A DNA stretch of 64,000 bases. Origin: Patescibacteria group bacterium. GTDB lineage: Bacteria > Patescibacteriota > Patescibacteriia > UBA10025 > JAHIVO01. Every line of letters starts with the position of its first letter. Positions within the stretch are counted from its first letter, which is position 1. The stretch lies in the NCBI GenBank assembly GCA_041666685.1, contig JBAYGJ010000001.1, positions 31,749 to 95,748 of the forward strand. The letters run 5' to 3'. A program made the position numbers and the translations under genes. The notes beneath the pieces are model-generated. The model was not told the origin of the DNA. It saw nothing but the letters and a program-made list of their open reading frames with translations, and did not search any database. Positions 1-64,000 of this stretch are shown here, in pieces.

Positions 1-402
1 TTCTTTCACCGTCCCAACATTGAACGTCAGCGCTACCTGTTTCTGTTCAGCTGAACCACGTGAAGTAACTTTCGTACACCCATCCAGACTGAAATCACTA
101 GTTGATGCGGCGATATTTACATTCATATTGGAATTGGTATTTCCATTCACATTTGCATTAGTATTCGTGTTGGAATTCTGGTTTACGCTATTCGTATTGC
201 CATTTTCATTTGTATTGATACTGGAAAGTGTGGCGTTGTCGTTCGGTAGGGTCAGGGTCGGAGTCGGCTGTTTTGAAAATATCGAACGGCCAATCAAAAA
301 AACAACAAAAACACTGCCAGCGATAATCAATATCCTGGTCCAGTTAAACGCCGTCTTATCCCCGCGGGGGCGAAAACGCTGGTATTGTTGGTAATTTGCC
401 AT
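1..402 (-). CDS. Partial CDS (N-terminal 134 aa; gene continues past window start): membrane-anchored protein with N/T-rich low-complexity linker
   Basis: The reverse complement of 1-402 reads MANYQQYQRFRPRGDKTAFNWTRILIIAGSVFVVFLIG...NTNSNMNVN...ALTFNVGTVKE with no stop to position 1. AAGGAG lies 9 nt upstream of the ATG. There is one TM helix. The plus-strand ORF 20..394 is its antisense shadow. Confidence 0.5.
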   Translation of the reverse strand, partial: MANYQQYQRFRPRGDKTAFNWTRILIIAGSVFVVFLIGRSIFSKQPTPTLTLPNDNATLSSINTNENGNTNSVNQNSNTNTNANVNGNTNSNMNVNIAASTSDFSLDGCTKVTSRGSAEQKQVALTFNVGTVKE

Positions 403-454
403 ATCATGGTTCTCCTTCTACCCCTATTATAACGGCTTATTGGCAAATAATAAA

Positions 455-484
455 GGGATAAGAAAATGCCGGACTTTCCGGCAT
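455..484 (-). terminator. Rho-independent terminator for the minus-strand B12/RNR transcription unit
   Basis: Perfect 8-bp stem ATGCCGGA/TCCGGCAT with a 3-nt loop (466-484). On the minus strand it is followed by UUUUCUUAU. It lies between the stop of the 500..1042 gene and the start of the next gene. Confidence 0.55.
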
Positions 485-499
485 GTATGTTGTTTTTTA

Positions 500-1042
500 T
501 TATATTGCCCGCTCGACCACCTTTGTTGATACCGGCCTCTTGGACATTGCATACTTCACAAGTTCATACACCCCGAAAAATACCGAAACATAGAAAATGT
601 CACCAAAAAACGTATTCCGGTAAAACGGCACAGCCATCACATAACTCTGTACCAAACCAGCCAATGTTTTGCTGTACAGCGGCGTAAATGCCCATACGGC
701 AAAATTCGTTATGGCATAAAACAATACCGATCCTGCGATCGTGCCTGCCGCGATCCGTCCGACATGCTTGTTTCGACGCACCCACCAACCGATCATGCCA
801 AAAAAGAAGTAACTTCCCCAGGTGAATAATACAAGGTTATGCCAACCGATGATCGAATCGCTCACGACCATGGCAACAAGGGGTATGACCACGCCCCAGC
901 GGGAGCGGACGTACGTTCCGCAAAACAGGGCCAGTGCGCCCATCGGGATAAAATTATACGGGTGCGGAACCAGGCGCATGAGTACCGTCAGCATCACAAA
1001 AACCAATACAGCCAGACTGACAAACCACCGATTGTTTTTCAT
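500..1042 (-). CDS. Multi-pass membrane protein, probable ECF-type vitamin transporter S-component (CbrT-like cobalamin uptake)
   Basis: 180 aa with about 5-6 hydrophobic helices. It sits immediately downstream of a DUF4430 gene (the known CbrT/DUF4430 pairing) and a cobalamin adenosyltransferase. The call comes from context and topology, not from a motif. Confidence 0.4.
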   Translation of the reverse strand: MKNNRWFVSLAVLVFVMLTVLMRLVPHPYNFIPMGALALFCGTYVRSRWGVVIPLVAMVVSDSIIGWHNLVLFTWGSYFFFGMIGWWVRRNKHVGRIAAGTIAGSVLFYAITNFAVWAFTPLYSKTLAGLVQSYVMAVPFYRNTFFGDIFYVSVFFGVYELVKYAMSKRPVSTKVVERAI

Positions 1043-1062
1043 ATATACTTTTTTATCTTTTA

Positions 1063-1572
1063 TTAAAACAGACTGGTTTGAAATTTAAATTCGATGGCAT
1101 CTCCGGGCTGGACAATCTGCCTGTCTACGGCCATGGTGGCTGCTTGGCCGTCGATATAAAACGACCAATACTTGTTATCCTGCCCACCCTTCAGATCCCC
1201 GATGGCATTGACCAGTGTACCCATCTCACCATAATCCTTTGTGTCCAATACCAAGCCGTATATCTGCGCCGCCTGCTTGAGCGCATCAAGCGCCGTACCG
1301 CCAGTCGGTACGCTCAAATCAACACTGACTGAATTACCGCTGCTGCGTGCGATGGTGACTTTTACTTTCACCACCTCAACTCCAGCCACCCGGCCGGCAA
1401 TCGCATTGTGATTACCAACGGCGACTTGGATGTTATTGGTATGGGAGTCCTGGATGGCGATTGCCCGATCAGTCGAATAACTTGAAATAGCCAAAGCAGT
1501 AAGCAATATGACGGCAAAACTTACGACTGCGCTGGCAAACCACCAATGGAACTCCTCCTTATTGTTTTTCAT
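1063..1572 (-). CDS. DUF4430 (transcobalamin-like) domain protein, membrane-anchored
   Basis: There is an N-terminal TM helix. The C-terminal domain carries the YWSFYIDG...GDAIEFKF signature typical of DUF4430 proteins, which are encoded next to cobalamin ECF transporters. Confidence 0.6.
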   Translation of the reverse strand: MKNNKEEFHWWFASAVVSFAVILLTALAISSYSTDRAIAIQDSHTNNIQVAVGNHNAIAGRVAGVEVVKVKVTIARSSGNSVSVDLSVPTGGTALDALKQAAQIYGLVLDTKDYGEMGTLVNAIGDLKGGQDNKYWSFYIDGQAATMAVDRQIVQPGDAIEFKFQTSLF

Positions 1573-1586
1573 AGTATGGCAATTAC

Positions 1587-2132
1587 TTAATAATCTATGG
1601 ACGGCCTGGCGAGTATTCCTTTGGTAAACGGATGCTTGACCATTTGTATATCCGAGACATAATCGGCCAATTGTATTATCTTAGCTGGTGCCTGCCGTCC
1701 TGTCAAAACCAATTCCACATGAGCCGGTTTTCCCTTGATCAAACTCATAACTGACTGTGCGGTTACTAGCCTCTCCTTAATTGCCACATGTATCTCGTCC
1801 AAAATGACAACACCATACCGACCGGATTGTACAGACCGTCTAGCCACTCGTAATGCGCGTTGGGCTGCCTGCTGATGAACACGTAACGGTTTCCGATCAC
1901 CTAATATTTTAACAAACCCCTCGCCGAGTGCCAGGATTTCGAGAAATGGTGCAAGTTTCTTTACGATATCAAGTTCGCCAGAACGCCACGGGCCCTTAAT
2001 GAACTGCACCATCAGCACTTTTTTTCGATAACTGATGGCGCGCAACGCCAAGCCAAGGGCGGCTGTGGTTTTCCCCTTGCCATTGCCCGTATAGACATGC
2101 ACCAAGCCTCTGTCTATCTTTTTAAATTTCAT
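1587..2132 (-). CDS. cobO: cob(I)yrinic acid a,c-diamide / cob(I)alamin adenosyltransferase (CobA/CobO/BtuR family)
   Basis: P-loop-like HVYTGNGKGKTTAALGLALRA. The size (181 aa) and sequence fit the CobA/BtuR family. It is adjacent to the AdoCbl-dependent RNR. Confidence 0.75.
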   Translation of the reverse strand: MKFKKIDRGLVHVYTGNGKGKTTAALGLALRAISYRKKVLMVQFIKGPWRSGELDIVKKLAPFLEILALGEGFVKILGDRKPLRVHQQAAQRALRVARRSVQSGRYGVVILDEIHVAIKERLVTAQSVMSLIKGKPAHVELVLTGRQAPAKIIQLADYVSDIQMVKHPFTKGILARPSIDY

Positions 2133-2147
2133 ATCATCTCAACTATA

Positions 2148-4448
2148 TTATCCGAGACTACAAGCAGAAAACCCGCATTTAGGACACACCGAGCATCCCT
2201 CTTTGATCTCCATGTTCGTCTTGCATTCTGGGCACGTTTCGATCACATGGCTTCGGCGGGCAGCGCTTGCGACCGGGACTTTGACCGACTCACTCGATGT
2301 TTTCACGGTCGGTATAGTTACTGCGCCACTGCGGAGGTCTTCATAATTATAGCTGAATGATTTTTTCGATTCCTTGTGCTTGACTGAGCCGATGTTCAGT
2401 ACCTGTACGTCACGCGATCGGTCCCGGTAAATAGTCACGCCTTTGCATCCTTGCCGGTAAGCCAGCATATACACCTCTTCAACATCCTCAACTTTTGCGT
2501 CATTCGGAAAATTAACCGTTTTGGAAACTGCATTATCAGTAAACTTTTGGAACACGGACTGCATTTTCAGATGCCACTCCGGTGTAATGTCATGGGAAAC
2601 CACAAACAGTCTCTGCCATTTGGCCGGCACTTCATCCATGCCCTGGACTCCGCCATGTTCGGCGATTTTCTTCATAAGTTCTTCAGTAAAAAATCCTTCA
2701 CGGCGGGCAATATATTCAAATAACGGGTTCACTTCAATGAGCTCATTATCATCCATGACATTGCGGATGTACGAGATGGCGAACAGCGGCTCAATTCCAG
2801 ACGAACATCCGGCGATGATGCTGATGGTGCCAGTCGGTGCGATGGTATTGGTCGTTGAATTACGCATCTTCGGCGCACCCGGTTTGTCGAAAATACTCCC
2901 TTCAAAATTCGGAAACTGTCCGCGGTCCTGCGCCAAATCCTGAGACATTATCTTTGATTCATCGGCAATAAATTTCATTATTTTCTCGCCTAATTCCACC
3001 GCTTCCCGGCTGTCATACGGTACGCCCAGCATGATCAATACATCGGCCCATCCCATCAGGCCAAGGCCAATCTTCCTGTTGTCATGCACCATATTGGTAA
3101 TCTGCGGCAGCGGATAGTGGCTCATATCAATGACATTATCCAGAAAATGAATGGCCGTGCGTATGGTCGTGCGCATCTTGTCCCAATCAATCTCCACAGT
3201 TTCACCGACTGAAAAATCACCTTTGACCATCTTGGCCAAATTCAATGAACCGAGATTGCATGCCTCAAATGGCAGTAATGGCTGCTCGCCACATGGATTC
3301 GTGGCTTCCATTTCGCCGACTTTGGGCGTGGGATTATCGTGGTTAATCCGGTCGATAAAAACAATGCCCGGATCCCCATTTTTCCAGGCCAACGTGACAA
3401 TCAGGTCAAATACCTTGCGTGCATTCAACCGGTCCACGACCGTCTTGTCCTTGGGGTTCAACAGGTCGTAGTCAGTGTTCTGTTCGACGGCTTTCATAAA
3501 ATCTTCAGTCACGGCTACGGAAATGTTAAAATTATTCAAACGGTCATTATTCTCCTTGGCGGTAATGAATTCTAAAATATCCGGATGGTCGACCCGCAAA
3601 ATACCCATATTCGCCCCTCGACGGGTGCCACCCTGTTTAATGGTCTCAGTCGCCGCATCAAACACGGTCATGAACGATACCGGTCCTGAGGCCACGCCTT
3701 TCGTTGACATGACGCGGTCGTTTTTTGGGCGGAGCCGCGAAAACGAAAATCCGGTTCCACCGCCTGTTTTATGCACCAAAGCGGTCCATTTCACCGCATC
3801 AAAAATCTCCTCCATGGAATCACCGACCGGCAACACGAAACAGGCCGCCAGCTGCTGAAGTTCCTTGCCCGCATTCATCAATGTCGGGGAATTCGGGACA
3901 AACTCCAGCCGAGAAAGGACCTGATAAAATTCATCCTCAGTTTTTACCAAATCAATTTTCTGGTTCAAAAGCGAATCATACCGGGCGTCAGCTTGGGCGA
4001 TATTGGCGGCTACGCGGCGGAACATCTGAGGCGGTGTTTCAATGACCTTGCCGTTTGGATCCTTGCGCAGATACCGCTTGGAGAGCACGCGCAATGAATT
4101 CACAGACAGATTCGTATCCAGTTCAGGTAGGCCCAAATACGATCCCTTGGCGGCGCGGATCTTCTGGTGCTCTTTTCGATATAAAATATAAGCTTTCGCT
4201 AATTGGATTTGTTTTTCCTTGATCAGGACTTCTTCAACAATATCCTGAATCTGCTCGACTGTCGGGACCGTTGTGCTGTCGTACTTTTTCTCGAGGACGC
4301 CGACCACCTTTTTGCATAGCTTCTCGGCCAGCTTCTGGTCCTCCTGCTGGATGGATACCGTCGCTTTGTAAATTGCGTTTGTGATCTTTTCCAAGTCAAA
4401 CTCCACGACGACGCCCGAACGTTTACGTATCTTGTTTATTTTTACCAT
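2148..4448 (-). CDS. nrdJ: Ribonucleoside-diphosphate/triphosphate reductase class II (adenosylcobalamin-dependent), with N-terminal ATP-cone and C-terminal Zn ribbon
   Basis: 766 aa. It has an N-terminal ATP-cone (VVEFDLEKITNAIYKA). The catalytic core is class II RNR-like (NPCGEQPL..., GLMGWADVL). The C-terminus is CPECKTN...CSVCPKCG. Confidence 0.85.
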   Translation of the reverse strand: MVKINKIRKRSGVVVEFDLEKITNAIYKATVSIQQEDQKLAEKLCKKVVGVLEKKYDSTTVPTVEQIQDIVEEVLIKEKQIQLAKAYILYRKEHQKIRAAKGSYLGLPELDTNLSVNSLRVLSKRYLRKDPNGKVIETPPQMFRRVAANIAQADARYDSLLNQKIDLVKTEDEFYQVLSRLEFVPNSPTLMNAGKELQQLAACFVLPVGDSMEEIFDAVKWTALVHKTGGGTGFSFSRLRPKNDRVMSTKGVASGPVSFMTVFDAATETIKQGGTRRGANMGILRVDHPDILEFITAKENNDRLNNFNISVAVTEDFMKAVEQNTDYDLLNPKDKTVVDRLNARKVFDLIVTLAWKNGDPGIVFIDRINHDNPTPKVGEMEATNPCGEQPLLPFEACNLGSLNLAKMVKGDFSVGETVEIDWDKMRTTIRTAIHFLDNVIDMSHYPLPQITNMVHDNRKIGLGLMGWADVLIMLGVPYDSREAVELGEKIMKFIADESKIMSQDLAQDRGQFPNFEGSIFDKPGAPKMRNSTTNTIAPTGTISIIAGCSSGIEPLFAISYIRNVMDDNELIEVNPLFEYIARREGFFTEELMKKIAEHGGVQGMDEVPAKWQRLFVVSHDITPEWHLKMQSVFQKFTDNAVSKTVNFPNDAKVEDVEEVYMLAYRQGCKGVTIYRDRSRDVQVLNIGSVKHKESKKSFSYNYEDLRSGAVTIPTVKTSSESVKVPVASAARRSHVIETCPECKTNMEIKEGCSVCPKCGFSACSLG

Positions 4449-4466
4449 ACTATTATCAATTAGTAT

Positions 4467-4937
4467 TTATTTTCTTTTCGTTCTCCGATTGCTGATCAGC
4501 TTACGGAGCTCATGTTGGAATGTTTGCGCGTCCTTGAACGACCGATAGACCGAGGCGAAACGGATATACGCAACCTCATCCTTCTTTTTCAGGTGCTTCA
4601 TGATTATTTCACCGATCTGGCTGCTTTTGATCTCCTCTCGGCCGACCATCTGGATGTCTCGTTCGACTTGGCTTACTAGCCGCTTGAATTCGTCCTGGGT
4701 AATAGGACGCTTTTCGAATGATTTTTTTAAACCGGACTCTAGCTTGTCTTTGGCATACGGCTCCCGATGCCCATCACGCTTGATGACGGTAACATTCAGT
4801 ATTTCCGCTTCCTCATAGGTAGAGAAACGAAAGCCGCAGCGCAGGCACCGGCGGCGTCGCCGAATGGCCATGGCGTCATTAACCAGGCGGGAATCACTTA
4901 CTTTAGTGTCCGCATAATGGCAAGCTGGGCATTTCAT
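4467..4937 (-). CDS. nrdR: Transcriptional repressor NrdR
   Basis: MKCPACHYADTKVSDSRLV...CLRCGFRFSTYE Zn ribbon followed by an ATP-cone. It is 156 aa and sits directly upstream of nrdJ. Confidence 0.9.
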   Translation of the reverse strand: MKCPACHYADTKVSDSRLVNDAMAIRRRRRCLRCGFRFSTYEEAEILNVTVIKRDGHREPYAKDKLESGLKKSFEKRPITQDEFKRLVSQVERDIQMVGREEIKSSQIGEIIMKHLKKKDEVAYIRFASVYRSFKDAQTFQHELRKLISNRRTKRK

Positions 4938-5159
4938 AATATCAACATGTAGTACGTCCGATTAACAGTATACTACTAAATATGGATACGGTCAAATAGG
5001 CTAAATTAGCTGAAAATGCTAATTCTGTGGATAACTAGCATCATATTTCAATACATGAGACTCCTGGCGCAATTTTTCGCAGCCAAAACATGGCCGCGGA
5101 AAACAATTTTGGTTGTACTTTTTGTGTTACTGCACGATACCAGCGAAATGTATCGCCTA

Positions 5160-6359
5160 CTACATCATTTTCTTGCGGATAAAAGCCGGTATCTCCAAAT
5201 CATCCTCTTCTGAAATTGTCGGTTCTTTCTTTGGCAACGACGGAACCGGCGGTGGAGTATATGCGGGTCTTTGTTCCGGCACTGATTTTATTTTATTGGA
5301 CGAAAATATCGTTTTTGGCTCCTCACGCTCCACCATGCCGCCAAAACTGATCGGTTTTATCTTTTTCAGGGACTTTTGCTTCCCCCCAAATCCAGTGGCA
5401 ATGACGGTAATCTTTATTTGGTCCTTCATCGCTTCATCGATCACAGCACCAAATATGACACGGGCATTCGGGTCGCCGGACGCAGTAATGATCCGTGCCG
5501 CCTCATTGACTTCATACATACCCAGATCAGGTCCGCCGGTTACAGTGAACAAGATACCCTTAGCCCCTTCTATGGACAACTCAAGCAGCGGACTGTCAAC
5601 TGCGGCTTTGGCCGCGTCGATGGCCCGATTTTCACCGGACCCCTGCCCGATTCCCATCAATGCCGAGCCGGCGCTTTCCATGATGGAACGCACATCGGCA
5701 AAATCAACGTTGATTAGTCCGGGAACGGTAATCAGGTCTGAAATCCCCTGCACACCCTGGCGTAACACTTCATCAACTGTCCCAAACGCATCAAGCAATG
5801 AGGTCTTTTTATCGATGATCTGAAGAATGCGGTCATTCGGGATGGTAATGATCGTATCGACTTTTTCCGTCAATTCCGCCAAGCCAGCTTCAGCGATGCT
5901 TTTCCGCTGTGCCCCCTCAAATGAGAACGGTTTTGTCACGACAGCGACCGTCAAAGCCCCGACATCCTTGGCAATATCCGCAATCAGAGGCGAGGCGCCA
6001 GTCCCCGTTCCGCCGCCCATGCCGCATGTGATGAAAATCATATCCGAACCTTTCAGCAGGTCATGAATCCCGTCCTGGTCCTCCTCTGCAGCCTTCCTCC
6101 CGATCTCAGAATCCATGCCAGCCCCCAAACCGCGCGTCGTGGTCTTGCCGATATGGAGCTTATGGGGGGCTTTTGAATGGTGCAGGGCCTGCGCATCAGT
6201 ATTGATGGCAATAAACTCGACACCACGTATCTTGGTGCTGATCATGCGGTCTATCGCCGCACCGCCGGAACCGCCTACGCCAACGACTTTTATCTTGGCA
6301 AACGTCTCAATGTCAGGTTTAATTTCCATAGTATTCCGATTAGAATTGTAATTTTTCAT
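5160..6359 (-). CDS. ftsZ: Cell division GTPase FtsZ
   Basis: [13 protein letters not shown] and the GGGTGTG tubulin signature. GGGAGGGGG lies 8 nt upstream of the ATG. Confidence 0.95.
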
Positions 6360-6380
6360 TATATATACCCCCTCCCAACG

Positions 6381-7634
6381 TTACGGCATTAATGATTTAA
6401 ACCATTGCTTCATTTTTGACGTCACTTCCTTGGCAGATGAGAAATTCGGCAATTTAAACCCGCGGCCACTGCTGTCTTTGTCCGATAAACCGGCGCCCCA
6501 ATAGAGGAGCCCGATCGCCGTGGAGTAATTTACGTCATTAACTTTATCAACGGCCGTCGAAGCCAAATCCAGTGGATATCCGAGCGAGGCAGGCAGTTTG
6601 AATTCCCGTTTCGCCACCTCGATCAATCCGGGCAGCTTGGCGCCACCGCCTGTAATAATAACTCCGGCCGGCAGTAATCCGGCCCGATCGATTTTCTGCA
6701 ACTCCTTATCGGCCATTTTGAAAATTTCCTCAGTCCGGGCTTCGATAATCTCCGCAATATGGCGCCGTGATACCACGCCTTCTTCGCGTGAATCAATTTC
6801 TCCGAGGTTAATCTCCTCACGTTTATTTATTTCGTCGGGGACAGCGTTGCCATATTCAATTTTAATCTTTTCAGCCAAATCTATCGATGTTCGCAAACCG
6901 ATGGCGATGTCATTCGTCACATGACTAGACCCGACCGGCAAAATTGCCGTATGCAACACATCGCCTTCCTCAAAAACCAGCAGACTGGTTGTTGATCCGC
7001 CGATATTCAACAGCGCTACACCCAAATCACGCTGCTTTTTTGTCAGGACGGACTCGGCAGAGGCCAAAACACCGAGGACAAGATCATTGATATCGATACC
7101 AGTACGGTAAATGCATTTAGTAATGTTTTTTACTTGAGAAGACAGCCCCTGGATTATCTGGGCGTCAACCTCTAGCCGAATTCCGGTCATACCGACCGGG
7201 TCCTTGATCCCTTTTTGGTTATCAACCGTAAAGCTCCTCGGGATGACATGGAGAATCTCATAATTTGGCGGTGTCGCAACTGCCTGCGCCGCTTCAATTA
7301 CCCGCTCAACATCCTCCTCACGGATCTCACCGTCGGATTTTGATACCGCGATGACCCCATGGCTTTCCTGGGCAGTAATATGGCTGCCATTGATGCCCAC
7401 ATAGGCGTGTTCAACTGGAATACCGGTCATACGCTCAACCTTTTCAAGGGTCGCCGAGATGGAGGAGACGGCGTCTTCGATACTGGTAATCGCACCTTTG
7501 CTCACCCCTTCAGCCGGATGCTCTGCAGCACCCAACACATGAATTTTATTGTCATGCGGATTGACCTGCCCGACCACGATACGGATGGTAGTAGAGCCAA
7601 TATCAAGACCAGTTATGATTTCTTCTTTAGCCAT
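6381..7634 (-). CDS. ftsA: Cell division protein FtsA
   Basis: Actin-like ATPase (GLDIGSTTIRIVVG). The ATG at 7634 (MAKEEIITGLDIG) matches canonical FtsA N-termini. The ORF track gives a longer GTG-start version reaching 7664. Confidence 0.88.
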   Translation of the reverse strand: MAKEEIITGLDIGSTTIRIVVGQVNPHDNKIHVLGAAEHPAEGVSKGAITSIEDAVSSISATLEKVERMTGIPVEHAYVGINGSHITAQESHGVIAVSKSDGEIREEDVERVIEAAQAVATPPNYEILHVIPRSFTVDNQKGIKDPVGMTGIRLEVDAQIIQGLSSQVKNITKCIYRTGIDINDLVLGVLASAESVLTKKQRDLGVALLNIGGSTTSLLVFEEGDVLHTAILPVGSSHVTNDIAIGLRTSIDLAEKIKIEYGNAVPDEINKREEINLGEIDSREEGVVSRRHIAEIIEARTEEIFKMADKELQKIDRAGLLPAGVIITGGGAKLPGLIEVAKREFKLPASLGYPLDLASTAVDKVNDVNYSTAIGLLYWGAGLSDKDSSGRGFKLPNFSSAKEVTSKMKQWFKSLMP

Positions 7635-7795
7635 ATATTTTTTTAACGGAATCCCTATGCGCACTCCAGTTAACCGTCTGTCTGAGCAGCCGTAGAGTGC
7701 GGTTCATTTACCCATATTATAAAGGATTTATATGTAATATGCAAAAGGTCCATTAACACGCGTATTTTTACCAATTTTGGCCTGGTTCTGGAACA

Positions 7796-8164
7796 CTACC
7801 AGGAAACAAAATAAGGCACAAAAATAAGCAAACCGATAACAACCGCCCCGATCGAGGCTACCAGAACTGCGGCAGCCATCACATCCTTGATCACCTCAAC
7901 ATACATATGTATCCGGGGGCTGAGGATGTCGGCGACTTTCTCAAAAATCGTATTGATCAGTTCCAAAGCCAGAACAAACATCATAATCATAAGCAAAATT
8001 ATCGCCTGCCAAAGCGCTACCTCAAAATAGATCATGAAAATGATGACGATCAGGCTGGCCAGGAGGTGCAGGCGGATGTTCTGTTCATTTTTCAGGGCAT
8101 ACCAAAAGCCACGGCCGGCATAACGGAAGCTTTTAATGAGTTTGCGAAAATCAATTAGCGGCAT
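7796..8164 (-). CDS. dgkA: Diacylglycerol kinase / undecaprenol kinase (DgkA family)
   Basis: 122 aa with 3 TM helices. ELINTIFEKVAD and VIKDVMAAAVL align with E. coli DgkA ELLNSAIE / AKDMGSAAVL. Confidence 0.8.
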   Translation of the reverse strand: MPLIDFRKLIKSFRYAGRGFWYALKNEQNIRLHLLASLIVIIFMIYFEVALWQAIILLMIMMFVLALELINTIFEKVADILSPRIHMYVEVIKDVMAAAVLVASIGAVVIGLLIFVPYFVSW

Positions 8165-8183
8165 ACGGAAAAATTACAGTAAA

Positions 8184-8627
8184 TTAGTTGTTCGACAGAT
8201 ACGCGCGCAAAATGCGTTTTTCTAGGCGTTGCATTTTTACCGCAGCCGCATTTCTTATATGGTCATGACCAATCAAATGGAGCCACCCATGAATAAGCAA
8301 AATAATAACTTCTTCCCTGAATGAATGGAGTAATCGTTTTGCCTGCCGCCTCGTATATGGTACCGCAATGACGATTTCACCTACATACCCGGTGGAAATC
8401 ATTTCGGCTTTCTTCACGTCCAATTCTGAAAACGAAAGTACATCAGTGGGACGATCAATGTGCCGGTACTGGCGGTTTAAGCGACGACTGACCGCATCGC
8501 TGACAAAAGCGACCGACACCTCAGCATGGCGATACTGAGGATCCTCTTTGGCGGCCACTGCCATGACACGTTTCACCAGCTTCTCATGGACGCCCGACGC
8601 ATAAAGTTGGTTAACCAGGACCCGCAT
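8184..8627 (-). CDS. ybeY: rRNA maturation endoribonuclease YbeY
   Basis: TDVLSF and the HGWLHLIGHDH metal-binding motif. The start overlaps the upstream stop (ATGA). Confidence 0.85.
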   Translation of the reverse strand: MRVLVNQLYASGVHEKLVKRVMAVAAKEDPQYRHAEVSVAFVSDAVSRRLNRQYRHIDRPTDVLSFSELDVKKAEMISTGYVGEIVIAVPYTRRQAKRLLHSFREEVIILLIHGWLHLIGHDHIRNAAAVKMQRLEKRILRAYLSNN

Positions 8628-9784
8628 TAGAGCCGATTGGTTGCGGAATTCAAATTGCTGTTTGTATTTGATGTATTGGTGTTATGGTTCGCGTTGATAT
8701 TGGTATTGGTATTTGTGTTCGTATTCCGATTTGTATTTATGTTGGTTGCCGTATTGGTATTCACCGGCACTACCCCGATCCTGAAACTGCGGTACATCGC
8801 CTGAAATACCGTTTTGTAATTTGCCTGAGCCAGAATATTAATGTTGTAATTAATAAGGTACACTCTGCTCCCGCTGACGAAATATGCCGTGAGTCCATCA
8901 ACGCTCAAAACTCCGGACAAAGTTTTATCCCAATTTGTAACACTCATAATTTTTGACGAGTCGATACCAGGCGACTGGGTGAGGTACCAGTCACGTGCGG
9001 ATAGCCCGGCGGGGTTCTCCTGCACGCTCACCTCGACAAACTCGCCGCTGGCCGTGAACATTTTCCCGCGGGTATTCTGTGGATCGTCTGATAACGCCCA
9101 ACTCGCAGGGTACAGTGTCGAATACCCGTATACACTGTCATAATACGTTTTTATGGCCGCATTTGCCTCGATTTTACCCGTCCCAGCCGGATTGTATCCC
9201 CCGCCGACCTCCAGGCCATCAGAATAACTGTCCCCATCCGTATCGGCTTTATTCGGGTTGGTGCTAAAAATCGTTTCCTCTACGTCAGTCAAACCGTCAC
9301 TGTCGCTGTCCTGGCTGGACACCACTGGAGTTATATTGGTATTTACCGACGTATTTGTGTTATTCACATTAAAAACTGGGAATAAATTCGTATTGCCGGA
9401 CATGTTCGCATTACTGTTCCCGTTGGTGTTTTTATTCGTATTGCCGGACATGTTCGCATTACTGTTCCCGTTGGTGTTTTTATTCGTATTCGAATTAGCA
9501 TTCTGGTTTCCGGCGATATTGCTGTTTGCGTTTTGGTTCGTGACAACGATATTTTGATTAGCATTCGTATTAGCTGATGGACCGAATTTTTTATAGGCAA
9601 AATAACCGGCCACCCCCAGAATCAGTACCACCACAATAATGATCAGCCACAAAAACAATCGGGAGCCGCCACCCGACGAACCGTGATCGTCAATGTGAAA
9701 CTTGGCCGGCATCGTGTACATCTTTACCGGTTTATTGGACATTTGGGAATTGGCAGTTGGAAGTGGCGGTGTTTCAAATGGCAT
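8627..9784 (-). CDS. Single-pass membrane-anchored surface protein with N/T-rich low-complexity regions, thrombospondin-type-3-like Ca-binding repeats and a C-terminal globular domain
   Basis: TM helix LFLWLIIIVVVLILGVAGYFAY. There are (N-x-N) repeats including a perfect 16-aa duplication. DSDSDGLTDVEE and DTDGDSYSDGLE are DxDxDG Ca-binding motifs. There is a GGGYNPAGTGK motif, and the NTNTN tail runs to the C-terminus. Confidence 0.5.
   Translation of the reverse strand: MPFETPPLPTANSQMSNKPVKMYTMPAKFHIDDHGSSGGGSRLFLWLIIIVVVLILGVAGYFAYKKFGPSANTNANQNIVVTNQNANSNIAGNQNANSNTNKNTNGNSNANMSGNTNKNTNGNSNANMSGNTNLFPVFNVNNTNTSVNTNITPVVSSQDSDSDGLTDVEETIFSTNPNKADTDGDSYSDGLEVGGGYNPAGTGKIEANAAIKTYYDSVYGYSTLYPASWALSDDPQNTRGKMFTASGEFVEVSVQENPAGLSARDWYLTQSPGIDSSKIMSVTNWDKTLSGVLSVDGLTAYFVSGSRVYLINYNINILAQANYKTVFQAMYRSFRIGVVPVNTNTATNINTNRNTNTNTNTNINANHNTNTSNTNSNLNSATNRL
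9385..9480. repeat. Perfect 2 x 48-bp tandem repeat inside the 8627..9784 CDS, encoding NKNTNGNSNANMSGNT twice
   Basis: The unit attcgtattgccggacatgttcgcattactgttcccgttggtgttttt occurs twice back-to-back with no mismatch. A degenerate third unit follows. Confidence 0.8.
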
Positions 9785-9796
9785 AGATAGAAATCC

Positions 9797-10438
9797 TTAT
9801 TGGTTCGTATTAGATAGCGTGTTTGTTAAATCATACAATTTCCCGGGGCCGACAGGACTGTACCCATTCTGGACTTCGACACCGTCATCCTTGGCGTCTC
9901 CGTCCGTATCTTTTTTCAACGGATCTGATTTATATACCTTTACTTCTTCCCGGTCAAAAAGTCCGTCGCCGTCAGAGTCAGCTTTCTGCACATCAGTACT
10001 GAGAGATTTTTCCTCTGTATCAGCTAGACCGTCGCCGTCAGTATCAATCAAAGCAGAATTTACCGCGGAAATATTTACCACAACCGGTACGGCATCACTA
10101 TTAACCCCCTGAACCGAATTAGTATTAGTCGTTACCGTATTCGTAGTTTCTTTTGTAAACAATCCGCTCCGCCATGCAGCCATCGCGCCAGCCGCACACA
10201 GTACGACTAACAGCGCTACCCCGGCAATCATGAACCGGCGATTTCCAAAAAACATGCCCCCCGAAGTGCCCGAAACCGCGCCATCCTCCCGCGCGACTGA
10301 TAGGGGCACCACTGGCGATTTAAGTACCGCCGGCCGAACAGCCCGCTTCTTACCCGACGCCGTAACTGCCTTTTTAGCTGCAGCACGGTCTGTTTCCTCA
10401 AAAATATCTTCAACATTTTGTTTCTGGTTTTTCGCCAT
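9797..10438 (-). CDS. Single-pass membrane-anchored surface protein with thrombospondin-type-3-like Ca-binding repeats (paralogous architecture to the 8627..9784 gene)
   Basis: Likely start MAKNQKQ. The ORF track extends it to 10483, overlapping the upstream gene. The TM helix is FMIAGVALLVVLCAAGAMAAW. DTDGDGLADTEE, DSDGDGLFDREE and DTDGDAKDDGVE are DxDxDG motifs. The protein ends with GYSPVGPGK. Confidence 0.5.
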   Translation of the reverse strand: MAKNQKQNVEDIFEETDRAAAKKAVTASGKKRAVRPAVLKSPVVPLSVAREDGAVSGTSGGMFFGNRRFMIAGVALLVVLCAAGAMAAWRSGLFTKETTNTVTTNTNSVQGVNSDAVPVVVNISAVNSALIDTDGDGLADTEEKSLSTDVQKADSDGDGLFDREEVKVYKSDPLKKDTDGDAKDDGVEVQNGYSPVGPGKLYDLTNTLSNTNQ

Positions 10439-10445
10439 ACAACTA

Positions 10446-12056
10446 TTATAATGCTGGTGAAGAGGTATCCTGCGCGATGTCAATCTGACACGAACAGTTC
10501 TGGCCAGTCACTGTCGTCACATTAATCGTTGTAATTGCGCTCGTGGTCGAAGACGTCGCATCATACGCAACTGCATACAACCCTTTCGGCGTTGTCGAAA
10601 TGATATCCGTACATACTTCATGCGTTCCTGTGGGGCAATCAAGTGCCGACAATTCAACTGCCCGGGCGGTTTTCACGAACGGTAGCCGCAGGCCAGACTT
10701 CACCATGGCATATGACTTAATCGGGCTTTGAAGGAAAGTCACCTGACTGACATTGAGAGTACCGGTGAATGTTACAGCTGGCGTTGAGGCGACCGTAGAA
10801 GCGAGAGGTCCGCCCCCACCGCTGCTAAATAGATCAACTTTTGTAAGCGCAACATCGTCGGTGGCAGAGATGCTGTAACTCAATGTGCCGGTGCTGGTAT
10901 AGTATGCGCCATTTGTGGGCTGGTTGATGGTCACCGTCGGGGCGCTTGGTGGTACAGTGACGTTGACTGTCCGTGTCGCCGTAGTAGTCAGTGATGCGCC
11001 ATTGTAGGCGATTGCTTTCAAGGTATGACTACCATTGGTGAGCGACCCCACGTTCAACACCCACGTATAATTATGGCTTCCTAACGGCTGGTCATAAATC
11101 TGGGTATCGCGCGGCATTGATTCCAAATCAAGGTAAAATTCTACTTTTATGATGGCGCTTTCGGGATCCGTCGCATTTGCCACCACAGAATAACTGGCCG
11201 TCGACAGCACAGTCCCATCAGTCGCCGGAGCAGTTATGGAAACCTCCGGTGCAGTTGTATCAGGCGTGGTATTGCTCACCGTAACAGTCACTGCCGTAGA
11301 GGTAGTCGAATTCCCTGCCGCATCCCTGGCGACCGCAGTGAGTGCGTGTGACCCAGATGCGGTTGCGGTCGTATCCCAGCTAACAGAATATGGCGCTGAA
11401 GCATCTTCCGCTCCAAGGTTTAAATTATCGATCTTGAATTGCACTCCGCTCACACCGACAGTGTCAGCCGCAGTTGCATTTATTGAAGTAGTCCCAGTGA
11501 CGCTTGCGCCGTTAGTCGGTACGGTGATTGAAACGGTAGGGGCAGTGGTATCGGAAGTAGTCGTATTGATATTAAAGTTGGCATTACTATTGCCCGTCCC
11601 GACTGTAATAGTCGCGGCCGCAGTTGATACAGTCGGATGACCCAGGGCATCTGCCAGTTGAATATCCACCAGATAGAGCCCATTCCCATTAGCTCCGGTA
11701 TTCCACGTGTTGGCATATACATCATCGCCCGCGGTACCGTCGCTGTGCTTACCGTCATCATACAGCTGTATGATGGCGATAGTCCCTCCGTTATCGCGCC
11801 GGATATTTGCCGTGGCCACACTGATGCCCGAAACGTCAGTGGTTTTTACTGAAATGACCACTGACCCCCCCAGTGCCACTGACGCAGGAGTGGCTGTCGT
11901 GCTTTCCAATGTCGGACCGGCTGTGGCGCCTGCGGTATTGCTGTATACTTCCCCGCTGGGCGTATTGGCCGCGCGGACAAATGTGATCCCCGCGACAGCA
12001 AATATTCCCGCCGCAAAAAGAATTATTAATAATTGTGAAATCTTTTTCATAATCAT
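10446..12056 (-). CDS. Secreted cell-surface protein with multiple bacterial Ig-like (Big-type) domains
   Basis: Signal peptide MIMKKISQLLIILFAAGIFAVAGITFVRA. It has repeated Ig-like modules (VSITVPTNGASVTGTTSINATAADTVGVSGVQFKIDN...HALTAVARDAAGNSTTS). This is the same domain type as the repeats in the giant protein upstream. Confidence 0.6.
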   Translation of the reverse strand: MIMKKISQLLIILFAAGIFAVAGITFVRAANTPSGEVYSNTAGATAGPTLESTTATPASVALGGSVVISVKTTDVSGISVATANIRRDNGGTIAIIQLYDDGKHSDGTAGDDVYANTWNTGANGNGLYLVDIQLADALGHPTVSTAAATITVGTGNSNANFNINTTTSDTTAPTVSITVPTNGASVTGTTSINATAADTVGVSGVQFKIDNLNLGAEDASAPYSVSWDTTATASGSHALTAVARDAAGNSTTSTAVTVTVSNTTPDTTAPEVSITAPATDGTVLSTASYSVVANATDPESAIIKVEFYLDLESMPRDTQIYDQPLGSHNYTWVLNVGSLTNGSHTLKAIAYNGASLTTTATRTVNVTVPPSAPTVTINQPTNGAYYTSTGTLSYSISATDDVALTKVDLFSSGGGGPLASTVASTPAVTFTGTLNVSQVTFLQSPIKSYAMVKSGLRLPFVKTARAVELSALDCPTGTHEVCTDIISTTPKGLYAVAYDATSSTTSAITTINVTTVTGQNCSCQIDIAQDTSSPAL

Positions 12057-12089
12057 GTATGGTTACGTATTAATTATTATAAATTTAAT

Positions 12090-15000
12090 CTACCTACAGG
12101 CATTCGCATCTTGGCATGGATCGGCGCCCCTGGTAATTGCTTCAACAATACGCTGAATGGCAGGAATCGGTCCTGTCGTCCCCCATGATGAGATATACCT
12201 ATGAATTCCGATCGGCAAACTCGCACCAGCATATAACGTCGTACCATCTGCATATAATGAATACACAGCCTGTTTTCCGGCAATTGTGGTAGATAGCCAC
12301 GTATTCCCGTTATCATTTGAACGGTATACGATGCCATTTGGAGTAGACCCGACAAATATCGCAGTCCCAAATCTTGCAATACTTAAATATGAATTTGCCC
12401 CACCGCTTGGATTACGGTCAGTCCACGTTGCCCCATTATTATTAGTGTAATGGACTAGGCCTAACGCTCCACTGGTCACAACATACAGAGTGCTATTTGC
12501 TTCATTATAATACATATCATTAATGGCCGATTCCGTAGCGGCAAACCTCCCTATATTCGTCCAGGTTACCCCGTCATCAGTTGATCGGAAAACTGCAGGC
12601 CCAGTTGCCGAGCCGGACGTACCGGCATACAAAGCACTCGGCGTGGCAATTAAACTCTCGATCCGCGGATCCGTCACAGAACCCGTCAAAGTCCATGTAT
12701 TTCCCGCACTGAGCGTTGAATACACCGCGCCTCCACCGCCTGCCGCAAAAACTTTTCCGCTCTTATAAGCCAATGGCGATATGGATATATTAAAAGCCGC
12801 GCTCCTGCTCCAGGACTCAGTTCCGCCGTCGCACGTCCTCCAAACATAACCCCGAATTGGACTGTATGCGTTGCCTGATACATACAGACAGGCACCGACA
12901 GGCTGGATATCTTCCAAATTTGTCTGTCCAGCGGGCTGATTTGTGGTCAGTACCCACGAAATTGCATTATTTATGGATTTATACACGACCGCTGCCATGG
13001 AAGTCGTGTTATTTCTGGCAGTAGCGAATAACGCTGTCGGACCGCTGTACGGAGGATTGACAGTGAGCCGAAGTGTTTGTGTATCTGATAGGCCGGTGGA
13101 GTCCGTCGAGGTAAGCGTGATATTATACGTCCCAGCCGTGGTCGGTGTGCCGGTAATACGGCTGCCGCTGAAACTGAGGCCGGCTGGTAGTGGTGCCGCA
13201 GTGAATGTGATCGGCGGCGTGCCACCCGAAGTGATAATCTGGTAGGAATAATAATCACCGACAGACGCGATGCCAGTCAACATACTGATAATCAAAGGGA
13301 CATTGGCCGAGCATTCCAAAGGACATAAATCATTGGACTCTGGCGGAGCGTCGCAGGTCCCGTTGGCATTGCAGATCGGCCGTCCGGGGATATTCTCCAG
13401 CTCAGAGGCATTCATCTGGACATCTCGTGCCTGGATATCCACCCACATCACCGTTTCCTGGTTTGATGTCCATGTCCCGCTGTATCGTCCGGATATATTA
13501 TCGCCGGAAATCCTGCCGAGCGGGATGGAAATGCGCGGAACTAAATCTGTTTCATCGGGATTTTGGACGAGTGCGACTGGAGGTGAGCTCGTATCGTCGA
13601 CGCCGTCAGTGTCGCTGATGTCGGCATAAAAAGTGAACACTGTCCCGACTGCGCCTGTTTCTGGAGTCATAAAGGCATTTTCAATAGTCGGGCCGCCGGG
13701 ACCGCGGACATTATAATTACGTTCAATACTGGTACTGCGGTTACCTCGCGCATCAAGCGCGTCCACCTGGAACGAATGCCAGCCGTCTGAAATCGCCCGG
13801 GTATCCACGACCCACTCTGTCGGCTGGCCTGCCAGGGCTGTCTTACGCAACACATGATCCAGGTAAAAATTTACCCGATTTATTCCATAATTATCCGTCG
13901 CCGTCACCCGGAGGGTAATGGACTGGTCAACAGAAGTCCCCTCATTGGGCGTCGGCGGAGCATCAAACACGACAGTCGGTGCCTGATCGTCGTCCTGAGC
14001 TACATCCACCGGTAAAAATATCGTCGAAGTGGTCACATTACTGGCATCATCAAAGGCATAGGTCGAAACCTGGTGTCCTGCACAGGTCAATCCCGGACTT
14101 AACAGCTGGCATTCGCTGGTCTCATTACATTGGGTCCCGCGCCCATTTGTGACCACGCATCGATCGCCCGACTGCGGACAATCACTGTCGCTGATACACG
14201 CCTGGCCACCGAGTTGGCACTGGCTGGCGCAGACCCCCCTGGACAGGCCGGCCGTACTCCAATTCCAGTCCCAGACGAATGCACACACGCCCGGCGCGCA
14301 GGTAGAATTGTCCGTACATAATGCGTTTGGCGCTACACTACAGTTGCCTTGGGCCCGACGGATACCGTCGCTTTTAAATAGCCCATCCACGTAAAACTTC
14401 ACCTGGTTGACCTGCTTATTGTCCGACGCCACTACCGGCACAGCCACTGTACCGCTCCGCAGACAGATCAGATTATCCGCTGGGGCATAACTGTCTTGGC
14501 ACACCGCGGCAGTATTCGATTGGTCACAGCTAACGTCAAAATTACAACGGGCACCATCAGGGCAGGTATGAACATAATCACATGCCACATCCGGATCGGC
14601 CGGATCTTCTTTCTGACACAACCCCTCGCCGCACCGGCCTTCAATATTATTGAAACTTACCTGTGGAGGAGTGGGATCAAGGTTATCGACATTTATCAGG
14701 ATGGACGTGGTCCCTGTGCGGCCGCCGCTGTCCCTGGCGATCGCAGAAATGGTGTATTGGCCATTGGCGACACGGGTGGAATCCCACGGCGGCGAATACG
14801 AACAACTCAGGGTCGTGCTGGCATTGCCGGAGCACGAATAGCTGTCCCCATTTGAGATATTAATCGTCACGTTATCGACCTGCCGGTTATCCGTAGCCAG
14901 GGCATTGATCTGCACTCCATAGCTGGTCGACGAACGGACACGCAATATCCTGTTACCGCTGTCTGTGATATACAAATAATTTCCGGATATGGCCACATCT

Positions 15001-18000
15001 TCCGGAGCAACAATATTTTCCAGATCCTGCGGTCCGGCATTATTTCCGAAAATAAAGATTTTCCTGGAAAGGTTGGTATCAAGAGCGGAAATGACATTCC
15101 CGGCGTTTTCCGTCACATACACCGTCGATCCGTCAACATGTATCCCGTCAGGGACGTTTAATTGGTTGGGACCATTGCCGTTTATGCCGGTGCCAAAAAC
15201 GGCGCCAGGCACCAGATTTAGGTTGGAGTCCAATTTGAACACCTGGCCGGTGTTCCGTTTGCTGACATACACGTTACCGGCGCTGTCTGTATCGATTCCG
15301 TTCACGCCGTCACTCCCAAAATCATAGTGATGCTCGATGGTATTTGTCACCGGATCGAAAATAACGACTGTCTGGAAATAAATAATTGCTGCAATTTTCC
15401 CGTCCGGGCGTCCGACGGAATGAGTTACGCCAAACTGCGGCAACGCCCCGCCGGTTTCATCCACAGCCCCGAGGTTATAGACCGCCTTTGGCGCCTGGAG
15501 AGGCGTCATGCTCGGATCAAACCTCAAAACCCGCCGGGTGCCCACAGGTGCCGGAGTATACGTTACCAACAGGTCGCCGTTTGAGTGATCCAGGCCGACA
15601 TGCCATGCTATCTGTGAAGAGGGCGATAATCCCAACGCATCAAAATCAAAAGTTCCTAAATCCACGCAACTATCCAGATTGCTGTTGCACCGGCGGAGAT
15701 GCGCCGGATCTTCCCAATAGGTCACATAATAAATATATCCATTGTTAGAAGCCTCAAGGCTATGAATGCCCGCAGTATCCACAGCCTTGTCCGGCAAAAA
15801 CGATATGGTACGGTTGGAAACGGTATCCCCGTCTTTTGGCGATGTAATGGTGACAAACGGATTGGTTGTATCCGGCTGGCCGCTATTGTCGATGCGAACC
15901 GCATATTCCTTGTCCGTCTGATTATCCGCATTATCAAACGCCCGGACCCGGACCGTATGGGCGCCGTCGGAGAACCTAGTTGTATTGAAATCCCAGCTCC
16001 AGATGGCGCTGTCCGTATCAGTAAACGTACGGATACCGTCAACATAATACTCTACCCGGTTTACGCCTGACCCAACGTCTGTCACCGTCGCATTCAGGAC
16101 ACGGGTTCCGCTCACCGCGGTTACGGCATTCTCAACCAGCAAATCGACATCCCCGATGACCGGGCCGACATGGTCAGCAGCTGAACCAGTGACATTATAT
16201 TCATAGTTAAAACACGGACACTGCGCTTCAGTCATACCGACACATTTATCTACTACCGGATCGGCGACCAGATACCACTCCCAATTACCCTCTGCATTAA
16301 CCAATAAATGAACATTTTCCAAATGAGCAAGCAGACTGGCCCGGCTGCCCGTGGCATTGCCCAAATATTGGTAGACAAACGAACCGCCCGGACACTGGTA
16401 TGTTTTTAGCGTTTCATTCCAGCAGGTATTCTGGTCATAGCCCGTGCCGCACAATGTCGGCGGATCCTCCACGATAAACTTATCGTACGGATCGCCCGGC
16501 AAATTGCCGCCGAGTGCCGCCCCAAGCGTCTCCTGCCAGGACGGCCATTTGGACGTGGAAAGCATCTTGACGTATGATCCGCCCTCAAGTTTCGGGAAGT
16601 AACCATTATCGGTGCGGTAGATCATCAGTTTCTCGTAGATGGACGACAGGTCATTGATCCGCCGCATATCGCGCTGGACCTGCTCCTTTTCGGTCTGTGT
16701 GATGTTGATGCTGAATTCCCAATTCTCAATCATCCGGTTGTAGATGCTGACTGTTTCGTCAGACGCGCCCTCGTTATATGAAATCAAATATATATTCGGA
16801 TACAGCCGGCCGAGATTGCCTGGATTCCAGGCGGCGACATACACGCTCCGTCCGGCCCGTACTGCGGCGTACCCATCCACTGTCAGATCCTGGGGTTGTG
16901 GCGCAGCCGGTCCAAACTGGCCATAGTACCAATCGTGGGGCGACTGGTTGCTTTCGTTCTCGTAGACCCGGATGCCGATAGCGTCGTCCGTATCCGCACG
17001 GGTGAAGAAAAATTCCCTGATCAGCTCGTTTTTCTTGTTGCCGAATTGATAGCTCCCCGCTTTGACAATCACGTCGCCAGTCGGCGCCAGTGATGGCAAG
17101 GCGCCGGGATCACGGCAGTACGAGATAGAAAAATTCGTGACAGTATCAGTATATGGGAACGTGTCTGCCGGCACAGAGAAGGGGTTCGGCCACGGGTGTT
17201 CGCACACATTGACCGTCACTCGAGCAGAAGATGTTTTTGTACCGGTGAAGAATTCCGGATCAAATGAGGCATTGACCGTCGTCCGGCCGTTCTTGTTCTG
17301 GGCCGTCAGCCATCTGGAAAAATCCCCCAATGGAGTCAGTTGGGCGATCGACGTATCGCCAATTGAAAAAGTAGCCGTCGAATTGACGGGATTATTATTT
17401 TTATCATATGGTATCGCCTCCACTATATGTTGGTTGCCATTAACAGCACCCAAGTCGTCACTGCAATCTGTCGGTGCGGTACACGTAAATATATCAGGTG
17501 GGTTATAAAATGGGGTATCAGCATTTACGAAAGTCCAGATAACGTGGTCAATCTGACAGATGGACGCCAACGGATCCACATCCCATTCAAATAACCGCCA
17601 GTTGTCCACAATGTTTGTCCAGGTGATGCCCCGCTCACTTTTTATAATATCGGTGCGCAAATTAATATCTATCGCCGTGCCAACATGCAGGGCCACAGTC
17701 GGCGAAACAATGAATCCGTTGATGATTTTCTTAACTGTAAACGCAACTGGCGCAAGGTTTTCGGTCAGGGTGACAGAGTCACCAACGACGACCGAAGTCA
17801 TGTCAATATCCTGGTCAAACTTGATGATAAACGAGTTATTCAAACAGATGAGCGGCGAGTCCGGCGGAACCACGTCAGGCTTGATGGAGACAAACTGCGG
17901 CCGGGCATAACAACAAGTACTCTTGCCGCACGCGATCGTCCCGGTCCCGTCCTCATCGCACTGGGCATCGCCGGTCGCGGTATCCTCATAATCACACCCG

Positions 18001-21000
18001 CAATATAATCCCCGATTGCCGCTGACGCATGCTCCCTGATCAGCAGTACACTTCAGGCCATTTTTATTGAGCTGTACCAGATTGGTCCCGTCACCGTTGA
18101 CATCCGTCGTGCAGCAGGTCAGGCAGGGCGAAGATGCTGGTGGCGGATATACCCGACTCATCACAAGAGGATCCCCCTGGCTATCCGGAGCTAAATGCCC
18201 GTCAGGATCAATGCATCGATACGAACTCGTACCTGAAACAGTCTTCCCTAGCTGACATAACGTCGCATCACGATGCTCCTGGTCATCCAATTTGCATGGA
18301 TCGCCTGGCCCACCTGAACTGCAGGCAGCGTTATCAGCCTGGCATTCGTGATCCAGGCAGCAGCCGGAACTGCATTCTCCGGGGTTATCGCAATAAATTC
18401 CGATATTAATGCCATTGGACGGGCAATACGCCCCAGTGCCATCGCCGACAGAAATCCTGGCCGGACCGGGGTCAGTGTTAACGGGGAGCGTTGCGTCAGA
18501 AAATGTTGTCCCGTCAGCGCTGGCAGTACCGTCCGGGGAATCAATATAACCCGCGCCCTGCGTAAACTCGGCTTTTACCGGTAGCGCGTCGTGTGTAGTC
18601 AGGTTGAACCCCATGAAATCCACCGGGCTGCCGATTCTTTGCACTAACGGAGTAATTGAACACAAACCCGGTACGGCGATATTATTGCATGTGTCATTGA
18701 TATCAAAAGTGATATTTTGGTGGCTGTCATCAATATTGCTCAGCCCGGCCGCAGTTCGGACTTCCACAGAATTCGTTCCCAGGCCGACAGTTTCAGGAAT
18801 GGTAGTGATGATCTGACTGTCCTTCCATGGAGCCGCGCAGAGGAACAACCCTTCATTCGCCACATCGAACAATACCTTGCTTGTGCCGGCCACATAACTC
18901 CCGAAATAGCACCCGTTAATGGTAATAGTCTGGCCGCGCGGACCGCCGGGGACAGGAGGAGGACTGATACTGTTGATCACCGGCGTGCACCGGTTTATAG
19001 TTAAATCGCACACACTGCCGACGCACTGCCCCTCTTTCGCACAATCAAAACCAACATCGCAATAATCCAGAATCACACTCAGTTTGGCCTGGCCGGTCTT
19101 CCCTGCCGTATCAGCCTGTATATATGTATAGCCCGGCGCGACGTCAGAAACGGCTGTCGCGGTTGCTTGGTACGGCGGCTGGGGAGGTGCTGACGCGACA
19201 GTCGCTATGGCCAAGACAGTAGATACCCAATTCCAGCTATAACTGGCCGGATTCATAAAAGTACAGTTAGGACCGAGCGGTACCGAGCTGTAATCCTGGG
19301 TGGCGCCGATAGTGGTCAGAATCCTATTTGACGGTGTCACCAGGACACGGCTAACTGGACAGGCGTCCGTACCTGTCTGCGTCTTCACAGTCCACGCATA
19401 ATCATTCACCATCTTCACATTCGTGATACTGCGGACTTCCTTGCTGATAGTCACTCTATAATAGTGGTCTGGGGTCAGGTCTGCTGTCGGTATCATCCGG
19501 AAACTCGTCTTCCCTGCATCATCGGAGGCAGAAAAATTTACATCTGGTGGGGTGATATCAACCGGTACCGGGTTCGTGCAGGTACTATCATTGGCGCAGT
19601 CATACAGGCCAATAGTGCTGCTATCCAATGTCGCGTGGTTCATCAACGTGGTAAATGTCGCGCCGAATACCGCATTCAGGCAGACATTTGTCGTGCCCTT
19701 ATACGGGTTTGGCGACGGGATGGTGTCAGGCAAGCACGCGCCACCGTCACAGTCAGTAGGATCATTGCAACTATCACCGGCATTGGCCGAGGCTGCATCG
19801 CATGTGAAACTGCAGGCTGTAGTTTCATATACTTTCGGCACACCGCCGCACGGTACTTCAAAAGGCAGGGCATTGCTCCCCCCGTTCACGTTTCGGGCAC
19901 TAACCTTATATGGGTTCTCGGCATTATCAAGATCGGGCGTTGTCACTGTGATCTGGCCATCTGTCCAGTTCGCAAGTGGCGGCACTACTGAAACTGGAAG
20001 ATCAAGTCCCAGAACAAAATTCACGCTACGGTCAGCGGGCGGGTCGAATGTCTCGCCAGTCAATGTCAGCCCCACGCCTTGGACGCCGCATACCGGCTGG
20101 ACCTGGCACAATCCCGGACCGGCCGCCTCATTGGTATAAACAAATGTAACAATATTGCTTCGTGTCCCGTCTGATTTGACCAACTGAACGCCAACCTGAC
20201 TGTTTGCTGGGCAATTAGACCACTTCCCTTCTGGTGCTGTGGCGGGATCGCAAACAGTGGCAATGAGTGAGAGGTCAGGCACTTTTACAATTGCCGATGT
20301 ATTGGTCCAGGTGGCATCACAGGGCGGGTCGGGGGGGGCTGCAGCTAATATTTCATCTCCATTCGACATATCACGGAAAAAAACCTGCCCGGCAATGCAG
20401 TCGTCCGGATCAACACAGAATCCGGCATTTGAATCGTTGCGTTTGATTACCGAAACATACTGGCCAATGCCGCCATGCGGCTGGTCATTAAGCCCGGACA
20501 CTTCGCCGATCTGCGGACTGGTCACGTCGAAATCTGACGCGTTGCTGTCGGTGACACAGCGCCCGCCGGGACAATCCGCCGCTTCATTCAGTTTGGTACA
20601 TGTCCGATTGTCGTTAACGCCGCCTTCGCATACGCCCGGATCGATCGTGACTTTCACGCCGCCGTCTTTTGCGCCATTGGACGGGATGATGCCGCCGATA
20701 TTCACCGGTCCACCAGGCACCCTGGTCTGAATAGCGGTCCCGTTCCACGAGACGTTGCAATTCTGGCTTGGCCAGTTCGCAACACTAAAACAATTCCCGC
20801 TGTCGAGCACGCCGTTATTGAACGCCACATCGCCGCCAATCCCGAAATTAGTGCCATTAATCTGTATCGCCGGGTCAGCCGGGGTGCTGTACCGTCCAAA
20901 ACTCGGGACAATATCAACTATCTCGGGAATACATCGCGTATTGGTTGAATCTGTATCAGCGGTAAAATTCCACGGTTCAGTGGGGAAGGTGGGGTTAGTG

Positions 21001-22418
21001 CTTGCTGGAACTTCGGACAGGAAATTATCCCCTCCAACAGTGCCATCCTCAGTGCCGTTTTCATTGCCGTCCAGGTGGTTCTTGCAGACATCCATAATAC
21101 CCTTACCTGGATCTTTGTAATCAGGGCTGTTTTGGTCATTGGTGCCGGCAATAAGTTCGACACTGTACTGGTCGCCGGTCGCCATCGGTTCGAAGGGCCT
21201 AGTCGTAAACAGCGTGACACCGCTGGAAACGCTGAACGGAGATCGCAACCGCTGGTCAGTGCCCGCACTCGTATTGCGGAATTTTACTGTAGCCAGACAG
21301 GTCTCGGGAGCCGGACAGTCACCATCGATCAGGCAGGATATTTTGGCCACCGAACAGTAGCCGGCATGGATCGAGGAGGCGCGCATCTTATTTGAAAACC
21401 GTTCCTGGATCGGCGAATTCAGACAAACATTTGTAGCGTTGTCATCCGGATATATTTGCGTGACCGTGGGCGGGTCGGTTAAGTTTGTATTCCCAGTCGT
21501 AAAAGTCCAGATACTGGCCTCCGTATCTCGCAACGGCGGGTCGGTTTCCAGCACCGTCTCATTGATCTCGACACGGTAGGTGGTATTGAATAAATAATTT
21601 GCGGTTGGGTCAAATTCAAGGATAGATGCGTCAGCCGGCGCCAGACTCCATACCCCAGCGACCCTATCGCCGACACATTGGGACGTCCCGGCATCGCAAA
21701 CTCCAGAACTGCATTCATTGTCGTTGGCGCATGGGCCACCAGCACCCTGTCTAGCCTCATGGACATAAACCCCGACATTAGGCTCGACAATAGTTGTCGG
21801 ATCGAAATTACCATTGTATTGTGCCTGGATCATGCTGCAAACCGGAATATTAGATTCATTAAATCCAGGATCAACCCATTTCCGGTGGAAAGTTTCAGTA
21901 TCTTCACCGAGACAACGCATTGGATTATTTGTCGGGTCGTATACAGAAAATGCCGTACCGGCCGCATTACAGTCATAGCAGCCAAGTTCGTCACCGGGGC
22001 CACAAATCGTCACACCGGGACCATTAATTATGTCATTCAACCGGCCGATAATGAAGGTCACGATCGCCCAGGCCAACATGATGATCACCAAACCGATAAC
22101 CGCATCCCGGAGGATGCGTTTGGCTTTCCTGATCTTTTCCTCATTACCCGCTGCGGTCAGCCAGACAAAACCGCCGTACATGATGATGATAACCGCCACG
22201 AGTCCGAGCAGGCCTAGCGCCCACTGGAGAATCTTTATCACCGTAGACTCCAGGTCGGCGGTCCCTAGCCCGAGGGTGCTGCCGACATTCTGGTCGACAG
22301 TAACAGCCAGCGACGGCGAAGATGTGAGCCAGAAAGCAGCCACCAGAAAACCGGCGAACACCACCAAGCCCAACAGGGCTCCCAGAAAAAATGTATTTTT
22401 ATTTGTACGCGCCCTCAT
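12090..22418 (-). CDS. Giant (3442 aa) cell-surface protein: N-terminal signal/TM plus VirB2/TrbC-like (CPR T4SS-pilin-like) two-helix hairpin, Cys-rich modules, multiple Big-type Ig domains, He_PIG-type Ig domain, NHL beta-propeller, C-terminal BNR/Asp-box propeller
   Basis: It is a single uninterrupted 10.3-kb ORF. The N-terminus is MRARTNKNTFFLGALLGLVVFAGFLVAAF (signal-like), followed by ILQWALGLLGLVAVIIIMYGGFVWLTAAGNEEKIRKAKRILRDAVIGLVIIMLAWAIV (helix-loop-helix pilin-like). It has the NHL repeats NVYVSKRNTGQVFKLD and YLYITDSGNRILRV (~14940-15640), Ig-like modules (VTATDNYGINRVNFYLD), a He_PIG module (PPITFTAAPLPAGLSFSGSRITGTPTTAGTYNITL, ~13020-13270), and the BNR motifs STDDGVTWTN, NNNGATWTD and SNDNGNTWLS (12090-13000). 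Confidence 0.75.
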   Translation of the reverse strand: MRARTNKNTFFLGALLGLVVFAGFLVAAFWLTSSPSLAVTVDQNVGSTLGLGTADLESTVIKILQWALGLLGLVAVIIIMYGGFVWLTAAGNEEKIRKAKRILRDAVIGLVIIMLAWAIVTFIIGRLNDIINGPGVTICGPGDELGCYDCNAAGTAFSVYDPTNNPMRCLGEDTETFHRKWVDPGFNESNIPVCSMIQAQYNGNFDPTTIVEPNVGVYVHEARQGAGGPCANDNECSSGVCDAGTSQCVGDRVAGVWSLAPADASILEFDPTANYLFNTTYRVEINETVLETDPPLRDTEASIWTFTTGNTNLTDPPTVTQIYPDDNATNVCLNSPIQERFSNKMRASSIHAGYCSVAKISCLIDGDCPAPETCLATVKFRNTSAGTDQRLRSPFSVSSGVTLFTTRPFEPMATGDQYSVELIAGTNDQNSPDYKDPGKGIMDVCKNHLDGNENGTEDGTVGGDNFLSEVPASTNPTFPTEPWNFTADTDSTNTRCIPEIVDIVPSFGRYSTPADPAIQINGTNFGIGGDVAFNNGVLDSGNCFSVANWPSQNCNVSWNGTAIQTRVPGGPVNIGGIIPSNGAKDGGVKVTIDPGVCEGGVNDNRTCTKLNEAADCPGGRCVTDSNASDFDVTSPQIGEVSGLNDQPHGGIGQYVSVIKRNDSNAGFCVDPDDCIAGQVFFRDMSNGDEILAAAPPDPPCDATWTNTSAIVKVPDLSLIATVCDPATAPEGKWSNCPANSQVGVQLVKSDGTRSNIVTFVYTNEAAGPGLCQVQPVCGVQGVGLTLTGETFDPPADRSVNFVLGLDLPVSVVPPLANWTDGQITVTTPDLDNAENPYKVSARNVNGGSNALPFEVPCGGVPKVYETTACSFTCDAASANAGDSCNDPTDCDGGACLPDTIPSPNPYKGTTNVCLNAVFGATFTTLMNHATLDSSTIGLYDCANDSTCTNPVPVDITPPDVNFSASDDAGKTSFRMIPTADLTPDHYYRVTISKEVRSITNVKMVNDYAWTVKTQTGTDACPVSRVLVTPSNRILTTIGATQDYSSVPLGPNCTFMNPASYSWNWVSTVLAIATVASAPPQPPYQATATAVSDVAPGYTYIQADTAGKTGQAKLSVILDYCDVGFDCAKEGQCVGSVCDLTINRCTPVINSISPPPVPGGPRGQTITINGCYFGSYVAGTSKVLFDVANEGLFLCAAPWKDSQIITTIPETVGLGTNSVEVRTAAGLSNIDDSHQNITFDINDTCNNIAVPGLCSITPLVQRIGSPVDFMGFNLTTHDALPVKAEFTQGAGYIDSPDGTASADGTTFSDATLPVNTDPGPARISVGDGTGAYCPSNGINIGIYCDNPGECSSGCCLDHECQADNAACSSGGPGDPCKLDDQEHRDATLCQLGKTVSGTSSYRCIDPDGHLAPDSQGDPLVMSRVYPPPASSPCLTCCTTDVNGDGTNLVQLNKNGLKCTADQGACVSGNRGLYCGCDYEDTATGDAQCDEDGTGTIACGKSTCCYARPQFVSIKPDVVPPDSPLICLNNSFIIKFDQDIDMTSVVVGDSVTLTENLAPVAFTVKKIINGFIVSPTVALHVGTAIDINLRTDIIKSERGITWTNIVDNWRLFEWDVDPLASICQIDHVIWTFVNADTPFYNPPDIFTCTAPTDCSDDLGAVNGNQHIVEAIPYDKNNNPVNSTATFSIGDTSIAQLTPLGDFSRWLTAQNKNGRTTVNASFDPEFFTGTKTSSARVTVNVCEHPWPNPFSVPADTFPYTDTVTNFSISYCRDPGALPSLAPTGDVIVKAGSYQFGNKKNELIREFFFTRADTDDAIGIRVYENESNQSPHDWYYGQFGPAAPQPQDLTVDGYAAVRAGRSVYVAAWNPGNLGRLYPNIYLISYNEGASDETVSIYNRMIENWEFSINITQTEKEQVQRDMRRINDLSSIYEKLMIYRTDNGYFPKLEGGSYVKMLSTSKWPSWQETLGAALGGNLPGDPYDKFIVEDPPTLCGTGYDQNTCWNETLKTYQCPGGSFVYQYLGNATGSRASLLAHLENVHLLVNAEGNWEWYLVADPVVDKCVGMTEAQCPCFNYEYNVTGSAADHVGPVIGDVDLLVENAVTAVSGTRVLNATVTDVGSGVNRVEYYVDGIRTFTDTDSAIWSWDFNTTRFSDGAHTVRVRAFDNADNQTDKEYAVRIDNSGQPDTTNPFVTITSPKDGDTVSNRTISFLPDKAVDTAGIHSLEASNNGYIYYVTYWEDPAHLRRCNSNLDSCVDLGTFDFDALGLSPSSQIAWHVGLDHSNGDLLVTYTPAPVGTRRVLRFDPSMTPLQAPKAVYNLGAVDETGGALPQFGVTHSVGRPDGKIAAIIYFQTVVIFDPVTNTIEHHYDFGSDGVNGIDTDSAGNVYVSKRNTGQVFKLDSNLNLVPGAVFGTGINGNGPNQLNVPDGIHVDGSTVYVTENAGNVISALDTNLSRKIFIFGNNAGPQDLENIVAPEDVAISGNYLYITDSGNRILRVRSSTSYGVQINALATDNRQVDNVTINISNGDSYSCSGNASTTLSCSYSPPWDSTRVANGQYTISAIARDSGGRTGTTSILINVDNLDPTPPQVSFNNIEGRCGEGLCQKEDPADPDVACDYVHTCPDGARCNFDVSCDQSNTAAVCQDSYAPADNLICLRSGTVAVPVVASDNKQVNQVKFYVDGLFKSDGIRRAQGNCSVAPNALCTDNSTCAPGVCAFVWDWNWSTAGLSRGVCASQCQLGGQACISDSDCPQSGDRCVVTNGRGTQCNETSECQLLSPGLTCAGHQVSTYAFDDASNVTTSTIFLPVDVAQDDDQAPTVVFDAPPTPNEGTSVDQSITLRVTATDNYGINRVNFYLDHVLRKTALAGQPTEWVVDTRAISDGWHSFQVDALDARGNRSTSIERNYNVRGPGGPTIENAFMTPETGAVGTVFTFYADISDTDGVDDTSSPPVALVQNPDETDLVPRISIPLGRISGDNISGRYSGTWTSNQETVMWVDIQARDVQMNASELENIPGRPICNANGTCDAPPESNDLCPLECSANVPLIISMLTGIASVGDYYSYQIITSGGTPPITFTAAPLPAGLSFSGSRITGTPTTAGTYNITLTSTDSTGLSDTQTLRLTVNPPYSGPTALFATARNNTTSMAAVVYKSINNAISWVLTTNQPAGQTNLEDIQPVGACLYVSGNAYSPIRGYVWRTCDGGTESWSRSAAFNISISPLAYKSGKVFAAGGGGAVYSTLSAGNTWTLTGSVTDPRIESLIATPSALYAGTSGSATGPAVFRSTDDGVTWTNIGRFAATESAINDMYYNEANSTLYVVTSGALGLVHYTNNNGATWTDRNPSGGANSYLSIARFGTAIFVGSTPNGIVYRSNDNGNTWLSTTIAGKQAVYSLYADGTTLYAGASLPIGIHRYISSWGTTGPIPAIQRIVEAITRGADPCQDANACR

Positions 22419-22448
22419 GTTGTTACGCGTAAATTTTTTATGTAAGTT

Positions 22449-22898
22449 TTAGGAAGTACCCAACGTTTCCTTGACGATCTTGCTGACAGTCTGGCCGTCG
22501 GACCGGCCGGCCACTTTCACCATGACGGCTTTCATGACCTGGCCAAAATTTTTCTCATGCTCGCCGGTAGCGGCCACGATTTCCTGCACGATCTTCCGAA
22601 TCTCATCACTGGCCATCTGCTGAGGCAAATACCCCTCAATAATTTTCAATTCCTTATTTTCTTTATCAGCCAATTCCGGCCGGCCACCCGCGACAAACGC
22701 CACTGACGCTTCCCGGCGTTGTTTCGCCTGTGCTTGGAGGACCTTTACCACATCCGTTTCCGGCAGCTCCTTAACCCGTTTCGCAATGGCCACATTATGG
22801 ATGGCGCTCATCAACATACGAAGCGTGGTCACGCTAAATTCGTCATGCTCGCGCATGGCTTTTTTAACAGCTTCCGAAATGTTCGACTCGGTCGACAT
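22449..22898 (-). CDS. GatB/YqeY domain protein
   Basis: 149 aa. The full length matches the YqeY family (…VLQAQAKQRREASVAFVAGGRPELADKENKELKIIEGYLP…). Confidence 0.8.
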   Translation of the reverse strand: MSTESNISEAVKKAMREHDEFSVTTLRMLMSAIHNVAIAKRVKELPETDVVKVLQAQAKQRREASVAFVAGGRPELADKENKELKIIEGYLPQQMASDEIRKIVQEIVAATGEHEKNFGQVMKAVMVKVAGRSDGQTVSKIVKETLGTS

Positions 22899-22910
22899 GT
22901 AAAAAATATA

Positions 22911-23195
22911 TTATCTGACCCGAGCTTGCAGCAGTTTTTTTATGGTACCGCGTTTGTTCGGTCGTTTTGGATCAATAAAATCGTCAAGTTTCCCGATCTT
23001 ACGCAGAAACTCCTTTTTCTCGACGATTAGCTTCCGCCTGGACGCGTCTTCACGCATTTCCAGTTTGGTTTTTTTTGATGTGTAAAAACGGCCGCGTTTA
23101 GCCCGCAACAGGACTCCACTCGCTTGCACTTTTTTCGTGAAACGCCTCAATAAGCTTTCTGGCGACTCACCTTCTTTTCTTCTGACTTCTACCAC
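22911..23195 (-). CDS. rpsU: 30S ribosomal protein S21
   Basis: …VEVRRKEGESPESLLRRFTKKVQASGVLLRAKRGRFYTS resembles the S21 consensus. It uses a GTG start, with GGAGGTG 10 nt upstream. Confidence 0.8.
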   Translation of the reverse strand: MVEVRRKEGESPESLLRRFTKKVQASGVLLRAKRGRFYTSKKTKLEMREDASRRKLIVEKKEFLRKIGKLDDFIDPKRPNKRGTIKKLLQARVR

Positions 23196-23392
23196 GTGAT
23201 TATTTCACCTCCCCAATAATGTTGCCTGCCCAGGCAATTTACTGATTAATAATTTCGGGCGTGTATTAGTATATGATACCTAAATAATATGAAAAAATCT
23301 AGTCCTAATATAACACATAAAACAGCCTTTTGTCAAAATAGGCTTTGTCAGCATTCCACTGATTGCGGCCAAATATCGTTTTAGCGCTAAGG

Positions 23393-23731
23393 TTACGTTA
23401 AACCTGATAATTTCTTGCCACCTAACATATGAATATGTAAGTGAGGGACCACCTGACCTCCGTCAGGCCCACAGTTCACAACCAATTTATATCCATTTTG
23501 TAGACTGTGGATTTTTGCCAGCTCCCTAGCCTGTAACACCATATCGCCTACCAGCTGCTGATGGCGCTTTGCCAACTCATCGACAGACGGAATATGTTCC
23601 TTGGTGATGATGAGCAGATGGACCGGCGCCTGCGGCGAGATGTCCTTGATAACGATAAAACCCTCCGACTCATAGATCAACTCAGTCGGAATATCTTTGC
23701 GGATAATCTTGCAAAAAATACAATCTGGCAT
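23393..23731 (-). CDS. HIT-family (histidine triad) nucleotide hydrolase/transferase
   Basis: It has the histidine triad motif HLHIHML and the HINT-like N-terminus CIFCKII. Confidence 0.85.
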   Translation of the reverse strand: MPDCIFCKIIRKDIPTELIYESEGFIVIKDISPQAPVHLLIITKEHIPSVDELAKRHQQLVGDMVLQARELAKIHSLQNGYKLVVNCGPDGGQVVPHLHIHMLGGKKLSGLT

Positions 23732-23737
23732 AGACGC

Positions 23738-25132
23738 CTATATCGATAATTTGGCCGTCCCCTCGTCTGCCGGTTTTGGCGGCTGTTCGGCCATGTGGAT
23801 ATGGTTATGGTTTGTGGCGACTACATTATTTTTTGACAGGCGTTTTTGAATTTCTGAAATTACTTTTTGGAAGTCCACTGTCTCCTGGATACCGTTTTCC
23901 ATGTCACGAATCAGAATCGTACCGTCAAGCATTTCTTTTTGCCCGAGAATAAGCGCATACTTCACCGCCAGCTTATTTGCCATTTCCATCTGCGGCTTGA
24001 TGCCGTCTTTTGAAAATGTTTCAGCCACGCGCAAACCGGCCCGCCGCAAATCTTCATACAGTCGCAACGCTTTCTTTCTGGCCGCGTCACCGAGTTGGGC
24101 GACAAACACGTCGGGTCCCGCCGGCATACCGACTTTGATATCACGCGCTTTGATCTCATTGATCAGCCGTTCGATCCCGGCAGCAAAACCGATGGCCGCT
24201 GTCGGAGCACCGCCGAGCTGTTTGACCAGGATGTCATACCTACCCCCGCCGCATAAGGCACTGGGGTTGACCGGGCTTTCACCCTCAACCACAGGCCAAA
24301 TTTCAAATGCTGTTCCAGTATAGTAATCCAAGCCGCGTACCAATCGGGAATTGAGGACATACGGAATCTCCAGCCCATCCAGGTGTTCCAATACCTTTAC
24401 GAAATGCGCATGGCAATTTTCGCACAGGTGGTCGACTGTCTGCGGCGCATCCTGGGCCAGGAGCTGGCAATCAGGCACTTTACAATCAAGCAGGCGCAGC
24501 GGATTTTTCTGCAGGCGACGCTTGCAATCCTCGCATAAGGCATTCTTGCGGCTGCGATAATATTCATTCAGGGCTTTTTTATACGACTCGCGGCAGGTCG
24601 GGCAACCAACACTGTTCACCTGAAGCGATACCGACAAACCAATCTCGTTAAAAAAACTGTACGCCAGCATCATCAGCTGGGCATCAATGACGGGATGGCC
24701 GTCCCCCAGCACTTCAAAACCGAACTGATGGAACTGGCGGTAACGGCCAGCCTGGGGCCGGTCGTACCGGAAAAACGGGCCGATATAATACATCTTGACC
24801 GGCTGCGGCCGATTCAGCATCCCGTGCTCAATATACGCCCGGACGACACCGGCCGTGCCCTCCGGCCGGAGCGATACGGAATCATTGCTCTTATCCATGA
24901 AAGAATACATTTCCTTCTCTACTACATCCGTTTCCTGGCCGATCGAGCGGACAAACAACGACGTTTCCTCCAGAACCGGGGTATCAATCCGTGCAAACCC
25001 GTACGTCTGTGCGAGCTGGTCAGTCCGCTGCCGGATAAAATCCCAAAAACGCTGCTCTTCTGGAAGGATATCTTTCATCCCACGCAGGAGCTGAGGTAGC
25101 TTCTTTGGCTTGTCGGACGCTTTTTTATTCAT
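23738..25132 (-). CDS. hisS: Histidine--tRNA ligase, with Cys-rich (4x CxxC) insertion
   Basis: Class II aaRS motifs (LRPEGTAGVVRAY, YYIGPFFRYDRPQAGRYRQFHQFG, GGGRYD) and an anticodon-binding C-terminus. The start MNKKASD is at 25132. The ORF track extends it to 25303, overlapping the upstream gene. Confidence 0.88.
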   Translation of the reverse strand: MNKKASDKPKKLPQLLRGMKDILPEEQRFWDFIRQRTDQLAQTYGFARIDTPVLEETSLFVRSIGQETDVVEKEMYSFMDKSNDSVSLRPEGTAGVVRAYIEHGMLNRPQPVKMYYIGPFFRYDRPQAGRYRQFHQFGFEVLGDGHPVIDAQLMMLAYSFFNEIGLSVSLQVNSVGCPTCRESYKKALNEYYRSRKNALCEDCKRRLQKNPLRLLDCKVPDCQLLAQDAPQTVDHLCENCHAHFVKVLEHLDGLEIPYVLNSRLVRGLDYYTGTAFEIWPVVEGESPVNPSALCGGGRYDILVKQLGGAPTAAIGFAAGIERLINEIKARDIKVGMPAGPDVFVAQLGDAARKKALRLYEDLRRAGLRVAETFSKDGIKPQMEMANKLAVKYALILGQKEMLDGTILIRDMENGIQETVDFQKVISEIQKRLSKNNVVATNHNHIHMAEQPPKPADEGTAKLSI

Positions 25133-25139
25133 AGTATTA

Positions 25140-25799
25140 TTATATAGATAAATTGTATATGGGACTGACGAAATGCTGGAATTCAGAAAACGGATAGACC
25201 CGCAGCCAGGCCCGGCCGACGATATCTTTTCTGGGTAACGGCCCAAAGATGCGGGAATCCAGGCTGACCGGACGGTTGTCGCCCATAACGAAATATTGAC
25301 CATCCGGAATCCGTGTCACTGTTAAATTATTGGTAAGGGTGCCCTCAGCCAAATACGGTTCCGGAAGCACGACGCCATCCGGATATTGCTTATTGATAAT
25401 AGTAATCTCCCCATTAACGGATTTGATCGTTTCGCCCGGCAGTCCAATAATCCGCTTAATAAAAAATTCACTGGTCCGGTTCGGATTGCGCATCACCAGG
25501 ACGTCTCCCCGCTGCGGATCAGTGAATCGGTAGGTGATTTCATCGATGATCAGGTATTCATTATCGTGAAAATTCGGCTCCATCGAGGCGCCGCGGACAT
25601 AAAACGGCTGAAACAAAAAATACCGGACCGGGATGATGATAGCGAGGGCGATCAGGACGATCTTGACCAGTTCAAGAACAAAACTGCGAGGAGAATTGGC
25701 AAATGACGGAGGATTCAGCTTAACATCCCTCTGTTCCTGCTTAACCTCTGCTTTGGCTTTCTTATTGTCGATATCGTAGTCGCTTACCGTCAGTCTCAT
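25140..25799 (-). CDS. lepB: Signal peptidase I
   Basis: N-terminal TM helix. Catalytic Ser box GASMEPN, Lys box and the GDNRPVSLDSR box. Confidence 0.85.
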   Translation of the reverse strand: MRLTVSDYDIDNKKAKAEVKQEQRDVKLNPPSFANSPRSFVLELVKIVLIALAIIIPVRYFLFQPFYVRGASMEPNFHDNEYLIIDEITYRFTDPQRGDVLVMRNPNRTSEFFIKRIIGLPGETIKSVNGEITIINKQYPDGVVLPEPYLAEGTLTNNLTVTRIPDGQYFVMGDNRPVSLDSRIFGPLPRKDIVGRAWLRVYPFSEFQHFVSPIYNLSI

Positions 25800-25809
25800 A
25801 TATTAGGTT

Positions 25810-26433
25810 TTAGTAGGTTGGTGGGGCAAAATGAGTAAAATCTTCAAACGGCCAGACCCGAAGCCATGCCCGGCCGATAATCTGCTTTTTCGTAATCGTG
25901 CCAAAGATGCGGGAATCCAGGCTAACCGGACGGTTGTCGCCCATGACGTAATACATATTCGGACCGAGCGTAGTTGTCACATTGCCGTTTGTCAGGATTC
26001 CCTCCCCCAAATACGCTTCATTAAGTTCCGTTTCGGCACCACTCGGGGAAACAATGTACACATGCTGATCTTTGACCTCTACGGTTTCATTGGGCAGGCC
26101 AATAATCCGCTTGATCAATGCGTCGCGTTCGCTGGGTATTTTCAGCACCACCACATCTCCACGCTGAGGCTCGGAAAATCGGTACGTAATCTCATCAATC
26201 AACAAATACTGAAAATCGGAAAAATTCGGTTCCATCGACGCGCCCTCCACATAATACGGCTGAAAAAGGAAATAACGGACCGGGATGACGATCACCAACG
26301 CGATTAGAACGATCTTGACCAGCTCAACGACAAACGCCCGTGGTGATGAAGCGAAACCCGGCTCGACAGCCGCCCGCTTCTCACTTGTCGCTTTCTTATT
26401 GCTGATGTCATACTCCCCGACCGATAATCGCAT
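25810..26433 (-). CDS. lepB: Signal peptidase I (tandem paralog)
   Basis: Same architecture (GASMEPN; GDNRPVSLDSR). It is about 55% identical to the neighbour. The likely start MRLSVGEYDISNKK at 26433 parallels the paralog's MRLTVSDYDIDNKK. The ORF track uses a TTG at 26448. Confidence 0.8.
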   Translation of the reverse strand: MRLSVGEYDISNKKATSEKRAAVEPGFASSPRAFVVELVKIVLIALVIVIPVRYFLFQPYYVEGASMEPNFSDFQYLLIDEITYRFSEPQRGDVVVLKIPSERDALIKRIIGLPNETVEVKDQHVYIVSPSGAETELNEAYLGEGILTNGNVTTTLGPNMYYVMGDNRPVSLDSRIFGTITKKQIIGRAWLRVWPFEDFTHFAPPTY

Positions 26434-26674
26434 AATGGAAATATCCAATTAGTATATTGAATGGTGGACGATGAAGGAGTTTCCGCCAGATGCGGACCCC
26501 GCCCTACTTTAAAATTTTTATTTATCGTGACGGGGGAACCTTCAACTTTTCGGATGTCCCGCTCTATCCGGAGCATTCGGGCGGTACCCGCATCTTCATG
26601 CCCACCTCGGCTCTTCACGAAGGAAAGCTGGTTGTTTCGTTCGTGGCCTTGGCCCAACTGAGCTTCTATTGGTG

Positions 26675-26751
26675 TGGTGGGCGCGATAGGAGTTGAACCT
26701 ATGACCTCGGCAATGTGAATGCCGCGCTCTAACCAACTGAGCTACGCGCCC
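26675..26751 (-). tRNA. tRNA-Val (anticodon CAC), CCA encoded
   Basis: The reverse complement GGGCGCGTAGCTCAGTTGGTTAGAGCGCGGCATTCACATTGCCGAGGTCATAGGTTCAACTCCTATCGCGCCCACCA folds as a cloverleaf with a 7-bp acceptor stem and anticodon loop TTCACAT. Confidence 0.85.
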
Positions 26752-26938
26752 AAGGTTTATTAAAACCAACTGCCTGCCCGCCGAAGTGTACCCGCGAAGG
26801 CGGGAGCTACTTGTCCTTATCCAGAGATGTTATTTGAAAAAAACCCAATGAATAGGCACATCATACCACAATTTAACACCCAAATCAAGTGGCAGGCCGG
26901 AGTAGCTAATATATCAAAAAAACCACTAGGCTATTACT

Positions 26939-27646
26939 TTATTTAAACCGCAGTTTAAACACCCGCCATAAGCTTTCCCACATAATACGGATACTGAACT
27001 TTGACGCCCCTCCTCGCCGTTCCATAAAAGTTATAGGGATCTCGACAATCCTGAATTTATGACGATAGGACCGGTATTTCAGCTCGACCAGAATCACATA
27101 CCCGATTGCCGCCAGTTGACTAAGACCGATTTGGCCAATAACCTCTTTTCGGAAACAGATATACCCGGTGGTCAAATCTCTGATGGGAACGCCCAGCACT
27201 GTCCGCACATACCAATTCCCCAAAGCGCTAATAAACCTGCGCGACCAGTTCCAATTGACAATTTTCCCTCCCGGCACATAGCGCGAGCCGATGACAACAT
27301 CAGCCGACTGCGCCTTTTGAATAAACTGAGGGATTAATTTTGGGTCATGAGAAAAATCAGCGTCCATGCAAAAAACCAGGTCCGCACCCAGTATGTCGAG
27401 TGCATGATGGAACCCCTGGACATACGCCCGGCCGAGTCCCTCCTTCTGTTGGCGATGCAGGACTTTGACCCGGCCATCCTTCCGTGCCAACTCGTCGGCT
27501 AACCACCCCGTGCCATCAGGAGAATTATCATCGACAACCAATACCTGCAGATCATCTACGGCCAACGCAAAAATTTCATGGACAATGCCTGGCAGGTTTT
27601 CCCGCTCATTGAACGTGGGCAATATAATGACGATTTTTTGACTCAT
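26939..27646 (-). CDS. Family 2 glycosyltransferase, polyprenol-phosphate mannose/glucose synthase (DPM1-like)
   Basis: Start MSQKIVIILPTFNEREN. VVDDNSPDGT and the DAD motif (CMDADFSHDP). No C-terminal TM. Confidence 0.8.
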   Translation of the reverse strand: MSQKIVIILPTFNERENLPGIVHEIFALAVDDLQVLVVDDNSPDGTGWLADELARKDGRVKVLHRQQKEGLGRAYVQGFHHALDILGADLVFCMDADFSHDPKLIPQFIQKAQSADVVIGSRYVPGGKIVNWNWSRRFISALGNWYVRTVLGVPIRDLTTGYICFRKEVIGQIGLSQLAAIGYVILVELKYRSYRHKFRIVEIPITFMERRGGASKFSIRIMWESLWRVFKLRFK

Positions 27647-27821
27647 GTGTATAAAATAAACATATCCCAAACCTTCAATTCGTAGCCGACAACGCCGAAG
27701 ATAGTTCATACTACCACGGTTTTTGACTTAATGCACGACTTTTATTATAATTTGTCCAGTCACTCGGTCCTGAACCCGACATTTTTATAAACGTCTCCTG
27801 ACCAAAAGAACCCCCTCTCCC

Positions 27822-29339
27822 ATGCCAGATCTCCGCCCAATCGTAAACTCAAACATCGAACGACGTCCGGCTGACGCCCCGGTTAAGGTCGACCCGCATG
27901 TCTACAGCAGCGTAAAACCGATTGCTCAGAGCACCCATCTCCTGTGGTGGACGCTTGTTTTGGCTGCCGTAATCGTCCTGATCGGGTTGGCCTTTGGCGT
28001 TAAATTCATTTCAGCCATCAACAGCACAAACAGCACCTCCGGAAAAAAAATCAGCTTTTTCCAGCAACTGTCGCATTTGGTATCAAATCCGGAAGAACAG
28101 TTGAAGGGTGCCAGTGATGACCGGATAAACATCATCCTGGCCGGCATCGGCGGAGCCGGACACGAAGGGGCATATCTCACCGATACGTTGATTTTAGTCA
28201 GCATCAAACCTTCCACAAATGAAATTGCCACCATCTCCATCCCACGCGACCTGGTGGTGGAATTCCCGAAATACGGCTGGCGCAAAATCAACAACGCGCT
28301 GGCGTTCGGTACGGAGATGGATTATCCTGGCGGCGGCGAAGCACTTCTGACGAAAGTCGTCGGGGACGTGACCGGCCTGACCATTAATTACTATGCCAGG
28401 ATAGATTTCGAAGGTTTCCGTAAAGCAATTGATGACCTGGGCGGCATTGACGTCTACATCGATAATACATTCACCGATTCCAATTATCCTGATTATTCCC
28501 ACGGATACCAGACAGTAAAATTCACCAAAGGCTGGGAACACATGAACGGGGAACGAGCCCTGCAATTCGCCCGGTCCAGGCACGGCTGCTGCGGCGAAGG
28601 GTCGGATTTCGCCCGGTCCAAACGCCAGCAAAAAATCCTACTTGCGATGAAAAATAAATTTTTTTCGATAAACTCCGTAGCCAATCCATCCTCGATTATC
28701 TCGGTCCTGACTGACATCGGCACCCACAACCAGACGAATATAGAGGTCTGGGAAATGGTACAGTTCGCGAAAATCGCGAAAGACATCAATAAGGACAATA
28801 TCATCAATATGGTACTGGACAACAGCACACACGGACTCCTCGAGTCTGCCACAGGATCGGACGGAGCCTACATCCTGCAGCCAAAAGACGGCGACTATTC
28901 AGCCATCCAATCCATGGCAGCTAACATCTTTTCCACCGGTCAGATCATACACGAACAGGCCAATATCGAAATCCAAAACGGCACTACCCAGACCGGACTG
29001 GCCAGTAAAACAGCCGATCGATTGACCGCGCTGAACTATAAAATCGCCAGAACAGCCAACGCCGCGTCCAATGAGCCGGTCACCCAGACGACCATCTATG
29101 ACCTGTCAGGCGGCACCAAGCCGTATACGCTGGCCGGACTGAAAAATACCCTCGATGCGCGGTTATCAGCCACACCACCAGCCAATTACCTCAATGCGAA
29201 CACGACGGCCTACTCAAATGCTAACAGCAATACAAACACCGCACAAGCAATCGACATTTTGATAATTGTCGGAACTGACCAGTCGGCCACCACGGCCCCA
29301 GCTGGCCAGACTTCAGCCGCCCGCCGTACTTCCTCGTAA
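27822..29339 (+). CDS. LytR-CpsA-Psr (LCP) family cell-envelope phosphotransferase
   Basis: N-terminal TM helix. The LCP core is INIILAGIGGAGHEGAYLTDTLILVSI...ISIPRDLVV...INNALAFG, followed by a C-terminal LytR_C-like domain. Confidence 0.8.
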   Translation: MPDLRPIVNSNIERRPADAPVKVDPHVYSSVKPIAQSTHLLWWTLVLAAVIVLIGLAFGVKFISAINSTNSTSGKKISFFQQLSHLVSNPEEQLKGASDDRINIILAGIGGAGHEGAYLTDTLILVSIKPSTNEIATISIPRDLVVEFPKYGWRKINNALAFGTEMDYPGGGEALLTKVVGDVTGLTINYYARIDFEGFRKAIDDLGGIDVYIDNTFTDSNYPDYSHGYQTVKFTKGWEHMNGERALQFARSRHGCCGEGSDFARSKRQQKILLAMKNKFFSINSVANPSSIISVLTDIGTHNQTNIEVWEMVQFAKIAKDINKDNIINMVLDNSTHGLLESATGSDGAYILQPKDGDYSAIQSMAANIFSTGQIIHEQANIEIQNGTTQTGLASKTADRLTALNYKIARTANAASNEPVTQTTIYDLSGGTKPYTLAGLKNTLDARLSATPPANYLNANTTAYSNANSNTNTAQAIDILIIVGTDQSATTAPAGQTSAARRTSS

Positions 29340-30664
29340 TGCATATGAAAAATTCTTTGCCCCGCGTAGTCCTGGCAGGACGAACCAATGCCGGAAAATC
29401 TACATTGTTCAACACGCTGTCCGGAGTTACGCAATCTATCGTGTCACCGATCCCCGGCACGACCCGGGACCTGAACGTCTCGACCATTACCTGGCGTGAC
29501 TGCAGTTTTGAGCTGATTGATTCTGGCGGCCTCGATGCCGCCGCAATCGGTCTGATCGAACAAAAAGTCCAGGCCAAGGCCCAGGATGCCCTCCTGCAGG
29601 CAGATGTCATTGTTTTTGTCATCGACAGCCAGCAGGAACTGACGGCTCTCGACTTTACGATCGCCAAAAATCTTAAAAAAATGAATACGCCGATCATCCT
29701 GGCTGCCAATAAAGCAGACAATACCCGACAAAAACAGCGGCTAGCGCCAGAACTGTACAAACTGGGGTTGGGCGACCTACATGCGCTGTCCGGGCTGAAC
29801 GGTACCGGGACCGGGGACCTCCTCGATGTCGTCGTGGACCGGCTGCAAAAAAAAGATTACCAGCCAGTACGCAGCGACGTGCGCGTTTCCATTATTGGCA
29901 AGACAAATGTCGGGAAATCTTCCCTCATCAACGCGCTGATCGGCCAGGACTGGGCTATCACCAGTCATCTCCCGCACACGACGCGTGAACCGCGCGACTC
30001 AAACATACAGTTTGACGGGAAAAACATTACTCTGGTCGACACGGCTGGCCTGCGAAAACACGACGCGAAAGCCGGACGGATCGAAAAAATAAGTGCCGGC
30101 AAAACTATCCACGCTATCCGTCGGTCGGACATCTCCCTATTTATTACCGATGCCACTGTCCCGCTGTCCAGCCAGGACCTGGCTATCGCCCACCTCGCGC
30201 TGGAATCCCGAAATGGTATAATTATTGTGGTAAACAAGTGGGACGCCATACCGGATAAACACCCCCAAACAATCGACCTTTTCATCAACCGGTATCAGCA
30301 TTATATGCCCTGGCTGTCATGGGCCCCGATCATATTCATTTCTGCGGAACAAAAACAGCGCATGCACGAACTGTTAAAACTAATTATGTCAGTTCAGGAA
30401 GCCCGCCAGCGGCGCCTGGGCCCTGAGGAACTCAAAAAAATACTTTCACACATCTCTCTGCCCCGTGGCCGGGTCTCCAAGCACCCGCCGACAAAACTGA
30501 CCGGCTTAGTCCAAACCGATACCAGTCCGCCCACCTTCCTGCTCTCCACCAACCGGCGCAATCCGATCAATGCGGCAATCATCAACCTGGTGGAAAAACA
30601 ATTGCGCGCCCAATATGATTTCAACGGGACGCCCATCAACATTAACGTCCGAAAACGCAACTAA
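29339..30664 (+). CDS. der: Ribosome-biogenesis GTPase Der (EngA), tandem GTPase domains plus KH-like C-terminus
   Basis: Two G domains (GRTNAGKSTLFN and GKTNVGKSSLINAL, with DTAG motifs) and the C-terminal KH-like region. Confidence 0.9.
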   Translation: MHMKNSLPRVVLAGRTNAGKSTLFNTLSGVTQSIVSPIPGTTRDLNVSTITWRDCSFELIDSGGLDAAAIGLIEQKVQAKAQDALLQADVIVFVIDSQQELTALDFTIAKNLKKMNTPIILAANKADNTRQKQRLAPELYKLGLGDLHALSGLNGTGTGDLLDVVVDRLQKKDYQPVRSDVRVSIIGKTNVGKSSLINALIGQDWAITSHLPHTTREPRDSNIQFDGKNITLVDTAGLRKHDAKAGRIEKISAGKTIHAIRRSDISLFITDATVPLSSQDLAIAHLALESRNGIIIVVNKWDAIPDKHPQTIDLFINRYQHYMPWLSWAPIIFISAEQKQRMHELLKLIMSVQEARQRRLGPEELKKILSHISLPRGRVSKHPPTKLTGLVQTDTSPPTFLLSTNRRNPINAAIINLVEKQLRAQYDFNGTPININVRKRN

Positions 30665-30665
30665 T

Positions 30666-31205
30666 ATGATCCTCATCGTCGGACTGGGAAATCCAGAACC
30701 TGAATATGCCGATACGCGGCATAACTTCGCCGTTACCGCCCTAAAACCACTTGCTGAATCTTTTGAGAATAAGTTCGATTCATTATTTACAAAATTAACT
30801 AGCAACGTTTTTCTTAGCTTACCTCAGACGTTCATGAATGAGTCAGGCAAGTCGATATCTCAAATAATAAAATTTTACAAAATACCTGCAGAAAATATTT
30901 GGGTTGTCCATGACGACGTTGATTTACCACTTGGGAAAATCCGGAACAGCTTCAATTCATCAGCGGCAGGCCATCGGGGCGTACAGTCAATCATCGACCA
31001 TCTTGGAACACAAAACTTTTGGCGTATTAGGCTCGGTATCGGGCGGCCCCCCGAACACATACCTACCGAAACATACGTTTTACAAAAATTTTCACTAGAT
31101 GATACTCTCACTGTTACCAGAACCCTCGGATATATCAAAATTCTGATTGAAAAATCCATCAATGACGGACTTAGTGAGGGCACATATACTACTAACCCAG
31201 TATAA
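30666..31205 (+). CDS. pth: Peptidyl-tRNA hydrolase
   Basis: MILIVGLGNPEPEYADTRHNFA with catalytic His. The ATG is 1 nt after the der stop. The ORF track's N-terminal extension from 30570 overlaps der and is unlikely to be real. Confidence 0.88.
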   Translation: MILIVGLGNPEPEYADTRHNFAVTALKPLAESFENKFDSLFTKLTSNVFLSLPQTFMNESGKSISQIIKFYKIPAENIWVVHDDVDLPLGKIRNSFNSSAAGHRGVQSIIDHLGTQNFWRIRLGIGRPPEHIPTETYVLQKFSLDDTLTVTRTLGYIKILIEKSINDGLSEGTYTTNPV

Positions 31206-31207
31206 CC

Positions 31208-32281
31208 ATGGATACACAGGAAAAACTAGCCATCGATAAAATATTACGGCTGGTCGCCGAGCAAAAAGCTTCCGACCTGCATCTGATGATCGGCAGCCAT
31301 CCGGTGATCCGCCTGAACAATAAGCTGGTCATGCTGGAGGAAGAAAAAATCATCACCAGAGAATTTATGAACGGCTTCATCCAGAGCGTCCTGGATTCCG
31401 AACAGCTGGCCGTGTTGGAAAAAAATAAGGAAGTCGTATTAGCCTACCAGTTCCAGAAACAGACCCGATTCCGCATCAACGTCTTCTACCAGAAGGGGCA
31501 ATTAGCCGCTTATTTACGGTTGATCGGCAACACCATCCTGCCGCTGAGGAGCCTGGGGCTGCCTCCCATTTTAGAGTCGATGACTGAACTGAAAAAAGGA
31601 CTCCTCATCTTCAGCGGATCATTCGGCTCCGGCAAAACAACGACGTCCGCTTCCCTGCTCGACCACATCAACCGGACACGTTCGGCCTACATCCTGACCG
31701 TGGAAAAACCGATCGAATACCTGTTCAACAACCAGAAAAGCATCATCGAACAGCGGGAAGTCGGCCGGGATACGATCAGCTTTGAGCAGGCCCTGGCATA
31801 TGTCACACAGGAAGACGTAGAGATCGTTTTCCTGTCAGAATTATCGACACCGGCGGTCATCCGCCAGGTCATGAACATCGCCACTTCCGGCCGTCTAGTG
31901 ATCACAAACCTGGAAGCCGATACTATCATCAAAACCTTAGAGCTTATCATCACAAGCTTCCCCAAAGACGAGCAACAACAGATCCGTGAACATTTGGCGG
32001 CCAATCTGGCCGGTATTGTTTGTCAGCGGCTCGTGCCCCGAATCGGCGGCGGACAGGTCGCAGTGGCAGAAATCATGACTTCCACCCCGCCCATCCAGGC
32101 GCTGATCAAGGAAGGTTCCCTATTCCAAATCAACAACATCATTCTGACTTCACGTGCCGAGGGCATGGTATCTCTGGATTGGTCATTATCCGAACTTGTC
32201 AAGACAAACGAGGTACTGCTCGAAGATGCCCTGCAGCATGCCAGCGACCCCCAGCAGTTGCGTTACATGCTTCGTGTATAA
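31208..32281 (+). CDS. pilT: PilT-like type IV pilus retraction ATPase (divergent; His-box histidine absent)
   Basis: N-terminus ASDLHLMIGSHPVIRLNNKLV. Walker A FSGSFGSGKTTT. Asp-box region VEIVFLSEL. The His-box region reads SGRLVITNLEAD rather than the canonical ...TLHT. Confidence 0.7.
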   Translation: MDTQEKLAIDKILRLVAEQKASDLHLMIGSHPVIRLNNKLVMLEEEKIITREFMNGFIQSVLDSEQLAVLEKNKEVVLAYQFQKQTRFRINVFYQKGQLAAYLRLIGNTILPLRSLGLPPILESMTELKKGLLIFSGSFGSGKTTTSASLLDHINRTRSAYILTVEKPIEYLFNNQKSIIEQREVGRDTISFEQALAYVTQEDVEIVFLSELSTPAVIRQVMNIATSGRLVITNLEADTIIKTLELIITSFPKDEQQQIREHLAANLAGIVCQRLVPRIGGGQVAVAEIMTSTPPIQALIKEGSLFQINNIILTSRAEGMVSLDWSLSELVKTNEVLLEDALQHASDPQQLRYMLRV

Positions 32282-32288
32282 AAAACAT

Positions 32289-33350
32289 ATGGCATTATTC
32301 AACAAAAAAAACGTAGGGCTGATCGGTGTCGATTTCGGCTCGGGCGCCATCAAAATAGTTGAGCTCATCAATACCAGCGGAACGATCGAGCTGGTGACAT
32401 ACGGCCTTGGCATCAAGGACCGGGTGACGGTAAAAACCGATGCGGTACGCAACCAGCAGGCCACCGTCGGACAGCTGACACATATCCTGAAAGAATCGCG
32501 CGTCAACACCACTCGCGTCGTAGCGGCCTTGCCCGCAGTCAATGTTTTTACCACGGTCATCACCATGCCGCCGATGCCGAAAAAAGAAATCGAAGCCGCC
32601 ATACGTTGGGAGGCAAAGAAGATGGTTCCCCTGCCCCTGGACAAGATGTCCATAGACTGGCATCCTGTCCCAGTTGACCCCAACGACCCGAAAGAAAAAG
32701 ACAAATTCAAAATAATTATGACTACTGCTCCTTCGGACGTCATCCAGGGTTACGTATCAATGATGAGAAGCGCCGGGCTACAGCTGGTAGGCTTGGAAAC
32801 GGAAGCGACAGCGCTACGTCGGTCATTGCTCCCCTCAGCCCATGGATGCCAATTGCTCCTCGACATGGGCGCATCAACATCCAATGTCATAATTTTTGAC
32901 CACGGACTGCCTGTGGTTACCCGCAATATCGACGTAGGCGGCGAAGCTATCAACCGCAACATCGCCAATGCCATGAACATCTCACTGGATCGGGCTGCAC
33001 AATTCCGCGATGATATCGGTCTGCCCGCCAACGGACTCCCGTCCCATCCGGTCCACCAGGCTATTAGTTTCGTCATCGATAACCTTATCATCCAGGAACT
33101 CACCCGGGTATTGAACACGTACCAGATGGGCGGCGGCCGTCCGATTGACCGTATCACCATCGCCGGCGGCTGCAGCCACATAAAAAACCTGGCTACCTAC
33201 CTGACAACTCGGACTAAACATACAGCCGTCATCGGCAATCCGTGGCAGGAAATCAGCTACCATCCTGAATTGCAACCGGACCTGGACAAGCTGGCACCGC
33301 AAATGGCTGTGGCGATCGGATTGGCGCTGAAAATCAAAACCACCCCCTAA
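32289..33350 (+). CDS. pilM: Type IV pilus assembly protein PilM (actin-like ATPase fold)
   Basis: Start MALFNKKNVGLIGVDFGSGAIKIVEL. The ORF track's extension from 32154 overlaps pilT. The fold is actin-like. The gene follows pilT. Confidence 0.8.
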   Translation: MALFNKKNVGLIGVDFGSGAIKIVELINTSGTIELVTYGLGIKDRVTVKTDAVRNQQATVGQLTHILKESRVNTTRVVAALPAVNVFTTVITMPPMPKKEIEAAIRWEAKKMVPLPLDKMSIDWHPVPVDPNDPKEKDKFKIIMTTAPSDVIQGYVSMMRSAGLQLVGLETEATALRRSLLPSAHGCQLLLDMGASTSNVIIFDHGLPVVTRNIDVGGEAINRNIANAMNISLDRAAQFRDDIGLPANGLPSHPVHQAISFVIDNLIIQELTRVLNTYQMGGGRPIDRITIAGGCSHIKNLATYLTTRTKHTAVIGNPWQEISYHPELQPDLDKLAPQMAVAIGLALKIKTTP

Positions 33351-33352
33351 TC

Positions 33353-33381
33353 TTGACGGCCGCTGGCAGGGCACGTATACT
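33353..33381 (+). promoter_or_regulatory. Sigma-70-like promoter (TTGACG - 17 nt - TATACT) for the small ORF at 33412
   Basis: TTGACG at 33353-58, a 17-nt spacer, TATACT at 33376-81. The GGAGG RBS and ATG lie about 30 nt downstream. Confidence 0.5.
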
Positions 33382-33411
33382 AGTAACCCGAAACTAGGTT
33401 CTTTTTTACAT

Positions 33412-33615
33412 ATGGAGGTCCTCATGCCCGACAAAACACCAAACAAGGTGTCCGTTTCCCCATTATCCGGAGGGAACGGCTGGTGCATCAAGATAAACGG
33501 TACGCCATTCAAGTCTTTGGTTACAGTACACGAACCGGTCATAACGAAATCTGACCACCAGGGCGTTACCTATGAACACGAAGGCCAAGAATATACCATC
33601 AGTTGGCCAGACTAA
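33412..33615 (+). CDS. Small hypothetical protein (63-67 aa) with its own promoter, RBS and terminator
   Basis: GGAGG lies 5 nt before the second ATG (MPDKTPNKVSVSPLSGGNGWCIKINGTPFKSLVTVHEPVITKSDHQGVTYEHEGQEYTISWPD). A terminator follows. Confidence 0.5.
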   Translation: MEVLMPDKTPNKVSVSPLSGGNGWCIKINGTPFKSLVTVHEPVITKSDHQGVTYEHEGQEYTISWPD

Positions 33616-33640
33616 CCGACGGTATTCAGTCCACAACATA

Positions 33641-33669
33641 ACCGGGTCAGCCGATCCGGTTTTTTTATT
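33641..33669 (+). terminator. Rho-independent terminator after the small ORF
   Basis: ACCGG-gtcagccgat-CCGGT followed by TTTTTTATT. Confidence 0.55.
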
Positions 33670-33879
33670 GAAATCAAATTATACACTCAAGATATAGAGA
33701 AGTGAATTTTAAAACGGTTTCCTGAAATTAAAAAAACCACTTTACTGCCGCCAAGCGCAAGGTTTCACAGAAGAATCTGCAACACCTTAACTTTAGGTTA
33801 CTAACGAGACGTAGGAGGGGTTGTCTCATGGTCACCGCTTGGGTCGGCAGAAAAGTGGGTTTTTCCTGCAGTTTTCCAC

Positions 33880-33908
33880 TTGCCAAAAATGTAAAAATGC
33901 GTTAATAT
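33880..33908 (+). promoter_or_regulatory. Sigma-70-like promoter (TTGCCA - 17 nt - TAATAT) upstream of mfd
   Basis: TTGCCA at 33880-85, a 17-nt spacer, TAATAT at 33903-08. It is about 100 nt upstream of the mfd GTG start. Confidence 0.45.
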
Positions 33909-34010
33909 AGAATAGTAGCAGACCAGCCCACTCCTGTCAAGACCATAAATGGCGAGCCAGGAAGCGGACTTTGACGTTCACTACCCTTTCAAAATATTAA
34001 ATAAATCACT

Positions 34011-37000
34011 GTGCCTGCCAACCAGTCCAGCCATACTGGCATGCCCGACTTTATCAAAGAGTCAACAGAACAGCTGCAAACCAAGAAAACCGTCAGCCTA
34101 GCCGGGCTCCCGCATCTCGCGGCTCAAACGTACTACGTCACCATCCATCCCTTCATTTCTGAAAGGGTCATCTTTTGGTTGGCGACAACCAACGAATCCG
34201 CTTCGGTCGAGAGGTTGATTTCCTATTGGCATAAAATTTTCAAAATCAACATCCCTGTGTGGCGGTTGGAAGACATCAATCCGCTCCGGGCTCAACATCT
34301 GGCCGATCTGAAACCCCAGGTTGTCGTAGCCAGCTACCGCCAGTTGAACGAGAAACTGCCGGCGCTCAATTCCAATGGCCAACATATAATGACGCTGTCC
34401 GTCGGTGACAACCTCACACCGTCCTCCCTGTCCCAAAAACTTATAGATTTCAATTATGAATTCACCGGCCAGGCCAGCCAAAGCGGATATTTCGCCCGGC
34501 GGGGTGGGGTCGTCGATATCTATCCGATCAATTTTGACCGGCCAGTCAGGCTGGAATTTTCCGACCGCCAGGTCATCAGCCTGCACGCCTTCAATCCTAT
34601 CAACAAACGCGCCGGGGAAGCCATGAAGTCATGCCAGATCGTAGCAGTCAAATTCCGCCCGAATACAGGACGCACGACTTTTTCGACCTATCTGGAAACG
34701 ATCCAGAATCCCTTAATAATCTACCGCGACCAAGAAGAGGCGTCCGGGGAGCTGCCCGCTTGGCGGTCAGTAGAGGAAAAAATGGAGTCATACCAGCGCC
34801 TGGTGTTTAATGATTTCCATAAAAATTCTATTAATATACATTTTGAGCATGCCCCGCTGTACCGGCAAAATTTTGGAAAATTGGTATCGGACTTCCACGA
34901 CATGGCAAAAGCTGAATGGCAGATTGCCGTCGCCTCAAATCGGCCTAAGGAACTGCAGCAGATGCTTAAAGAAAAAAAGGCAGGAGACGTGCCCGTGACC
35001 TGGTGGCCATTTATCCACGAATTGGAAGGTTTTCAAAACAGCCGAGCCAAACTACTATTGCTCACAGACAAGGAAATATTCGGGGAGCAGAGCCTGAAGC
35101 ACGAGTCTCCACGACACCGGGTTGACCAGGCACTGATCATGGGTATGCGGCCCGGCGATTACATCGTCCACCTGGACCATGGGATCGGCCGGTTTGTCAG
35201 CATGACAAAAAATATCGTAGAAAACATTACCCGTGAATACTTCGTCCTGCAATATGCCGAGGGGGACAAACTCTATGTACCGGTCGAAACTGCCGACAAA
35301 ATCTCCAAATACATCGGCATCGCCCACCCTAAACTGCACCGGCTCTCTGGCGGACAGTGGTACCAGCTTACCCGCAAGGTAAAGCAGGAAGCAAAAATAC
35401 TGGCCCAGGAGCTCCTCAAAATCTATGCCAAACGCGAACTGATCAAGGTAAAACCGTTCACAAAACCGACGCCAGAAGAAACGGAGTTGTCCGCGTCATT
35501 CCCCTATAAAGAAACTGCCGACCAGTCAAAAGCCATCAATGACGTGGAATCAGATATGTGCCGCGAAACGCCGATGGATCGGCTTATCTGCGGAGATGTC
35601 GGGTTTGGCAAGACCGAAGTGGCCGTCCGGGCTGCATTCAAGGCGGCCATGAACAAAAAACAGGTTGCCCTGCTGTCACCCACCACCATCCTGACCCAGC
35701 AACACTACGATACGTTCAGTGAGCGGCTGAAAAAATTCCCGATAAAAATGGGCATCCTCTCCCGTTTCGAATCTGCCAAGGAGCAGCAGCAGACGATTGC
35801 CGGCATGAAAAGCGGCGATATCAACATTGTCGTCGGCACGCATCGGCTGTTGTCCAGCGATGTCAGCTTCAAGAACCTGGGCCTGATCGTCATTGATGAG
35901 GAACAGCGGTTCGGCGTGAAGGCAAAAGAAAAATTAAAAGCGCTGCGCACGCAGTCCCACATCCTGACGCTGACAGCCACCCCGATTCCCCGCACATTGA
36001 ACATCGCCCTGTCCGGGGTACGGGACGTCAGTATTATCGAAACCCCGCCCGAAGGCAGGCTCCCCATCAATACCCTTATTGAACCCTATACAACCGAACT
36101 GGTCCAAAAATCCATCACTGAAGAGCTCAAGCGTGGCGGCCAGGTATATTACCTGCACAACAAGGTTGAGACTATAGCTTTCGCCGCAAAAGAGATCGCC
36201 CAGATGGTCCCGGACTGCCGTATCGGCATCGCCCACGGCCGACTGCCAGAAAAAGACCTAGCCAAAGCCATGGCAGACTTCGATACCGCAAAAACAAACA
36301 TACTGGTCTGTTCCACAATTATTGAAAATGGCCTCGACCTGCCAAACGTAAACACCCTGATTGTCGATAATGCTACGAATTTCGGATTAGCGCAACTGTA
36401 CCAATTGCGCGGGCGGATCGGCCGCGGCAGCCGGCAGGCCCATGCATATTTCCTCTACCACCGGAAGAAACTGAAAGGCAACGCGAAAAAAAGGCTACAA
36501 GCCCTGATGGAGGCAAAAAAACTGGGCAGCGGGTTCCAACTCGCACTGCGCGACCTGGAAATCCGGGGCGCCGGAAACATTCTGGGCAAGGAACAGCACG
36601 GTAAAGTTTCAGCTATCGGCCTGTCACTCTATACCCGTTTATTAGCTCAGGCTATCGAGGAATTAAAATTCGGTAAAATCCAAGAGCCGGTACGCGACAT
36701 CCTGATCGACCTGCCGATGGAAGCGTATATCCCCCAGGAATTCCTGCCGGAGGAGGAACGCCTGATCCTCTACCAGCAACTGGCCGGCATTATGAATATG
36801 GATGACCTCCACGAAATGCGGGAAAAAATGATCCGTTCGCAGTCCCGGGAAGAGCAGAAACATTTTCCGAAACAGTTAATCAACCTTTTTGAAATCCTGG
36901 AAATACGGATCTTGGCGCAGAAAACCGACATGTCGCACATCGATACGACCTGGTCGACAGACCAGCATGGCCATAAAATACAGAAGCTGATTATAAAATT

Positions 37001-37175
37001 CCTTTTCCCGCTCAAGCCCGAGCCGCTGGCTAGATTACTCCAAAAGAACCCGAATTGGCAATTTACCGACGATTCAGTAAAAATCGATTTGGACAAATTG
37101 GGGTCCAGCTGGCTCGACGAGCTGAAAAAAACCATCCGGAACTTCCAGCATCAGACCGCCGCAATAAAAAAATAA
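34011..37175 (+). CDS. mfd: Transcription-repair coupling factor Mfd
   Basis: UvrB-homology N-terminal region, RNAP-interacting domain, and superfamily-2 helicase motifs (GDVGFGKTEVAVRAA, DEEQRFGV, QLRGRIGRG). 1054 aa. GTG start. An alternative ATG sits at 34041. Confidence 0.88.
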   Translation: MPANQSSHTGMPDFIKESTEQLQTKKTVSLAGLPHLAAQTYYVTIHPFISERVIFWLATTNESASVERLISYWHKIFKINIPVWRLEDINPLRAQHLADLKPQVVVASYRQLNEKLPALNSNGQHIMTLSVGDNLTPSSLSQKLIDFNYEFTGQASQSGYFARRGGVVDIYPINFDRPVRLEFSDRQVISLHAFNPINKRAGEAMKSCQIVAVKFRPNTGRTTFSTYLETIQNPLIIYRDQEEASGELPAWRSVEEKMESYQRLVFNDFHKNSINIHFEHAPLYRQNFGKLVSDFHDMAKAEWQIAVASNRPKELQQMLKEKKAGDVPVTWWPFIHELEGFQNSRAKLLLLTDKEIFGEQSLKHESPRHRVDQALIMGMRPGDYIVHLDHGIGRFVSMTKNIVENITREYFVLQYAEGDKLYVPVETADKISKYIGIAHPKLHRLSGGQWYQLTRKVKQEAKILAQELLKIYAKRELIKVKPFTKPTPEETELSASFPYKETADQSKAINDVESDMCRETPMDRLICGDVGFGKTEVAVRAAFKAAMNKKQVALLSPTTILTQQHYDTFSERLKKFPIKMGILSRFESAKEQQQTIAGMKSGDINIVVGTHRLLSSDVSFKNLGLIVIDEEQRFGVKAKEKLKALRTQSHILTLTATPIPRTLNIALSGVRDVSIIETPPEGRLPINTLIEPYTTELVQKSITEELKRGGQVYYLHNKVETIAFAAKEIAQMVPDCRIGIAHGRLPEKDLAKAMADFDTAKTNILVCSTIIENGLDLPNVNTLIVDNATNFGLAQLYQLRGRIGRGSRQAHAYFLYHRKKLKGNAKKRLQALMEAKKLGSGFQLALRDLEIRGAGNILGKEQHGKVSAIGLSLYTRLLAQAIEELKFGKIQEPVRDILIDLPMEAYIPQEFLPEEERLILYQQLAGIMNMDDLHEMREKMIRSQSREEQKHFPKQLINLFEILEIRILAQKTDMSHIDTTWSTDQHGHKIQKLIIKFLFPLKPEPLARLLQKNPNWQFTDDSVKIDLDKLGSSWLDELKKTIRNFQHQTAAIKK

Positions 37176-37543
37176 AGCGCCGGTTTACAGACACGGCGCT
37201 CATGCCTATTTCACCACATATTCAATAGCGATTGCTTGTCGCCATACCCCTCTCACCGGCAATGCTGCAACGGCGTACGGGCCCATCGCCAGCCCAGGAA
37301 AGTGCACAAACCGACTGCCGCGAGCGTCAGACCAACCACGAGATACAGTACCGCCAGCACGACAAATAAGAATTTCACTAAAACCATCTTACACATATCC
37401 ACCTCGCACTGAATGAAAGAGCAATTGCACGACTACTGACATATTCTATCACTAACGCCAAATAGTCAAGCCACTTGCCAATAATGCTTCTCTGGCTTAC
37501 AATGGACAAAGAAGACCTTCCTACAAATGAAAGGTCTATTTTT

Positions 37544-38635
37544 ATGCAAAAAAATGAGTTAAAATACTGGATCGCTTTCTCACATATCGATTCAATTGGG
37601 CCGCAAAAAATTAAACTGCTGACGGCCCATTTCCCCGATCTGGCCACAGCCTGGCTGGCCAATGCCCATGAACTGAAATGGAGTCGGATGAGCGAAAAAG
37701 ACATTTTCGCCATCAACGCCGGCCGGGATGCGCTTGACCCCGACCAATTACTGGAAAAAATCGAACGGCTCAATATTTCAGCAATTACCGTACAGGACAC
37801 TGCATACCCCCGCCGACTGAAAGAAATACATTCCCCGCCCAGCGTACTATATATAAAGGGGACGCTCCCAGAACATCTGGATTTAGCATTGGCGGTAGTC
37901 GGTACCAGGAAAACCTCCGCCTATGGCCGGACCGTCACTCCCACGCTGATTGGCGCCTTAGCGAGAACCGGAGTATTGATCGTATCTGGGTTAGCGCTGG
38001 GGATCGATGCTTTAGCTCACCAGGCAACGCTAGACGCAGGCGGCCAAACGGTTGGCGTATTGGGATGCGGACTGGACGCAGCGTATCCAGTAACGAACCG
38101 ACGTCTGGCTGAGGAAATTATCAGCCACGGAGGTGCTTTGGTTTCCGAATACCCACCAGGGACACAGCCATTGCCCCAGCACTTCCCGGCCCGTAACCGG
38201 ATCATTTCCGGGATGTCCCGCGGAGTACTGGTTATCGAAGGTGGCGAAGATTCCGGATCCCTTATTACCGCCAAATACGCAATCGACCAAAACCGGGAAG
38301 TGCTGGCCGTACCGGGGAACATCATGTCTGACACTTCCGTCGGGCCCAATAACCTCATCAAAATGGGGGCAAAAGCGGTCACCTCAGCAGCAGACGTATT
38401 GGCGGCCTTGGATTTGGAATTAGCCGAACAGTACCGGGAAAATTCCACCGTCATCCCGGCCTCGCCTGATGAAGAAAAATTACTTGACTGCATCGGCCAT
38501 GAACCGACGCACATTGACGAAATTATCCAGAAGAGTAAACTGAATACCAGTATTATCAATTCCACTCTGACGATGATGGAAATGAAAGGAATTGTGCGTC
38601 ATCTCGGCGGAATGTACTATGCTCGGACCCGATGA
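37544..38635 (+). CDS. dprA: DNA processing protein DprA (Smf), natural-transformation ssDNA loader
   Basis: SAM-like N-terminus (WIAFSHIDSIGPQKI). Rossmann-like core GLALGIDALAHQATLDAGGQTVGVLGCGLD. C-terminal winged-helix domain. Start at 37544 (MQKNELKYW). Confidence 0.85.
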   Translation: MQKNELKYWIAFSHIDSIGPQKIKLLTAHFPDLATAWLANAHELKWSRMSEKDIFAINAGRDALDPDQLLEKIERLNISAITVQDTAYPRRLKEIHSPPSVLYIKGTLPEHLDLALAVVGTRKTSAYGRTVTPTLIGALARTGVLIVSGLALGIDALAHQATLDAGGQTVGVLGCGLDAAYPVTNRRLAEEIISHGGALVSEYPPGTQPLPQHFPARNRIISGMSRGVLVIEGGEDSGSLITAKYAIDQNREVLAVPGNIMSDTSVGPNNLIKMGAKAVTSAADVLAALDLELAEQYRENSTVIPASPDEEKLLDCIGHEPTHIDEIIQKSKLNTSIINSTLTMMEMKGIVRHLGGMYYARTR

Positions 38636-38717
38636 AAAACTACTCGCTAGATTCGCTCAGTCACGGCCCTGCCTTCGGCTCTGAGACCCGATAGCCGCCC
38701 CGCTCAGGCTCGAAGAG

Positions 38718-38743
38718 AGCCCGCCTCTGGGCTGAAATTTTTT
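38718..38743 (+). terminator. Rho-independent terminator after dprA
   Basis: AGCCC-gcctct-GGGCT followed by gaaaTTTTTT. A second upstream hairpin is CTCAG...CTGAG. Confidence 0.5.
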
Positions 38744-38751
38744 ACCTGATT

Positions 38752-41031
38752 ATGGCAAAAAAAGAACTCATAATTGTCGAGTCGCCGACCAAAGCCAAAA
38801 CCATCTCCCGCTTTCTGGGGAGCAAGTTCCACGTGGAGGCGTCTTTTGGACATATCCGCGACCTACCGCGGTCAAAAATGGGCGTAGATACCGAACATAA
38901 CTTCCAGCCGCAATACATCATCCCCCGCGACAAGCAGAAGACACTGACTAAATTACGGAAGCTGGCCCTCGCATCCCCTACCATCTATTTCGCAACTGAC
39001 GAAGATCGCGAAGGCGAGGCAATTTCCTGGCATCTCCTGGAATCATTCAAAACTGACAAAAAAAATACCAAGAATCCCGTTGACCCAGCGGCCATAGACG
39101 CAAAAGCGAAAAGGATCGTGTTCCACGAGATCACCGAGAAGGCCATCAATGAAGCGCTCAAGAATCCCCGCCAGCTGGACATGCACCTGGTGGACGCCCA
39201 ACAAGCCCGCCGCATCCTCGACCGTCTGGTAGGCTACGAACTGTCACCCTTTCTCTGGAAAAAGGTGGCCAAAGGACTGTCTGCCGGACGCGTCCAATCA
39301 GTCGCGCTGCGGCTTATCGTGGAGCGCCAGCGGGAAATCGACGCCTTCAAACCGGAAGAATACTGGACGATTGAGGCAGTATTCCACAAGCAAAAAGGCG
39401 AAGCCATCGACATCAAGGCAAAATTATACAAGGAGAACGGGAAATCACTGGAAAAATTCGCCATAAAAAACGGCCAGGAAGCGGATACGCTGCTGAAAAA
39501 ACTGAAGGATGCAAAATATTCCGTGGCCGATGTCCAGGCAAAAGAATCGAAAAAGAATCCTCCTTCCCCGTTTACCACTTCGACACTGCAGCAGGAAGCG
39601 AACCGGCGTTTCGGATTCTCGGCCAGACAGACCATGATGCTGGCCCAGCAACTGTACGAAGGTGTTGACCTGGGCAATAACCGGCGCGAAGGCTTGATCA
39701 CGTACATGCGTACGGATTCGCTCAACCTGTCAGACAAATTCCTTACAGAATCAAAAGAATTCCTTACTAAATCGTTTGGGGGGAAATACTCACTGGCGGA
39801 ACCCCGGAAATTCAAGGCCAAATCCAAATTGGCACAGGAAGCCCACGAAGCCATCCGGCCGACTGAAGTCATCAACACTCCTGACGCCGTCCAAACGTTT
39901 CTTGACCCGAGGCAGCTGAAACTGTATGAACTGGTTTGGCAGCGTGCCGTTGCCAGCCAAATGCCTGAAGCGATCATGAATAACGTGACCATCGACATTA
40001 ACGACGATTCAAACACCTACACGTTCCGGACCACCGGCTCCACCATCAAATTCGACGGCTTCATGAAAGTATATAACCTGGTCAAAGAAAATGCCGTACC
40101 AGTCGTCGAATCCGGAGAACCGCTTGATGCGAGCAAAATCGAGCCAATCCAGCACTTTACCGAACCGCCCGCGCAATATTCTGAAGCCGGCCTGGTCCAT
40201 GCCCTGGAAGAAAGGGATATCGGTCGGCCATCGACCTACGCACCGACTATCGCCACCCTTATCGAACGCAATTATGTAAACAAGGAACAGGGCCGATTGA
40301 AACCCACTGAGATCGGGTTCCTCGTCTGCGACGTACTGACTGAACATTTTTCCGCCATAATGGACTATGCATTTACCGCCCACATGGAAGACGACCTGGA
40401 TTCTATCGCCAGCGGTCTCAAGGAATGGGTACCGGTCATCAAAGAATTTTACGACCCTTTTAAAGAAAACCTTATGAAAAAGCACGAAGAGGTGGCAAAA
40501 TCCGAAATGACGTCAGACGTTGTCTGTGATAAATGCGGCAAACCCATGGTAATCAAAATGAGCCGGTTCGGCAAATTTCTCGCCTGTACCGGATATCCGG
40601 AATGCCGGAACACCAAACCTCTCGACCAGAATGGTGCAGTCGCGGAACACCCGCCGGAACACCAGACGGAGGAAAAATGCGATAAATGCGGATCGCCCTT
40701 TGTCCTGAAGCACGGACGGTTTGGGCCATTCTTTGCCTGCTCTGCCTATCCTAAATGCAAGAATATTAAAAATATTCAGCAAAAAACCGGCGTGACCTGC
40801 CCCCAATGCAGCCAGGGTGATATTATCGCCAAACGGTCTCGGCAGGGACGGACATTCTACGCCTGCAATCGGTATCCAGAATGCAAATTCGCACTCTGGT
40901 CCAAACCGACTGGCGAAAAATGCCCGACCTGCAGCTCGCTCCTCGTCTTCGCGGCCGGCGGCAAAGCGCGCTGCTCAAACAAAGAGTGCAAGTTTGAAAA
41001 AATTTCCGATGATCAAAAAACAGATGAATAA
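38752..41031 (+). CDS. topA: DNA topoisomerase I with C-terminal tandem Zn-ribbon domains
   Basis: TOPRIM N-terminus (LIIVESPTKAKTI), the catalytic Tyr region, and four C-terminal CxxC...CxxC zinc ribbons (CDKCGKPM..., CDKCGSPF..., CPQCSQG..., CPTCSS...). Confidence 0.9.
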   Translation: MAKKELIIVESPTKAKTISRFLGSKFHVEASFGHIRDLPRSKMGVDTEHNFQPQYIIPRDKQKTLTKLRKLALASPTIYFATDEDREGEAISWHLLESFKTDKKNTKNPVDPAAIDAKAKRIVFHEITEKAINEALKNPRQLDMHLVDAQQARRILDRLVGYELSPFLWKKVAKGLSAGRVQSVALRLIVERQREIDAFKPEEYWTIEAVFHKQKGEAIDIKAKLYKENGKSLEKFAIKNGQEADTLLKKLKDAKYSVADVQAKESKKNPPSPFTTSTLQQEANRRFGFSARQTMMLAQQLYEGVDLGNNRREGLITYMRTDSLNLSDKFLTESKEFLTKSFGGKYSLAEPRKFKAKSKLAQEAHEAIRPTEVINTPDAVQTFLDPRQLKLYELVWQRAVASQMPEAIMNNVTIDINDDSNTYTFRTTGSTIKFDGFMKVYNLVKENAVPVVESGEPLDASKIEPIQHFTEPPAQYSEAGLVHALEERDIGRPSTYAPTIATLIERNYVNKEQGRLKPTEIGFLVCDVLTEHFSAIMDYAFTAHMEDDLDSIASGLKEWVPVIKEFYDPFKENLMKKHEEVAKSEMTSDVVCDKCGKPMVIKMSRFGKFLACTGYPECRNTKPLDQNGAVAEHPPEHQTEEKCDKCGSPFVLKHGRFGPFFACSAYPKCKNIKNIQQKTGVTCPQCSQGDIIAKRSRQGRTFYACNRYPECKFALWSKPTGEKCPTCSSLLVFAAGGKARCSNKECKFEKISDDQKTDE

Positions 41032-41971
41032 AATCCTCGTTACCGGTGCGGCCGGACAGGTCGGCTCAGTATTAGTTCCCGCATTGCAAAAAAAATTCGG
41101 CGCTGACACTGTCATTGCCGGCATCATGAAAACTGCCCCCCTCGATACACATGTCCATACGGAACGCGTGGATACGACGGACAGGGCCTCAATACACAAC
41201 GTAATCCAGAAGCACGGCATCTCCACCATCTATCACCTGGCTGGCATGCTTTCAGCTGCCAGCGAAAAAGATCCGGAGAAGTCCTGGCAGGTAAATTTCG
41301 TCGGACTGAAGAATATCCTGGATCTATCGCGCGAGATGAATATTGCAAAAGTTTTCTGGCTAAGCTCCATCGCCGCTTTCGGGCCTAACACGCCAAAAGA
41401 CCTGACGCCGCAGTCTACCATCCTCGAGCCCTCTACTATGTACGGCGTAGCCAAGGTAGCCGGTGAACTGTTATGCAATTATTACCACCATCGGTACAAG
41501 CTTGACGTGCGCAGTCTGCGCTATCCCGGCCTGATCAGCCACGCCGCTCCGCCGTCAGACGGCACCACGGAATACTCAATCTCGATGTTTTATGCGGCAT
41601 TGCAGCGCCAGCCGTTCAGCTGCTTCCTGAAAGAGGACACAGCGCTACCAATGATGTATATGGATGACGCGGTCAAAGCGACAATCGACCTTATGGAAGC
41701 TGATCCGGAAAAATTGACTGTCCGTACCAGCTATAATGTCACGGCATTTAGCTTTACTCCGGCTGAGCTGGCCGATTTGATAAAAAAAGAAGTTCCGGAT
41801 TTCACCGTAACGTATCAACCGGACTTCCACCAAGCCATCGCCGACTCCTGGCCCAAGAGCATTGACGATGCTCAGGCACGCCAAGACTGGGGCTGGCTAC
41901 CTGACTATGACCTGCAGAAGATGGTCGCAGATATGTTCAAACATCTGAAAAAGAAGCTCAACGTCGTATAG
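41024..41971 (+). CDS. tdh: NAD-dependent L-threonine 3-dehydrogenase (extended-SDR / UDP-galactose-4-epimerase-like TDH)
   Basis: MNKILVTGAAGQVG Rossmann motif. It aligns strongly with SDR-type TDH across SSIAAFGPNTPKDLTPQSTILEPSTMYGVAKVAGELLCNYYHHRYKLDVRSLRYPGLIS (catalytic YxxxK). The start overlaps the topA stop by 8 nt. An alternative ATG sits at 41009. Confidence 0.7.
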   Translation: MNKILVTGAAGQVGSVLVPALQKKFGADTVIAGIMKTAPLDTHVHTERVDTTDRASIHNVIQKHGISTIYHLAGMLSAASEKDPEKSWQVNFVGLKNILDLSREMNIAKVFWLSSIAAFGPNTPKDLTPQSTILEPSTMYGVAKVAGELLCNYYHHRYKLDVRSLRYPGLISHAAPPSDGTTEYSISMFYAALQRQPFSCFLKEDTALPMMYMDDAVKATIDLMEADPEKLTVRTSYNVTAFSFTPAELADLIKKEVPDFTVTYQPDFHQAIADSWPKSIDDAQARQDWGWLPDYDLQKMVADMFKHLKKKLNVV

Positions 41972-42030
41972 CAAAAATCGCACGAGGCACAGCAGCCCCG
42001 GGTTGTCATTTTGTATTTCCGATATTTTCC

Positions 42031-44142
42031 TTACGTGCCGGCGGAAATCTGTTTATTGATATCCACGAGTAACTGCTGAATTGTCTCGTCGTCCGGCTTG
42101 ATGCGCTGCGCCGCCTCTGCTGAAGTTTTTGCACCAACAAAATCGCCTTGTGCCTGCAGTACATAAGCGATATTTACGTCCGCCAGATAATTGTCCTGCT
42201 GTAACGATTTGGAAATACGGAAATTTTTTACTGCCTCATCCAATAATAATGCTGACCGGGCTTGTATTTCATTATTCGCAGACTGACTGTCAGCCTGCGC
42301 CTGTACGAGCAGGGCTCGGCCGAGATTCAAAAAGGCAATCGGGTTGGTCGGTTCTAACTCTGATAATTTTACATAAGCAGCCATGGCCAATTGGTCGGCA
42401 TTGCCGATGAGGTTACGGAGGTTATCATATAGGGACGCAGTCTGCTCGTACACCATGGCATTATCCGGATCCGTCTCACGGGCCCGTTTTAGTGCATCAA
42501 CCACAGCCTGGACGTCTGACTTGACCGCACCAGTATCTGGGCTTGATTGTCCAGCCTCCAATTGGGCTGCCGTCGCGTGGCCCTGCGCCAACGTAATCAG
42601 GTACCCAGGCTCATGAGGATTGTATGACGCGGCCATAACCAGGAGCGCCTCAATATCGCCGACCGGGGCCTGTTTCTGGATCAATTCATTGGCCCGAAAG
42701 TAATACAGGTCAGCCAGCCAGTACCGAACTCCAAAATAGCCGGAGATCGCTACCAAACAGCTCAGTGCTGTTATACCAATTAACGACCCTAACCAAGCGA
42801 AACGAAAGGGCTTCAACGCAAGGCGCCGTTCCGTGAGTGTGAACGGTCCGGCCAGGCGGAAGCTTATTCCCAGCCATAGCCACCATAAAAAATAAAGGAT
42901 GAAATTAAAGGGCGTCAGAAAATAGACTGCCATCAATCCTGCCCATACCAACAGGACAGTCATGGACCATACCCATTGGGTACCCCCAGCCTGCCAATCG
43001 GAGATAAATTTTTTGAAAACGCGGATAAAAAAATAAACGCAAAAAAATATTTGCACCGCCACGAAAACGATCCCCAGCTGAGACAGCTGGCCCCACCATT
43101 CACTCCCGGATTTATTAAACCGTATGGCTGCGTTCGGTAAATCATTAAAACTGGCTGGGCGATATGTTTGAAAATCTTTGGTAAATGTTTGCGGCCCCGT
43201 CCCCCACACCGGTGAGTGGCGGATACTTTGCCAGGCAATATCCATCGAAGACCTCTGGTCCAGAACAAGCGTCGTACTCGTCTGGGCGCCGGTTAACTGG
43301 GAAAAATTCACCAACAATCCCGCAGCCAGCAGAATGATAGCAGCCAGCGGGGCGATAATATCTGTTTTGCTGAATTTTTTTGCGTGCCATGAAACCGCGA
43401 TTGAAAATAAAAATAAGCCAATCAGAGATATATACGTAGCCATGGCCTTGCCGGACAGCATAACCAGCACCAACTGCACCAAAACGCACCCTCCCCAAAA
43501 TATTTTCCAGTACTTGCCTCTGCTTTGCCACAGCAATGACAATGCAATGATCGAGCATAAAGAGGCGACTATTGCCACTGTCACTGATGATGAGGCGACC
43601 AAATTGAAACGAACATCATGAGTCATGGTCCATGGCAGCATATAGAGTCCGTAAATTTGGAAAACACTCAACAGCGAAACAGCCGTAACAGCAATAGTAA
43701 ACGCCCTGACCAGCCAGCCCCAGTCATCTACATTTCGTGTCGTATATATTAGCAGGAAAAAGAAGATCATAAACGATACCTGACTTACGCCGTTTCCGCT
43801 AAAAGCACCGCCAGACCCGAACAGGCTCACATAATGATTTTGAGAAAAAACCACACTAACCAAAATACACAGGAACAAAATTGCCGTCAGCCAAAACGCG
43901 TGATGTGAAAAAAACCGCAATTCCCGCCGGTTAATCATGTTCACCATAAGTACTGCCGCTGCAATAAATACAACCAGGGAAAATAACACGGTTTTATTGA
44001 GCTCCTGGGGGAAATTTCCGACCGGCAGGAAAAAAACAGGCATAAGACATACCAGCCCGCGGACGATCCACCGCACTATCCGTAGTTCATTTCCCTCCGA
44101 ACGAAAACCGACCCATCGTTTAATGGATTCAATCACTGACAT
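42031..44142 (-). CDS. Wzy_C / O-antigen-ligase-family polytopic membrane protein with C-terminal TPR repeats (possible O-oligosaccharyltransferase/polymerase)
   Basis: About 12 TM helices. The periplasmic loop motif RHSPVWGTGPQTF is HP(L/W)xGxGxxxF-like, as in WaaL/PglL. The C-terminal ~230 aa are TPR-like helical repeats. Confidence 0.6.
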   Translation of the reverse strand: MSVIESIKRWVGFRSEGNELRIVRWIVRGLVCLMPVFFLPVGNFPQELNKTVLFSLVVFIAAAVLMVNMINRRELRFFSHHAFWLTAILFLCILVSVVFSQNHYVSLFGSGGAFSGNGVSQVSFMIFFFLLIYTTRNVDDWGWLVRAFTIAVTAVSLLSVFQIYGLYMLPWTMTHDVRFNLVASSSVTVAIVASLCSIIALSLLWQSRGKYWKIFWGGCVLVQLVLVMLSGKAMATYISLIGLFLFSIAVSWHAKKFSKTDIIAPLAAIILLAAGLLVNFSQLTGAQTSTTLVLDQRSSMDIAWQSIRHSPVWGTGPQTFTKDFQTYRPASFNDLPNAAIRFNKSGSEWWGQLSQLGIVFVAVQIFFCVYFFIRVFKKFISDWQAGGTQWVWSMTVLLVWAGLMAVYFLTPFNFILYFLWWLWLGISFRLAGPFTLTERRLALKPFRFAWLGSLIGITALSCLVAISGYFGVRYWLADLYYFRANELIQKQAPVGDIEALLVMAASYNPHEPGYLITLAQGHATAAQLEAGQSSPDTGAVKSDVQAVVDALKRARETDPDNAMVYEQTASLYDNLRNLIGNADQLAMAAYVKLSELEPTNPIAFLNLGRALLVQAQADSQSANNEIQARSALLLDEAVKNFRISKSLQQDNYLADVNIAYVLQAQGDFVGAKTSAEAAQRIKPDDETIQQLLVDINKQISAGT

Positions 44143-44143
44143 G

Positions 44144-44998
44144 CTAATTGGATATTTTACGAATAATTGCCTGCAATTCTTCTGCCGAATAAAAATGCAC
44201 GGTTATGGTTCCACGTTTCCCTTTGCGCCTGATTTCGACTTTCGTGCCCAATGCTGCCTGCAACACGTCCTCTTTCTCTAGCATATTCGGATCTTTGGAC
44301 CTCCGGGCGTGCTGGCGGACTGACACACGCCTGGCCTGGGATTCGGCAATCCTAACCGACAAGCCGCTTTTCAATATTTCCTTAAACAGCTTTTCCCGTT
44401 CAACTGCCGTTTCCACGCCCAGGAGGGCTTTGGCGTGACCTTCGGTCAGTTTCCCTTCAGCCAAGGCTTGCTGCATCTCGCTCGGCAAGGTCAAGAGCCG
44501 CAATGAATTCGTGACGGTTACGCGATTCTGCCCGACTTTCTTCCCCACTTCATCCTGCGTGAGGTTGAATTCGTCGATCAATCGCTGGAAGCCCCTGGCA
44601 CGCTCGATTGGATTCAGACTTTGACGCTGTACGTTTTCCACGATGGCCAGCTCAAGTTTTTCCTGCTCAGTCGCCGTCCGGATGACTGCCGGGACTTTTT
44701 TCAGGCCGAGCAGTTTGGCTGCCCGCAATCGCCGCTCACCGGCAATCAGTTGGTAGCCCCCGCGCGCATTGATTACTACGAGCGGCTGGATAATTCCATG
44801 AATTTTTATTGAATTCATCAGGTCTTCCAATGCCGCCCGGTCAAAAGTAAAACGGGGCTGGTGGGGATTCGGCTGGATGTCATTGATCGGCAGCTCATTG
44901 GTGCCCTGGCTGACCACCGGCTCCTCTGCCACCGTACGCTCGGCGTTTCGGGGTGGTATTAAGGAATTCAAACCTCTGCCTAAGCCGGTTCTGTTCAT
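44144..44998 (-). CDS. parB: Chromosome partitioning protein ParB (Spo0J)
   Basis: GLGRGLNSLIP N-terminus, ParB box (GERRLRAAKLLG) and HTH. Confidence 0.9.
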   Translation of the reverse strand: MNRTGLGRGLNSLIPPRNAERTVAEEPVVSQGTNELPINDIQPNPHQPRFTFDRAALEDLMNSIKIHGIIQPLVVINARGGYQLIAGERRLRAAKLLGLKKVPAVIRTATEQEKLELAIVENVQRQSLNPIERARGFQRLIDEFNLTQDEVGKKVGQNRVTVTNSLRLLTLPSEMQQALAEGKLTEGHAKALLGVETAVEREKLFKEILKSGLSVRIAESQARRVSVRQHARRSKDPNMLEKEDVLQAALGTKVEIRRKGKRGTITVHFYSAEELQAIIRKISN

Positions 44999-45003
44999 AT
45001 GGT

Positions 45004-45786
45004 TTATAAAATTATTTCTTGTTCAATTATTTCACGGGCTAGACGCTCGTACGCTTTTCCGCCCGATGAACGGCGGTCGTAGTGCAGAATGCTCTTACCA
45101 TAACTCGGCGCCTCCGCCAGCTGTACGTTGCGCGGGATAACCGTCCGGAATATTTTATTCGGGAAGAACTGATAGAGCTGATTGAAGACATCTTTCGACA
45201 GACGGCTCCGTTCGTCATACATAGTCATGACGGCGCCGAGGATTTGCAGACTTGGTTTGAGGTTTTGCCGGACGAGTTCGATGGTCTCCAGCAGCTGGCT
45301 CAATCCCTCTAAGGCATAATACTCTGTCTGAACGGGAATCAAGGCCTCATCCGCCGCCACTAGCCCATTCACCGTCAATAGACACAAACTGGGTGGACAA
45401 TCGATGATGATATAGTCATAATCATGCCGTATTTCCAATATGGCGTCGTGCAATCGGAATTCCCTGGTCTCCAGTTCCACCAGCTCGACACGAGCACCGG
45501 CCAAATCTACAGTTGCTGGCACCACCCGCAACCCATCTACTGAGGTCGGATGCGTCACATCACGGATAGAGACGTCACTAATCAATGGGTGGTACACGCC
45601 CCGGTCAATTGATCGGTAATCAATGCCGATACCAGACGAAGCGTTGCCCTGGGGGTCCAAATCGATTAATAAGACGAATTTGCCGAGATGGGCCAGATAG
45701 GCCGCGACATTAACAGCAGTCGTGGTTTTCCCCACTCCGCCTTTCTGATTTACGATGGCAATTACTCGTGGCATAGGTGCACTCAT
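45004..45786 (-). CDS. parA: Chromosome partitioning ATPase ParA (Soj)
   Basis: Deviant Walker A KGGVGKTTTAVN. Full-length ParA/MinD fold. Confidence 0.9.
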   Translation of the reverse strand: MSAPMPRVIAIVNQKGGVGKTTTAVNVAAYLAHLGKFVLLIDLDPQGNASSGIGIDYRSIDRGVYHPLISDVSIRDVTHPTSVDGLRVVPATVDLAGARVELVELETREFRLHDAILEIRHDYDYIIIDCPPSLCLLTVNGLVAADEALIPVQTEYYALEGLSQLLETIELVRQNLKPSLQILGAVMTMYDERSRLSKDVFNQLYQFFPNKIFRTVIPRNVQLAEAPSYGKSILHYDRRSSGGKAYERLAREIIEQEIIL

Positions 45787-45921
45787 TATAGCAAGAAATG
45801 ATTGACAAAAACAGCTTTTCCTTTTAAAATTGAGGCAATTGATAAAATCGAGCGACTCGCCCCGAGCGTTTGCGAGGGGCCTCGTATTTTCTGGAAATCT
45901 CGCATGCGAACGTTACCATAT

Positions 45922-46008
45922 GCCGGGATGGCGGAATTGGCAGACGCACAGGACTCAAAATCCTGCGACCGCAAGGTCATGGGAGTTCGACCCTCCCTCC
46001 CGGCACCA
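45922..46008 (+). tRNA. tRNA-Leu (anticodon CAA), type II with long variable arm, CCA encoded
   Basis: GCCGGGATGGCGGAATTGGCAGACGCACAGGACTCAAAATCCTGCGACCGCAAGGTCATGGGAGTTCGACCCTCCCTCCCGGCACCA. Anticodon loop CTCAAAA. Confidence 0.85.
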
Positions 46009-46073
46009 ACATATTCAAAAAATACTCTTAAGAAATTCTGAAGAGTATTTTTTGAATCATAAGTTGTAACACC

Positions 46074-46150
46074 TGGTACCAGGGGTGGGAGTTGAACCCA
46101 CGACCTTGGGCTTATGAGTCCCACGCTCTAACCAACTGAGCTACCCTGGC
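46074..46150 (-). tRNA. tRNA with CAT anticodon: elongator tRNA-Met or tRNA-Ile2 (lysidine), CCA encoded
   Basis: The reverse complement is GCCAGGGTAGCTCAGTTGGTTAGAGCGTGGGACTCATAAGCCCAAGGTCGTGGGTTCAACTCCCACCCCTGGTACCA. Pair 1:72 is G:U. It lacks initiator features. Confidence 0.75.
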
Positions 46151-46176
46151 CTACGTCAGGTGGGCGTCCGTTTTTT

Positions 46177-46251
46177 TGGTTGCCGGGGGGGGATTCGAAC
46201 CCCCGACCTCGGGATTATGAGCCCCGCGAGCTGCCACTGCTCTACCCGGCG
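46177..46251 (-). tRNA. Initiator tRNA-fMet (anticodon CAT), CCA encoded
   Basis: The reverse complement is CGCCGGGTAGAGCAGTGGCAGCTCGCGGGGCTCATAATCCCGAGGTCGGGGGTTCGAATCCCCCCCCGGCAACCA. It has a C1 x A72 mismatch and a G-rich anticodon stem. It is near-identical in both ends to E. coli tRNA-fMet (CGCGGGG...CCCCCGCAACCA). Confidence 0.8.
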
Positions 46252-46296
46252 ACGAAGTATAGAAAAACCCTTATAAGGGTTCGCTGGCATTATAAT

Positions 46297-46325
46297 GTAC
46301 CGTTGGTAAATAAGCAAGCCTGTAC
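46297..46325 (-). promoter_or_regulatory. Sigma-70-like promoter (TTGCTT - 17 nt - TATAAT) driving the minus-strand tRNA-fMet/tRNA-Met genes
   Basis: On the minus strand: cTTGCTTatttaccaacggtacatTATAATgcc, about 40 nt upstream of the tRNA-fMet 5' end. Confidence 0.55.
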
Positions 46326-46387
46326 CAGCATTTTTCCTTACGGAGCAGAACTCGTGTTATACTAAATACATCTTCAAACATTGATTT

Positions 46388-47287
46388 ATGACTCCATTAC
46401 TTGGGTTACTTGCTGCATTTATCGCTTTTCTGGCCTGGGGATTTGGCGATTTTGCCATCCAGCGTTCGGTGCGGCACGTGGGCGCGGTGCCAGCGCTTTT
46501 CTTCATTGGTATTTTTGGTCTTGTCGGTTTACTGCCGTTCGTCTGGCAGGACCTCCCCCTCTTCTTCCACAAGGAGAATTTGGCAACGCTCCTATTCTTC
46601 ACTGGCCTGGTGACATTCGTGTACGCAGTATTCTTTTTCCAAGCCCTGGGGAAAGGCAAAATTTCTATAGTAGAGCCAGTAATGAGCTTCGAACTGCCCC
46701 TGACCATACTCTTGGGCGTCTTAATAATTCACGAGGAACTTACTGGTTTGCAGTATTTTCTCGCCGTGATCATCTTTCTGGGCCTCATTGTCACCGTCGT
46801 GCAGCAGGAACCGCGACACTGGTGGAATTTTTTTCGCAAACGGCGGCCGCGCATTGAACGGGGCGTCATTCTCGCTGTTATCGCCGTAGCATTGTCCGCC
46901 GGAGCGAATGTACTAACCGGACGGCTGAGCCAGGAGTCAAAACCTATACTTGCGATCTGGGGCGTAAATGCCATCTATACAATCTGCTGCTTCGTTTGGA
47001 TGCTGTGGCGCAAAGAAGTTCGGGATTCGTTCCGGCATGCATACAAGTATTGGCGACCAATCGTACTACAAGGGATCCTGGATAATATTGCCTGGGTAAG
47101 TTTTGCCGTCGCCGTCCTGGTGCTCCCCATTTCAATTGCCATCGCTATTTCCGAAAGCTATATTGCACTTGGTATGCTGTTAGGCATCCTCATCAATAAG
47201 GAGCGCCTGCAACGCCACCAATACCTCGGCATTGCCGTAACACTCATAGCGGTAATCGTATTAGCCGTCATCAGCGCCAACAGCTAA
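46388..47287 (+). CDS. EamA-family (DMT superfamily) transporter
   Basis: 299 aa with 10 TM helices and two EamA repeats (FLAWGFGDFAIQRS...). Confidence 0.8.
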   Translation: MTPLLGLLAAFIAFLAWGFGDFAIQRSVRHVGAVPALFFIGIFGLVGLLPFVWQDLPLFFHKENLATLLFFTGLVTFVYAVFFFQALGKGKISIVEPVMSFELPLTILLGVLIIHEELTGLQYFLAVIIFLGLIVTVVQQEPRHWWNFFRKRRPRIERGVILAVIAVALSAGANVLTGRLSQESKPILAIWGVNAIYTICCFVWMLWRKEVRDSFRHAYKYWRPIVLQGILDNIAWVSFAVAVLVLPISIAIAISESYIALGMLLGILINKERLQRHQYLGIAVTLIAVIVLAVISANS

Positions 47288-47291
47288 CGCT

Positions 47292-47795
47292 ATGTTTGCC
47301 ACTACCCACATCCTTACCAGTGTCGTTATCAGCCAGCATATTCAAAGCTCCTGGTGGGCGTTTTTCATATCCCTGGCATCCCATTACTTGCTTGACTTGA
47401 TCCCTCACGGAGATGCACCGCTTGGCCCATGGATGACAGTTGACCAAAAAAAACGGAGGCTAATTTATGTTTTGGGCACGGACGCGTTCTGTACAATCCT
47501 CTATTTATCTATCCTATGGCTGTACGGTGACCTGCCCAACCTATCGATCTTAATCCCGGCAATGGTGGGCAGCGTATTGCCAGATTTCATTTGGCTGGTG
47601 AGCTATGTATTAAAAAAACGAGATTTCAAAAAAAACATACTGCCTTTGATTGCCTCTGTCCTGGACCGAGTCAATGCTTTCCATCACGCCATCCATTCTG
47701 TCATTAACCAAAAAATACAAAAACTCTGGCCGGGACTACTGATCCAGCTGATATTTATCGGGGGACTTATCTATCTGACCATCTCATGGCGATAG
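47292..47795 (+). CDS. Hypothetical polytopic membrane protein (possibly YdjM/DUF457-like membrane-bound metal-dependent hydrolase)
   Basis: 167 aa with 4-5 TM helices. His/Asp cluster SHYLLDLIPHGD. The family call is weak. Confidence 0.3.
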   Translation: MFATTHILTSVVISQHIQSSWWAFFISLASHYLLDLIPHGDAPLGPWMTVDQKKRRLIYVLGTDAFCTILYLSILWLYGDLPNLSILIPAMVGSVLPDFIWLVSYVLKKRDFKKNILPLIASVLDRVNAFHHAIHSVINQKIQKLWPGLLIQLIFIGGLIYLTISWR

Positions 47796-48559
47796 GTACG
47801 CCACATCCCATATACGGCCAGAAAAAAAATAATCACACTCAACCATTGCGTTTCGCTCAGCGCCCCGATCATCGGTTTGTGTAAACGGATAAAATCCAAA
47901 GTAAAACGGGTAACTGAAAATAACAAAAAATACAATAGGGTCAAGACTCCTGGCCGAAGTTCCGCTTTATAAAAAAACCTCATCAGTATGCAGAATACCC
48001 CCAGCATCAGAAGCGACTCATACAAAAATAGCGGATGGAAGTACGCAAATGACTCATACCCCGGCTCGCGAAACGCCATATCGATCGGCATGCCCCAGGC
48101 TGAGCCAGTCGGACGGCCATACAGTTCCTGGTTGAAATAATTACCCCAGCGGCCAATAGACTGCATCAACGGCAATGCTATAACCAATAAATCCGTCAGC
48201 AGCCAAAACGACATTTTTTTCCGGTGGGAATACATCCAGATGGCCAGTAAAGCGCCAAACAGAACACCGTGAATGGCCAGACCGCCATGCCATATCTTGA
48301 TGATTTCCGGCAGGTGCCGCACATAATACCCCCACTCGCCGATTATATGCCCCAGTCTACCGCCGACCAATCCAAAACCGAGTATAAGAAAAAACAGGTT
48401 ATACACATGGACCGTATCAACCTGTTTCTTCTTAAAAAAATGTATAGTTAGTAGCAATCCCGCGAAAACCGCGGCAGCCATTATTAATCCGTACCAGCGA
48501 AATGAAAATGAACCGACGGTTGCAGCAATGGCCTGTGGATGGTACGTATTCCAGAACAT
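47771..48559 (-). CDS. lgt: Prolipoprotein diacylglyceryl transferase
   Basis: Lgt signature GRWGNYFNQELYGRPT and the conserved N-terminal GGRLGHII. 7 TM helices. Confidence 0.88.
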   Translation of the reverse strand: MFWNTYHPQAIAATVGSFSFRWYGLIMAAAVFAGLLLTIHFFKKKQVDTVHVYNLFFLILGFGLVGGRLGHIIGEWGYYVRHLPEIIKIWHGGLAIHGVLFGALLAIWMYSHRKKMSFWLLTDLLVIALPLMQSIGRWGNYFNQELYGRPTGSAWGMPIDMAFREPGYESFAYFHPLFLYESLLMLGVFCILMRFFYKAELRPGVLTLLYFLLFSVTRFTLDFIRLHKPMIGALSETQWLSVIIFFLAVYGMWRTYRHEMVR

Positions 48560-48583
48560 TGCAGATATAAATTTTATGAAACG

Positions 48584-49345
48584 TTATTGTGCCAGTGCGG
48601 CATCAATGGCGGACTTGAAACTGGCATATGGCAAGGCGCCGGACACGAGCGTGCCATTGATAAATGTAGCGGGCGTACCATTGACCCCATACCCCTGACC
48701 CTCTGTCTGGTCACCGTTGACTCGGGATGTCGACGTACCTTTATCAAGGCAATCGTTGAATTTTGTAGTGTTCAAACCGAGATCCTTGGCATACCCTTTC
48801 AGATCGGTAACGGTAAGTGCGGACTGATTTGCAAACAATTTGTCGTGCATTTCCCAGAATTTATCCTGGGCCCCGGCGCATTCTGCCGCTTCTGCCGATT
48901 TTTGGGCGTTCGGATGGATGCTCGTCAAAGGGAAATAGCGGTATATTAATTTTACCTTTCCCTTATAATCAGTCATGATTTGGGTTAGCGTCGTGTTTAA
49001 CGTTTCGCAGTACGGACATTCAAAATCAGAGTATTCCACGAGCGTCACTGTTGCATTAGTATCACCTTTAACGTGATCGGTCGCCTTGACCTGAATGTCA
49101 ACTTTTGTCGGAGCAGTGTTTGTGTTAGCGGCCGCAACCGTATTGGTATTTGCCTGGGCAGCCGTATTGGTATTAGTACCCTCTTCCCCATTAATTTTTG
49201 TACGGAGAAGCGAATACGTCATGATAAATGCGACCAAAGCGGTCACGGTGATGCCGGCCAAGATACCGGTAATAAATGCCATCCGCGGCGGCGTCTTGAA
49301 AATTACCGACTGCGGTTTTTCGTCAAAACTTTTCATGTCAGACAT
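48584..49345 (-). CDS. DsbA-family thiol:disulfide oxidoreductase, membrane-anchored (CPYC)
   Basis: N-terminal TM helix and T/N-rich linker. Thioredoxin fold with FECPYC and the cis-Pro region. Confidence 0.75.
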   Translation of the reverse strand: MSDMKSFDEKPQSVIFKTPPRMAFITGILAGITVTALVAFIMTYSLLRTKINGEEGTNTNTAAQANTNTVAAANTNTAPTKVDIQVKATDHVKGDTNATVTLVEYSDFECPYCETLNTTLTQIMTDYKGKVKLIYRYFPLTSIHPNAQKSAEAAECAGAQDKFWEMHDKLFANQSALTVTDLKGYAKDLGLNTTKFNDCLDKGTSTSRVNGDQTEGQGYGVNGTPATFINGTLVSGALPYASFKSAIDAALAQ

Positions 49346-49441
49346 ATACGTACGTTTATTAATAATTATTTTTGTGATTAAAAGTACCGACCCATTGATT
49401 TTATTGTACCATACCCCCCTGACGAGTCAATAATTGCGGCC

Positions 49442-50164
49442 TTATTGTCCATATGCAGCCAACAGCCGATCAATAGCACTCTGCATTTCAGAAAATGTTA
49501 TGACGCCCGGGAAAATCCGCCCATTTATGAAGAATGTCGGCGTTCCCGAAACCCCAGCATTCAGCCCGTCTTCAAAATCCTTCTGTACTTTTATGGTGTA
49601 CGCCCCTTGATCGAGGCATGTGTTAAACTTCTCGGTATCAAGATTGATCTCTTTCGCATAATTCTTCAGGGCTAATACGGACAGATCTGACTGATTGATG
49701 AACATCTTGTCATGCATGGCCCAAAATTTATCCTGAGCCTGTGCACACAAGCCCGCCTCGGCCGCTTTCTGCGCATTCGGATGGCTTTCGGTAATCGGAA
49801 AATTCCGGTATTCAAATTTTATGCTATTGCCGTAATAATTGATCAGCTCCCGGACAACCGTGAATGCCTCCTTGCAATAGGAACACTGGAAATCAGAAAA
49901 TTCAACAATCACCACCGAAGCTGTTAGACTGCCCGTATAGGGGGCGTCAGCCAAATCCACATTCACATTTGTCGATACAGTACTATTGCTATTGTTATTA
50001 CTGTTGATATCCTCAATGCTCTGCCTGACCAGGGTATAAAAATATATTCCACCGACCAATAGTACTCCTATCACGACTGCCGCAGTGATGAATAAGGCCC
50101 TCCACCGACGGGCTTTCCGGGCGGCCGCATAGAACTGATCATTACTGGTGTCAGTCTGTTCCAT
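49442..50164 (-). CDS. DsbA-family thiol:disulfide oxidoreductase, membrane-anchored (CSYC), paralog
   Basis: N-terminal TM helix and N/S-rich linker. FQCSYC active site. Similar overall to the 48584..49345 gene. Confidence 0.75.
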   Translation of the reverse strand: MEQTDTSNDQFYAAARKARRWRALFITAAVVIGVLLVGGIYFYTLVRQSIEDINSNNNSNSTVSTNVNVDLADAPYTGSLTASVVIVEFSDFQCSYCKEAFTVVRELINYYGNSIKFEYRNFPITESHPNAQKAAEAGLCAQAQDKFWAMHDKMFINQSDLSVLALKNYAKEINLDTEKFNTCLDQGAYTIKVQKDFEDGLNAGVSGTPTFFINGRIFPGVITFSEMQSAIDRLLAAYGQ

Positions 50165-50192
50165 AAGAAGAAATTACTGCGCGATCAGCGCT

Positions 50193-50405
50193 TCACTCCG
50201 GAAAAATTCTCCGGCCGTTATCCTCGTATAATTCTATTGCCAGAACCGGGCATGATTTTGCGGCGTCCAGTATTGTCTGGTCATCAGCGCCGTTTTCGTT
50301 TTTCATTTTGACTTTACCTTCCTGGTCAAGCTCAAACACCTCGGGTGCTATAGCCACACATGTGCCGGCGCTGATACATTTATCCCGATCAAGATGAATT
50401 TTCAT
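50193..50405 (-). CDS. Small single-cluster ferredoxin
   Basis: 70 aa. CISAGTCVAIAP...CP cluster-binding pattern. Confidence 0.7.
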   Translation of the reverse strand: MKIHLDRDKCISAGTCVAIAPEVFELDQEGKVKMKNENGADDQTILDAAKSCPVLAIELYEDNGRRIFPE

Positions 50406-50413
50406 ATAAGTCT

Positions 50414-50911
50414 CTATTCTTTTTTGCCGCGCTTGCCTACTTGGTGATCCAACATGAGGATGCCGCTGCTCTTGTCACCGATCATCTTTAACTTCTCGGT
50501 AATTTCGAGCGTACTCGCTTCCTCCTCGACCTGCTCATCAATAAACCATTTAAGGAAACTCTGTGACGGATAATCCTTCTCCTTCAGTGCCAAATCATAG
50601 AGGCTGTCGATGAGTTTGGTAATTTTCTGTTCATGCTGGTAAGCCAGGCTGAACGCCTGGTGCGGTGGCGGCAGTTTAGTCGGAGGCTTTGGTAATGCGG
50701 ATAATTCCGCGGTACCGCCCCTTTCAATGATGAAATTAAAAAATTTGATGGCGTGGGCCAATTCCTCTTCATACTGCAACCGCAGCCACGACCCAAACCC
50801 TTTGAAGTTCATCGATTCATAATACCCGGCCAGTGCCAAATACAGCATGGCCGAATATTGCTCCTCGGCAATTTGCTTATTGAAAGCTGCTTCCACTTTT
50901 TTGTTTATCAT
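50414..50911 (-). CDS. Ferritin-like iron-storage protein (non-heme ferritin family)
   Basis: 165 aa four-helix bundle. Ferroxidase-site residues (E..Y, EEELAH, EQ..E). Confidence 0.7.
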   Translation of the reverse strand: MINKKVEAAFNKQIAEEQYSAMLYLALAGYYESMNFKGFGSWLRLQYEEELAHAIKFFNFIIERGGTAELSALPKPPTKLPPPHQAFSLAYQHEQKITKLIDSLYDLALKEKDYPSQSFLKWFIDEQVEEEASTLEITEKLKMIGDKSSGILMLDHQVGKRGKKE

Positions 50912-50961
50912 AAACGTTGTTTGTTATTGCTTAGTCTTATACACTATACTACATTTTTACT

Positions 50962-51573
50962 CTATTTGGTAGCCATGTAGCTCGCTTCTACAGCCACCCA
51001 ATTAACAGCCTGCCAGAAGGCTTTGATGTAATCAGCCCTGACATTTCGATATTTCAAATAATAGGCATGCTCCCAGACATCCAGCCCTAGCACAGGCGTA
51101 TGGCCGATCGATAAGGGCGAATCCTGATTAACGGTTTTTTCAACCACTAATTTCTGGCCATTCAGGGACAGCCAGGCCCATCCCGAACCGAACAGGTTGA
51201 GGGCAGCCTCGCTCATCAGTTCTTTAAGCTTTTCAAAACTACCGAAGTCTCTCATTATCGCAGCCAATAATTCACCGGTCGGTTCTCCGCCAGCCTTCGG
51301 GCCCAGTGCCATCCAGTACAGATTATGGTTATAATGGCCACCGCCGGCATTCCTGACGGCCAGACGGATATCCTCTGGGATGGCATCCAAATCACTTAGC
51401 AATTTTTCGACCGGCGTTTCGAACAATCCCGGATGCTTCTCGATTGCCATATTCAGTTTCTGGGTATAGGTCTCGTGGTGTTTGTCATGATGCAGGACCA
51501 CAGTCTCTTTGTCGAGATAGGGTTCCAGCGCATCATAGGCATAGGGTAATTGAGGGGTGATAAACTTATTCAT
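50962..51573 (-). CDS. sodA: Fe/Mn superoxide dismutase
   Basis: LPYAYDALEPYLDKETVVLHHDKHH, and the DVWEHAYY metal-ligand motif. Confidence 0.9.
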   Translation of the reverse strand: MNKFITPQLPYAYDALEPYLDKETVVLHHDKHHETYTQKLNMAIEKHPGLFETPVEKLLSDLDAIPEDIRLAVRNAGGGHYNHNLYWMALGPKAGGEPTGELLAAIMRDFGSFEKLKELMSEAALNLFGSGWAWLSLNGQKLVVEKTVNQDSPLSIGHTPVLGLDVWEHAYYLKYRNVRADYIKAFWQAVNWVAVEASYMATK

Positions 51574-51584
51574 AGATATTCCTG

Positions 51585-51974
51585 TTAATTATTTTTCTTA
51601 GGCTCTGCATGGGCGGCCTGCCGCAGCGTCTCCAGAGCTAGTAAGGCGCATTTCCTCCTGGCCGGCGTGATCGGCACGCCCATGTCTTTTATAAAATCGT
51701 CGTCTGAATACTTCTTGAGGTCTTGAAAGCTCTTGCCCGTCGTCTTTTCCGTCAATATCGACGCGGCTGCCCTGGCGATACTGCAGCCGGCACCGTCAAA
51801 CTTCACTTCCTGCAATTTCTTCTTTGCCTTGTCCGTCCGGTAGCTAATACTAATACGATCGCCGCATAGCGGATTATTTCGTTCGGCCACGCCATCGGGC
51901 TGCTTCAAAGTGCCGAAATTCTTCGGTTTCCGTGAATGATCAATGATAATCTGCCTGTACATGTCAAAGCTCAT
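51585..51974 (-). CDS. sufU: Fe-S cluster assembly scaffold SufU / NifU-like N-terminal domain
   Basis: NPLCGDRI, GAGCSIARAAAS, conserved Cys. Confidence 0.85.
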   Translation of the reverse strand: MSFDMYRQIIIDHSRKPKNFGTLKQPDGVAERNNPLCGDRISISYRTDKAKKKLQEVKFDGAGCSIARAAASILTEKTTGKSFQDLKKYSDDDFIKDMGVPITPARRKCALLALETLRQAAHAEPKKNN

Positions 51975-53218
51975 ATGTTGAATAGTTCCTTAGCTTTTTT
52001 TAAAGCATTAGCCAGCGATTGGACATCAGCCTCAGTATTATACAGATAAAAACTGGCCCGCGTGGTCGACTCTACGCCAAGTATTTCGTGCAAAGGCTGG
52101 GCGCAATGATGTCCGGCCCTGACTGCCACCCCCTGCTCATCCAAAATTGAAGCCAAGTCATGCGGATGGATATCTTTCATACTGAAGGAGACAGCGCCGC
52201 CCCGATCTTTGACTTCGCGCGGGCCATAGATCGTCAGACCCGGGATCGCCGTTAATTCTTTGATGGCGAGGGCAGTCAGCTCCTGCTCATGCGAAAATAC
52301 CCGCTCCATCCCGACCGCCTGCAGGTAATCGATCGCCGCGCCAAAACCGATCGTACCGGCGATATTTGGAGTCCCTGCTTCGAATTTCCAAGGCAAATCA
52401 TTCCATCGAGCCTCATGCAACGTCACGTGCGAAATCATGTCACCGCCGGTGAGGAAAGGTGGCATATGTTCGAGTAGCTCGTGTTTACCGTACAACACGC
52501 CCACGCCGGTTGGCCCGAGCATCTTATGGGACGAAAAAACATAAAAATCTGCATCAATTTTTTTCATGTCCACCTGAAAATGAGGCGCACTCTGCGCTCC
52601 ATCCACGAGCACGACAGCTTGCGGTGCTTTTTTTCTGATCTGCCTGACCATTTCCCGCGCTGGGTTAATAGTCCCTAGCACATTAGACATATGCGTGAAA
52701 GCCACCAATTTTGTCTGTTTGGCCAGCAGGGTATCCAAATGTGAAATATCCAAACGCCCATTAGGGGCCACAGGGATAAACGCCAGCTGAGCGCCTTTTT
52801 CTTTAGCCAGTACCTGCCACGGCACCAGATTCGCATGATGCTCCATTTCCGTGAGGACGATACGATCCCCCCGCTTGATATTCTGCCGGCCCCAGGTGAA
52901 AGCCACGAGATTTATGCTTTCGGTGGCATTCCGAGTAAATATTATTTCTGTCGCTGATGAAGCATTGATAAACTGCGCCACCTTCTGGCGGACCAGTTCG
53001 TACGCTTCGGATGCTTTTTCGGAAAGCGTATAAATGCCCCGATGGACATTGGCATAGTATGTCTCATAAAAATCTTTCACTGCGTCAATCACAGCCCTGG
53101 GTTTTTGGGTACTGGCCGTGGAATCCAGATACACCAGCGGCTGGCCGTTGATTTTTTGGGAAAAAATCGGAAAATCAGCTTTTACTTTCTGCCATGATTT
53201 TTTTATAAATGGCGTCAT
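51971..53218 (-). CDS. sufS: Cysteine desulfurase SufS (class V aminotransferase, PLP)
   Basis: SSHKMLGPTGVGVLYGK (PLP Lys), catalytic Cys region, 415 aa. Confidence 0.88.
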   Translation of the reverse strand: MTPFIKKSWQKVKADFPIFSQKINGQPLVYLDSTASTQKPRAVIDAVKDFYETYYANVHRGIYTLSEKASEAYELVRQKVAQFINASSATEIIFTRNATESINLVAFTWGRQNIKRGDRIVLTEMEHHANLVPWQVLAKEKGAQLAFIPVAPNGRLDISHLDTLLAKQTKLVAFTHMSNVLGTINPAREMVRQIRKKAPQAVVLVDGAQSAPHFQVDMKKIDADFYVFSSHKMLGPTGVGVLYGKHELLEHMPPFLTGGDMISHVTLHEARWNDLPWKFEAGTPNIAGTIGFGAAIDYLQAVGMERVFSHEQELTALAIKELTAIPGLTIYGPREVKDRGGAVSFSMKDIHPHDLASILDEQGVAVRAGHHCAQPLHEILGVESTTRASFYLYNTEADVQSLANALKKAKELFNI

Positions 53219-53937
53219 AGGCTATGTGGAAATAATTTTTCTGCAGGCTTGGGCAGTCGGGCCAATATGGGATGGAAAAACCCCTGGATCATATGCTGAA
53301 TCGCCTGGCGATGGGGTAATCCCCGACTCTTCAGATAAAATAGCTGGTCGGTATTTACCCGGCTGGTCGTGGAGCCGTGAGTCGCACGTACGTCATCAGC
53401 CAATATTTCAAGGGTTGGGATCGAGGTTGCCATCCCGCGGTCAAGCAAGAGGACATTGTCGGCAAAATACGAATTTGTCTGATTTGCACCTGGATAAATT
53501 TTCAACAGGCCATTAAACTGGCCGTATGCCGAATCCTCATACACGCCTTTAATAAGTATATCACCTTTCGTATTTTTTGCCTGATGACGCATGGCCACGT
53601 CCAGTGCGTGCCGGTCTGTTCCGAAACCATGGAAAAGCCCCGATACGTACGCTTCCGATGCGATACCGGCGAGTTCGATGGACGCCTTCACCGAAACATT
53701 GTGCGAGCGCGATACCGCCACAGCGAGATGCAACCGGGCATTTTTTTTGAGGGTGCACTCTACTGACGGACTAACTGTCCGCTTGAGACCATTACCCAGC
53801 CAAACGAGATTCAGCTGGCGGCCCGGCTCAATAATAATTTTAAAATCCAATACCGGATGCTTCCGCATATCAATTTCCAGCGTCATGTCCCGTTTTATAT
53901 GTAGGCGTTTGGTTCGTACCATAGTATTAACCGACAC
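53215..53937 (-). CDS. sufD: Fe-S cluster assembly protein SufD (short form)
   Basis: 240 aa. The beta-helix region is homologous to the SufB/SufD C-terminus. It is positioned between sufB and sufS. Confidence 0.7.
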
Positions 53938-55318
53938 TCCCTTCCATTTCCAGCTGAATAAGACGGTTTAGTTCCACCGCGTATTCCAGCGGCAATTCTT
54001 TGGCGATCGGCTCAATAAACCCAGAGACAATCAGATTCATAGCCTCAGGCTCGCTCAACCCTCGGCTGCGCAGATAAAACATCTGCTCCTCGCCAATTTT
54101 TCCGACCGACGCCTCATGCCCGATCTGGACGTCGCTTTCCTTGATATCCATAGTCGGGTAAGTATCTGAACGCGAGCGCTCATCCAGCAGCAAGGCATCG
54201 CAAACAACATTGGATTTCACTCCAGTCATGCCGCGCGGTACCCGAACCAGCCCACGGTACGAAGTCCGGCCAGTTTCCTTGGCAATGGATTTGGAAATGA
54301 TGCGCGACGTAGTCTCAGGAGCCCCATGAATTGCCTTGCCGCCCGCATCCTGATGCTGCCCGGCTCCAGCTAAAGCGATGGAAAGCACTTCGCCGTGGGC
54401 TTTACGGCCGAGCAAATAGACCGACGGGTACTTCATGGTCAATTTACTGCCCAAATTTCCGTCCACCCATTCCATAACGCCCTCTTCATAGACAAAACTT
54501 CTTTTCGTAACCAGGTTGTACACATTCTTTGACCAGTTCTGGACAGTCGTGTATCGGACACGGGCGCCAGGTTTCACGATGATTTCAACAACCGCAGAAT
54601 GCAATGAGTCGGTCGTATAAACCGGCGCTGTACATCCTTCCACATAGTGCACAAAACTACCGGGTTCGGCGATGATGAGCGTCCGCTCAAACTGTCCGGC
54701 ATTGCGCGCGTTGATGCGGAAATATGCCTGCAGAGGAAATTCCACTTTCACACCAGCTGGCACATAGACAAAACTCCCGCCGCTCCAAACCCCAGTATTC
54801 AACGCGGCAAATTTATTATCGCCGGCCGGTATGACACGGCCAAAATATTTTTTTATAATCTCGGGGTATTTCTTCAGGGCTGTGTCCATATCCTCAAAAA
54901 TGACGCCGCTTTTCCCCATCCGGTCCTTCAGGTTGTGGTACACTGCCTCTGATTCATATTGAGCCATGACTCCGGACAAGTATTTTTGTTCTGCTTGGGG
55001 GATTCCTAACCGCCGATACGTGGTCCGGATAGCTGGCGGCACGTCGCCCCAACTCTGGAAAACTTTTTCCACCGGCTTCATATAATAATAAATGTCGTCA
55101 AACTTTATTGTTGACAGGTCTCCGCCCCAGGCGGGGTTTTTCTTCTTTAAAAAAGTTTGATACGCCCTCAGCCGGACATCGAGCATCCACGACGGTTCGC
55201 CTTTCATGTGGGAAATCTCCCGGACGACCTGTTCTGACAATCCCTTCTTCGCCTTAAAAACGTATGACATCGGGTCAGGCCTGGTAAGCATCTCCTGTTT
55301 GGATGCGGTCGTGGGCAT
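53927..55318 (-). CDS. sufB: Fe-S cluster assembly protein SufB
   Basis: 463 aa and SufB-like throughout (…[22 protein letters not shown]…). Confidence 0.88.
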
Positions 55319-55322
55319 ATCC

Positions 55323-56066
55323 CTATTCTTTCTTTTTCAGCCAGTCATATCCGCGTTTTTCCACCTGCTGTGCGAGCTCTCGTCCGCCAGACTTCACGAT
55401 CCGGCCATCGATCATCACATGCACGCGGTCTGGTCTAATAAATTTCAAGATGCGGATATAATGCGTAATCACAATGAACGTCCGACTCTCCCCGCGCAAA
55501 CGATTCACTCCTGAGGCAACGGTCTTTAAAGCATCAATGTCCAATCCAGAATCGGTTTCATCCAAAATCGCTAACTTTGGTTGTAGTAACGCCAACTGCA
55601 ATATCTCCAGTTTTTTCTTTTCACCGCCCGAAAATCCGTCATTCAAGCCACGTTCCGCGAGGTCGTGCCGTAATTTCAGTGAGTTGGCTGCTACAATAAA
55701 TCGTTCATGGAACTCCAGCACGGATAGTTGTTTTGTATGGTAGATGGCATTATATGCGGTGCGCAAGAAATGTTCAATCGAAAGCCCGGCCACTTCGCTC
55801 GGGTACTGGAATGACAAAAAAATCCCCAACCGCGCTCGTTCGTCAGGATCAAGCGAGTTGATGAGTTTTCCCGAAAATCTAATGCTGCCTCTAGTGATAG
55901 TAAAACCCGGATGGCCCATAATCACGGAGGCGAGTGTTGACTTGCCTGAGCCGTTTGGCCCCATTACGGCATGGATTTCCCCAGTGCCCACGGACAAATT
56001 TATTCCTTTGAGTATATGTTTTTTACCGGCAGCTGCCTCTAAATTTTTAACTTCAAAATATTTCAT
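55323..56066 (-). CDS. sufC: Fe-S cluster assembly ATPase SufC
   Basis: ABC ATPase with Walker [11 protein letters not shown], signature LSGGEKKK and Walker [11 protein letters not shown]. Confidence 0.9.
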
Positions 56067-56184
56067 ACTAAAATATTAATAACAACAGCTTTCTTTATAC
56101 CCGCATTGTAGACAGACCGAGCCCTTACTGCCACGGAGTGACGGCATTGCTTCACCGCAGGTCGGGCAAGCCTGCACGTCCGGA

Positions 56185-56757
56185 TTATCGTTTGGTATGC
56201 TGCTCGGCATGTACCGGTCCATAATAATGGCAATTAGTCTGGAAGCAACAATCTTTGCAGACCGGAGTTTCCTGTTGCAGGTCGTTCAATAATTCACCGC
56301 AGGCCATGCAAAATAATTCCGGGGTTTTCAATTTCGGAGATAATTTTTTCTGGCAATCGGAACAATACCCCCTGATTTCAAAATTGTCAGATCGGACGAA
56401 AAAATTTCCCTTCATTGCCAGAGACCTGGCCAGCGTTGCTAGATGTTGGTCATCTATCTCGTTGATCGAATGGCAGCCCTCGCATACCAGATGTACATGG
56501 GAATCGACCCGGCTCTCATAACGGGTAACCTTGTCTACGACGCATTCCTTAATATACCCGTGGTGCCGCAAAAAATCCAGATTCCGATAAACGGTACCGA
56601 AGCCGATGCTGCGCAGCCTCTTCTTGACCCCGCGGTACACCTGCTCGGCCGTCGGATGTCCGGGTTCATGACGTAAAAACTCCAGAATATCCAGCCGTTG
56701 GCTGGTCAGACGCCAATCGCGGGAATTGGCCTTTTTGGATGCTTTTTTAGCAGACAT
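56185..56757 (-). CDS. Fur-family metalloregulator (Fur/Zur/PerR-like) with extra C-terminal Cys/His-rich tail
   Basis: Winged-helix LTSQRLDILEFL...HPTAEQVY...GFGTVYRNLDFL. Metal sites HVHLVCEGC and CSDC. It has an additional ~45-aa tail with CMAC...CKDCC...C..H. It sits directly upstream of sufCBDSU. Confidence 0.75.
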   Translation of the reverse strand: MSAKKASKKANSRDWRLTSQRLDILEFLRHEPGHPTAEQVYRGVKKRLRSIGFGTVYRNLDFLRHHGYIKECVVDKVTRYESRVDSHVHLVCEGCHSINEIDDQHLATLARSLAMKGNFFVRSDNFEIRGYCSDCQKKLSPKLKTPELFCMACGELLNDLQQETPVCKDCCFQTNCHYYGPVHAEQHTKR

Positions 56758-56766
56758 CTAAAGATT

Positions 56767-56793
56767 GCTTATTAAGAATGATTCTCAATAAGC
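56767..56793. promoter_or_regulatory. 27-bp near-perfect AT-rich palindrome (Fur-family-box-like) immediately upstream of the fur-family gene start
   Basis: GCTTATTAAGAATGATTCTCAATAAGC, with 3 mismatched positions across the 13 symmetric pairs. The core AGAAT-G-ATTCT is a 5-1-5 inverted repeat. It lies 10-36 nt upstream of the ATG, between the ferredoxin stop and the regulator start. Confidence 0.45.
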
Positions 56794-56826
56794 ATATATG
56801 ACAAACGCGTACCTGTCAATATGTCT

Positions 56827-57015
56827 CTATTCTTCGCATGAAATCGCCCGTGTCGGACAGCTGTCGATCGCATCCTGGATAGGCATCCCGTCATAACTAT
56901 CCAGGGGCTTCACCTGCGATTTCCCTTCCAGGTTGAGCTCAAATACCTCGGGACACAAAGCTGCGCAAGTACCGCAACCGGAACATTTCTCCCGATCTAC
57001 CGTTGGTTTGTTCAT
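56827..57015 (-). CDS. Small 4Fe-4S/3Fe-4S ferredoxin
   Basis: 62 aa. CSGCGTCAALCP...CP motif. Confidence 0.7.
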   Translation of the reverse strand: MNKPTVDREKCSGCGTCAALCPEVFELNLEGKSQVKPLDSYDGMPIQDAIDSCPTRAISCEE

Positions 57016-57021
57016 ACTGTT

Positions 57022-58548
57022 TTATCCTACTGCGTCTTCTTTGACACTCATTCGTTTAATGGTAAATATCTTCTTGCTTTTCAAAGCTTCCTGGGCTAGC
57101 GCTATCCGGTCATCATTCGATCCATACAGAGTAAATAAACGTTCCCCCTTCCTGACTTTCTGCCCAAGCATCTTATTTATATAAATACCTGCTAATTTAT
57201 CATGCGGTGCGCCAAGGGTTCGGGCGATCTCATCAACCATTTCGTCATCTACCTCGGTAACCTGACCACTATATGGTGCGTGGAACCTCTGGCGAACAGC
57301 CGATTGGGTCAAGTCTTCTGAATCAAGCTTCCACCTGCCGCCCTGCGCCCTGATGATCTCCTGCATCTTTTTCCAGGCCCGGCCTGACGTCAGAGCTTCG
57401 GACGCAAGCATATGCCCAGTCCCGGGTTTCGCCTTACCGGACAACTCCAACAAGCGTCCGGCCAGACCGATAGATTTTTTCTCCAAGTCAGACGGACGGT
57501 AGTCTTTCTGCTGTAAGACTCGCAGTACGTCTCTCGCCTCCAGCGATGGACCGATCCCCCGGCCGACTGGCTCATGAGTCTCGGTCATGACCACATCAAT
57601 TTTCATATTGAAACGTTTTGCCAGATACTCGAATTTTCTTTTTACTTCGAGGGCAATCTTTTTGTCCATAATTTTCACTGACGGTCCGAATGGCAAATCC
57701 ACAACCAGATGCGTGACTCCCATGGCAACTTTCTTTGCCATGATGCTCACCACCATCTTGTCCAACGGTTCGAGCATCAACGGATGTGAGACACGGATGA
57801 TATAATCATCAGCCGGCGCCAGCCGGAAACTGCCGCCCCAGATCAGGCAGGCCCCCACTTTGTCCAATACTTTCTGGATTTGTTCAAATGTCAGGTGTAC
57901 GGGAGCTAGCACCTCCATGGTATCAGCCGTGCCGGCGGGAGAGGTAATTGCCCGAGAGGAAGTTTTCGGAATAAACACCCCACACGAAGCGATGATCGGT
58001 ACAACCACCATTGTCGTCCGGTTGCCGGCCACACCGCCGACCGAATGCTTGTCTGCCACCACTTTTACTTTCGGTTTCAGGACCTCACCGGTTTCAGCCA
58101 TGGCCTTGGTCATGAAATACAGCTCTTCATTTGAGAATGCCGTAATAAAGCTAGAGGCGACGAAATAGGTTATTTCGACATTCGACAGTTTGTGATGGAC
58201 GATATCATAAATGACGGACTTCATCTCCTCAAAAGTCAGGCTCTGGCCGAGCAATTTCTTACGGATCGCCTCAATGGACGGTGGCCGGGACAATACATGT
58301 AAGGATACCGGTTCACCGTCTTTGACTTTACGGTGCCGCCAGATCTCAGTAAAAAACCCGATCTCACCTTTTTCCACCTTATGACGCGAATAATAAGCCA
58401 CAACAATAGCCCGTTGGCCGGCCCACTTTACCTCCAAAAGGTCCCCCAGCACGATGCCGTACGTCTTGGCCTCTTCCTCGTGCAAAATCACGACCCAGGG
58501 CTGGCCGCCAGAAGAAAAATCTAATTTTTTTGCCTTGAGGTAAAGCAT
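57022..58548 (-). CDS. Thymidine-phosphorylase-family enzyme with N-terminal extension, AMP phosphorylase-like (archaeal-type DeoA)
   Basis: 508 aa, versus about 440 for thymidine phosphorylase. The glycosyltransferase-family-3 core is KHSVGGVAGNRTT, TSSRAITSPAGTADTMEVL. The ~90-aa N-terminal domain is typical of AMP phosphorylases in the AMP-RuBisCO salvage pathway. Confidence 0.6.
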   Translation of the reverse strand: MLYLKAKKLDFSSGGQPWVVILHEEEAKTYGIVLGDLLEVKWAGQRAIVVAYYSRHKVEKGEIGFFTEIWRHRKVKDGEPVSLHVLSRPPSIEAIRKKLLGQSLTFEEMKSVIYDIVHHKLSNVEITYFVASSFITAFSNEELYFMTKAMAETGEVLKPKVKVVADKHSVGGVAGNRTTMVVVPIIASCGVFIPKTSSRAITSPAGTADTMEVLAPVHLTFEQIQKVLDKVGACLIWGGSFRLAPADDYIIRVSHPLMLEPLDKMVVSIMAKKVAMGVTHLVVDLPFGPSVKIMDKKIALEVKRKFEYLAKRFNMKIDVVMTETHEPVGRGIGPSLEARDVLRVLQQKDYRPSDLEKKSIGLAGRLLELSGKAKPGTGHMLASEALTSGRAWKKMQEIIRAQGGRWKLDSEDLTQSAVRQRFHAPYSGQVTEVDDEMVDEIARTLGAPHDKLAGIYINKMLGQKVRKGERLFTLYGSNDDRIALAQEALKSKKIFTIKRMSVKEDAVG

Positions 58549-58625
58549 ATCTTATATACAGTATAAATGAATTCATCAAATATGACAAAAACACGCTCCT
58601 GAATGCATCGGTCGAGACACCATTC

Positions 58626-58654
58626 TTGACAATCTCATGATGCCTTGGTATCCT
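58626..58654 (+). promoter_or_regulatory. Sigma-70-like promoter (TTGACA - 17 nt - TATCCT) with a duplicated TGACAATCTCA element
   Basis: TTGACA at 58626-31. TATCCT at 58649-54. The 11-mer TGACAATCTCA occurs at 58627-37 and again at 58654-64. Confidence 0.45.
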
Positions 58655-58714
58655 GACAATCTCAAACTAAAAATACAAATTGCTTTTTCACCTGATAACC
58701 ACCAAGGAGGGTGC

Positions 58715-58951
58715 GTGTTCGTAAAGATCAGCGAGCTTATCAGACGCTGCCGACCGGCAGCATTTACCCCAGGCACTACGGAATACCGCATGCGCGATGT
58801 TCAAAAGACTATTGCCGACTCGGACAAGAGAGTCAGGAAACAGTTTCAAGCCAGACCGCCTGCCGTCGAAGAAGATGACCTCATTTATGGAGACGTTTCC
58901 GTCCCCCCAGACGTTTTCCGTGCTCATTTCGGAGGCGACCCGAAGGATTAA
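58715..58951 (+). CDS. Small hypothetical protein (78 aa), GTG start with strong Shine-Dalgarno
   Basis: AAGGAGG at 58704-10 lies 4 nt before the GTG. VFVKISELIRRCRPAAFTPGTTEYRMRDVQKTIADSDKRVRKQFQARPPAVEEDDLIYGDVSVPPDVFRAHFGGDPKD. A promoter lies upstream and a terminator downstream. Confidence 0.45.
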   Translation: MFVKISELIRRCRPAAFTPGTTEYRMRDVQKTIADSDKRVRKQFQARPPAVEEDDLIYGDVSVPPDVFRAHFGGDPKD

Positions 58952-58975
58952 TAGGGCCGAGCCAACAAATTAAAA

Positions 58976-59010
58976 AACTCCGCCCAATCGGTCGGAGTTG
59001 TTTATTTTTT
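58976..59010 (+). terminator. Rho-independent terminator after the small ORF
   Basis: AACTCCG-cccaatcggt-CGGAGTT followed by gTTTATTTTTT. Confidence 0.55.
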
Positions 59011-59253
59011 ATCAGGGTCAAGGACGATAGTGATTCTGAAAGGACGAAACTAGTGTTCAGCCAATTCTGCATCAGGCGGTAAGGCGTCCTGATGGCAATG
59101 GCCACAATACGGCGGCTTCCCGTCCGGCTGGGGAAAAAGCTGGTTTAATCCGCAGCGTCCGCACGAATCCCAAACTACTTGATTGATGGACGGCGTTGAT
59201 CGATGAGAAGATCTCAAAATATACCTCCAAATAACGATGTTGGATTTGTTGAA

Positions 59254-59553
59254 TTACTCTAGAATAAGCCTGTTTATGTCTTTCAGTAAAGGTTTCAAAT
59301 CAAGACCATGGACTGCTGCCCCAGATTCCAGGCTCTCAAACGGTGAAATGGCGCACCCGACGCAATGGAACCCCCGCTCCATGAGCAGTGGGGTAACTTG
59401 GGGATATCGACTGATTAATTCCCCCATCAGAATATCACCGGTAATTACCGATTTTTGATTTTTTCTTGATTGAGTTTTCTTAACTTTCTTTCGTGTTGTC
59501 ATAGATAAAATACGGGTAGCTGATAGTCTACCTGTTGTCTTGAAATAAGTCAA
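59254..59553 (-). CDS. DUF1858-domain protein (ScdA_N-like / hybrid-cluster-protein-associated redox domain)
   Basis: ITGDILMGELISRYPQVTPLLMERGFHCVGCAISPFESLESGAAVHGLDLKPLLKDIN matches DUF1858 proteins across the full domain (GxHCxGC). It is preceded by a basic N-terminal extension. It lies 2 nt downstream of zupT. Confidence 0.7.
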   Translation of the reverse strand: MTYFKTTGRLSATRILSMTTRKKVKKTQSRKNQKSVITGDILMGELISRYPQVTPLLMERGFHCVGCAISPFESLESGAAVHGLDLKPLLKDINRLILE

Positions 59554-59555
59554 TA

Positions 59556-60308
59556 CTAATCGATCAGCAACAGGAGCGCCATAATCCCCACGCCAAAAAG
59601 CAAAGACAACAGCTGCAGTACCGATTTGCCGGTGTGGGATTCTTTTTTCAGCTCCGGGATCAAATCTGCCGAGGCAATATAGATGAATCCGCCGATGGTC
59701 AGGGGTACGATAATCGTATGTATGGACTCCATGGAACGGCCGATAAGTAGCGTGACTACCGCACCCAATATGGCAACACTGGCGGAAAGGAAATTATAAA
59801 ACAACGCTTTAGCCCTTTTCATGCCGGTGTGCAGCAAAATTCCAAAATCGCCAATCTCCTGTGGAATTTCATGCAAAATGACTGCGATAGTCGTTGTTAC
59901 CCCGAGTGGCACGCTGACTAGAAAACTCCCTGCAATGATAGTGCCGTCAATAAAATTATGAAAAGCATCGCCGATCAGGTTGGTAGAAGCTACCGGGTGA
60001 GGATGGTCTTCTGACGTGGGTATATGGCAATGCCGCCACCATAAAATCTTTTCAAGGATAAAAAATGACAGTAACCCTGCCAGTATAAGCAATGACATCA
60101 ATGTGATATTATACTCCGTATCCTTTATCGCCTCCGGCAACAGATGGATAAATGCGTCACCCAGCAGCCCGCCCGCGGCAAAACTGACCATAAATAGCAA
60201 CACTTTTCTGAGCCGATCCATCCCGATTGATAGGGTAAAAACACCGATCAATGAAATCAGACTTATTATTATGACACTGGCGATTGTACTGACCCAAATC
60301 TGTACCAT
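59556..60308 (-). CDS. zupT: ZIP-family zinc/iron permease
   Basis: 8 TM helices. HNFIDGTIIAGSF and HEIPQEIGDFGIL are ZIP signature motifs. The N-terminus aligns with E. coli ZupT. Confidence 0.85.
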   Translation of the reverse strand: MVQIWVSTIASVIIISLISLIGVFTLSIGMDRLRKVLLFMVSFAAGGLLGDAFIHLLPEAIKDTEYNITLMSLLILAGLLSFFILEKILWWRHCHIPTSEDHPHPVASTNLIGDAFHNFIDGTIIAGSFLVSVPLGVTTTIAVILHEIPQEIGDFGILLHTGMKRAKALFYNFLSASVAILGAVVTLLIGRSMESIHTIIVPLTIGGFIYIASADLIPELKKESHTGKSVLQLLSLLFGVGIMALLLLID

Positions 60309-60309
60309 A

Positions 60310-60322
60310 GATATATTATATC
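60310..60322. promoter_or_regulatory. Perfect 6-1-6 palindrome GATATA-T-TATATC abutting the zupT start codon (Zur/Fur-box-like; overlaps a TATAAT -10-like hexamer)
   Basis: The minus strand reads tttGATATAATATATCtATG. The palindrome contains TATAAT 9 nt before the ATG, suggesting a leaderless or short-leader mRNA with an operator over the -10. Confidence 0.4.
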
Positions 60323-60374
60323 AAAAATGCCCCCAGCCGGCCATGCTTGGCCTTCCAGCGCCAATCAGGACATG

Positions 60375-61787
60375 CTATCTCAGATACCCCCACGTGTGCA
60401 GACGGTCACGGTCGTTTGACCAGGTCATCCCGATGTCTGTCCGGTAAAAAATGTTCGGCACGAGGACATTCTGTGCCCGGCCATACGCAACCCGCCTGGC
60501 TTCTTCCACAGTAGCACCGCTTCCGGTAACCACCAGCACGCAGCCAGAAGTGCCGGCAACGCGCCACACATCGTCCACTTTTTTGATATCCTCAATATGG
60601 ATCCCCTCTATAGTCGGGCGCGTTTTGAACGAAATGGCTAAGTCGCGGTATGTCCTCACTAATTCAGTATGGGGCTCCTGGGAAAAATAGGTCGGCAGCA
60701 GCAGGCGCACGCCCAACTGAAACCCGCGTTTGGTGTCAATCTGAAAATCTTCGCCATTCGCCATCCGGTGGAGGAATTCCCCGATCGGCATCTCAATTCC
60801 TTCCAACTGGATATGGATAGTCGGGTATCCGAAACGGCAAGTGAACTCCAGTGGATAAATGCCCCGTGCATTTACGATGCAATTGATGTCGACATACCCG
60901 ACATACCGGGATGCCTTAAGCGCTGAATGCATCGGCAATAAAATTTCCCTGAACAGGTTATTTGGGGTCGACCAGTACATCAGCGTCCCCATCTCACCGG
61001 TAAATGGGCCAAGATTCCCCGGGAAAATCCGTTTGTGTTCAAAATTGATATTGATCGGATACAGGAAATCATGCCCGTTGAAATAGGCTCCGACTGCTAC
61101 CTCCACTCCTGATACGTACCGCTGCAGGACAAAATGGGGAGCCCGCTGGCGCCAAATTTGCTTATTATTCTGAAAAAGTTCCAGCAAATCACGGCCATCT
61201 TCCTCCTGGCCGATGAACAGCAGGCTTTTTGGCGCACTGCCGCTCGGCTTAAAAACATACCGGGATGGGTGGGCTTTGATAAATTCTATGGCTTTATCAT
61301 AATCGTCAAACTGCCACCACCGAAGCGTATTGATATCATGTTTCTTGAGCTCGGCCTGGCCAAATTCCCGGTCATCCTCCAGCTGGTCAGTGTACTCACT
61401 GCCGCCAATCACCAGCTTCCCGCGCTGCCGCAATTGATCAGCCTGCACGCCGAATCCGACGTCATCAAAAACGATCACATCTGCCCAATCAACCTCCGGC
61501 TCCCATACTTTCACCTTTTCCACAAAGCCGTCATACACATCTGCATCATCAGGATTGGAAATATATACTTTCACGCGATGCCCCTCAAGCTGAAGGCGCC
61601 AGGCCAGATCGCCGCTGACGCTCTCTTTCGATACAAACAAGAATTTCTTTATAGGATAACCACCCATATGCAAAGACATCCCATTGACTCGGGGCGTCAT
61701 GCTTTCTGAAAACTTGCCGTTTCCAGTCTGATTGTTATGTGGGTTTTTACCGTCAGGTGGTTTTTCTTGGTTCATACCTTGTGCCAT
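60375..61787 (-). CDS. purD: ATP-grasp enzyme of the phosphoribosylamine--glycine ligase (PurD/GARS) family
   Basis: GIYPLEFTCRFGYP matches PurD KVIEFNCRFGDPE. FTGEMGTLMY matches GPNTGGMGAYSP. The C-terminus GCVLVVTGSGATVEEARRVAYGRAQNV...FYRTDIG matches the PurD C-domain. There is a ~40-aa N-terminal extension and the start is uncertain. An alternative ATG sits at 61667. Confidence 0.55.
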   Translation of the reverse strand: MAQGMNQEKPPDGKNPHNNQTGNGKFSESMTPRVNGMSLHMGGYPIKKFLFVSKESVSGDLAWRLQLEGHRVKVYISNPDDADVYDGFVEKVKVWEPEVDWADVIVFDDVGFGVQADQLRQRGKLVIGGSEYTDQLEDDREFGQAELKKHDINTLRWWQFDDYDKAIEFIKAHPSRYVFKPSGSAPKSLLFIGQEEDGRDLLELFQNNKQIWRQRAPHFVLQRYVSGVEVAVGAYFNGHDFLYPININFEHKRIFPGNLGPFTGEMGTLMYWSTPNNLFREILLPMHSALKASRYVGYVDINCIVNARGIYPLEFTCRFGYPTIHIQLEGIEMPIGEFLHRMANGEDFQIDTKRGFQLGVRLLLPTYFSQEPHTELVRTYRDLAISFKTRPTIEGIHIEDIKKVDDVWRVAGTSGCVLVVTGSGATVEEARRVAYGRAQNVLVPNIFYRTDIGMTWSNDRDRLHTWGYLR

Positions 61788-61870
61788 ACAAACTGAAACA
61801 TTTACGTTGTACAGCAGTATGAATAATACTCCTCATGGCCATGAATGCAAGAGTGTGGACAAGTACCCAA

Positions 61871-61902
61871 ACCAAAAACCCGCCAAGGAGGTGACGGGGT
61901 TT
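61871..61902 (-). terminator. Rho-independent terminator after the DUF378 gene
   Basis: On the minus strand: AAACCCCG-tcacctccttgg-CGGGTTT followed by TTGGTTTGGG. Confidence 0.45.
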
Positions 61903-61915
61903 GGTGTGAGAAGAA

Positions 61916-62128
61916 CTATTGGACATTCCTTGACTTGCCTGGGATGGTAACCGCCATATAGACAGCGGATACACCGACCAGGCTGTACACGATCCGCGAT
62001 AAAGCGGACATGTCACCAAAGATAGTTTCGACTAGGTCAAACTTGAATAGTCCGACGAGGCCCCAATTGAGGGCTCCGACGAGTACCAGGATCAAGGCGA
62101 CCCAATCGACAGCATTCATCTTTTTCAT
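61916..62128 (-). CDS. DUF378 family small membrane protein
   Basis: 70 aa with two TM helices. The conserved LVGALNWGLVGLF motif is typical of DUF378 (YuiB-like). Confidence 0.7.
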   Translation of the reverse strand: MKKMNAVDWVALILVLVGALNWGLVGLFKFDLVETIFGDMSALSRIVYSLVGVSAVYMAVTIPGKSRNVQ

Positions 62129-62146
62129 TGTTGTTATTTTAGTTGA

Positions 62147-62551
62147 TTATTCTGGAATGAGTACGGAATCAATCACATGAATAACTCCGTTATCGGCAGT
62201 AATATCGGTTTTAAGGACTTTTGCCTCACCGATCTTTACTCCATTATCTGAAACGGTAATTGGCAGCGAACCGCCCTGTACTGTAGCGAGAGACTGTTGT
62301 TTGACGACATCGCCAGCAAGCATCGAACCGCTGACCACATGATAGGTCAGTACTGCAGTCAGCTTGGCTTTGTCCTCAAGCAATGATTCAACGGTACCGG
62401 CTGGCAACTTGGCAAACGCCTCGTCGGTAGGGGCAAATACGGTAAATGGACCAGGACCAGAAAGGGTAGGCACCAGATCTGCGGCTTTGACCGCTGCCAC
62501 CAGTGTCTTGAAGGTGCCTGCCTTTACCGCTATATCAACGATAGTAGACAT
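62147..62551 (-). CDS. Fasciclin (FAS1) domain protein, no recognisable signal peptide
   Basis: [25 protein letters not shown]...[13 protein letters not shown]...VLTYHVV is the FAS1 H1/H2 region. The 134-aa ORF begins directly in the domain. Confidence 0.75.
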
Positions 62552-62583
62552 AATTGTTTTTAGTTAGTTTGTTAACGTGCTAC

Positions 62584-62596
62584 TGCAAGCCTTGCA
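62584..62596. promoter_or_regulatory. Perfect inverted repeat TGCAAG-c-CTTGCA in the divergent fasciclin/regulator intergenic region (candidate operator)
   Basis: It is centred about 37 bp upstream of both divergent start codons. A second, weaker ATGCA-aaacg-TGCAT repeat overlaps the regulator ATG. AACGTGC occurs twice, at 62574 and 62633. Confidence 0.4.
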
Positions 62597-62626
62597 TGAA
62601 TAAAGGATACCTGGTAACATAAAAAC

Positions 62627-63481
62627 ATGCAAAACGTGCATTTGAGCCCACCGGAATTAGCTCCCCTTTTCGGGGTCAACGTATCCACTATCAAACGATG
62701 GGTGGACAAAGGTTTTATCCAATCTGTTAAAACATCCGGCGGTCACCGGAGGATTTCGCGGGAACAGTTGGCAGCCTTCGTCCAGCGATACCCGGATCAC
62801 GTACACAACTCGTATGTCCTGTCCCGGCTGTTGAAAAATAAACAGACCAGGCTGAAAGATTGGCAAAAATATTACCGCCACCTCCACCAAAACGAAGTAC
62901 GGCAGGCAGAACAGCAGGTCCAGCAACTCTACCTAGCCAACGTGCCAATCGCCACAATTCTGGATGAAGTCATCGCGCCCGCGTTGCGCCACATCGGGGA
63001 CGAATGGTTTGCCGGTCATGTGTCCGTTTTTGAGGAACATAGGATGAGTTTTATCGTCAGGGTACAATTACTTAAACTAGACCAGCTCATTCCCGATCGA
63101 ACCGATACACATTCTCCACTCGCCATCCTGGCCTGTGCCGCCGGCGACCATCACGAGCTCCCTTTACTGATGGTCGGGCTGATATTAAAAAGAAACGGCA
63201 GGCGTACGACCAACTTAGGCATAAACATCTCTGCTTCCGAAATGGACAAAGCCTGCCGCCTCCTCAAGCCACAATTGGTCTGCCTGACAAAAACATACAG
63301 CCAAGGCCAAAATGCCTCGGCGTACCTGGCTCATATCAAACCAATGATAAAAAAAATTAAGGCTCGCCTGATTATCGGCGGTAATGGCTGGCCAGCATCA
63401 TTACAAAAAAAATCACAAGACACCCGATATCGTTACATCCCTGATTTAGGGGCATTGGACGGATATCTCAAGAAAAATTAA
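62627..63481 (+). CDS. Transcriptional regulator: N-terminal excisionase/MerR-like HTH plus C-terminal cobalamin (B12)-binding domain (CarH/LitR-like)
   Basis: HTH: LSPPELAPLFGVNVSTIKRWVDKGFI. B12-binding helical-bundle motif: HIGDEWFAGHVSVFEEHRMSFIV (WxxG...EH..S). Rossmann B12-binding motif: ILACAAGDHHELPLLMVGLIL (DxHxxG) and IIGGNGWP. Confidence 0.7.
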   Translation: MQNVHLSPPELAPLFGVNVSTIKRWVDKGFIQSVKTSGGHRRISREQLAAFVQRYPDHVHNSYVLSRLLKNKQTRLKDWQKYYRHLHQNEVRQAEQQVQQLYLANVPIATILDEVIAPALRHIGDEWFAGHVSVFEEHRMSFIVRVQLLKLDQLIPDRTDTHSPLAILACAAGDHHELPLLMVGLILKRNGRRTTNLGINISASEMDKACRLLKPQLVCLTKTYSQGQNASAYLAHIKPMIKKIKARLIIGGNGWPASLQKKSQDTRYRYIPDLGALDGYLKKN

Positions 63482-63552
63482 ATACTGCCAACTTGCCCTC
63501 TCCGCCCGTTATGCAACGGGGTGGGCATCGCGAAGTAAAACCGTAGACGCGT

Positions 63553-64000
63553 TTAATATTTTAAGTATTCATTCGCCTTCAAAATCAAGACACAACTTGG
63601 AGCGTGCTTGATTTTATCATCCATGACCATTTTTAGGGCTTCCCCAAGTTTAACTTTCAATACCCTAATTTGTTCAGTCCCTTCTGGGGTTGCTTTTACA
63701 AATCTCAATTTTCGAGCCAAATACAGAGCGGAGGATGATTTAATAATTGTTGTCAGCGGATATATGGTCCCCAAAAAAATAAATTCGTCGGCTATTATCC
63801 CCGCCTCTTCTTTAAGTTCTCTTTTGGCAGTCTCCAAAATTTCTTCACCTTTTTTTATTGAGCCTCCCACGACTTCAATATTATTTTTCTTTAAAGCGTA
63901 ACGAAACAGGTCTATTAAATATACATATCCGTCATCATCAATTGGAAGAATACAAACGCCAATAAGCATCTCAACAATGCCGCAAATACCTTCTTTTCCA
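63553..64000 (-). CDS. NUDIX hydrolase (N-terminus runs off the window end)
   Basis: Nudix box GGSIKKGEEILETAKRELKEEAGI (Gx5Ex7REUxEExGU). The reading frame stays open upstream of the listed ATG through to position 64000. Confidence 0.75.
   Translation of the reverse strand, partial: GKEGICGIVEMLIGVCILPIDDDGYVYLIDLFRYALKKNNIEVVGGSIKKGEEILETAKRELKEEAGIIADEFIFLGTIYPLTTIIKSSSALYLARKLRFVKATPEGTEQIRVLKVKLGEALKMVMDDKIKHAPSCVLILKANEYLKY

Follow-up and report, generated by a model that had tools for sequence, protein, structure and literature searches.

The DNA analysed here, a stretch of 64 kb (the window), carries genes of a class II ribonucleotide reductase (RNR) side by side with genes that seem to serve the uptake and activation of corrinoids. 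This raises the question whether these genes form one regulatory unit that couples the acquisition of B12 to deoxyribonucleotide synthesis, and how the membrane protein encoded at the end of the array might act.

Five tightly spaced genes

Positions 500-4937 of the minus strand are occupied by five tightly spaced ORFs, all of them where a preliminary description of this DNA had placed them (Table 1). That description had also named nrdR, nrdJ with an ATP-cone, a cob(I)alamin adenosyltransferase and a DUF4430 protein, and these assignments could be confirmed. The first three were assigned by curated HMMs with scores above the cut-offs, the DUF4430 and DUF6580 proteins by Pfam matches above gathering thresholds. 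In the profile searches, NrdR reaches 181.9 bits with TIGR00244 (cut-off 124.65) and also matches PF22811 and PF03477. NrdJ scores 1046.6 bits with NF006417 (cut-off 961) and 742 bits with TIGR02504 (cut-off 400); its ATP-cone covers residues 6-95, and the tail motif CPEC...CSVCPKC...C can be read from the translation. The adenosyltransferase matches PF02572 over its full length (E 8e-58) and TIGR00708 with 171.9 bits (cut-off 167.75), and the P-loop GNGKGKTT is present in its translation. The DUF4430 domain (PF14478, E 4e-12) spans residues 91-165 of the fourth protein.

Starting from nrdR, the intergenic gaps measure 18 nt (nrdR/nrdJ, as had been reported), 15, 14 and 20 nt, and it is the 14 nt gap behind cobO that joins the uptake genes to the nrdJ-cobO unit. 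Neither a riboswitch nor a pair of promoter and terminator would fit into gaps of 14-20 nt, and no terminators were found in them. The array was said to end at a strong terminator, and such a structure is indeed found 15 nt behind the DUF6580 stop codon. The hairpin ATGCCGGA-AAG-TCCGGCAT (484..466), followed by TTTTCTTAT, has a folding energy of -14.8 kcal/mol (z = -4.6 versus shuffled sequences).

Table 1. Features of the five-gene array and its flanks, in the direction of transcription.
Feature	Position	Strand	Length	Description
-35 hexamer TTGACC	4990..4995	-		sigma-70-like operon promoter
Predicted NrdR box 1, TATCCATATTTAGTAG	4973..4988	-		fills the -35/-10 spacer; position conserved in relatives
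-10 hexamer TATACT	4967..4972	-		operon promoter
Predicted NrdR box 2, GTACTACATGTTGATA	4940..4955	-		33 nt downstream of box 1; stops 2 nt before the nrdR ATG
nrdR	4467..4937	-	156 aa	Zn-ribbon and ATP-cone repressor of RNR genes
nrdJ	2148..4448	-	766 aa	class II (adenosylcobalamin-dependent) RNR; N-terminal ATP-cone, Cys-rich C-terminal tail
cobA/cobO/btuR-type gene	1587..2132	-	181 aa	ATP:cob(I)alamin adenosyltransferase
DUF4430 gene	1063..1572	-	169 aa	PF14478; membrane-anchored, CbrS-like; proposed extracytoplasmic corrinoid binder
DUF6580 gene	500..1042	-	180 aa	PF20221; membrane protein, predicted ECF S-component fold; proposed corrinoid transporter
Intrinsic terminator	457..484	-		8-bp stem with 5 G-C pairs, 3-nt loop, T-rich tail; ends the operon

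We compared 80 species-level DUF6580 loci, mostly from Patescibacteria. In these, nrdJ is found upstream on the same strand in 25 cases, cobO in 21 and a DUF4430 gene in 38; the DUF4430 gene is immediately upstream of DUF6580 in 29 of the 80. None of the four partner genes was detected nearby by tblastn in 24 loci. In one locus (L018), the DUF6580 gene is followed by a class II RNR of another kind, similar to RTPR, and by cobO. As the same gene order is found again in many other species, the cluster is not a chance neighbourhood, and from spacing and synteny we infer that the five genes are co-transcribed. We found no paper that mentions the DUF6580 family and no experiment on any of its members; comparative genomics firmly links this uncharacterised family to B12.

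The DUF6580 protein and its possible energiser

The product of the last gene had been described as a CbrT-like ECF S-component. Membership in the CbrT Pfam family can be ruled out. The protein belongs to DUF6580 (PF20221, E 2e-47) and has zero matches to CbrT-type Pfam or NCBIfam families even at E<=10. What remains of the description is the S-component fold and a remote profile similarity. The AF2 model (pLDDT 92.5) has six to seven helices, and among the best 50 of 149 Foldseek matches in the PDB, the credible ones are all S-components (RibU, FolT, PanT, ThiT), with probabilities up to 1.0 and TM values of 0.5-0.65. The sole PDB match of the family profile is 6FNP chain A (E 0.012), which we take to be CbrT. 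A weak similarity to CbrT homologues over 58 columns was obtained with hhalign (E 7e-5, probability 63%), and one DUF6580 family member matches PF12822 (E 0.007). Judged by a confident model and a weakly similar profile, DUF6580 is predicted to be an S-component-fold protein which is remotely similar to CbrT. We propose that it is a corrinoid transporter.

It is a serious possibility, at somewhat less than even odds, that DUF6580 belongs to the conventional ECF S-components of group II, is functionally equivalent to CbrT and depends on EcfA-EcfA'-EcfT encoded elsewhere, in which case the five-gene module would not be self-contained. The fold and the similarities to 6FNP and to the CbrT homologues fit this reading, as does a complementation assay in which CbrT alone, without the ECF module, gave no growth (PMC5997447). 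However, no EcfA/A'/T energiser was found in the 64-kb window and no ECF A/T module within 6 kb of DUF6580 in any of the 80 loci, where an ABC-ATPase signature occurs within this distance in just two cases, both on the opposite strand. The missing adjacency is in itself uninformative, since the genes of group II S-components and of their ECF modules normally lie apart. In other S-components, contact with EcfT is made through an AxxxA motif; in DUF6580, the two TM1 columns aligned to the invariant Ala pair of CbrT are not occupied by conserved small residues.

A solitary mode of action is also favoured by how tightly the gene is linked to an adenosyltransferase. The same pattern is known from BtuM, which transports B12 in Thiobacillus denitrificans as a solitary S-component-like protein, is co-localised with btuR and has been proposed to work by metabolic trapping (Rempel et al. 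2018, PMC6072759). DUF6580, too, is small and predicted to have the S-component fold, no ECF genes were found in its neighbourhood, and it is encoded beside a BtuR/CobA-type adenosyltransferase, which suggests that uptake is driven by metabolic trapping. In other respects the two differ. The invariant cobalt-ligating Cys80 in loop 3 of BtuM is without counterpart in DUF6580, a family with no conserved Cys, and BtuM is neither among the best 50 of 149 Foldseek matches to the DUF6580 model nor among the sequence matches. BtuM occurs in Gram-negative proteobacteria which have BtuB, whereas DUF6580 pairs with a putative DUF4430 binder.

The DUF4430 protein and the transported substrate

The DUF4430 protein has an N-terminal hydrophobic helix (approximately residues 10-32) that is kept as an anchor in 29 homologues. 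Its domain is of the type found at the C-terminus of vertebrate cobalamin carriers (PMC4350170). When the family profile was compared to the beta domains of intrinsic factor and haptocorrin, similarity was marginal (E 0.003-0.02), and structure modelling failed (pLDDT 43). We propose that the protein is an extracytoplasmic corrinoid binder.

S-component folds carry many vitamins, and B12 riboswitches in other bacteria also control transporters of cobalt and of precursors. With corrinoid binding by DUF4430 and DUF6580 being a proposal, their substrate might instead be cobalt, a lower-ligand precursor (alpha-ribazole, DMB) or a nucleoside, and the proximity of nrdJ and cobO might reflect a loose B12- or nucleotide-related co-regulation. 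We consider this improbable: no corrin-ring or nucleotide-loop assembly genes which could use cobalt or ribazole were found in the window or in related loci, the adenosyltransferase that is the conserved partner requires a complete corrinoid, the vertebrate carriers of this domain type bind cobalamin, and the same pairing flanks CbrT, a transporter of cobalamin and cobinamide (PMC5997447).

The latter pairing is known from the nrdJ-cbrS-cbrT-pduO cluster of Lactobacillus delbrueckii, where ECF-CbrT transports cobalamin (Santos et al. 2018, PMC5997447; PDB 6FNP). A locus (L087) in which a PF14478 DUF4430 gene is immediately followed by the gene of a CbrT homologue (72% identity) and then by pduO shows at the level of sequence that Lactobacillus cbrS is a DUF4430 gene. 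The cluster in the window is analogous to that of Lactobacillus without being orthologous to it. The gene-for-gene logic is the same: both clusters combine a class II RNR and a cobalamin adenosyltransferase with a small extracytoplasmic DUF4430 protein whose gene directly precedes that of an S-component-fold protein. Both hosts are presumed to be B12 auxotrophs. The parts differ: the membrane protein is from PF20221 here and from PF12822 there, with only remote similarity to CbrT, the adenosyltransferase is of the CobA/CobO-type (PF02572) rather than the PduO-type (PF01923), and DUF4430 is anchored by a transmembrane helix instead of a lipobox. In addition, nrdR heads the operon in the window, and predicted NrdR boxes would control it.

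NrdR boxes and cobalamin riboswitches

A promoter scan detected TTGACC-17-TATACT (10/12 matches) upstream of nrdR. In relatives L004-L009 the -35 hexamer is conserved and reads TTGAC[ATC] at the corresponding position, and the -10 hexamer of relatives is TATACT or TATAAT. The two predicted NrdR boxes are conserved in position among relatives with 71-76% NrdR identity, where their spacing is 32-33 nt, about three helical turns. With a PWM built without the window and without its two closest relatives, they are the top tandem site in the 64-kb window (23.55 bits, next-best 10.9), and this score was reached by 0 of 200 shuffles; significance is limited to the tandem, as the scores of the boxes taken singly are not significant. 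NrdR control of the operon via the predicted boxes at 4940-4988 is well supported by these comparisons. NrdR regulons with tandem boxes were reportedly described by Rodionov and Gelfand in 2005. The window shares with such regulons the two 16-bp AT-rich palindrome-like boxes that overlap the nrd operon promoter at this spacing, and the linkage of nrdR to nrd genes. It differs in that the consensus of the boxes here, nnaCTATATnTAGTAg, is not the canonical acaCwAtATaTwGtgt, with which the window boxes agree at only 9/16 positions, and in that the regulon would also take in the genes for B12 uptake and adenosylation.

The preliminary description had found no cobalamin riboswitch upstream and had called this unusual. 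Rfam scans bear out the absence, with no hit in the whole 64-kb window at gathering thresholds and none in 1-6500 even at E<=10. It is not so unusual here, as 18 of the 25 nrdJ-linked relatives also lack one. Cobalamin-clan riboswitches (RF00174, RF01482 or RF01689) were found in 17 of the 49 DUF6580 loci covered by the riboswitch scan, in all 17 upstream of DUF6580 and on the same strand; among scanned loci without DUF4430 they occur in 3 of 12. Seven nrdJ-linked relatives have one, in each case after nrdJ/cobO and ahead of the uptake genes and in none before nrdJ. Across the scanned loci, the proteins encoded between riboswitch and DUF6580 are of the DUF4430 type and often carry a fused alpha/alpha-toroid domain, as transcobalamin does. 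Relatives with a riboswitch before the DUF4430-DUF6580 pair resemble riboswitch-controlled B12 transporter operons (btuFCD, btuB, cbrTUV), while the window has none and its uptake genes are joined to the nrdJ-cobO unit under predicted NrdR control. In some relatives, the uptake genes would be guarded by a B12 riboswitch; for the riboswitch-less lineage of the window, we propose that B12 uptake tracks nucleotide demand and not the B12 level.

Adjacency without a common regulation, with NrdR controlling only nrdR-nrdJ and internal promoters serving cobO and the uptake genes, is unlikely: minus-strand promoter-like hexamers do exist inside cobO and DUF6580, and the uptake genes of seven relatives have their own riboswitch, but promoter-like hexamers inside genes are at about chance frequency (15 versus 10.1 +/- 3.1 expected), the short gaps are free of terminators, and the two closest relatives (L004, L005) keep the compact riboswitch-less arrangement, compact cobO-DUF4430 junctions being present also in L061 and L077.

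A proposed route from corrinoid capture to deoxyribonucleotides

We consider it likely, with a probability of about three in four, that the array is a single NrdR-repressed operon of a bacterium of the Patescibacteria (CPR) which ties the acquisition of B12 to deoxyribonucleotide synthesis, where B12 is mainly used. The co-transcribed route that had been suggested before, from corrinoid capture and import via adenosylation to the class II RNR, is well supported by protein families, gene geometry, NrdR boxes and synteny. Transcription would start from one sigma-70-type promoter, with the two NrdR boxes covering the -35/-10 spacer and the start region. As judged from its family, NrdR would sense dATP/ATP through its ATP-cone, so that the whole unit is off when dNTPs are plentiful. 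The membrane-anchored DUF4430 protein may capture a corrinoid outside the cell and pass it to DUF6580, which would move it through the membrane by toppling, the mechanism of the S-component fold, either alone, like BtuM, or, like CbrT, together with an energiser of the ECF type whose genes lie elsewhere. CobA/CobO would adenosylate the corrinoid and thereby also trap it in the cell. The resulting AdoCbl would load NrdJ, to which the ATP-cone may add allosteric dATP feedback. A bacterium with a tiny genome would thus hold B12 capture, import and activation in one operon with the B12-dependent enzyme for DNA precursors.

It had been suggested that dNTP synthesis would depend on corrinoid supplied from outside, and this may be so; no second RNR was found in the 64-kb window. 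A CarH-like AdoB12 regulator is encoded at 62627-63481 and is a second likely user of AdoCbl.

The nrdR operon and its promoter

The preliminary description had reported five minus-strand ORFs arranged head to tail, an 18-nt gap between nrdR and nrdJ, and a strong terminator at the end of the array; all of this was reproduced, the ORFs at the coordinates given, and is listed in the table below. The contig belongs to a metagenome-assembled genome of Patescibacteria (CPR), and three public assemblies contain the identical locus. NrdR has its two expected parts, an N-terminal Zn-ribbon (PF22811, E 4e-19) and an ATP-cone (PF03477, E 6.5e-23). The nrdJ product carries an N-terminal ATP-cone, the RNR all-alpha and ten-stranded barrel domains and, in translation, a Cys-rich C-terminal tail. 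It reaches the class I model TIGR02506 no higher than the cut-off, with a score far below those of the NrdJ models, and is assigned to the class II, B12-dependent RNRs on these profile matches. Neither a second RNR nor, among the annotated genes, a NrdB/F or NrdG partner gene was found within the 64-kb window. The cobO product covers positions 2-172 of the 172 positions of PF02572 and shows the P-loop GNGKGKTT.

Features of the nrdR operon, a CarH-like protein of the window, and cobalamin riboswitches located inside related nrdJ clusters
Feature	Sequence	Position	Strand	Characteristics
NrdR	window	4467-4937	-	TIGR00244, 181.9 bits (cut-off 124.65); Zn-ribbon and ATP-cone
NrdJ, class II RNR	window	2148-4448	-	NF006417, 1046.6 (cut-off 961); TIGR02504, 742 (cut-off 400)
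CobA/CobO/BtuR adenosyltransferase	window	1587-2132	-	PF02572, E 8e-58; TIGR00708, 171.9 (cut-off 167.75)
DUF4430 protein	window	1063-1572	-	PF14478, E 4e-12; single N-terminal hydrophobic helix before the domain
DUF6580 protein	window	500-1042	-	PF20221, E 2e-47
Terminator hairpin	window	484..466	-	followed by a T-rich tail; after last stop codon; -14.8 kcal/mol, z -4.6
NrdR box 1	window	4988..4973	-	TATCCATATTTAGTAG; occupies the -35/-10 spacer
NrdR box 2	window	4955..4940	-	GTACTACATGTTGATA; 32-33 nt downstream of box 1
CarH-like protein, 284 aa	window	62627-63481	+	HTH_17/MerR, B12-binding_2 and B12-binding domains
Internal cobalamin riboswitch	L007	5211-5428		
Internal cobalamin riboswitch	L015	5148-5385		
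Internal cobalamin riboswitch	L041	5142-5345		
Internal cobalamin riboswitch	L042	5151-5314		
Internal cobalamin riboswitch	L062	5238-5375		
Internal cobalamin riboswitch	L009	5287-5365		
Internal cobalamin riboswitch	L081	3808-3880		

A promoter-like sequence, TTGACC-17-TATACT, is found at 4995..4967, and comparison of related loci revealed two conserved 16-nt AT-rich boxes upstream of nrdR. Taken singly, the boxes are unremarkable: in a single-box weight matrix search their scores were not significant, the two window boxes ranking 4th and 10th, with similar maxima in shuffled sequences. Tandem sites were therefore scored, with a matrix built from relatives only, the two nearest ones being left out along with the window. 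The tandem at 4988 then scored 23.55 bits, the top value of the whole 64 kb (next unrelated site, 10.9), which was reached by none of 200 shuffles. Because of the conserved tandem boxes and this best tandem score, the predicted control of the operon promoter by NrdR is well supported. The motif CYAYATKTWG was discarded, since it had been defined after the fact and is no more frequent than expected by chance; the tandem test alone is meaningful.

The intergenic gaps are 18, 15, 14 and 20 nt, in order from nrdR. As gaps of 14-20 nt can hold neither a riboswitch nor a promoter/terminator pair, we infer co-transcription, and the five genes most likely form a single NrdR-controlled transcript. The four internal genes lack a recognisable Shine-Dalgarno sequence in their 14-20-nt leaders, a hint that translation inside the operon is coupled or starts without an SD sequence. 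Downstream of the terminator, at 402-418 (minus strand), a strong Shine-Dalgarno sequence, GAAGGAGA, precedes a polysaccharide-deacetylase gene.

DUF6580 proteins have a predicted S-component fold

The product of the last gene had been described as a CbrT-like ECF S-component. This holds for the fold and for a distant kinship but not for the family, which is PF20221 (161.8 bits, gathering score 27) and not PF12822 (ECF_trnsprt). The window protein matches PF20221 alone, with no CbrT or ECF S-component family of Pfam or NCBIfam even at E ≤10, whereas a CbrT fragment matches PF12822 at 3.6e-8; one member of the DUF6580 family does reach PF12822, with E 0.007. The AlphaFold2 model, computed with 36 homologues, has a pLDDT of 92.5 and the six-helix fold of S-components. 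In a Foldseek search of the PDB, its credible matches were exclusively ECF S-components (RibU, FolT, PanT, ThiT), with probabilities up to 1.0 and TM scores of 0.5-0.65.

At the sequence level the relationship is remote. The window protein finds no match in the PDB by phmmer, and the family profile (hmmsearch) finds a single one, chain A of 6FNP (E 0.012), which we take to be CbrT since 6FNP is the ECF-CbrT entry. Profile-profile alignment (hhalign) with CbrT homologues gave E 7e-5 and a probability of 63% over 58 columns, covering TM1-TM3, and both profiles show the loop motif R..P.PN..P. The DUF6580 family is large (6,455 clusters at 50% identity, E ≤1e-3), and our literature search found no paper that names it.

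Gene neighbourhood of DUF6580

With one genome scanned per species, 419 DUF6580 loci were confirmed. We examined the best 80 of these, mostly from Patescibacteria with a few from Actinomycetota, Bacteroidota and Ignavibacteria. Upstream and on the same strand, nrdJ occurs in 25 of the 80 loci, cobO in 21, and a DUF4430 gene in 38, in 29 cases directly adjacent. In one Patescibacteria MAG (locus L018) a DUF4430 gene precedes DUF6580, with one other gene between them, and DUF6580 is itself followed by an RTPR-like class II RNR and then by cobO. This RNR (6570-8873, 767 aa) has an ATP-cone, the RNR_Alpha domain of monomeric RTPR (PF17975) and a weak match to the barrel; DUF6580 is therefore associated with two types of class II RNR. 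Comparative evidence of this kind assigns a putative role in B12 uptake to the DUF6580/DUF4430 pair. The cluster is also carried by the complete or near-complete genomes CP181398.1 (Kerfeldbacteria MKparc4), OZ246412.1 and OY970314.1. A literature search for papers linking CPR/Patescibacteria with nrdJ, B12 or ECF transporters found none.

Two minor observations concern these loci. Many TPA contigs titled "uncultured Gammaproteobacteria bacterium" (L005, L023, L027, L033, L037 and others) carry gene clusters that share up to 93% identity with clusters from Patescibacteria MAGs, and their labels are probably wrong. One DUF6580 locus of an unclassified MAG, L038, adjoins a group I intron (RF00028, 60.6 bits) situated among tRNA genes (3132-3364, minus strand).

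The DUF4430 partner

The window protein consists of an anchor, a linker and the DUF4430 domain (PF14478, 46.8 bits, gathering score 23.8), without an alpha/alpha-toroid domain. All 28 aligned DUF6580-linked homologues begin with a Lys-rich segment followed by a single N-terminal hydrophobic helix, and the CbrT-linked homologue has a lipobox; from this topology the DUF4430 protein is predicted to be extracytoplasmic. DUF4430 is the C-terminal domain of vertebrate cobalamin carriers (PMC4350170). A profile of 29 DUF4430 partners gave weak matches to 3KQ4 and 2PMV (E 0.003) and 4KKI (E 0.02), which are the beta domains of intrinsic factor and haptocorrin. The AlphaFold2 model (pLDDT 43, alignment of 4 homologues) was too poor for a fold search. 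A comparison with BtuH of Bacteroides as a possible DUF4430 protein was dropped, as the review PMC13616437 calls its fold novel and makes no mention of DUF4430.

Upstream of DUF6580, large proteins of ~450-850 aa are encoded under cobalamin riboswitches in several loci (L035:3214-5013, L026:3157-4971, L016:3375-4724, L040:4291-5922, L050:4111-5940 and others). Seven of this set match the alpha/alpha-toroid domains of prenyltransferases and squalene cyclases and twelve match DUF4430; L035:3214-5013 is the one protein for which both were shown together. By its domain matches, the toroid-DUF4430 combination corresponds to the complete two-domain layout found in eukaryotic transcobalamin and intrinsic factor.

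Comparison with known B12 transporters

In Lactobacillus delbrueckii, cbrT lies within an nrdJ-cbrS-cbrT-pduO cluster, and ECF-CbrT transports cobalamin and cobinamide (Santos et al., PMC5997447). On a contig that carries a CbrT homologue of 72% identity, a gene for a 132-aa DUF4430 lipoprotein lies directly upstream of the homologue and a PduO-type adenosyltransferase gene downstream; by position, cbrS of the Lactobacillus cluster is thus a DUF4430 gene. The window cluster can be regarded as a part-for-part analogue with non-orthologous substitutions. DUF6580 stands in place of CbrT (PF12822), the adenosyltransferase is of the CobA and not of the PduO type, the DUF4430 protein has a transmembrane anchor instead of a lipobox, and nrdR has been added.

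BtuM of Thiobacillus denitrificans is a solitary S-component encoded beside btuR, for which facilitated diffusion and metabolic trapping have been proposed (PMC6072759). Co-localisation with an adenosyltransferase gene is shared, cobO being part of the window operon and lying near DUF6580 in 21 of the 80 loci. In contrast to BtuM, DUF6580 lacks the invariant cobalt-ligating cysteine of loop 3 (PMC6072759); no Cys is conserved across 36 DUF6580 sequences, in which loop 3 has invariant Asp62 and Gly66.

DUF6580 may alternatively be served by an ECF module encoded far from the operon. Neither EcfT nor EcfA is encoded in the window, no EcfA-EcfA'-EcfT module was found near the 80 DUF6580 homologues, and an ABC-ATPase signature occurs within 6 kb of DUF6580 in only two of the 80 loci, both times on the opposite strand. 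In TM1, the two positions aligned to the invariant Ala pair of CbrT show no conservation of small residues in DUF6580, although this AxxxA test is weak evidence on ECF dependence. Because of the absence of Ecf genes from the window, the rarity of ABC-ATPases and the unconserved Ala pair, our reading leans towards a solitary, BtuM-like mode.

Riboswitch or NrdR control of the uptake genes

Unlike riboswitch-controlled B12 transporter operons, the window operon has a leader without a cobalamin riboswitch. The preliminary description had noted this absence, and our Rfam scans agree, with none in the window at gathering thresholds and none in 1-6500 at E ≤10. Cobalamin-clan riboswitches do occur in 17 of 49 scanned DUF6580 loci, always upstream of DUF6580 and on the same strand, and the genes in between code for DUF4430 proteins. 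In seven of the 25 nrdJ-linked relatives the riboswitch separates nrdJ/cobO from the uptake genes (see the table), and in no case does it precede nrdR or nrdJ. The cluster is thereby divided into one part under NrdR and another under B12 control. This placement is sensible, because a B12-off switch before nrdJ would silence the enzyme just when its cofactor is at hand.

The riboswitch is missing in the window, in L004 and L005, which are its nearest relatives, and in 16 others, and tends to be present in more distant relatives. A search for a degenerate copy in the 186-nt cobO-DUF4430 gap of relative L006 found none at E ≤10. With no riboswitch and a cobO-DUF4430 gap of 14 nt in the window, B12 uptake would thus be tied to NrdR, that is, to the dATP/ATP status. 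The distribution shows that riboswitch control and NrdR control alternate over the same uptake genes across CPR lineages.

Proposed function and its consequences

The earlier interpretation as a B12 acquisition and activation module, wired to a class II RNR under NrdR, is largely right, the family assignment of 500-1042 being corrected here. We tentatively propose, with a probability of roughly one in three (0.35), that DUF6580 represents a new large family of B12 transporters, in which an S-component fold would work together with a DUF4430 protein as surface binder. No ECF energiser would take part, and adenosylation would drive the uptake. The pair would, in many Patescibacteria, have been joined to nrdJ and placed under NrdR instead of a B12 riboswitch. 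If so, these ultrasmall, host-dependent bacteria would rely on corrinoids from their neighbours for DNA synthesis, and dNTP demand, not the B12 level, would set B12 import.

In a large fraction of B12-dependent bacteria, the inner-membrane B12 transporter is still unknown (PMC6072759, introduction). Comparative evidence here suggests a specific, testable function for the DUF6580 family, thousands strong, and its DUF4430 partner. For CPR/Patescibacteria it indicates a concrete dependency, corrinoid for dNTP synthesis, which may help in cultivating them and could partly account for their reliance on other microbes.

Other genes of the window

The CarH-like protein matches CarH (5C8D, E 5e-11) and the LitR-like 3WHP as well as 8JBS (E 2e-24). 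It has the Wx9EH motif (W-FAGHVSVFE-EH) and a DHHE lower-ligand region, and is a candidate AdoB12-dependent light-sensing repressor. The adenosylated cofactor from cobO thus probably serves at least two proteins. The CarH-like gene is divergent from those for a fasciclin-like protein (62147-62551) and a small membrane protein (61916-62128).

A giant ORF of 3,442 aa (12090-22418, minus strand) has T4SS_pilin, Big_7 and He_PIG domains and is followed by two proteins with Big/TSP3 domains (10446-12056 and 9797-10483); the three are probably surface adhesins or pilus-associated. An oxidative-stress/iron cluster at ~50400-58550 (minus strand) codes for a thymidine/pyrimidine-nucleoside phosphorylase, ferredoxin, Fur, SufC, SufB, SufD, SufS, a NifU-like protein, Fe/Mn superoxide dismutase, ferritin and two DsbA-like thioredoxins.

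Follow-up and report, generated by a model that had tools for sequence, protein, structure and literature searches.

The analysed DNA (hereafter the window, 64 kb) represented core chromosome from an ABY1-like member of the Patescibacteria, and the genes around the block of interest included rpsU, yqeY, hisS, lepB, parAB, topA, mfd and der. Three ORFs reported by the initial annotation as a trio of surface proteins downstream of a giant gene were all confirmed on the minus strand with the coordinates given there, and the ybeY, dgkA, ftsA and ftsZ genes reported further downstream were recovered by Pfam. The features of the locus are listed in Table 1.

Table 1. Features of the giant gene–TSP3 locus and its flanks (positions in the window; res, residues of the encoded protein).
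Feature	Position	Strand	Evidence
Best sigma-70-like promoter match, upstream of rpsU	23307..23336	-	TTGACA-18-TATATT with TG, 11/12
rpsU and yqeY, upstream boundary of the conserved block	22449..23195	-	Pfam
Giant surface protein, 3442 aa	12090..22418	-	Pfam PF18895, E=3.7e-14, and Ig-type domains
Secreted Big_7 Ig-repeat protein, 536 aa	10446..12056	-	Big_7 x3 (PF17957), E=3.8e-32
Small bitopic TM+TSP3 protein, 213 aa	9797..10438	-	TSP3_bac PF18884, 34.8 bits (cut-off 25)
Cytoplasmic VEDIF short linear motif, 213-aa protein	10400..10414	-	Conservation in homologues
TM helix, 213-aa protein, res 67-90	10169..10240	-	AF2
Three TSP3 repeats and GYSPVGPGKL cap, 213-aa protein, res 130-201	9836..10051	-	AF2, Foldseek, conservation
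Large bitopic TM, stalk, TSP3 and PsbP-like protein, 385 aa	8627..9784	-	AF2 model maf8d57b83dde
Cytoplasmic YTMPAKF ((T/V)MPxxF/Y) short linear motif, 385-aa protein	9698..9718	-	Conservation
TM helix, 385-aa protein, res 41-67	9584..9664	-	AF2
N/T-rich disordered stalk, 385-aa protein, res 68-155	9320..9583	-	pLDDT <50 (AF2)
Perfect 48-bp tandem repeat, 2.2 copies, in 385-aa stalk	9386..9490		TRF, 100% matches
Two TSP3 repeats and GYNPAGTGK cap, 385-aa protein, res 156-205	9170..9319	-	Invariant residues, pLDDT >90
PsbP/Mog1-fold C-terminal domain, 385-aa protein, res 206-338	8771..9169	-	Foldseek, profile search
N/T-rich low-complexity C-terminal tail, 385-aa protein, res 339-385	8630..8770	-	pLDDT 41-53
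ybeY	8184..8627	-	PF02130, E=3e-34
dgkA	7796..8164	-	PF01219, E=2.6e-28
ftsA	6381..7664	-	Pfam FtsA and SHS2
ftsZ	5160..6359	-	Pfam Tubulin and FtsZ_C

The giant protein started with a VirB2-like "T4SS_pilin" two-helix membrane hairpin (residues 59–123), which was followed by Big_5, Big_7 and He_PIG modules and by BNR/sortilin-like propeller modules. Its match to the NCBIfam pilin-like conjugal transfer protein was sub-threshold (37.1 bits; cut-off 40). The 536-aa protein carried a Choice-of-anchor X motif (27.3 bits) and an N-terminus that, read by eye, was signal-peptide-like (MIMKKISQLLIILFAAGIFAVAGITFVRA|AN). The proposal that it has Big-type Ig modules in common with the giant protein was borne out by 30–34% identity to the Big_7 modules of the latter (E=2e-10). 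This gene was restricted to the closest relatives (L001, L007, L010, L087–L089), and elsewhere its slot was filled by another small TSP3 gene. We regard the Big_7 protein as a secreted accessory specific to this clade, made up of Ig modules of the kind present in the giant protein.

The small TSP3 protein belonged to a family of more than 400 homologues, and its start (ATG at 10438) was backed by the N-termini of orthologues. Among 40 homologues, residues E10, D11 and F13 of the tail motif were invariant and I12 was conserved in at least 90%; the motif was also present in the syntenic orthologues. VEDIF occurred once in the six-frame translation of the window. In the AF2 model (m25036012c711), the TSP3 block (residues 130–200) had pLDDT values of 94–96. 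Its three DxDxDG repeats formed a D/E/G ladder that was invariant among homologues, and the block resembled the B-domain of S. aureus Bap (7c7u; Foldseek, 43 columns, 51% identity, rmsd 0.9).

The 385-aa family comprised more than 500 homologues. In its tail, M25, P26 and F29 were at least 90% conserved, the motif was found in 205 family members, and YTMPAKF was unique in the six-frame window. The spacer ranged from 52 to 296 aa across the family. Compared with a near-identical population copy (L087), the alignment was 100% identical except for a 16-codon gap, whose size fits a stalk length polymorphism of one 48-bp unit. The C-terminal tail also contained 6/12/24-bp periodic repeats. Scanned alone, the TSP3 block scored 21.9 bits against TSP3_bac, just under the Pfam cut-off; ten acidic ligand positions (D159, D161, D163, E169, E170, D181, D183, D185, D189 and E192) were invariant in 68 homologues. 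The C-terminal domain matched CyanoP (2lnj, E=4e-6) when Foldseek was run against the PDB, together with 2xb3, 1v2b, BT_1490, Mtb Apa and Tsi3. A profile search of PDB sequences recovered 2xb3 (E=0.002), and the Pfam PsbP score was sub-threshold (16.3 bits). The domain had 1000 cluster representatives (50% identity) at E<=1e-3, 345 of them at E<=1e-10.

The two TSP3 proteins were related, as had been proposed. They had in common a 52-residue module (52% identity, E=1e-13) containing the TSP3 repeats and the GY(N/S)PxGxGK motif, which was conserved in both families (G196 and P199 in the 385-type; G192, P195, G197, G199 and L201 in the 213-type). In many lineages, the N-terminus MF(E/D)(D/N) was common to both as well. 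When all six frames of the window were searched for D.D.D[GN]..[DN], only three matches appeared, all in these two genes. Calcium binding by the repeats is predicted from the motif and the fold similarity. The single TM helix and the DxDxDG repeats described for each protein were recovered, three repeats in the small protein and two in the large. The N/T-rich stalk ascribed to both was found in the 385-aa protein, but that of the 213-aa protein was short and only mildly N/T-rich. Likewise, the short cytoplasmic tails were present but were more than short tails: each family held one near-invariant motif, EDIF in the small and TMPxxF in the large protein, while the flanking tail sequence varied. 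The K+R values before and after the TM helix were 2.9 vs. 1.9 in the 213-aa family (positive-inside bias, 62 vs. 17 proteins), which points to N-in, and 3.8 vs. 1.5 in the 385-aa family (200 vs. 9 proteins), which points to N-in/C-out. This charge bias indicates a probable N-in/C-out topology for both proteins. The extracytoplasmic (surface) nature that had been assigned to the proteins of the locus was supported.

The gene order was compared across 47 related loci from Kerfeld-, Magasanik-, Buchanan-, Falkow- and Uhrbacteria. The loci were picked by similarity to the 385-aa protein; thus, the sample comprised genomes with this protein. The order (rpsU-)yqeY, giant gene, small TM+TSP3 gene, TM+TSP3+C-domain gene, ybeY, dgkA, ftsA, ftsZ was kept in ~90–97% of informative cases. 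The small TSP3 gene immediately preceded the 385-type gene in 41 of 43 loci, and in 37 of 38 a giant ORF (1000 aa or longer) lay directly upstream, which agrees with the link to the giant gene proposed earlier. Every upstream giant gene whose N-terminus was inside the locus encoded the pilin hairpin. Downstream, ybeY directly followed the 385-type gene in 42 of 47 loci; the two genes mostly overlapped by 1 or 4 nt or lay no more than 6 nt apart. Further downstream came ftsA (42/46) and ftsZ (40/42). The rpsU/yqeY order upstream was repeated in L004, L006, L013, L019 and L031. Some loci departed from the usual downstream order. In L040, clpP-secDF-Wzy/TPR-prepilin peptidase replaced ybeY-dgkA, and in L025 RT/ABC/PLD genes and secDF did so; the giant-TSP3-385 trio was intact in both. 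Another exception was L023. In the distant locus L062, a small pilin (132 aa) and one TM+TSP3 protein stood in this place, ahead of ybeY-dgkA-ftsA-ftsZ. What is conserved as a unit is thus not the trio of the initial annotation, with its Big_7 gene, but the giant gene together with the two TSP3 genes. Of the refuting case named in the initial annotation, widespread homologues with a synteny unrelated to the giant gene, one half applied: the homologues were widespread with conserved synteny, but this synteny included the giant gene. The pair of TM+TSP3 genes, itself uncharacterised, is strongly conserved; in the ABY1-type lineages sampled, which belong to the ultra-small Patescibacteria (CPR), it has the giant gene on one side and the cell-division genes on the other. 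No published description of the pair was found.

Within the window, the stop of the 385-aa gene and the start of ybeY overlapped by 1 nt, and ybeY appears to be translationally coupled to it. The promoter-like site upstream of rpsU, a consensus match in a scan whose overall site count was not above shuffles, is a candidate start of a long operon; the operon structure is predicted from short intergenic gaps and consensus scans. The true start of ftsA is likely the ATG at 7634. The translated ftsZ product ended in a canonical C-terminal peptide of 13 residues.

The pair might be lineage-specific components of division or envelope growth, analogous to FtsN, MapZ, FtsQ or PilN, whose tails bind FtsA/FtsZ and whose ectodomains act on the septal wall, with the giant gene a mere neighbour. 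FtsN binds FtsA, and PilN binds PilM, each via a short N-terminal peptide, and the bitopic N-in topology with near-invariant cytoplasmic motifs suits such a role. In at least 40 loci, ftsA-ftsZ lay downstream of the pair, the trio of L040 was still ~7 kb upstream of them despite the loss of ybeY-dgkA, and no FtsQ-like gene directly preceded ftsA in this window. However, ybeY-dgkA intervened between the pair and ftsA, which had a promoter-like site of its own (7745–7716, consensus scan), and the tightest linkage, that with the giant gene, survived the loss of ybeY-dgkA. Domain searches recovered neither POTRA nor SPOR nor any other divisome domain in either protein, the fold of the 385-aa C-domain was PsbP-like and not FtsQ-like, and neither EDIF nor TMPxxF fitted the consensus of the FtsZ C-terminal peptide (D-[IL]-P-x-F-[LIM]). 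This role was thus considered unlikely.

The initial annotation had proposed a surface/adhesion island with a paralogous family under diversifying selection. Some parts of the locus were variable: the Big_7 gene, the passenger region of the giant protein, the length of the 385-aa stalk, which was probably polymorphic within a population, and the content of the slot between the giant and small TSP3 genes. The dN values of the giant and Big_7 proteins were 0.33–0.55, vs. 0.02–0.05 for ftsA/ftsZ. However, dN against two congeners was 0.13–0.19 for the 385-aa protein, which evolved more slowly than YbeY (0.27–0.36), and 0.33–0.41 for the 213-aa protein. The gene-wide dN/dS was 0.14–0.19 where computable (small TSP3, Big_7 and giant genes), with dS saturated. 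On these gene-wide values, both TSP3 genes are judged to be under purifying selection overall, and their functional residues and motifs were invariant. The GC content of the block (0.46–0.52) was unexceptional for the window (0.46–0.53), no mobility gene was found among the subset of window ORFs scanned with Pfam, and the position amid housekeeping genes was conserved in the ABY1-type lineages sampled. A horizontally acquired or variable adhesion island is therefore very improbable; for the TSP3 genes it was largely refuted at the gene-wide level, dS being saturated.

Strong purifying selection and class-wide conservation would also suit generic housekeeping calcium-dependent tethers or spacers from membrane to wall or S-layer, with no specific tie to the giant gene or to division. 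TSP3 repeats are described as typical linkers in peptidoglycan-associated OmpA proteins (Dai et al., 2017, as cited in PMC12045341). Some matches among the 213-aa homologues carried PF00691, and the spacer was variable and of low complexity. However, domain searches found no OmpA_C, LysM, SPOR or SLH domain in either protein, and generic tethers leave unexplained both the near-invariant cytoplasmic motifs and why a gene with a pilin hairpin almost always lies next to the pair. We regard this explanation as quite doubtful.

We lean towards the explanation, partly inferred, that the pair forms the conserved core of a lineage-wide envelope module of ABY1-type Patescibacteria, working with the giant protein as transmembrane adaptors to a cytoplasmic partner, and not an accessory island. 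It is based on the anatomy of the proteins, the N-in/C-out bias, the conservation of the ligand ladder and tail motifs, the gene order and the purifying selection; taken by itself, the gene order might simply have been inherited as a housekeeping arrangement. An analogy is found in Myxococcus, in which the polymorphic surface receptor TraA has as its partner TraB, a protein with TSP3 repeats (PMC12045341).

The module would have three parts: the fast-evolving giant surface protein, held in the membrane by its VirB2-like pilin hairpin; the small bitopic protein, with its EDIF motif, TM helix, spacer, three TSP3 repeats and GYxPxGxGK cap; and the larger paralogue, with TMPxxF, a TM helix, a long disordered spacer, two TSP3 repeats and cap, the PsbP-fold domain and a low-complexity tail. 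The disordered spacers would raise the TSP3 blocks, rigid and loaded with calcium, well clear of the membrane; the larger protein would also raise a protein-binding domain of the PsbP type. We infer that the raised ectodomains may dock onto the pilin-anchored giant protein or the surrounding wall, or organise one of these, and that the invariant cytoplasmic peptides may bind a cytoplasmic partner, for which FtsA or FtsZ, encoded nearby, would be the obvious candidates. The pair would thereby serve as trans-membrane adaptors.

The genes for the 385-aa and 213-aa proteins lay in a tight minus-strand gene run that started with rpsU-yqeY and the giant gene and ended with ybeY, dgkA, ftsA, ftsZ, and nrdR. 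The genes from the giant gene to the 385-aa gene were 33, 7, and 12 nt apart, and the 385-aa gene overlapped ybeY by 1 nt. The surroundings of this block in the window were ordinary core chromosome. The GC content of the block was 0.46–0.52, compared with 0.46–0.53 for the window, the nearest tRNA was at 26675, and the ORFs scanned around the block included no integrase or transposase.

Positions of features in the window, with the dN of the compared genes
Feature	Position	Strand	dN vs. two congeners
nrdR–DUF6580 cluster	500-4937	-	
ftsA/ftsZ		-	0.02-0.05
ybeY		-	0.27-0.36
385-aa gene	8627-9784	-	0.13-0.19
48-bp tandem repeat	9386-9490		
213-aa gene	9797-10438	-	0.33-0.41
536-aa (Big_7) gene	10446-12056	-	0.45-0.55
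Giant gene, 3442 aa	12090-22418	-	0.33-0.37
Giant protein, residues ~1700-2040	16300-17320	-	
yqeY	22449-22898	-	
rpsU	22911-23195	-	
lepB(x2)-hisS-HIT-rpsU-yqeY	22449-26448	-	
Two tandem signal peptidase I (S26) genes	25140-26448	-	
Nearest tRNA	26675		
PilT/T2SSE-type ATPase gene and pilM	31208-33350	+	
703-aa ORF	42031-44142	-	

The conservation of the locus was assessed in the contexts of five increasingly distant homologues and in 80 loci from species-representative genomes, which were scored by phmmer with the proteins of the window; counts refer to the 47 loci holding the PsbP-like domain of the 385-aa protein. The closest database matches were Patescibacteria MAGs, one of which had an identical 213-aa protein, and the 47 loci spanned Kerfeld-, Magasanik-, Buchanan-, Falkow-, and Uhrbacteria. 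A small TM+TSP3 gene was found directly upstream of the 385-type gene in 41 of 43 loci. Directly downstream was ybeY (42/47), mostly overlapping or no more than 6 nt away, with ftsA next in 42 of 46 and ftsZ in 40 of 42. The link of the pair to the giant gene was borne out by an upstream ORF of ≥1000 aa on the same strand in 37 of 38 loci; the giant proteins were frequently too divergent for phmmer, yet a long ORF was always present in their place. The initial annotation had read the genes as a surface or adhesion island. With an ordinary composition and gene content and a position kept in 47 loci, the reading as a genomic island acquired by HGT was rejected.

A few loci departed from the usual order, among them L023. 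In two related loci, L025 and L040, the giant-TSP3-385 trio was intact and ybeY-dgkA was replaced, in L040 by clpP-secDF-Wzy/TPR-prepilin peptidase, still ahead of ftsA-ftsZ. In L025, an RVT_1 reverse-transcriptase gene (10788–11999 of that locus) stood directly downstream of the 385-type gene, in the usual place of ybeY, with ABC-type and PLD-type genes after it; a retron, a group II intron, and a defence insertion are possible explanations of the RVT_1 gene. The equivalent locus in the distant L062 encoded a small pilin of 132 aa and one TM+TSP3 protein. These rearrangements bear on the role of the pair. A purely divisional role would agree with the bitopic topology of the proteins and with their neighbourhood, to which the fit with divisome proteins was limited, and a generic spacer role was also considered. 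Because the linkage to the giant or pilin gene survives rearrangement, both were ranked below a surface module. An identity as FtsQ/DivIB or an FtsN-type protein was rejected: neither Pfam nor NCBIfam gave a POTRA, FtsQ beta, or SPOR match, and Foldseek returned a PsbP-type rather than an FtsQ-type fold.

Upstream of the giant gene, the order lepB(x2)-hisS-HIT-rpsU-yqeY was also kept in the related loci L004, L006, and L062. In Firmicutes, the neighbourhood rpsU-yqeY...ybeY-dgkA-era resembles the combined rpsU-yqeY and ybeY-dgkA order found here. The surface module thus looks like an insertion into an ancient run of housekeeping genes. Because the first of the two S26 genes overlapped hisS at its annotated 5′ end, hisS probably starts downstream of the longest-ORF start. 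At the other end of the run, nrdR was clustered with genes for an ATP-cone ribonucleotide reductase large subunit, cobO (corrinoid adenosyltransferase), DUF4430, and DUF6580. This cluster was kept in close relatives too and points to a B12-dependent reductase that is accompanied by genes of its own for the handling or uptake of corrinoids. Parts of the type IV pilus are encoded in the vicinity as well: a PilT/T2SSE-type ATPase gene and pilM were present on the plus strand at a distance of ~9 kb from the giant gene. The 703-aa ORF adjoining parB-parA had no Pfam match at E ≤ 1e-4.

The ORFs and motifs that the initial annotation had described in the two TM+TSP3 proteins were confirmed by Pfam scores, a six-frame scan, and a shared module. 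The 213-aa protein belonged to PF18884 (TSP3_bac), with 34.8 bits (E = 1.4e-8) over two stretches against a gathering score of 25 bits. Scanned alone, the TSP3 block of the 385-aa protein scored 21.9 bits, below that threshold; a precomputed PF18884 match was carried by many of its orthologues. The ligand ladder DxDxDGxxDxxE occurred in three tandem copies in the 213-aa protein and in two in the 385-aa protein, and the six-frame scan of the window restricted the DxDxDG motif to these two genes. A lack of conservation of the motifs, which had been raised as a possibility, was not seen, for all acidic positions of the ladder were invariant among 68 homologues of the 385-aa family and 40 of the 213-aa family. 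Judged by their ligand pattern, the repeats of both proteins are predicted calcium-type repeats. In the AF2 model of the 213-aa protein, they formed a compact block at residues 130–200 (pLDDT 94–96), which superposed on the B-domain of Staphylococcus aureus Bap (7c7u/7c7r) with an rmsd of 0.9 Å over 43 columns at 51% identity, a match of the local motif only (TM-score 0.07–0.2). This region of Bap binds calcium, and the superposition lends indirect support to the predicted calcium binding of the repeats. Bap is a cell-wall-anchored giant adhesin, whereas the proteins here are bitopic.

A 52-residue module comprising the TSP3 repeats and the GYxPxGxGK motif was common to the 213-aa and 385-aa proteins at 52% identity, and in many lineages both families shared the start MF(E/D)(D/N), which supports an origin of the pair by duplication. 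The proposal that the two proteins are paralogues was therefore upheld. The AF2 models placed a TM helix at residues 67–90 in the small protein and at 41–67 in the large one, and positive-inside statistics over both families pointed to an N-in/C-out topology. The 536-aa protein had a signal-peptide-like N-terminus. The proposed surface location of the proteins was upheld. The cytoplasmic tails were variable in sequence except for one near-invariant motif each: (V/P)EDIF(A/E) close to the N-terminus in the small family, where E10, D11, and F13 were invariant, and (I/V)(H/Y)TMPxxF/Y ~15 residues ahead of the TM helix in the large family. The analysis thus showed a paralogous bitopic pair in which an invariant cytoplasmic peptide and an invariant block of calcium type are separated by a variable spacer.

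In the model of the 385-aa protein, built from the family alignment, a disordered tail, the TM helix, and a disordered N/T-rich stalk were followed by one confidently folded unit (residues 150–340, pLDDT >90) and a disordered N/T tail. For the C-terminal globular domain, whose fold the initial annotation had left to be identified, Foldseek gave the PsbP/CyanoP/Mog1 fold with probability 1.0 and E-values of 4e-6 to 6e-4 (2lnj, 4e-6; 2xb3, 1.2e-5; 1v2b, 8.6e-5), which places it in the PsbP/Mog1 superfamily; BT_1490, Mycobacterium tuberculosis Apa, and Tsi3 were also matched. The domain shares the alpha/beta sandwich fold of these proteins, PSII PsbP, and CyanoP at only 11–19% identity. At the sequence level, the profile of the domain weakly matched CyanoP (2xb3, E = 0.002), and Pfam PsbP (PF01789) reached 16.3 bits (E = 0.01, 26 residues), below its cut-off of 23.5 bits. 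The ORFs scanned in the window included no photosystem genes. This indicated a PsbP-like fold but not a PsbP orthologue. Domains of the PsbP/CyanoP/Mog1 fold serve as extracytoplasmic protein- or ligand-binding modules. In contrast to PsbP and CyanoP, the domain here is part of a protein that also has a TM helix and TSP3 repeats; it forms its own large family, with 1000 representatives of 50%-identity clusters at E ≤ 1e-3 and 345 at E ≤ 1e-10, and it reaches the cut-off of no Pfam model. Among 124 representatives, the TSP3 motif was kept in 119, the TM helix in 104, and the MPxxF motif in 97, and the spacer length in the large family ranged from 52 to 296 aa. Matches of the 385-aa protein to RodZ (NCBIfam, E = 0.0011) and PFF1_TM (Pfam, E = 0.0038) were far below the cut-offs and were dismissed as TM/low-complexity artefacts.

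The 536-aa protein belonged to Big_7 (PF17957; 111.2 bits against a cut-off of 24.1, E = 3.8e-32, three stretches), and its domains aligned with the Big_7 modules of the giant protein. This gene was limited to the closest relatives; elsewhere its slot was filled by another small TSP3 gene or by other small genes. A VirB2-like pilin hairpin headed the upstream giant ORF in every locus with the N-terminus in view. Such hairpins were found on proteins of very different sizes, among them one of 132 aa in L062 and that of 3442 aa in the window; one locus (L050) carried a tandem array of eight pilins of ~116–194 aa, and three (L026, L041, and L046) had two consecutive large pilin-headed genes. Among non-syntenic TSP3 loci, a pilin match was found in only three (L050, L062, and L083), a small number without a background rate. 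A second region kept in distant positional orthologues was located at residues ~1700–2040 of the giant protein, and the 100-residue bins over ~1700–2000 were matched in 12–18 of 25 loci. It contained 'RDMRRINDLSSIYEKLMIYRTDNGYFPKLEGG...LPGDPYDK', which resembles a type IV pilin or GspG-type head motif; Pfam T2SSG gave E = 0.12 only, and a PDB sequence search with this region found no match.

The initial annotation had also suggested diversifying selection. Pairwise Nei-Gojobori dN/dS was calculated against three related loci, L087, L088, and L089. L087 showed no amino-acid differences from the window apart from a 16-codon gap in the alignment of the 385-aa gene; it represents the same population and is thus uninformative for dN/dS. 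The gap fits one unit fewer of a perfect 48-bp tandem repeat (2.2 copies), whose unit codes for 16 aa of the N/T-rich stalk. This indicated that the stalk length is polymorphic, with the remaining block identical in amino acids. Against the two congeners, L088 and L089, dS was saturated (>1.3), and therefore only relative dN and rough ratios were usable. The 385-aa protein had a lower dN than ybeY, and dN/dS was roughly 0.14–0.19 where the saturated dS was finite. Diversifying selection was thereby excluded at the level of whole genes rather than of single sites. The variable elements are limited to the giant protein's passenger part, the accessory Big_7 gene, and the length of the stalk.

Several known systems share parts of this arrangement. 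The Myxococcus protein TraB, which has TSP3 repeats, works with the receptor TraA (PMC12045341). TraB, CglD, and MtsD, which partner large adhesins, resemble the proteins here in their DxDxDG TSP3 repeats and in being membrane-anchored beside or with a large polymorphic surface protein. The TSP3 blocks matched CglD (E = 1.2e-8) and MtsD locally and below threshold in NCBIfam, and the full-length scores were far under the family cut-offs (33 vs. 400 and 19–29 vs. 800). Those proteins belong to the outer membrane of diderms, as beta-barrels or lipoproteins, and carry OmpA-like or VWA domains; unlike them, the proteins here come from a presumed monoderm CPR cell and have one N-terminal TM helix, a cytoplasmic motif that is conserved, and, in the larger protein, a PsbP-fold domain. 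Neither protein had a PF00691 or barrel match in Pfam or NCBIfam, and both AF2 models showed a single TM helix instead of an OmpA-type barrel. VirB2-like pilins (PF18895) are known in Patescibacteria as small pilins near virB4 and in pilin arrays, and in a term search of that report the word 'giant' was absent and the passages found mention neither a pilin-giant fusion nor TSP3 partners at the ybeY-ftsAZ locus (PMC12102498). The giant neighbour begins with the same hairpin, and the small pilin of L062 holds the equivalent place. No description of these families or of this locus was found in the literature searched.

The pair represents a conserved envelope module of CPR bacteria, so far uncharacterised, that combines known parts in a new way, its genes fixed between that of a pilin-anchored giant surface protein and ybeY-dgkA-ftsA-ftsZ. 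Both proteins may act as trans-membrane adaptors. With a dependence on calcium, their ectodomains would dock onto the giant protein or the surrounding wall, or organise them. The cytoplasmic tails would bind a cytoplasmic partner. In the pairs FtsN-FtsA, PilN-PilM, and MapZ-FtsZ, a bitopic protein binds its partner via a short cytoplasmic peptide. The likeness lies in the way of working, with an N-in single pass, a short conserved peptide in a variable tail, an extracytoplasmic domain, and adjacency to ftsA/ftsZ; there is no sequence or fold relationship, and SPOR, POTRA, and PilN-type domains are absent. By this analogy and by neighbourhood, FtsA and FtsZ are candidate partners. A complete trans-envelope adaptor, in which the EDIF and TMPxxF motifs would sit on FtsA/FtsZ or another cytoskeletal partner and the TSP3/PsbP ectodomains would hold the giant protein, so that the division machinery positions or inherits a host-attachment organelle, seems to us quite unlikely.

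Little is known of how the ultra-small CPR/Patescibacteria, with their minimal gene set, construct a surface, attach to hosts, and divide, and their conserved envelope proteins are mostly annotated as hypothetical. Correcting the view of a variable adhesion island, this study defined two large, strongly constrained families, which bring together a cytoplasmic peptide, a TM helix, a spacer, calcium-type repeats, and, in one of them, a PsbP fold. They are candidates for anchoring or organising the giant surface protein, for a calcium dependence of the CPR envelope, and possibly for a connection of the division apparatus with the architecture of the surface. The interest would be greater if the cytoplasmic motifs proved to link the division machinery with the surface apparatus.

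Follow-up and report, generated by a model that had tools for sequence, protein, structure and literature searches.

Patescibacteria account for a large share of bacterial diversity, and those in culture are found attached to host cells. The single species open to genetic work cannot grow epibiotically without a T4SS and its VirB2-like pilins (PMC10633639), and the pilus that accompanies this essential system and its pilin array is unusual for monoderms (PMC10633639, PMC12857230). The pilins belong to PF18895, a family exemplified by the essential pilin array of the Southlakia epibionticum T4SS locus (PMC10633639, PMC12102498). Known members are free-standing proteins of ~100-140 aa, often arrayed or encoded beside virB4; since the pilin lies near virB4 in 1,135 of 1,948 assemblies, this proximity is not strictly defining (PMC12102498). 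Described here is a protein of 3,442 aa from a Patescibacteria (CPR) bacterium, encoded within the 64-kb stretch of DNA that was analysed (the window), which begins with such a pilin and differs from the known members in its ~3,300-aa C-terminal ectodomain, its single copy, its housekeeping operon and the lack of any T4SS gene within 64 kb.

The conjugation-type pilins VirB2 (Ti), TrbC (RP4) and TraA (F) present the same elements as the N-terminus of the giant protein, namely a long leader, which signal peptidase I removes in these pilins, followed by a two-helix hairpin with its basic loop. Both termini of these pilins lie on the same (outer) side, to judge from the head-to-tail cyclisation of VirB2 and TrbC, and a C-terminal extension is therefore topologically allowed. 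In contrast with the giant, the three act in diderms, where they cross an outer-membrane channel, and to our knowledge they never carry large domains. The Mbov_0395 family pilin-like conjugal transfer protein of Mycoplasma ICE (NF045849) matches residues 57-125 of the giant over almost its whole length, which would tie the module to the conjugation systems of wall-less/monoderm bacteria, relatives of the CPR T4SS (PMC12102498). That protein, however, is small (80 positions) and encoded by a mobile element.

A polymerising N-terminal pilin joined to a C-terminal adhesive module has been described for PilB, a modular type IV pilin of Streptococcus sanguinis, a design that gives the filament a direct adhesin (PMC8179133). 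PilB-type pilins nevertheless belong to an unrelated superfamily, in which a prepilin peptidase cuts the class III signal peptide and a single helix is hydrophobic, and the graft on the giant is ~10x larger than the adhesive module of PilB. Huge size, Ig-like, PKD-type and propeller modules and a predicted surface location are shared with the 1,392-4,163-aa membrane proteins of Vampirococcus lugosii (PMC8080830), for which a T4SS-pilin start was not reported. Like these proteins, and like the T4SS adhesins PrgB and VirB5, the giant is presumed to act in host recognition. PrgB has an LPXTG anchor and VirB5 is made as a small subunit on its own, whereas the giant has no C-terminal anchor or sorting signal. 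A survey of 3,035 Patescibacteria genomes found no PrgB-like adhesin (PMC12102498). The literature searched contained no description of a T4SS-pilin/giant-ectodomain fusion; as far as that literature goes the family is previously undescribed, although it recurs in metagenomes.

The gene for the giant pilin-based surface protein, delimited by the ORF listing and by collinear orthologues, extends over 12090..22418 on the minus strand, which holds for all features of the protein given below, with the stop codon at 12090-12092. It forms a single ORF of 3442 aa with an ATG start and, as the earlier note had claimed, occupies ~16% of the window and is translated without internal stops; the random chance of 3442 stop-free codons, by our own arithmetic, is (61/64)^3442, or ~1e-72. 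A Kyte-Doolittle scan of the entire protein revealed three hydrophobic segments (window starts at residues 7-19, 58-74 and 101-113), read as one signal peptide and two TM helices, and AlphaFold2 placed helices at residues 8-32, 54-88 and 93-132. Both results bear out the signal-peptide-like helix and the two hydrophobic helices with a basic loop that had been read from the DNA. The signal peptide, residues 1-38 (22305..22418), was assigned from alignment with free pilins, hydrophobicity and AlphaFold2. It ends in a signal peptidase I-type site, SPSLA↓VTVD, which aligns with the A-x-A↓(Q)VT site of the free pilins, and is predicted to be cleaved after residue 38.

The mature VirB2-like pilin module, residues 39-131 (22026..22304), was delimited by PF18895, NF045849, alignment and AlphaFold2. 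It comprises, in order, the extracellular N-terminal segment LGLGTADLESTV, TM helix 1, the basic cytoplasmic loop GNEEKIRKAKRILRD and TM helix 2, and the motif IIIMYGGFVWLTAAGNEEKIRKAKRILRDAVIGLVIIML was confirmed at residues 77-115. PF18895 (T4SS_pilin), which the earlier note had named, is a real match in a profile search, at 53.0 bits (E 3.7e-14, cut-off 26.6) against the full giant and 58.5 bits (cut-off 26.6) against residues 1-140 alone. It spans residues 59-123 (window 22050-22244) and profile positions 7-71 of 71, and with a score of twice the gathering threshold the N-terminus is distinct from an ordinary signal peptide plus one TM. PF04956 (TrbC/VirB2) aligns over profile positions 11-98 of 98 but stays below its cut-off of 27.9, at 20.4 bits (E 6e-4) for residues 1-140 and 11.8 bits for the full giant, so that this near-full coverage indicates remote homology only. 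NCBIfam NF045849 scores 44.1 bits on residues 1-140 alone (cut-off 40; residues 57-125, model positions 10-78 of 80) and, at 37.1 bits, falls under the cut-off for the whole giant.

The best 120 homologues of the N-terminus are all Patescibacteria pilins, with 55-69% identity and lengths of ~117 aa (two of 201 and 217 aa), and some sources name the homologous free pilins 'pilin' or 'VirB2 component'. Residues 1-131 are collinear end to end with free 117-aa Patescibacteria pilins, including the signal-peptidase site, both helices, the GG..W.T..GNEE loop signature and the AWAIV motif; in alignments A1 and A2 they are 47-60% identical to 69 free pilins and retain 18 invariant columns. Judged by sequence, the N-terminus is homologous to the CPR T4SS pilins and compatible with their topology, and residues 1-131 represent a complete conjugation-type (VirB2-like) pilin and a full member of PF18895. 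The hairpin shape itself is non-specific: a Foldseek search of the AlphaFold2 model against the PDB gave no match at E <= 0.001, the helical hairpin being a non-discriminating fold, and the top 50 comprised no solved VirB2, TraA or conjugative pilin. Searching the PDB sequences with the pilin profile returned 0 matches. A type IV prepilin nature is ruled out by the signal peptidase I-type leader and the two-helix hairpin, and the class III signal peptide motif G↓F-T-L-x-E is absent from every frame of the window.

The mature pilin module is the best-conserved region of the giant, with 66-82% identity to orthologues against 36-60% in most of the ectodomain, the high identity of the TM helices being partly an effect of composition. 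The consensus of 103 divergent giants is close to that of the free pilins, at least 90% of these giants keep the positions GG, W, T, G, AK, G and I, and the extracellular LGLGTADL segment is likewise conserved among giants. This conservation bears on the main rival to a functional pilin base, a passive membrane anchor, according to which a pilin-derived hairpin was co-opted as a stable two-helix anchor and export signal for a giant adhesin or envelope fibre that remains fixed in the cytoplasmic membrane and is functionally independent of any T4SS or pilus. The retained free-pilin signature and extracellular N-terminal segment would be superfluous in a plain anchor, and for the surface proteins encoded nearby a single TM or signal peptide suffices. 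Moreover, a free paralogue, 62-73% identical, occurs alongside a giant, as in GCA_964628855.1, which carries both orthologue L003 (86% identical) and the free pilin P0005 (73% identical in the mature pilin region). Nevertheless, PF18895 modules are also found in tandem and in proteins with a wide spread of intermediate lengths, in the manner of a general-purpose membrane module, the ectodomain starts ~10 residues beyond TM2, at the membrane surface, and the operon-like block that contains the giant gene and its orthologues consists of housekeeping and surface-protein genes, T4SS genes being absent. A role as anchor only is thus quite conceivable, if on balance doubtful.

Free pilins stop ~8 residues past TM2, exactly where the extension of the giant starts. 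The chain continues here into the juxtamembrane region, residues 132-430 (21129..22025), which contains a short Gly-rich linker, a conserved Cys knot with the pattern C..G....C..C and two Big_5 domains; residues 200-400 are common to ~100 of 149 representatives. Maturation of VirB2 and TrbC includes C-terminal trimming and cyclisation, and a similar cut at this junction would make the pilin module an export or targeting leader from which the ectodomain is freed to the envelope/S-layer or to the host surface. The position of the junction, the Gly-rich linker behind TM2, the C-terminal processing of VirB2-/TrbC-type pilins and the occurrence of the conserved head domain (see below) as free secreted proteins all point in this direction. 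Against such a release, no conserved junction cleavage motif exists in 102 aligned proteins (the window protein and 101 family members), the juxtamembrane region has neither an obvious cleavage motif nor a second signal peptide, and a TraF-like maturation peptidase was not found in the window. A freed fibre of 3,300 aa would also have no C-terminal or other anchor to hold it on the cell, which leaves release improbable.

The ectodomain is long and modular. No hydrophobic segment was detected past residue 131 in the Kyte-Doolittle scan, and no separate signal peptide precedes the ectodomain. LPXTG or another C-terminal anchor was rejected on this basis and on the C-terminus itself, ...RGADPCQDANACR. 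The disulfide-rich stalk, residues 431-1800 (17019..21128), was defined by profile searches and Cys content and is collinear with P0121, P0123 and P0124; it contains a Big_5 domain (~899-1010), TIG-like segments that are sub-threshold (~773-854 and ~1146-1222) and unassigned Cys-rich stretches. The lineage-variable distal region, residues 2111-3442 (12093..16088; profile searches), carries Big_7 and Big_13 Ig domains, with the best stretches at 2102-2158, 2501-2559 and 2823-2885, a Cys-rich block (19 Cys within residues 2601-2800) and a He_PIG domain at residues 3045-3121 (window 13056-13286). Domains above cut-off are Big_5 (60.9 bits), Big_7 (80.2), He_PIG (45.2) and Big_13 (32.3) and, together with a count of 114 Cys, they confirm the Cys-rich content, the Big-type Ig domains and the He_PIG domain reported in the earlier note.

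The two propellers reported there fared unequally. The C-terminal BNR/DUF6242-type propeller, residues ~3130-3442 (window 12093-13031), stood, with DUF6242 at 30.2 bits against a cut-off of 29, whereas the NHL-like beta-propeller, residues ~2340-2640 (window 14499-15401), remains a sub-threshold assignment (NHL 14.6 bits, LVIVD 19.4 bits), with no further support than weak similarity to the designed 'Pizza' propellers (E ~0.008). These weak 'Pizza' matches were also all that the whole giant returned against PDB sequences. Residues 2300-3200 are common to fewer than 10 of 149 representatives and the portion beyond 3200 to 0 of 149; the distal region is kept in the close orthologue L004. The ectodomain thus has an adhesin-like build of Ig-like, propeller and He_PIG modules rich in Cys, in which conservation of the core gives way to variability towards the distal end.

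The family core extends over ~2,100 aa and ends in a domain of ~300 aa, past which ~1,300 aa are lineage-variable. This conserved 'head', residues 1801-2110 (16089..17018), comprises two sub-domains, a PsbP/DcrB/PA0094-like beta fold at residues ~1801-1900 (window 16719-17018) and a long helix with a small sheet at ~1905-2080 (window 16179-16706). The second is possibly type IV pilin- or pseudopilin-like, without the hydrophobic N-terminal half of the helix. T2SSG (PF08334) matches it at 13.6-13.8 bits, below the threshold of 21 (E 0.06-0.07), and is the sole family that recurs on homologues of the head (5 of 22, best E 0.022). Foldseek of the head against the PDB found no significant match, segment 1780-2120 against PDB sequences gave noise only, and the head-domain profile had no significant PDB match. 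No type IV prepilin gene was found in the window or in 13 fetched loci.

When clusters at 50% identity were each represented by one protein, the 150 best matches included 118 long proteins, and 103 of these carry a single N-terminal pilin module. The architecture, taken initially as non-standard, is indeed unannotated, an orthologue record in NCBI being named 'Ig-like domain-containing protein', but it recurs in metagenomes and is not rare. A chimeric assembly, or a pilin gene and a large secreted-protein gene fused by sequencing error, would be suggested by the metagenome-type sequence and by the distant relative L010, in which the giant region is split into two ORFs. However, full-length collinear orthologues with the same fusion are present in several independent assemblies (L004, L006, L014 and P0121-P0125), the fusion is shared by the 103 family representatives, and no signal peptide follows the pilin module. 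L004, a protein of 3,727 aa from an independent MAG, is collinear over residues 1-3010 and has the same He_PIG plus propeller at its C-terminal end. The gene order SPase I-HisRS-HIT-S21-YqeY-giant-Big_7-TSP3-YbeY-DAGK-FtsA, a housekeeping synteny shared by independent assemblies, is kept in L003, L004, L005, L006, L010 and L014. Collinear orthologues and conserved synteny led to rejection of an assembly chimera, raised as a danger in the earlier note, and an artefact now has a negligible probability. The giant family is widespread, conserved and vertically inherited.

The reading favoured here, tentatively and at a little under even chances, is that the giant is a functional modular VirB2-type pilin with an adhesin-like fibre for host or surface attachment, probably recruited to a T4SS or pilus. 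The protein would be exported by the Sec pathway and signal peptidase I would cut off residues 1-38, leaving a two-helix hairpin that spans the cytoplasmic membrane, its two ends facing outwards and its basic loop facing the cytoplasm, as in the membrane pool of T4SS pilins. With this hairpin topology the ectodomain would therefore be outside the cell from the start. Outwards from the membrane there would follow the disulfide-rich Ig-like stalk, the PsbP/DcrB-like and pilin-like head and, distally, the lineage-variable propeller and Ig modules, plausibly reaching ~100 nm when fully extended. On this reading we infer surface exposure, adhesion and contact with a T4SS or pilus, and likewise the role in host attachment or at a pilus tip that the earlier note had envisaged; the fibre would attach the cell to a host or surface and its variable tip would set specificity.

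Two placements of such a fibre may be considered. Recognition of the pilin base by the T4SS would position the fibre at the T4SS portal. Alternatively, the T4SS would build the giant into the pilus as its first (tip) or a rare subunit, the free 117-aa paralogue forming most of the shaft, which we regard as rather unlikely. We know of no CPR T4SS pilus containing a subunit of this kind, nor of a precedent, in the close packing of VirB2-type filaments, for a subunit with 3,300 aa appended. If it were true, a ~100-nm adhesin would be built into the pilus. It would supply the attachment factor that the essential CPR T4SS has been missing and would be the first T4SS pilus adhesin to form one covalent chain with a pilin. 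Type IV pili are also needed by CPR cells for host binding, and the possibly pilin-like fold of the head would then hint at cross-talk with them. A pilin-fibre would be feasible in monoderm CPR cells because there is no outer-membrane channel to pass, and monoderm cells may be the only ones that permit a fusion of this kind.

With its most conserved part in the pilin and its lineage-variable part at the far end, the family offers a concrete, testable candidate for T4SS-host contact. It may link the essential CPR T4SS pilins to host attachment and would bring conjugation-type pilins, beside those of type IV pili, under the concept of 'modular pilins'. The only name that members now have is 'Ig-like domain-containing protein', and a simple survey with VirB2 HMMs may score them as ordinary pilins.

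The genomic surroundings were also inspected. VirB4, VirB6 and VirD4, the partners that the earlier note had in mind, are absent from the 64-kb window, as is a second or free pilin module, and the same holds for the surroundings of L014. Orthologues and the closest free pilins have housekeeping surroundings with no T4SS gene within 10 kb. The T4SS-gene-free window and these housekeeping settings count against a T4SS-linked reading. The PilT-like T2SSE gene (31208-32281), PilM (32154-33350) and DprA (37475-38635), to which attention had been drawn as neighbours, are present but are type IV pilus and competence genes, separate from the T4SS, and are therefore silent on a VirB2-type pilin. A functional tie of the giant to them from distance alone was rejected, as they are syntenic housekeeping neighbours. 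Two DsbA-like genes lie in the window.

A promoter/terminator scan of the window found no enrichment relative to shuffles; the best promoter-like site, with 11/12 matches on the minus strand at window 23336-23307, is located upstream of the S21 gene. Starting 33 nt past the giant stop, a 536-aa signal-peptide protein with three Big_7 domains (10446..12056, minus strand) is a probable operon partner, and its gene also follows the giant gene in L006 and L014. The terminator scan gave none convincing in the interval between the two genes, which lends weak support to their co-transcription. Further downstream, two TSP3-type single-TM surface proteins (9797-10483 and 8627-9784, both minus strand) with bacterial TSP3-type Asp-rich repeats form a pair (8627..10483) that belongs to the conserved downstream cluster, with the same order in L014 and, in part, in L007.

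The giant protein is encoded on the minus strand by a single ORF (12090-22418) that starts with ATG and comprises 3,442 codons with no internal stops; ORF listing and translation bear out the 10.3-kb stop-free frame, 16% of the window, described in the earlier note. A hydropathy scan revealed three hydrophobic segments only, all within residues 1-131, corresponding to a signal-peptide-like helix and two transmembrane helices; the basic loop quoted previously (residues 77-115) is flanked by hydrophobic segments of this protein. The AlphaFold2 model of the N-terminus (70 aligned sequences) displays helices at residues 8-32, 54-88 and 93-132, with pLDDT of 87-91 for the hairpin, and confirms, together with the scan, the proposed topology. 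The suggested pilin-family profile search gave a PF18895 (T4SS_pilin) match at residues 59-123 scoring 53 bits (gathering score 26.6). The TrbC/VirB2 model (PF04956) aligned over its full length but remained sub-threshold (20.4 vs 27.9 bits); thus, of the two likenesses claimed, that to CPR T4SS pilins stands, while the giant base is a remote relative only of VirB2/TrbC. NCBIfam NF045849 (Mycoplasma ICE 'pilin-like conjugal transfer protein') scored 44.1 against a cut-off of 40 when the N-terminus was scanned alone. Among the 120 database proteins most similar to residues 1-140, almost all are stand-alone Patescibacteria PF18895 proteins of ~117 aa, hereafter free pilins, with 55-69% identity, and some sources label them 'pilin' or 'VirB2 component'. 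End-to-end alignment with free pilins brings into register the signal-peptidase site (A-x-A|VTVD), the LGLGTADLESTV segment on the extracellular side, the two helices and the loop with GG-x-W-x-T-x-x-GNEE; free pilins terminate ~8 residues past helix 2, the precise point where the giant protein goes on. Comparisons of the hairpin model and the pilin profile with solved structures in the PDB matched no conjugative pilin, a helical hairpin not being discriminating. Judged from its sequence, the N-terminal region comprises an entire pilin of the CPR T4SS type, a PF18895 member that lacks the usual small, free-standing character of the family.

The ~3,300 residues following the pilin module are hydrophilic and contain 114 cysteines. 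The junction consists of a short Gly-rich linker, then a conserved Cys knot and a Big_5 domain, and neither the hydropathy scan nor the junction alignment identified a signal peptide belonging to the ectodomain. Pfam matches above cut-offs are Big_5, Big_7, Big_13, He_PIG and DUF6242 (BNR-type propeller), with TIG, NHL, LVIVD and Sortilin-Vps10 below cut-off. The Big-type Ig, He_PIG and BNR modules initially listed are therefore upheld, but the NHL propeller is seen only below cut-off and in weak PDB matches to designed 'Pizza' propellers at residues ~2340-2640. Two DsbA-like thioredoxin-fold genes (48584-49345 and 49442-50164, minus strand) adjoin lgt, consistent with a need for extracytoplasmic disulfides in the ectodomain.

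A search with residues 1-600 against 1.84 billion cluster representatives revealed dozens of proteins of 1,000-3,500 aa whose alignment starts at their own N-terminus, spans the pilin and extends beyond it. When a pilin HMM built from free pilins was applied to the matches of at least 600 aa among the best 150 representatives of 50%-identity clusters, 103 of 118 contained exactly one pilin module, starting at most 80 residues in. P0121 is collinear with residues 1-3123 (54% identity), and P0123 and P0124 with residues 1-2201. Giant orthologues occupy the same synteny in GTDB genomes at loci L003 (86% identity, truncated by the end of its contig), L004 (54% identity, 3,727 aa) and L005, L006 and L010 (Uhrbacteria), and on a 1.15-Mb contig of GCA_049325535.1 (L014). 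The common order is signal peptidase I, HisRS, HIT, S21, YqeY, giant and Big_7 protein, followed by two TSP3-repeat proteins, YbeY, DAGK, FtsA and FtsZ. The L004 protein ends, as does the window protein, in He_PIG and a BNR-like propeller; one giant orthologue is named in NCBI merely 'Ig-like domain-containing protein'. Since independent orthologues present the identical, collinear fusion in conserved synteny, with 103 family representatives and no signal peptide in the ectodomain, chimeric assembly or accidental gene fusion, previously raised as a refutation, is excluded for practical purposes, and the probability of an artefact is negligible.

In L010 (6594-18821, Uhrbacteria MAG) a single stop divides the orthologous region into a pilin-bearing ORF of 625 aa and an ORF of >3,400 aa, which may reflect a genuine split, a pseudogene or an error in sequencing; L007 (423-10305) contains two large paralogous ORFs in tandem. 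L003, L005, L006 and L007 (contigs CAZVMV01, CAZGDO01, CAZQBL01 and CAYTAV01) are titled 'uncultured Gammaproteobacteria bacterium' (TPA metagenome assemblies); they display gene-for-gene synteny with the Patescibacteria window and PF18895 proteins, and the labels look wrong. Tandem signal peptidase I (Peptidase_S26) genes (25140-25799 and 25810-26448, minus strand) lie ~3 kb upstream of the giant gene on the same strand and belong to the conserved synteny block, with one copy in L014. Signal peptidase I is the processing enzyme for conjugative pilin leaders, and the proximity of the pair may be a coincidence.

Relative to orthologues, conservation peaks in the mature pilin module (residues 39-131; 82, 66, 71, 66 and 68% identity), followed by a ~300-aa head domain (74-48%), with most of the remainder at 36-60%. 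The consensus of the pilin module across the 103 divergent giants nearly coincides with that of free pilins, key invariant positions being kept in at least 90%. Both observations argue against the hairpin serving just as a membrane anchor, a reading that we nevertheless consider plausible if not probable; that the module is a cleaved carrier is improbable. We favour a giant base that still does something pilin-specific. GCA_964628855.1 contains the giant orthologue of L003 together with free pilin P0005, the two sharing 73% identity over the mature region, and the giant P0273 is 62% identical to free pilin P0018, probably of the same genome (the P0018 locus itself lies on a different contig); these values are comparable to those of orthologues across genomes (65-66%). 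By nearest neighbour, 93 of the 103 giant modules pair with another giant and 121 of the 122 free pilins with another free pilin; the two kinds thus form largely separate groups, a pattern better explained by an old fusion under shared constraint than by repeated recent fusions.

Residues 1700-2100 are common to ~80 of the 149 representatives, residues 2300-3200 are found in fewer than 10 and those beyond 3200 in none. In 42 of 79 proteins containing it, the head domain (residues 1801-2110; 16089-17018, minus strand) ends no more than 25 residues before the C-terminus, which makes pilin, stalk and head the archetype of the family. In the window protein and its close relatives a further ~1,300 residues follow, comprising Big_7, an NHL-like propeller, a Cys-rich block, He_PIG and the BNR propeller. 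The same head is also found on its own, in secreted proteins of ~300 aa (P0271, P0272), and one instance in the P0270-P0272 set has a CBM_4_9 insertion; the domain is not represented by any Pfam or NCBIfam model. Its AF2 model (pTM 0.79) displays two parts. The first is predicted to adopt a PsbP/DcrB-like β fold, and the second, a helix-sheet unit devoid of a hydrophobic α1-N helix, is with even confidence type IV pilin-like. A motif, RD..R..DL..I...L..Y....G.(Y/F)P ... LP.DP ... Y.Y ... L.A.LE, and the sole recurrent Pfam match of the domain, a sub-threshold T2SSG, are consistent with the pilin-like reading; a Foldseek search of the head domain did not confirm it.

Scanning the 64-kb window revealed neither T4SS machinery nor a second pilin module, and VirB4 was not found within 10 kb of the closest free pilins, whose neighbourhoods are housekeeping. 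T4SS genes are widespread in Patescibacteria, with the pilin near virB4 in only ~58% of assemblies (PMC12102498), so not finding them in the window says little in either direction. The closest free 117-aa pilins have a conserved position of their own, between DnaB and AsnRS/AspRS-like genes (L001:256-3997; L002:6768-10354; L013:10001-10354). In two free-pilin loci a Big_5/FG-GAP surface protein of 850 aa is encoded immediately upstream of the pilin, so adjacency of pilin and large surface protein recurs even unfused. The nearby PilT-like, PilM and DprA genes singled out earlier are present and syntenic, but are genes of a type IV pilus/competence system. The PilT-like ATPase (31208-32281, plus strand) gives a modest T2SSE match (E 3.7e-15) and is 91-92% identical to its L003 and L004 orthologues, a conservation above that of HisRS. 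The PilT-like ORF and the listed one for PilM (32154-33350, plus strand) have 128 nt in common, so the true PilM start is probably further downstream.

With slightly less than even confidence, we propose that the giant would be exported by Sec, followed by leader cleavage, placing the hairpin in the membrane pilin pool with both ends outside. The disulfide-rich fibre, for which the window holds the DsbA-like pair, would be extracellular from the outset. A T4SS would recognise the giant base, which would co-assemble with the free paralogue or dock beside it, thereby locating the fibre at the portal or on the pilus, where variable distal modules would bind host or substrate. Because monoderm CPR cells have no outer-membrane channel, such a fusion is physically possible. 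All that is said here of the function of the giant protein is what we infer. The closest design analogy is PilB of S. sanguinis (PMC8179133), a modular type IV pilin, although of an unrelated pilin superfamily. The fusion is not described in the papers compared on CPR T4SS (PMC12102498, PMC12857230, PMC10633639), giant CPR proteins (PMC8080830) or giant genes (10.1101/2023.11.21.568195), and PMC12102498 states explicitly that a T4SS adhesin was not found. The architecture is present in databases but unrecognised and would surprise T4SS or CPR specialists; the family offers a testable handle on the role of the essential CPR T4SS pilins.

Three window genes (62627-63481, plus strand; 1587-2132 and 2148-4448, minus strand) constitute a small cobalamin theme in this reduced genome, comprising a MerR-HTH and B12-binding protein (CarH/LitR-like architecture), a BtuR/CobO corrinoid adenosyltransferase and a ribonucleotide reductase adjoining NrdR. 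Elsewhere, PF18895 modules form tandem chains of 2-8 per polypeptide (P0145, P0147, P0150, P0168, P0187, P0189, P0217, P0225, P0233, P0237 and P0268), one example presenting 8 modules in 820 aa. P0150 is encoded in a run of 16 pilin genes in succession (L015:5145-14393), an array exceeding the 2-11 genes reported (PMC12102498). VirB4 was not found within 10 kb of this array, which is immediately preceded by a gene for a solute-binding protein; such a gene is also present near the L012 pilins.
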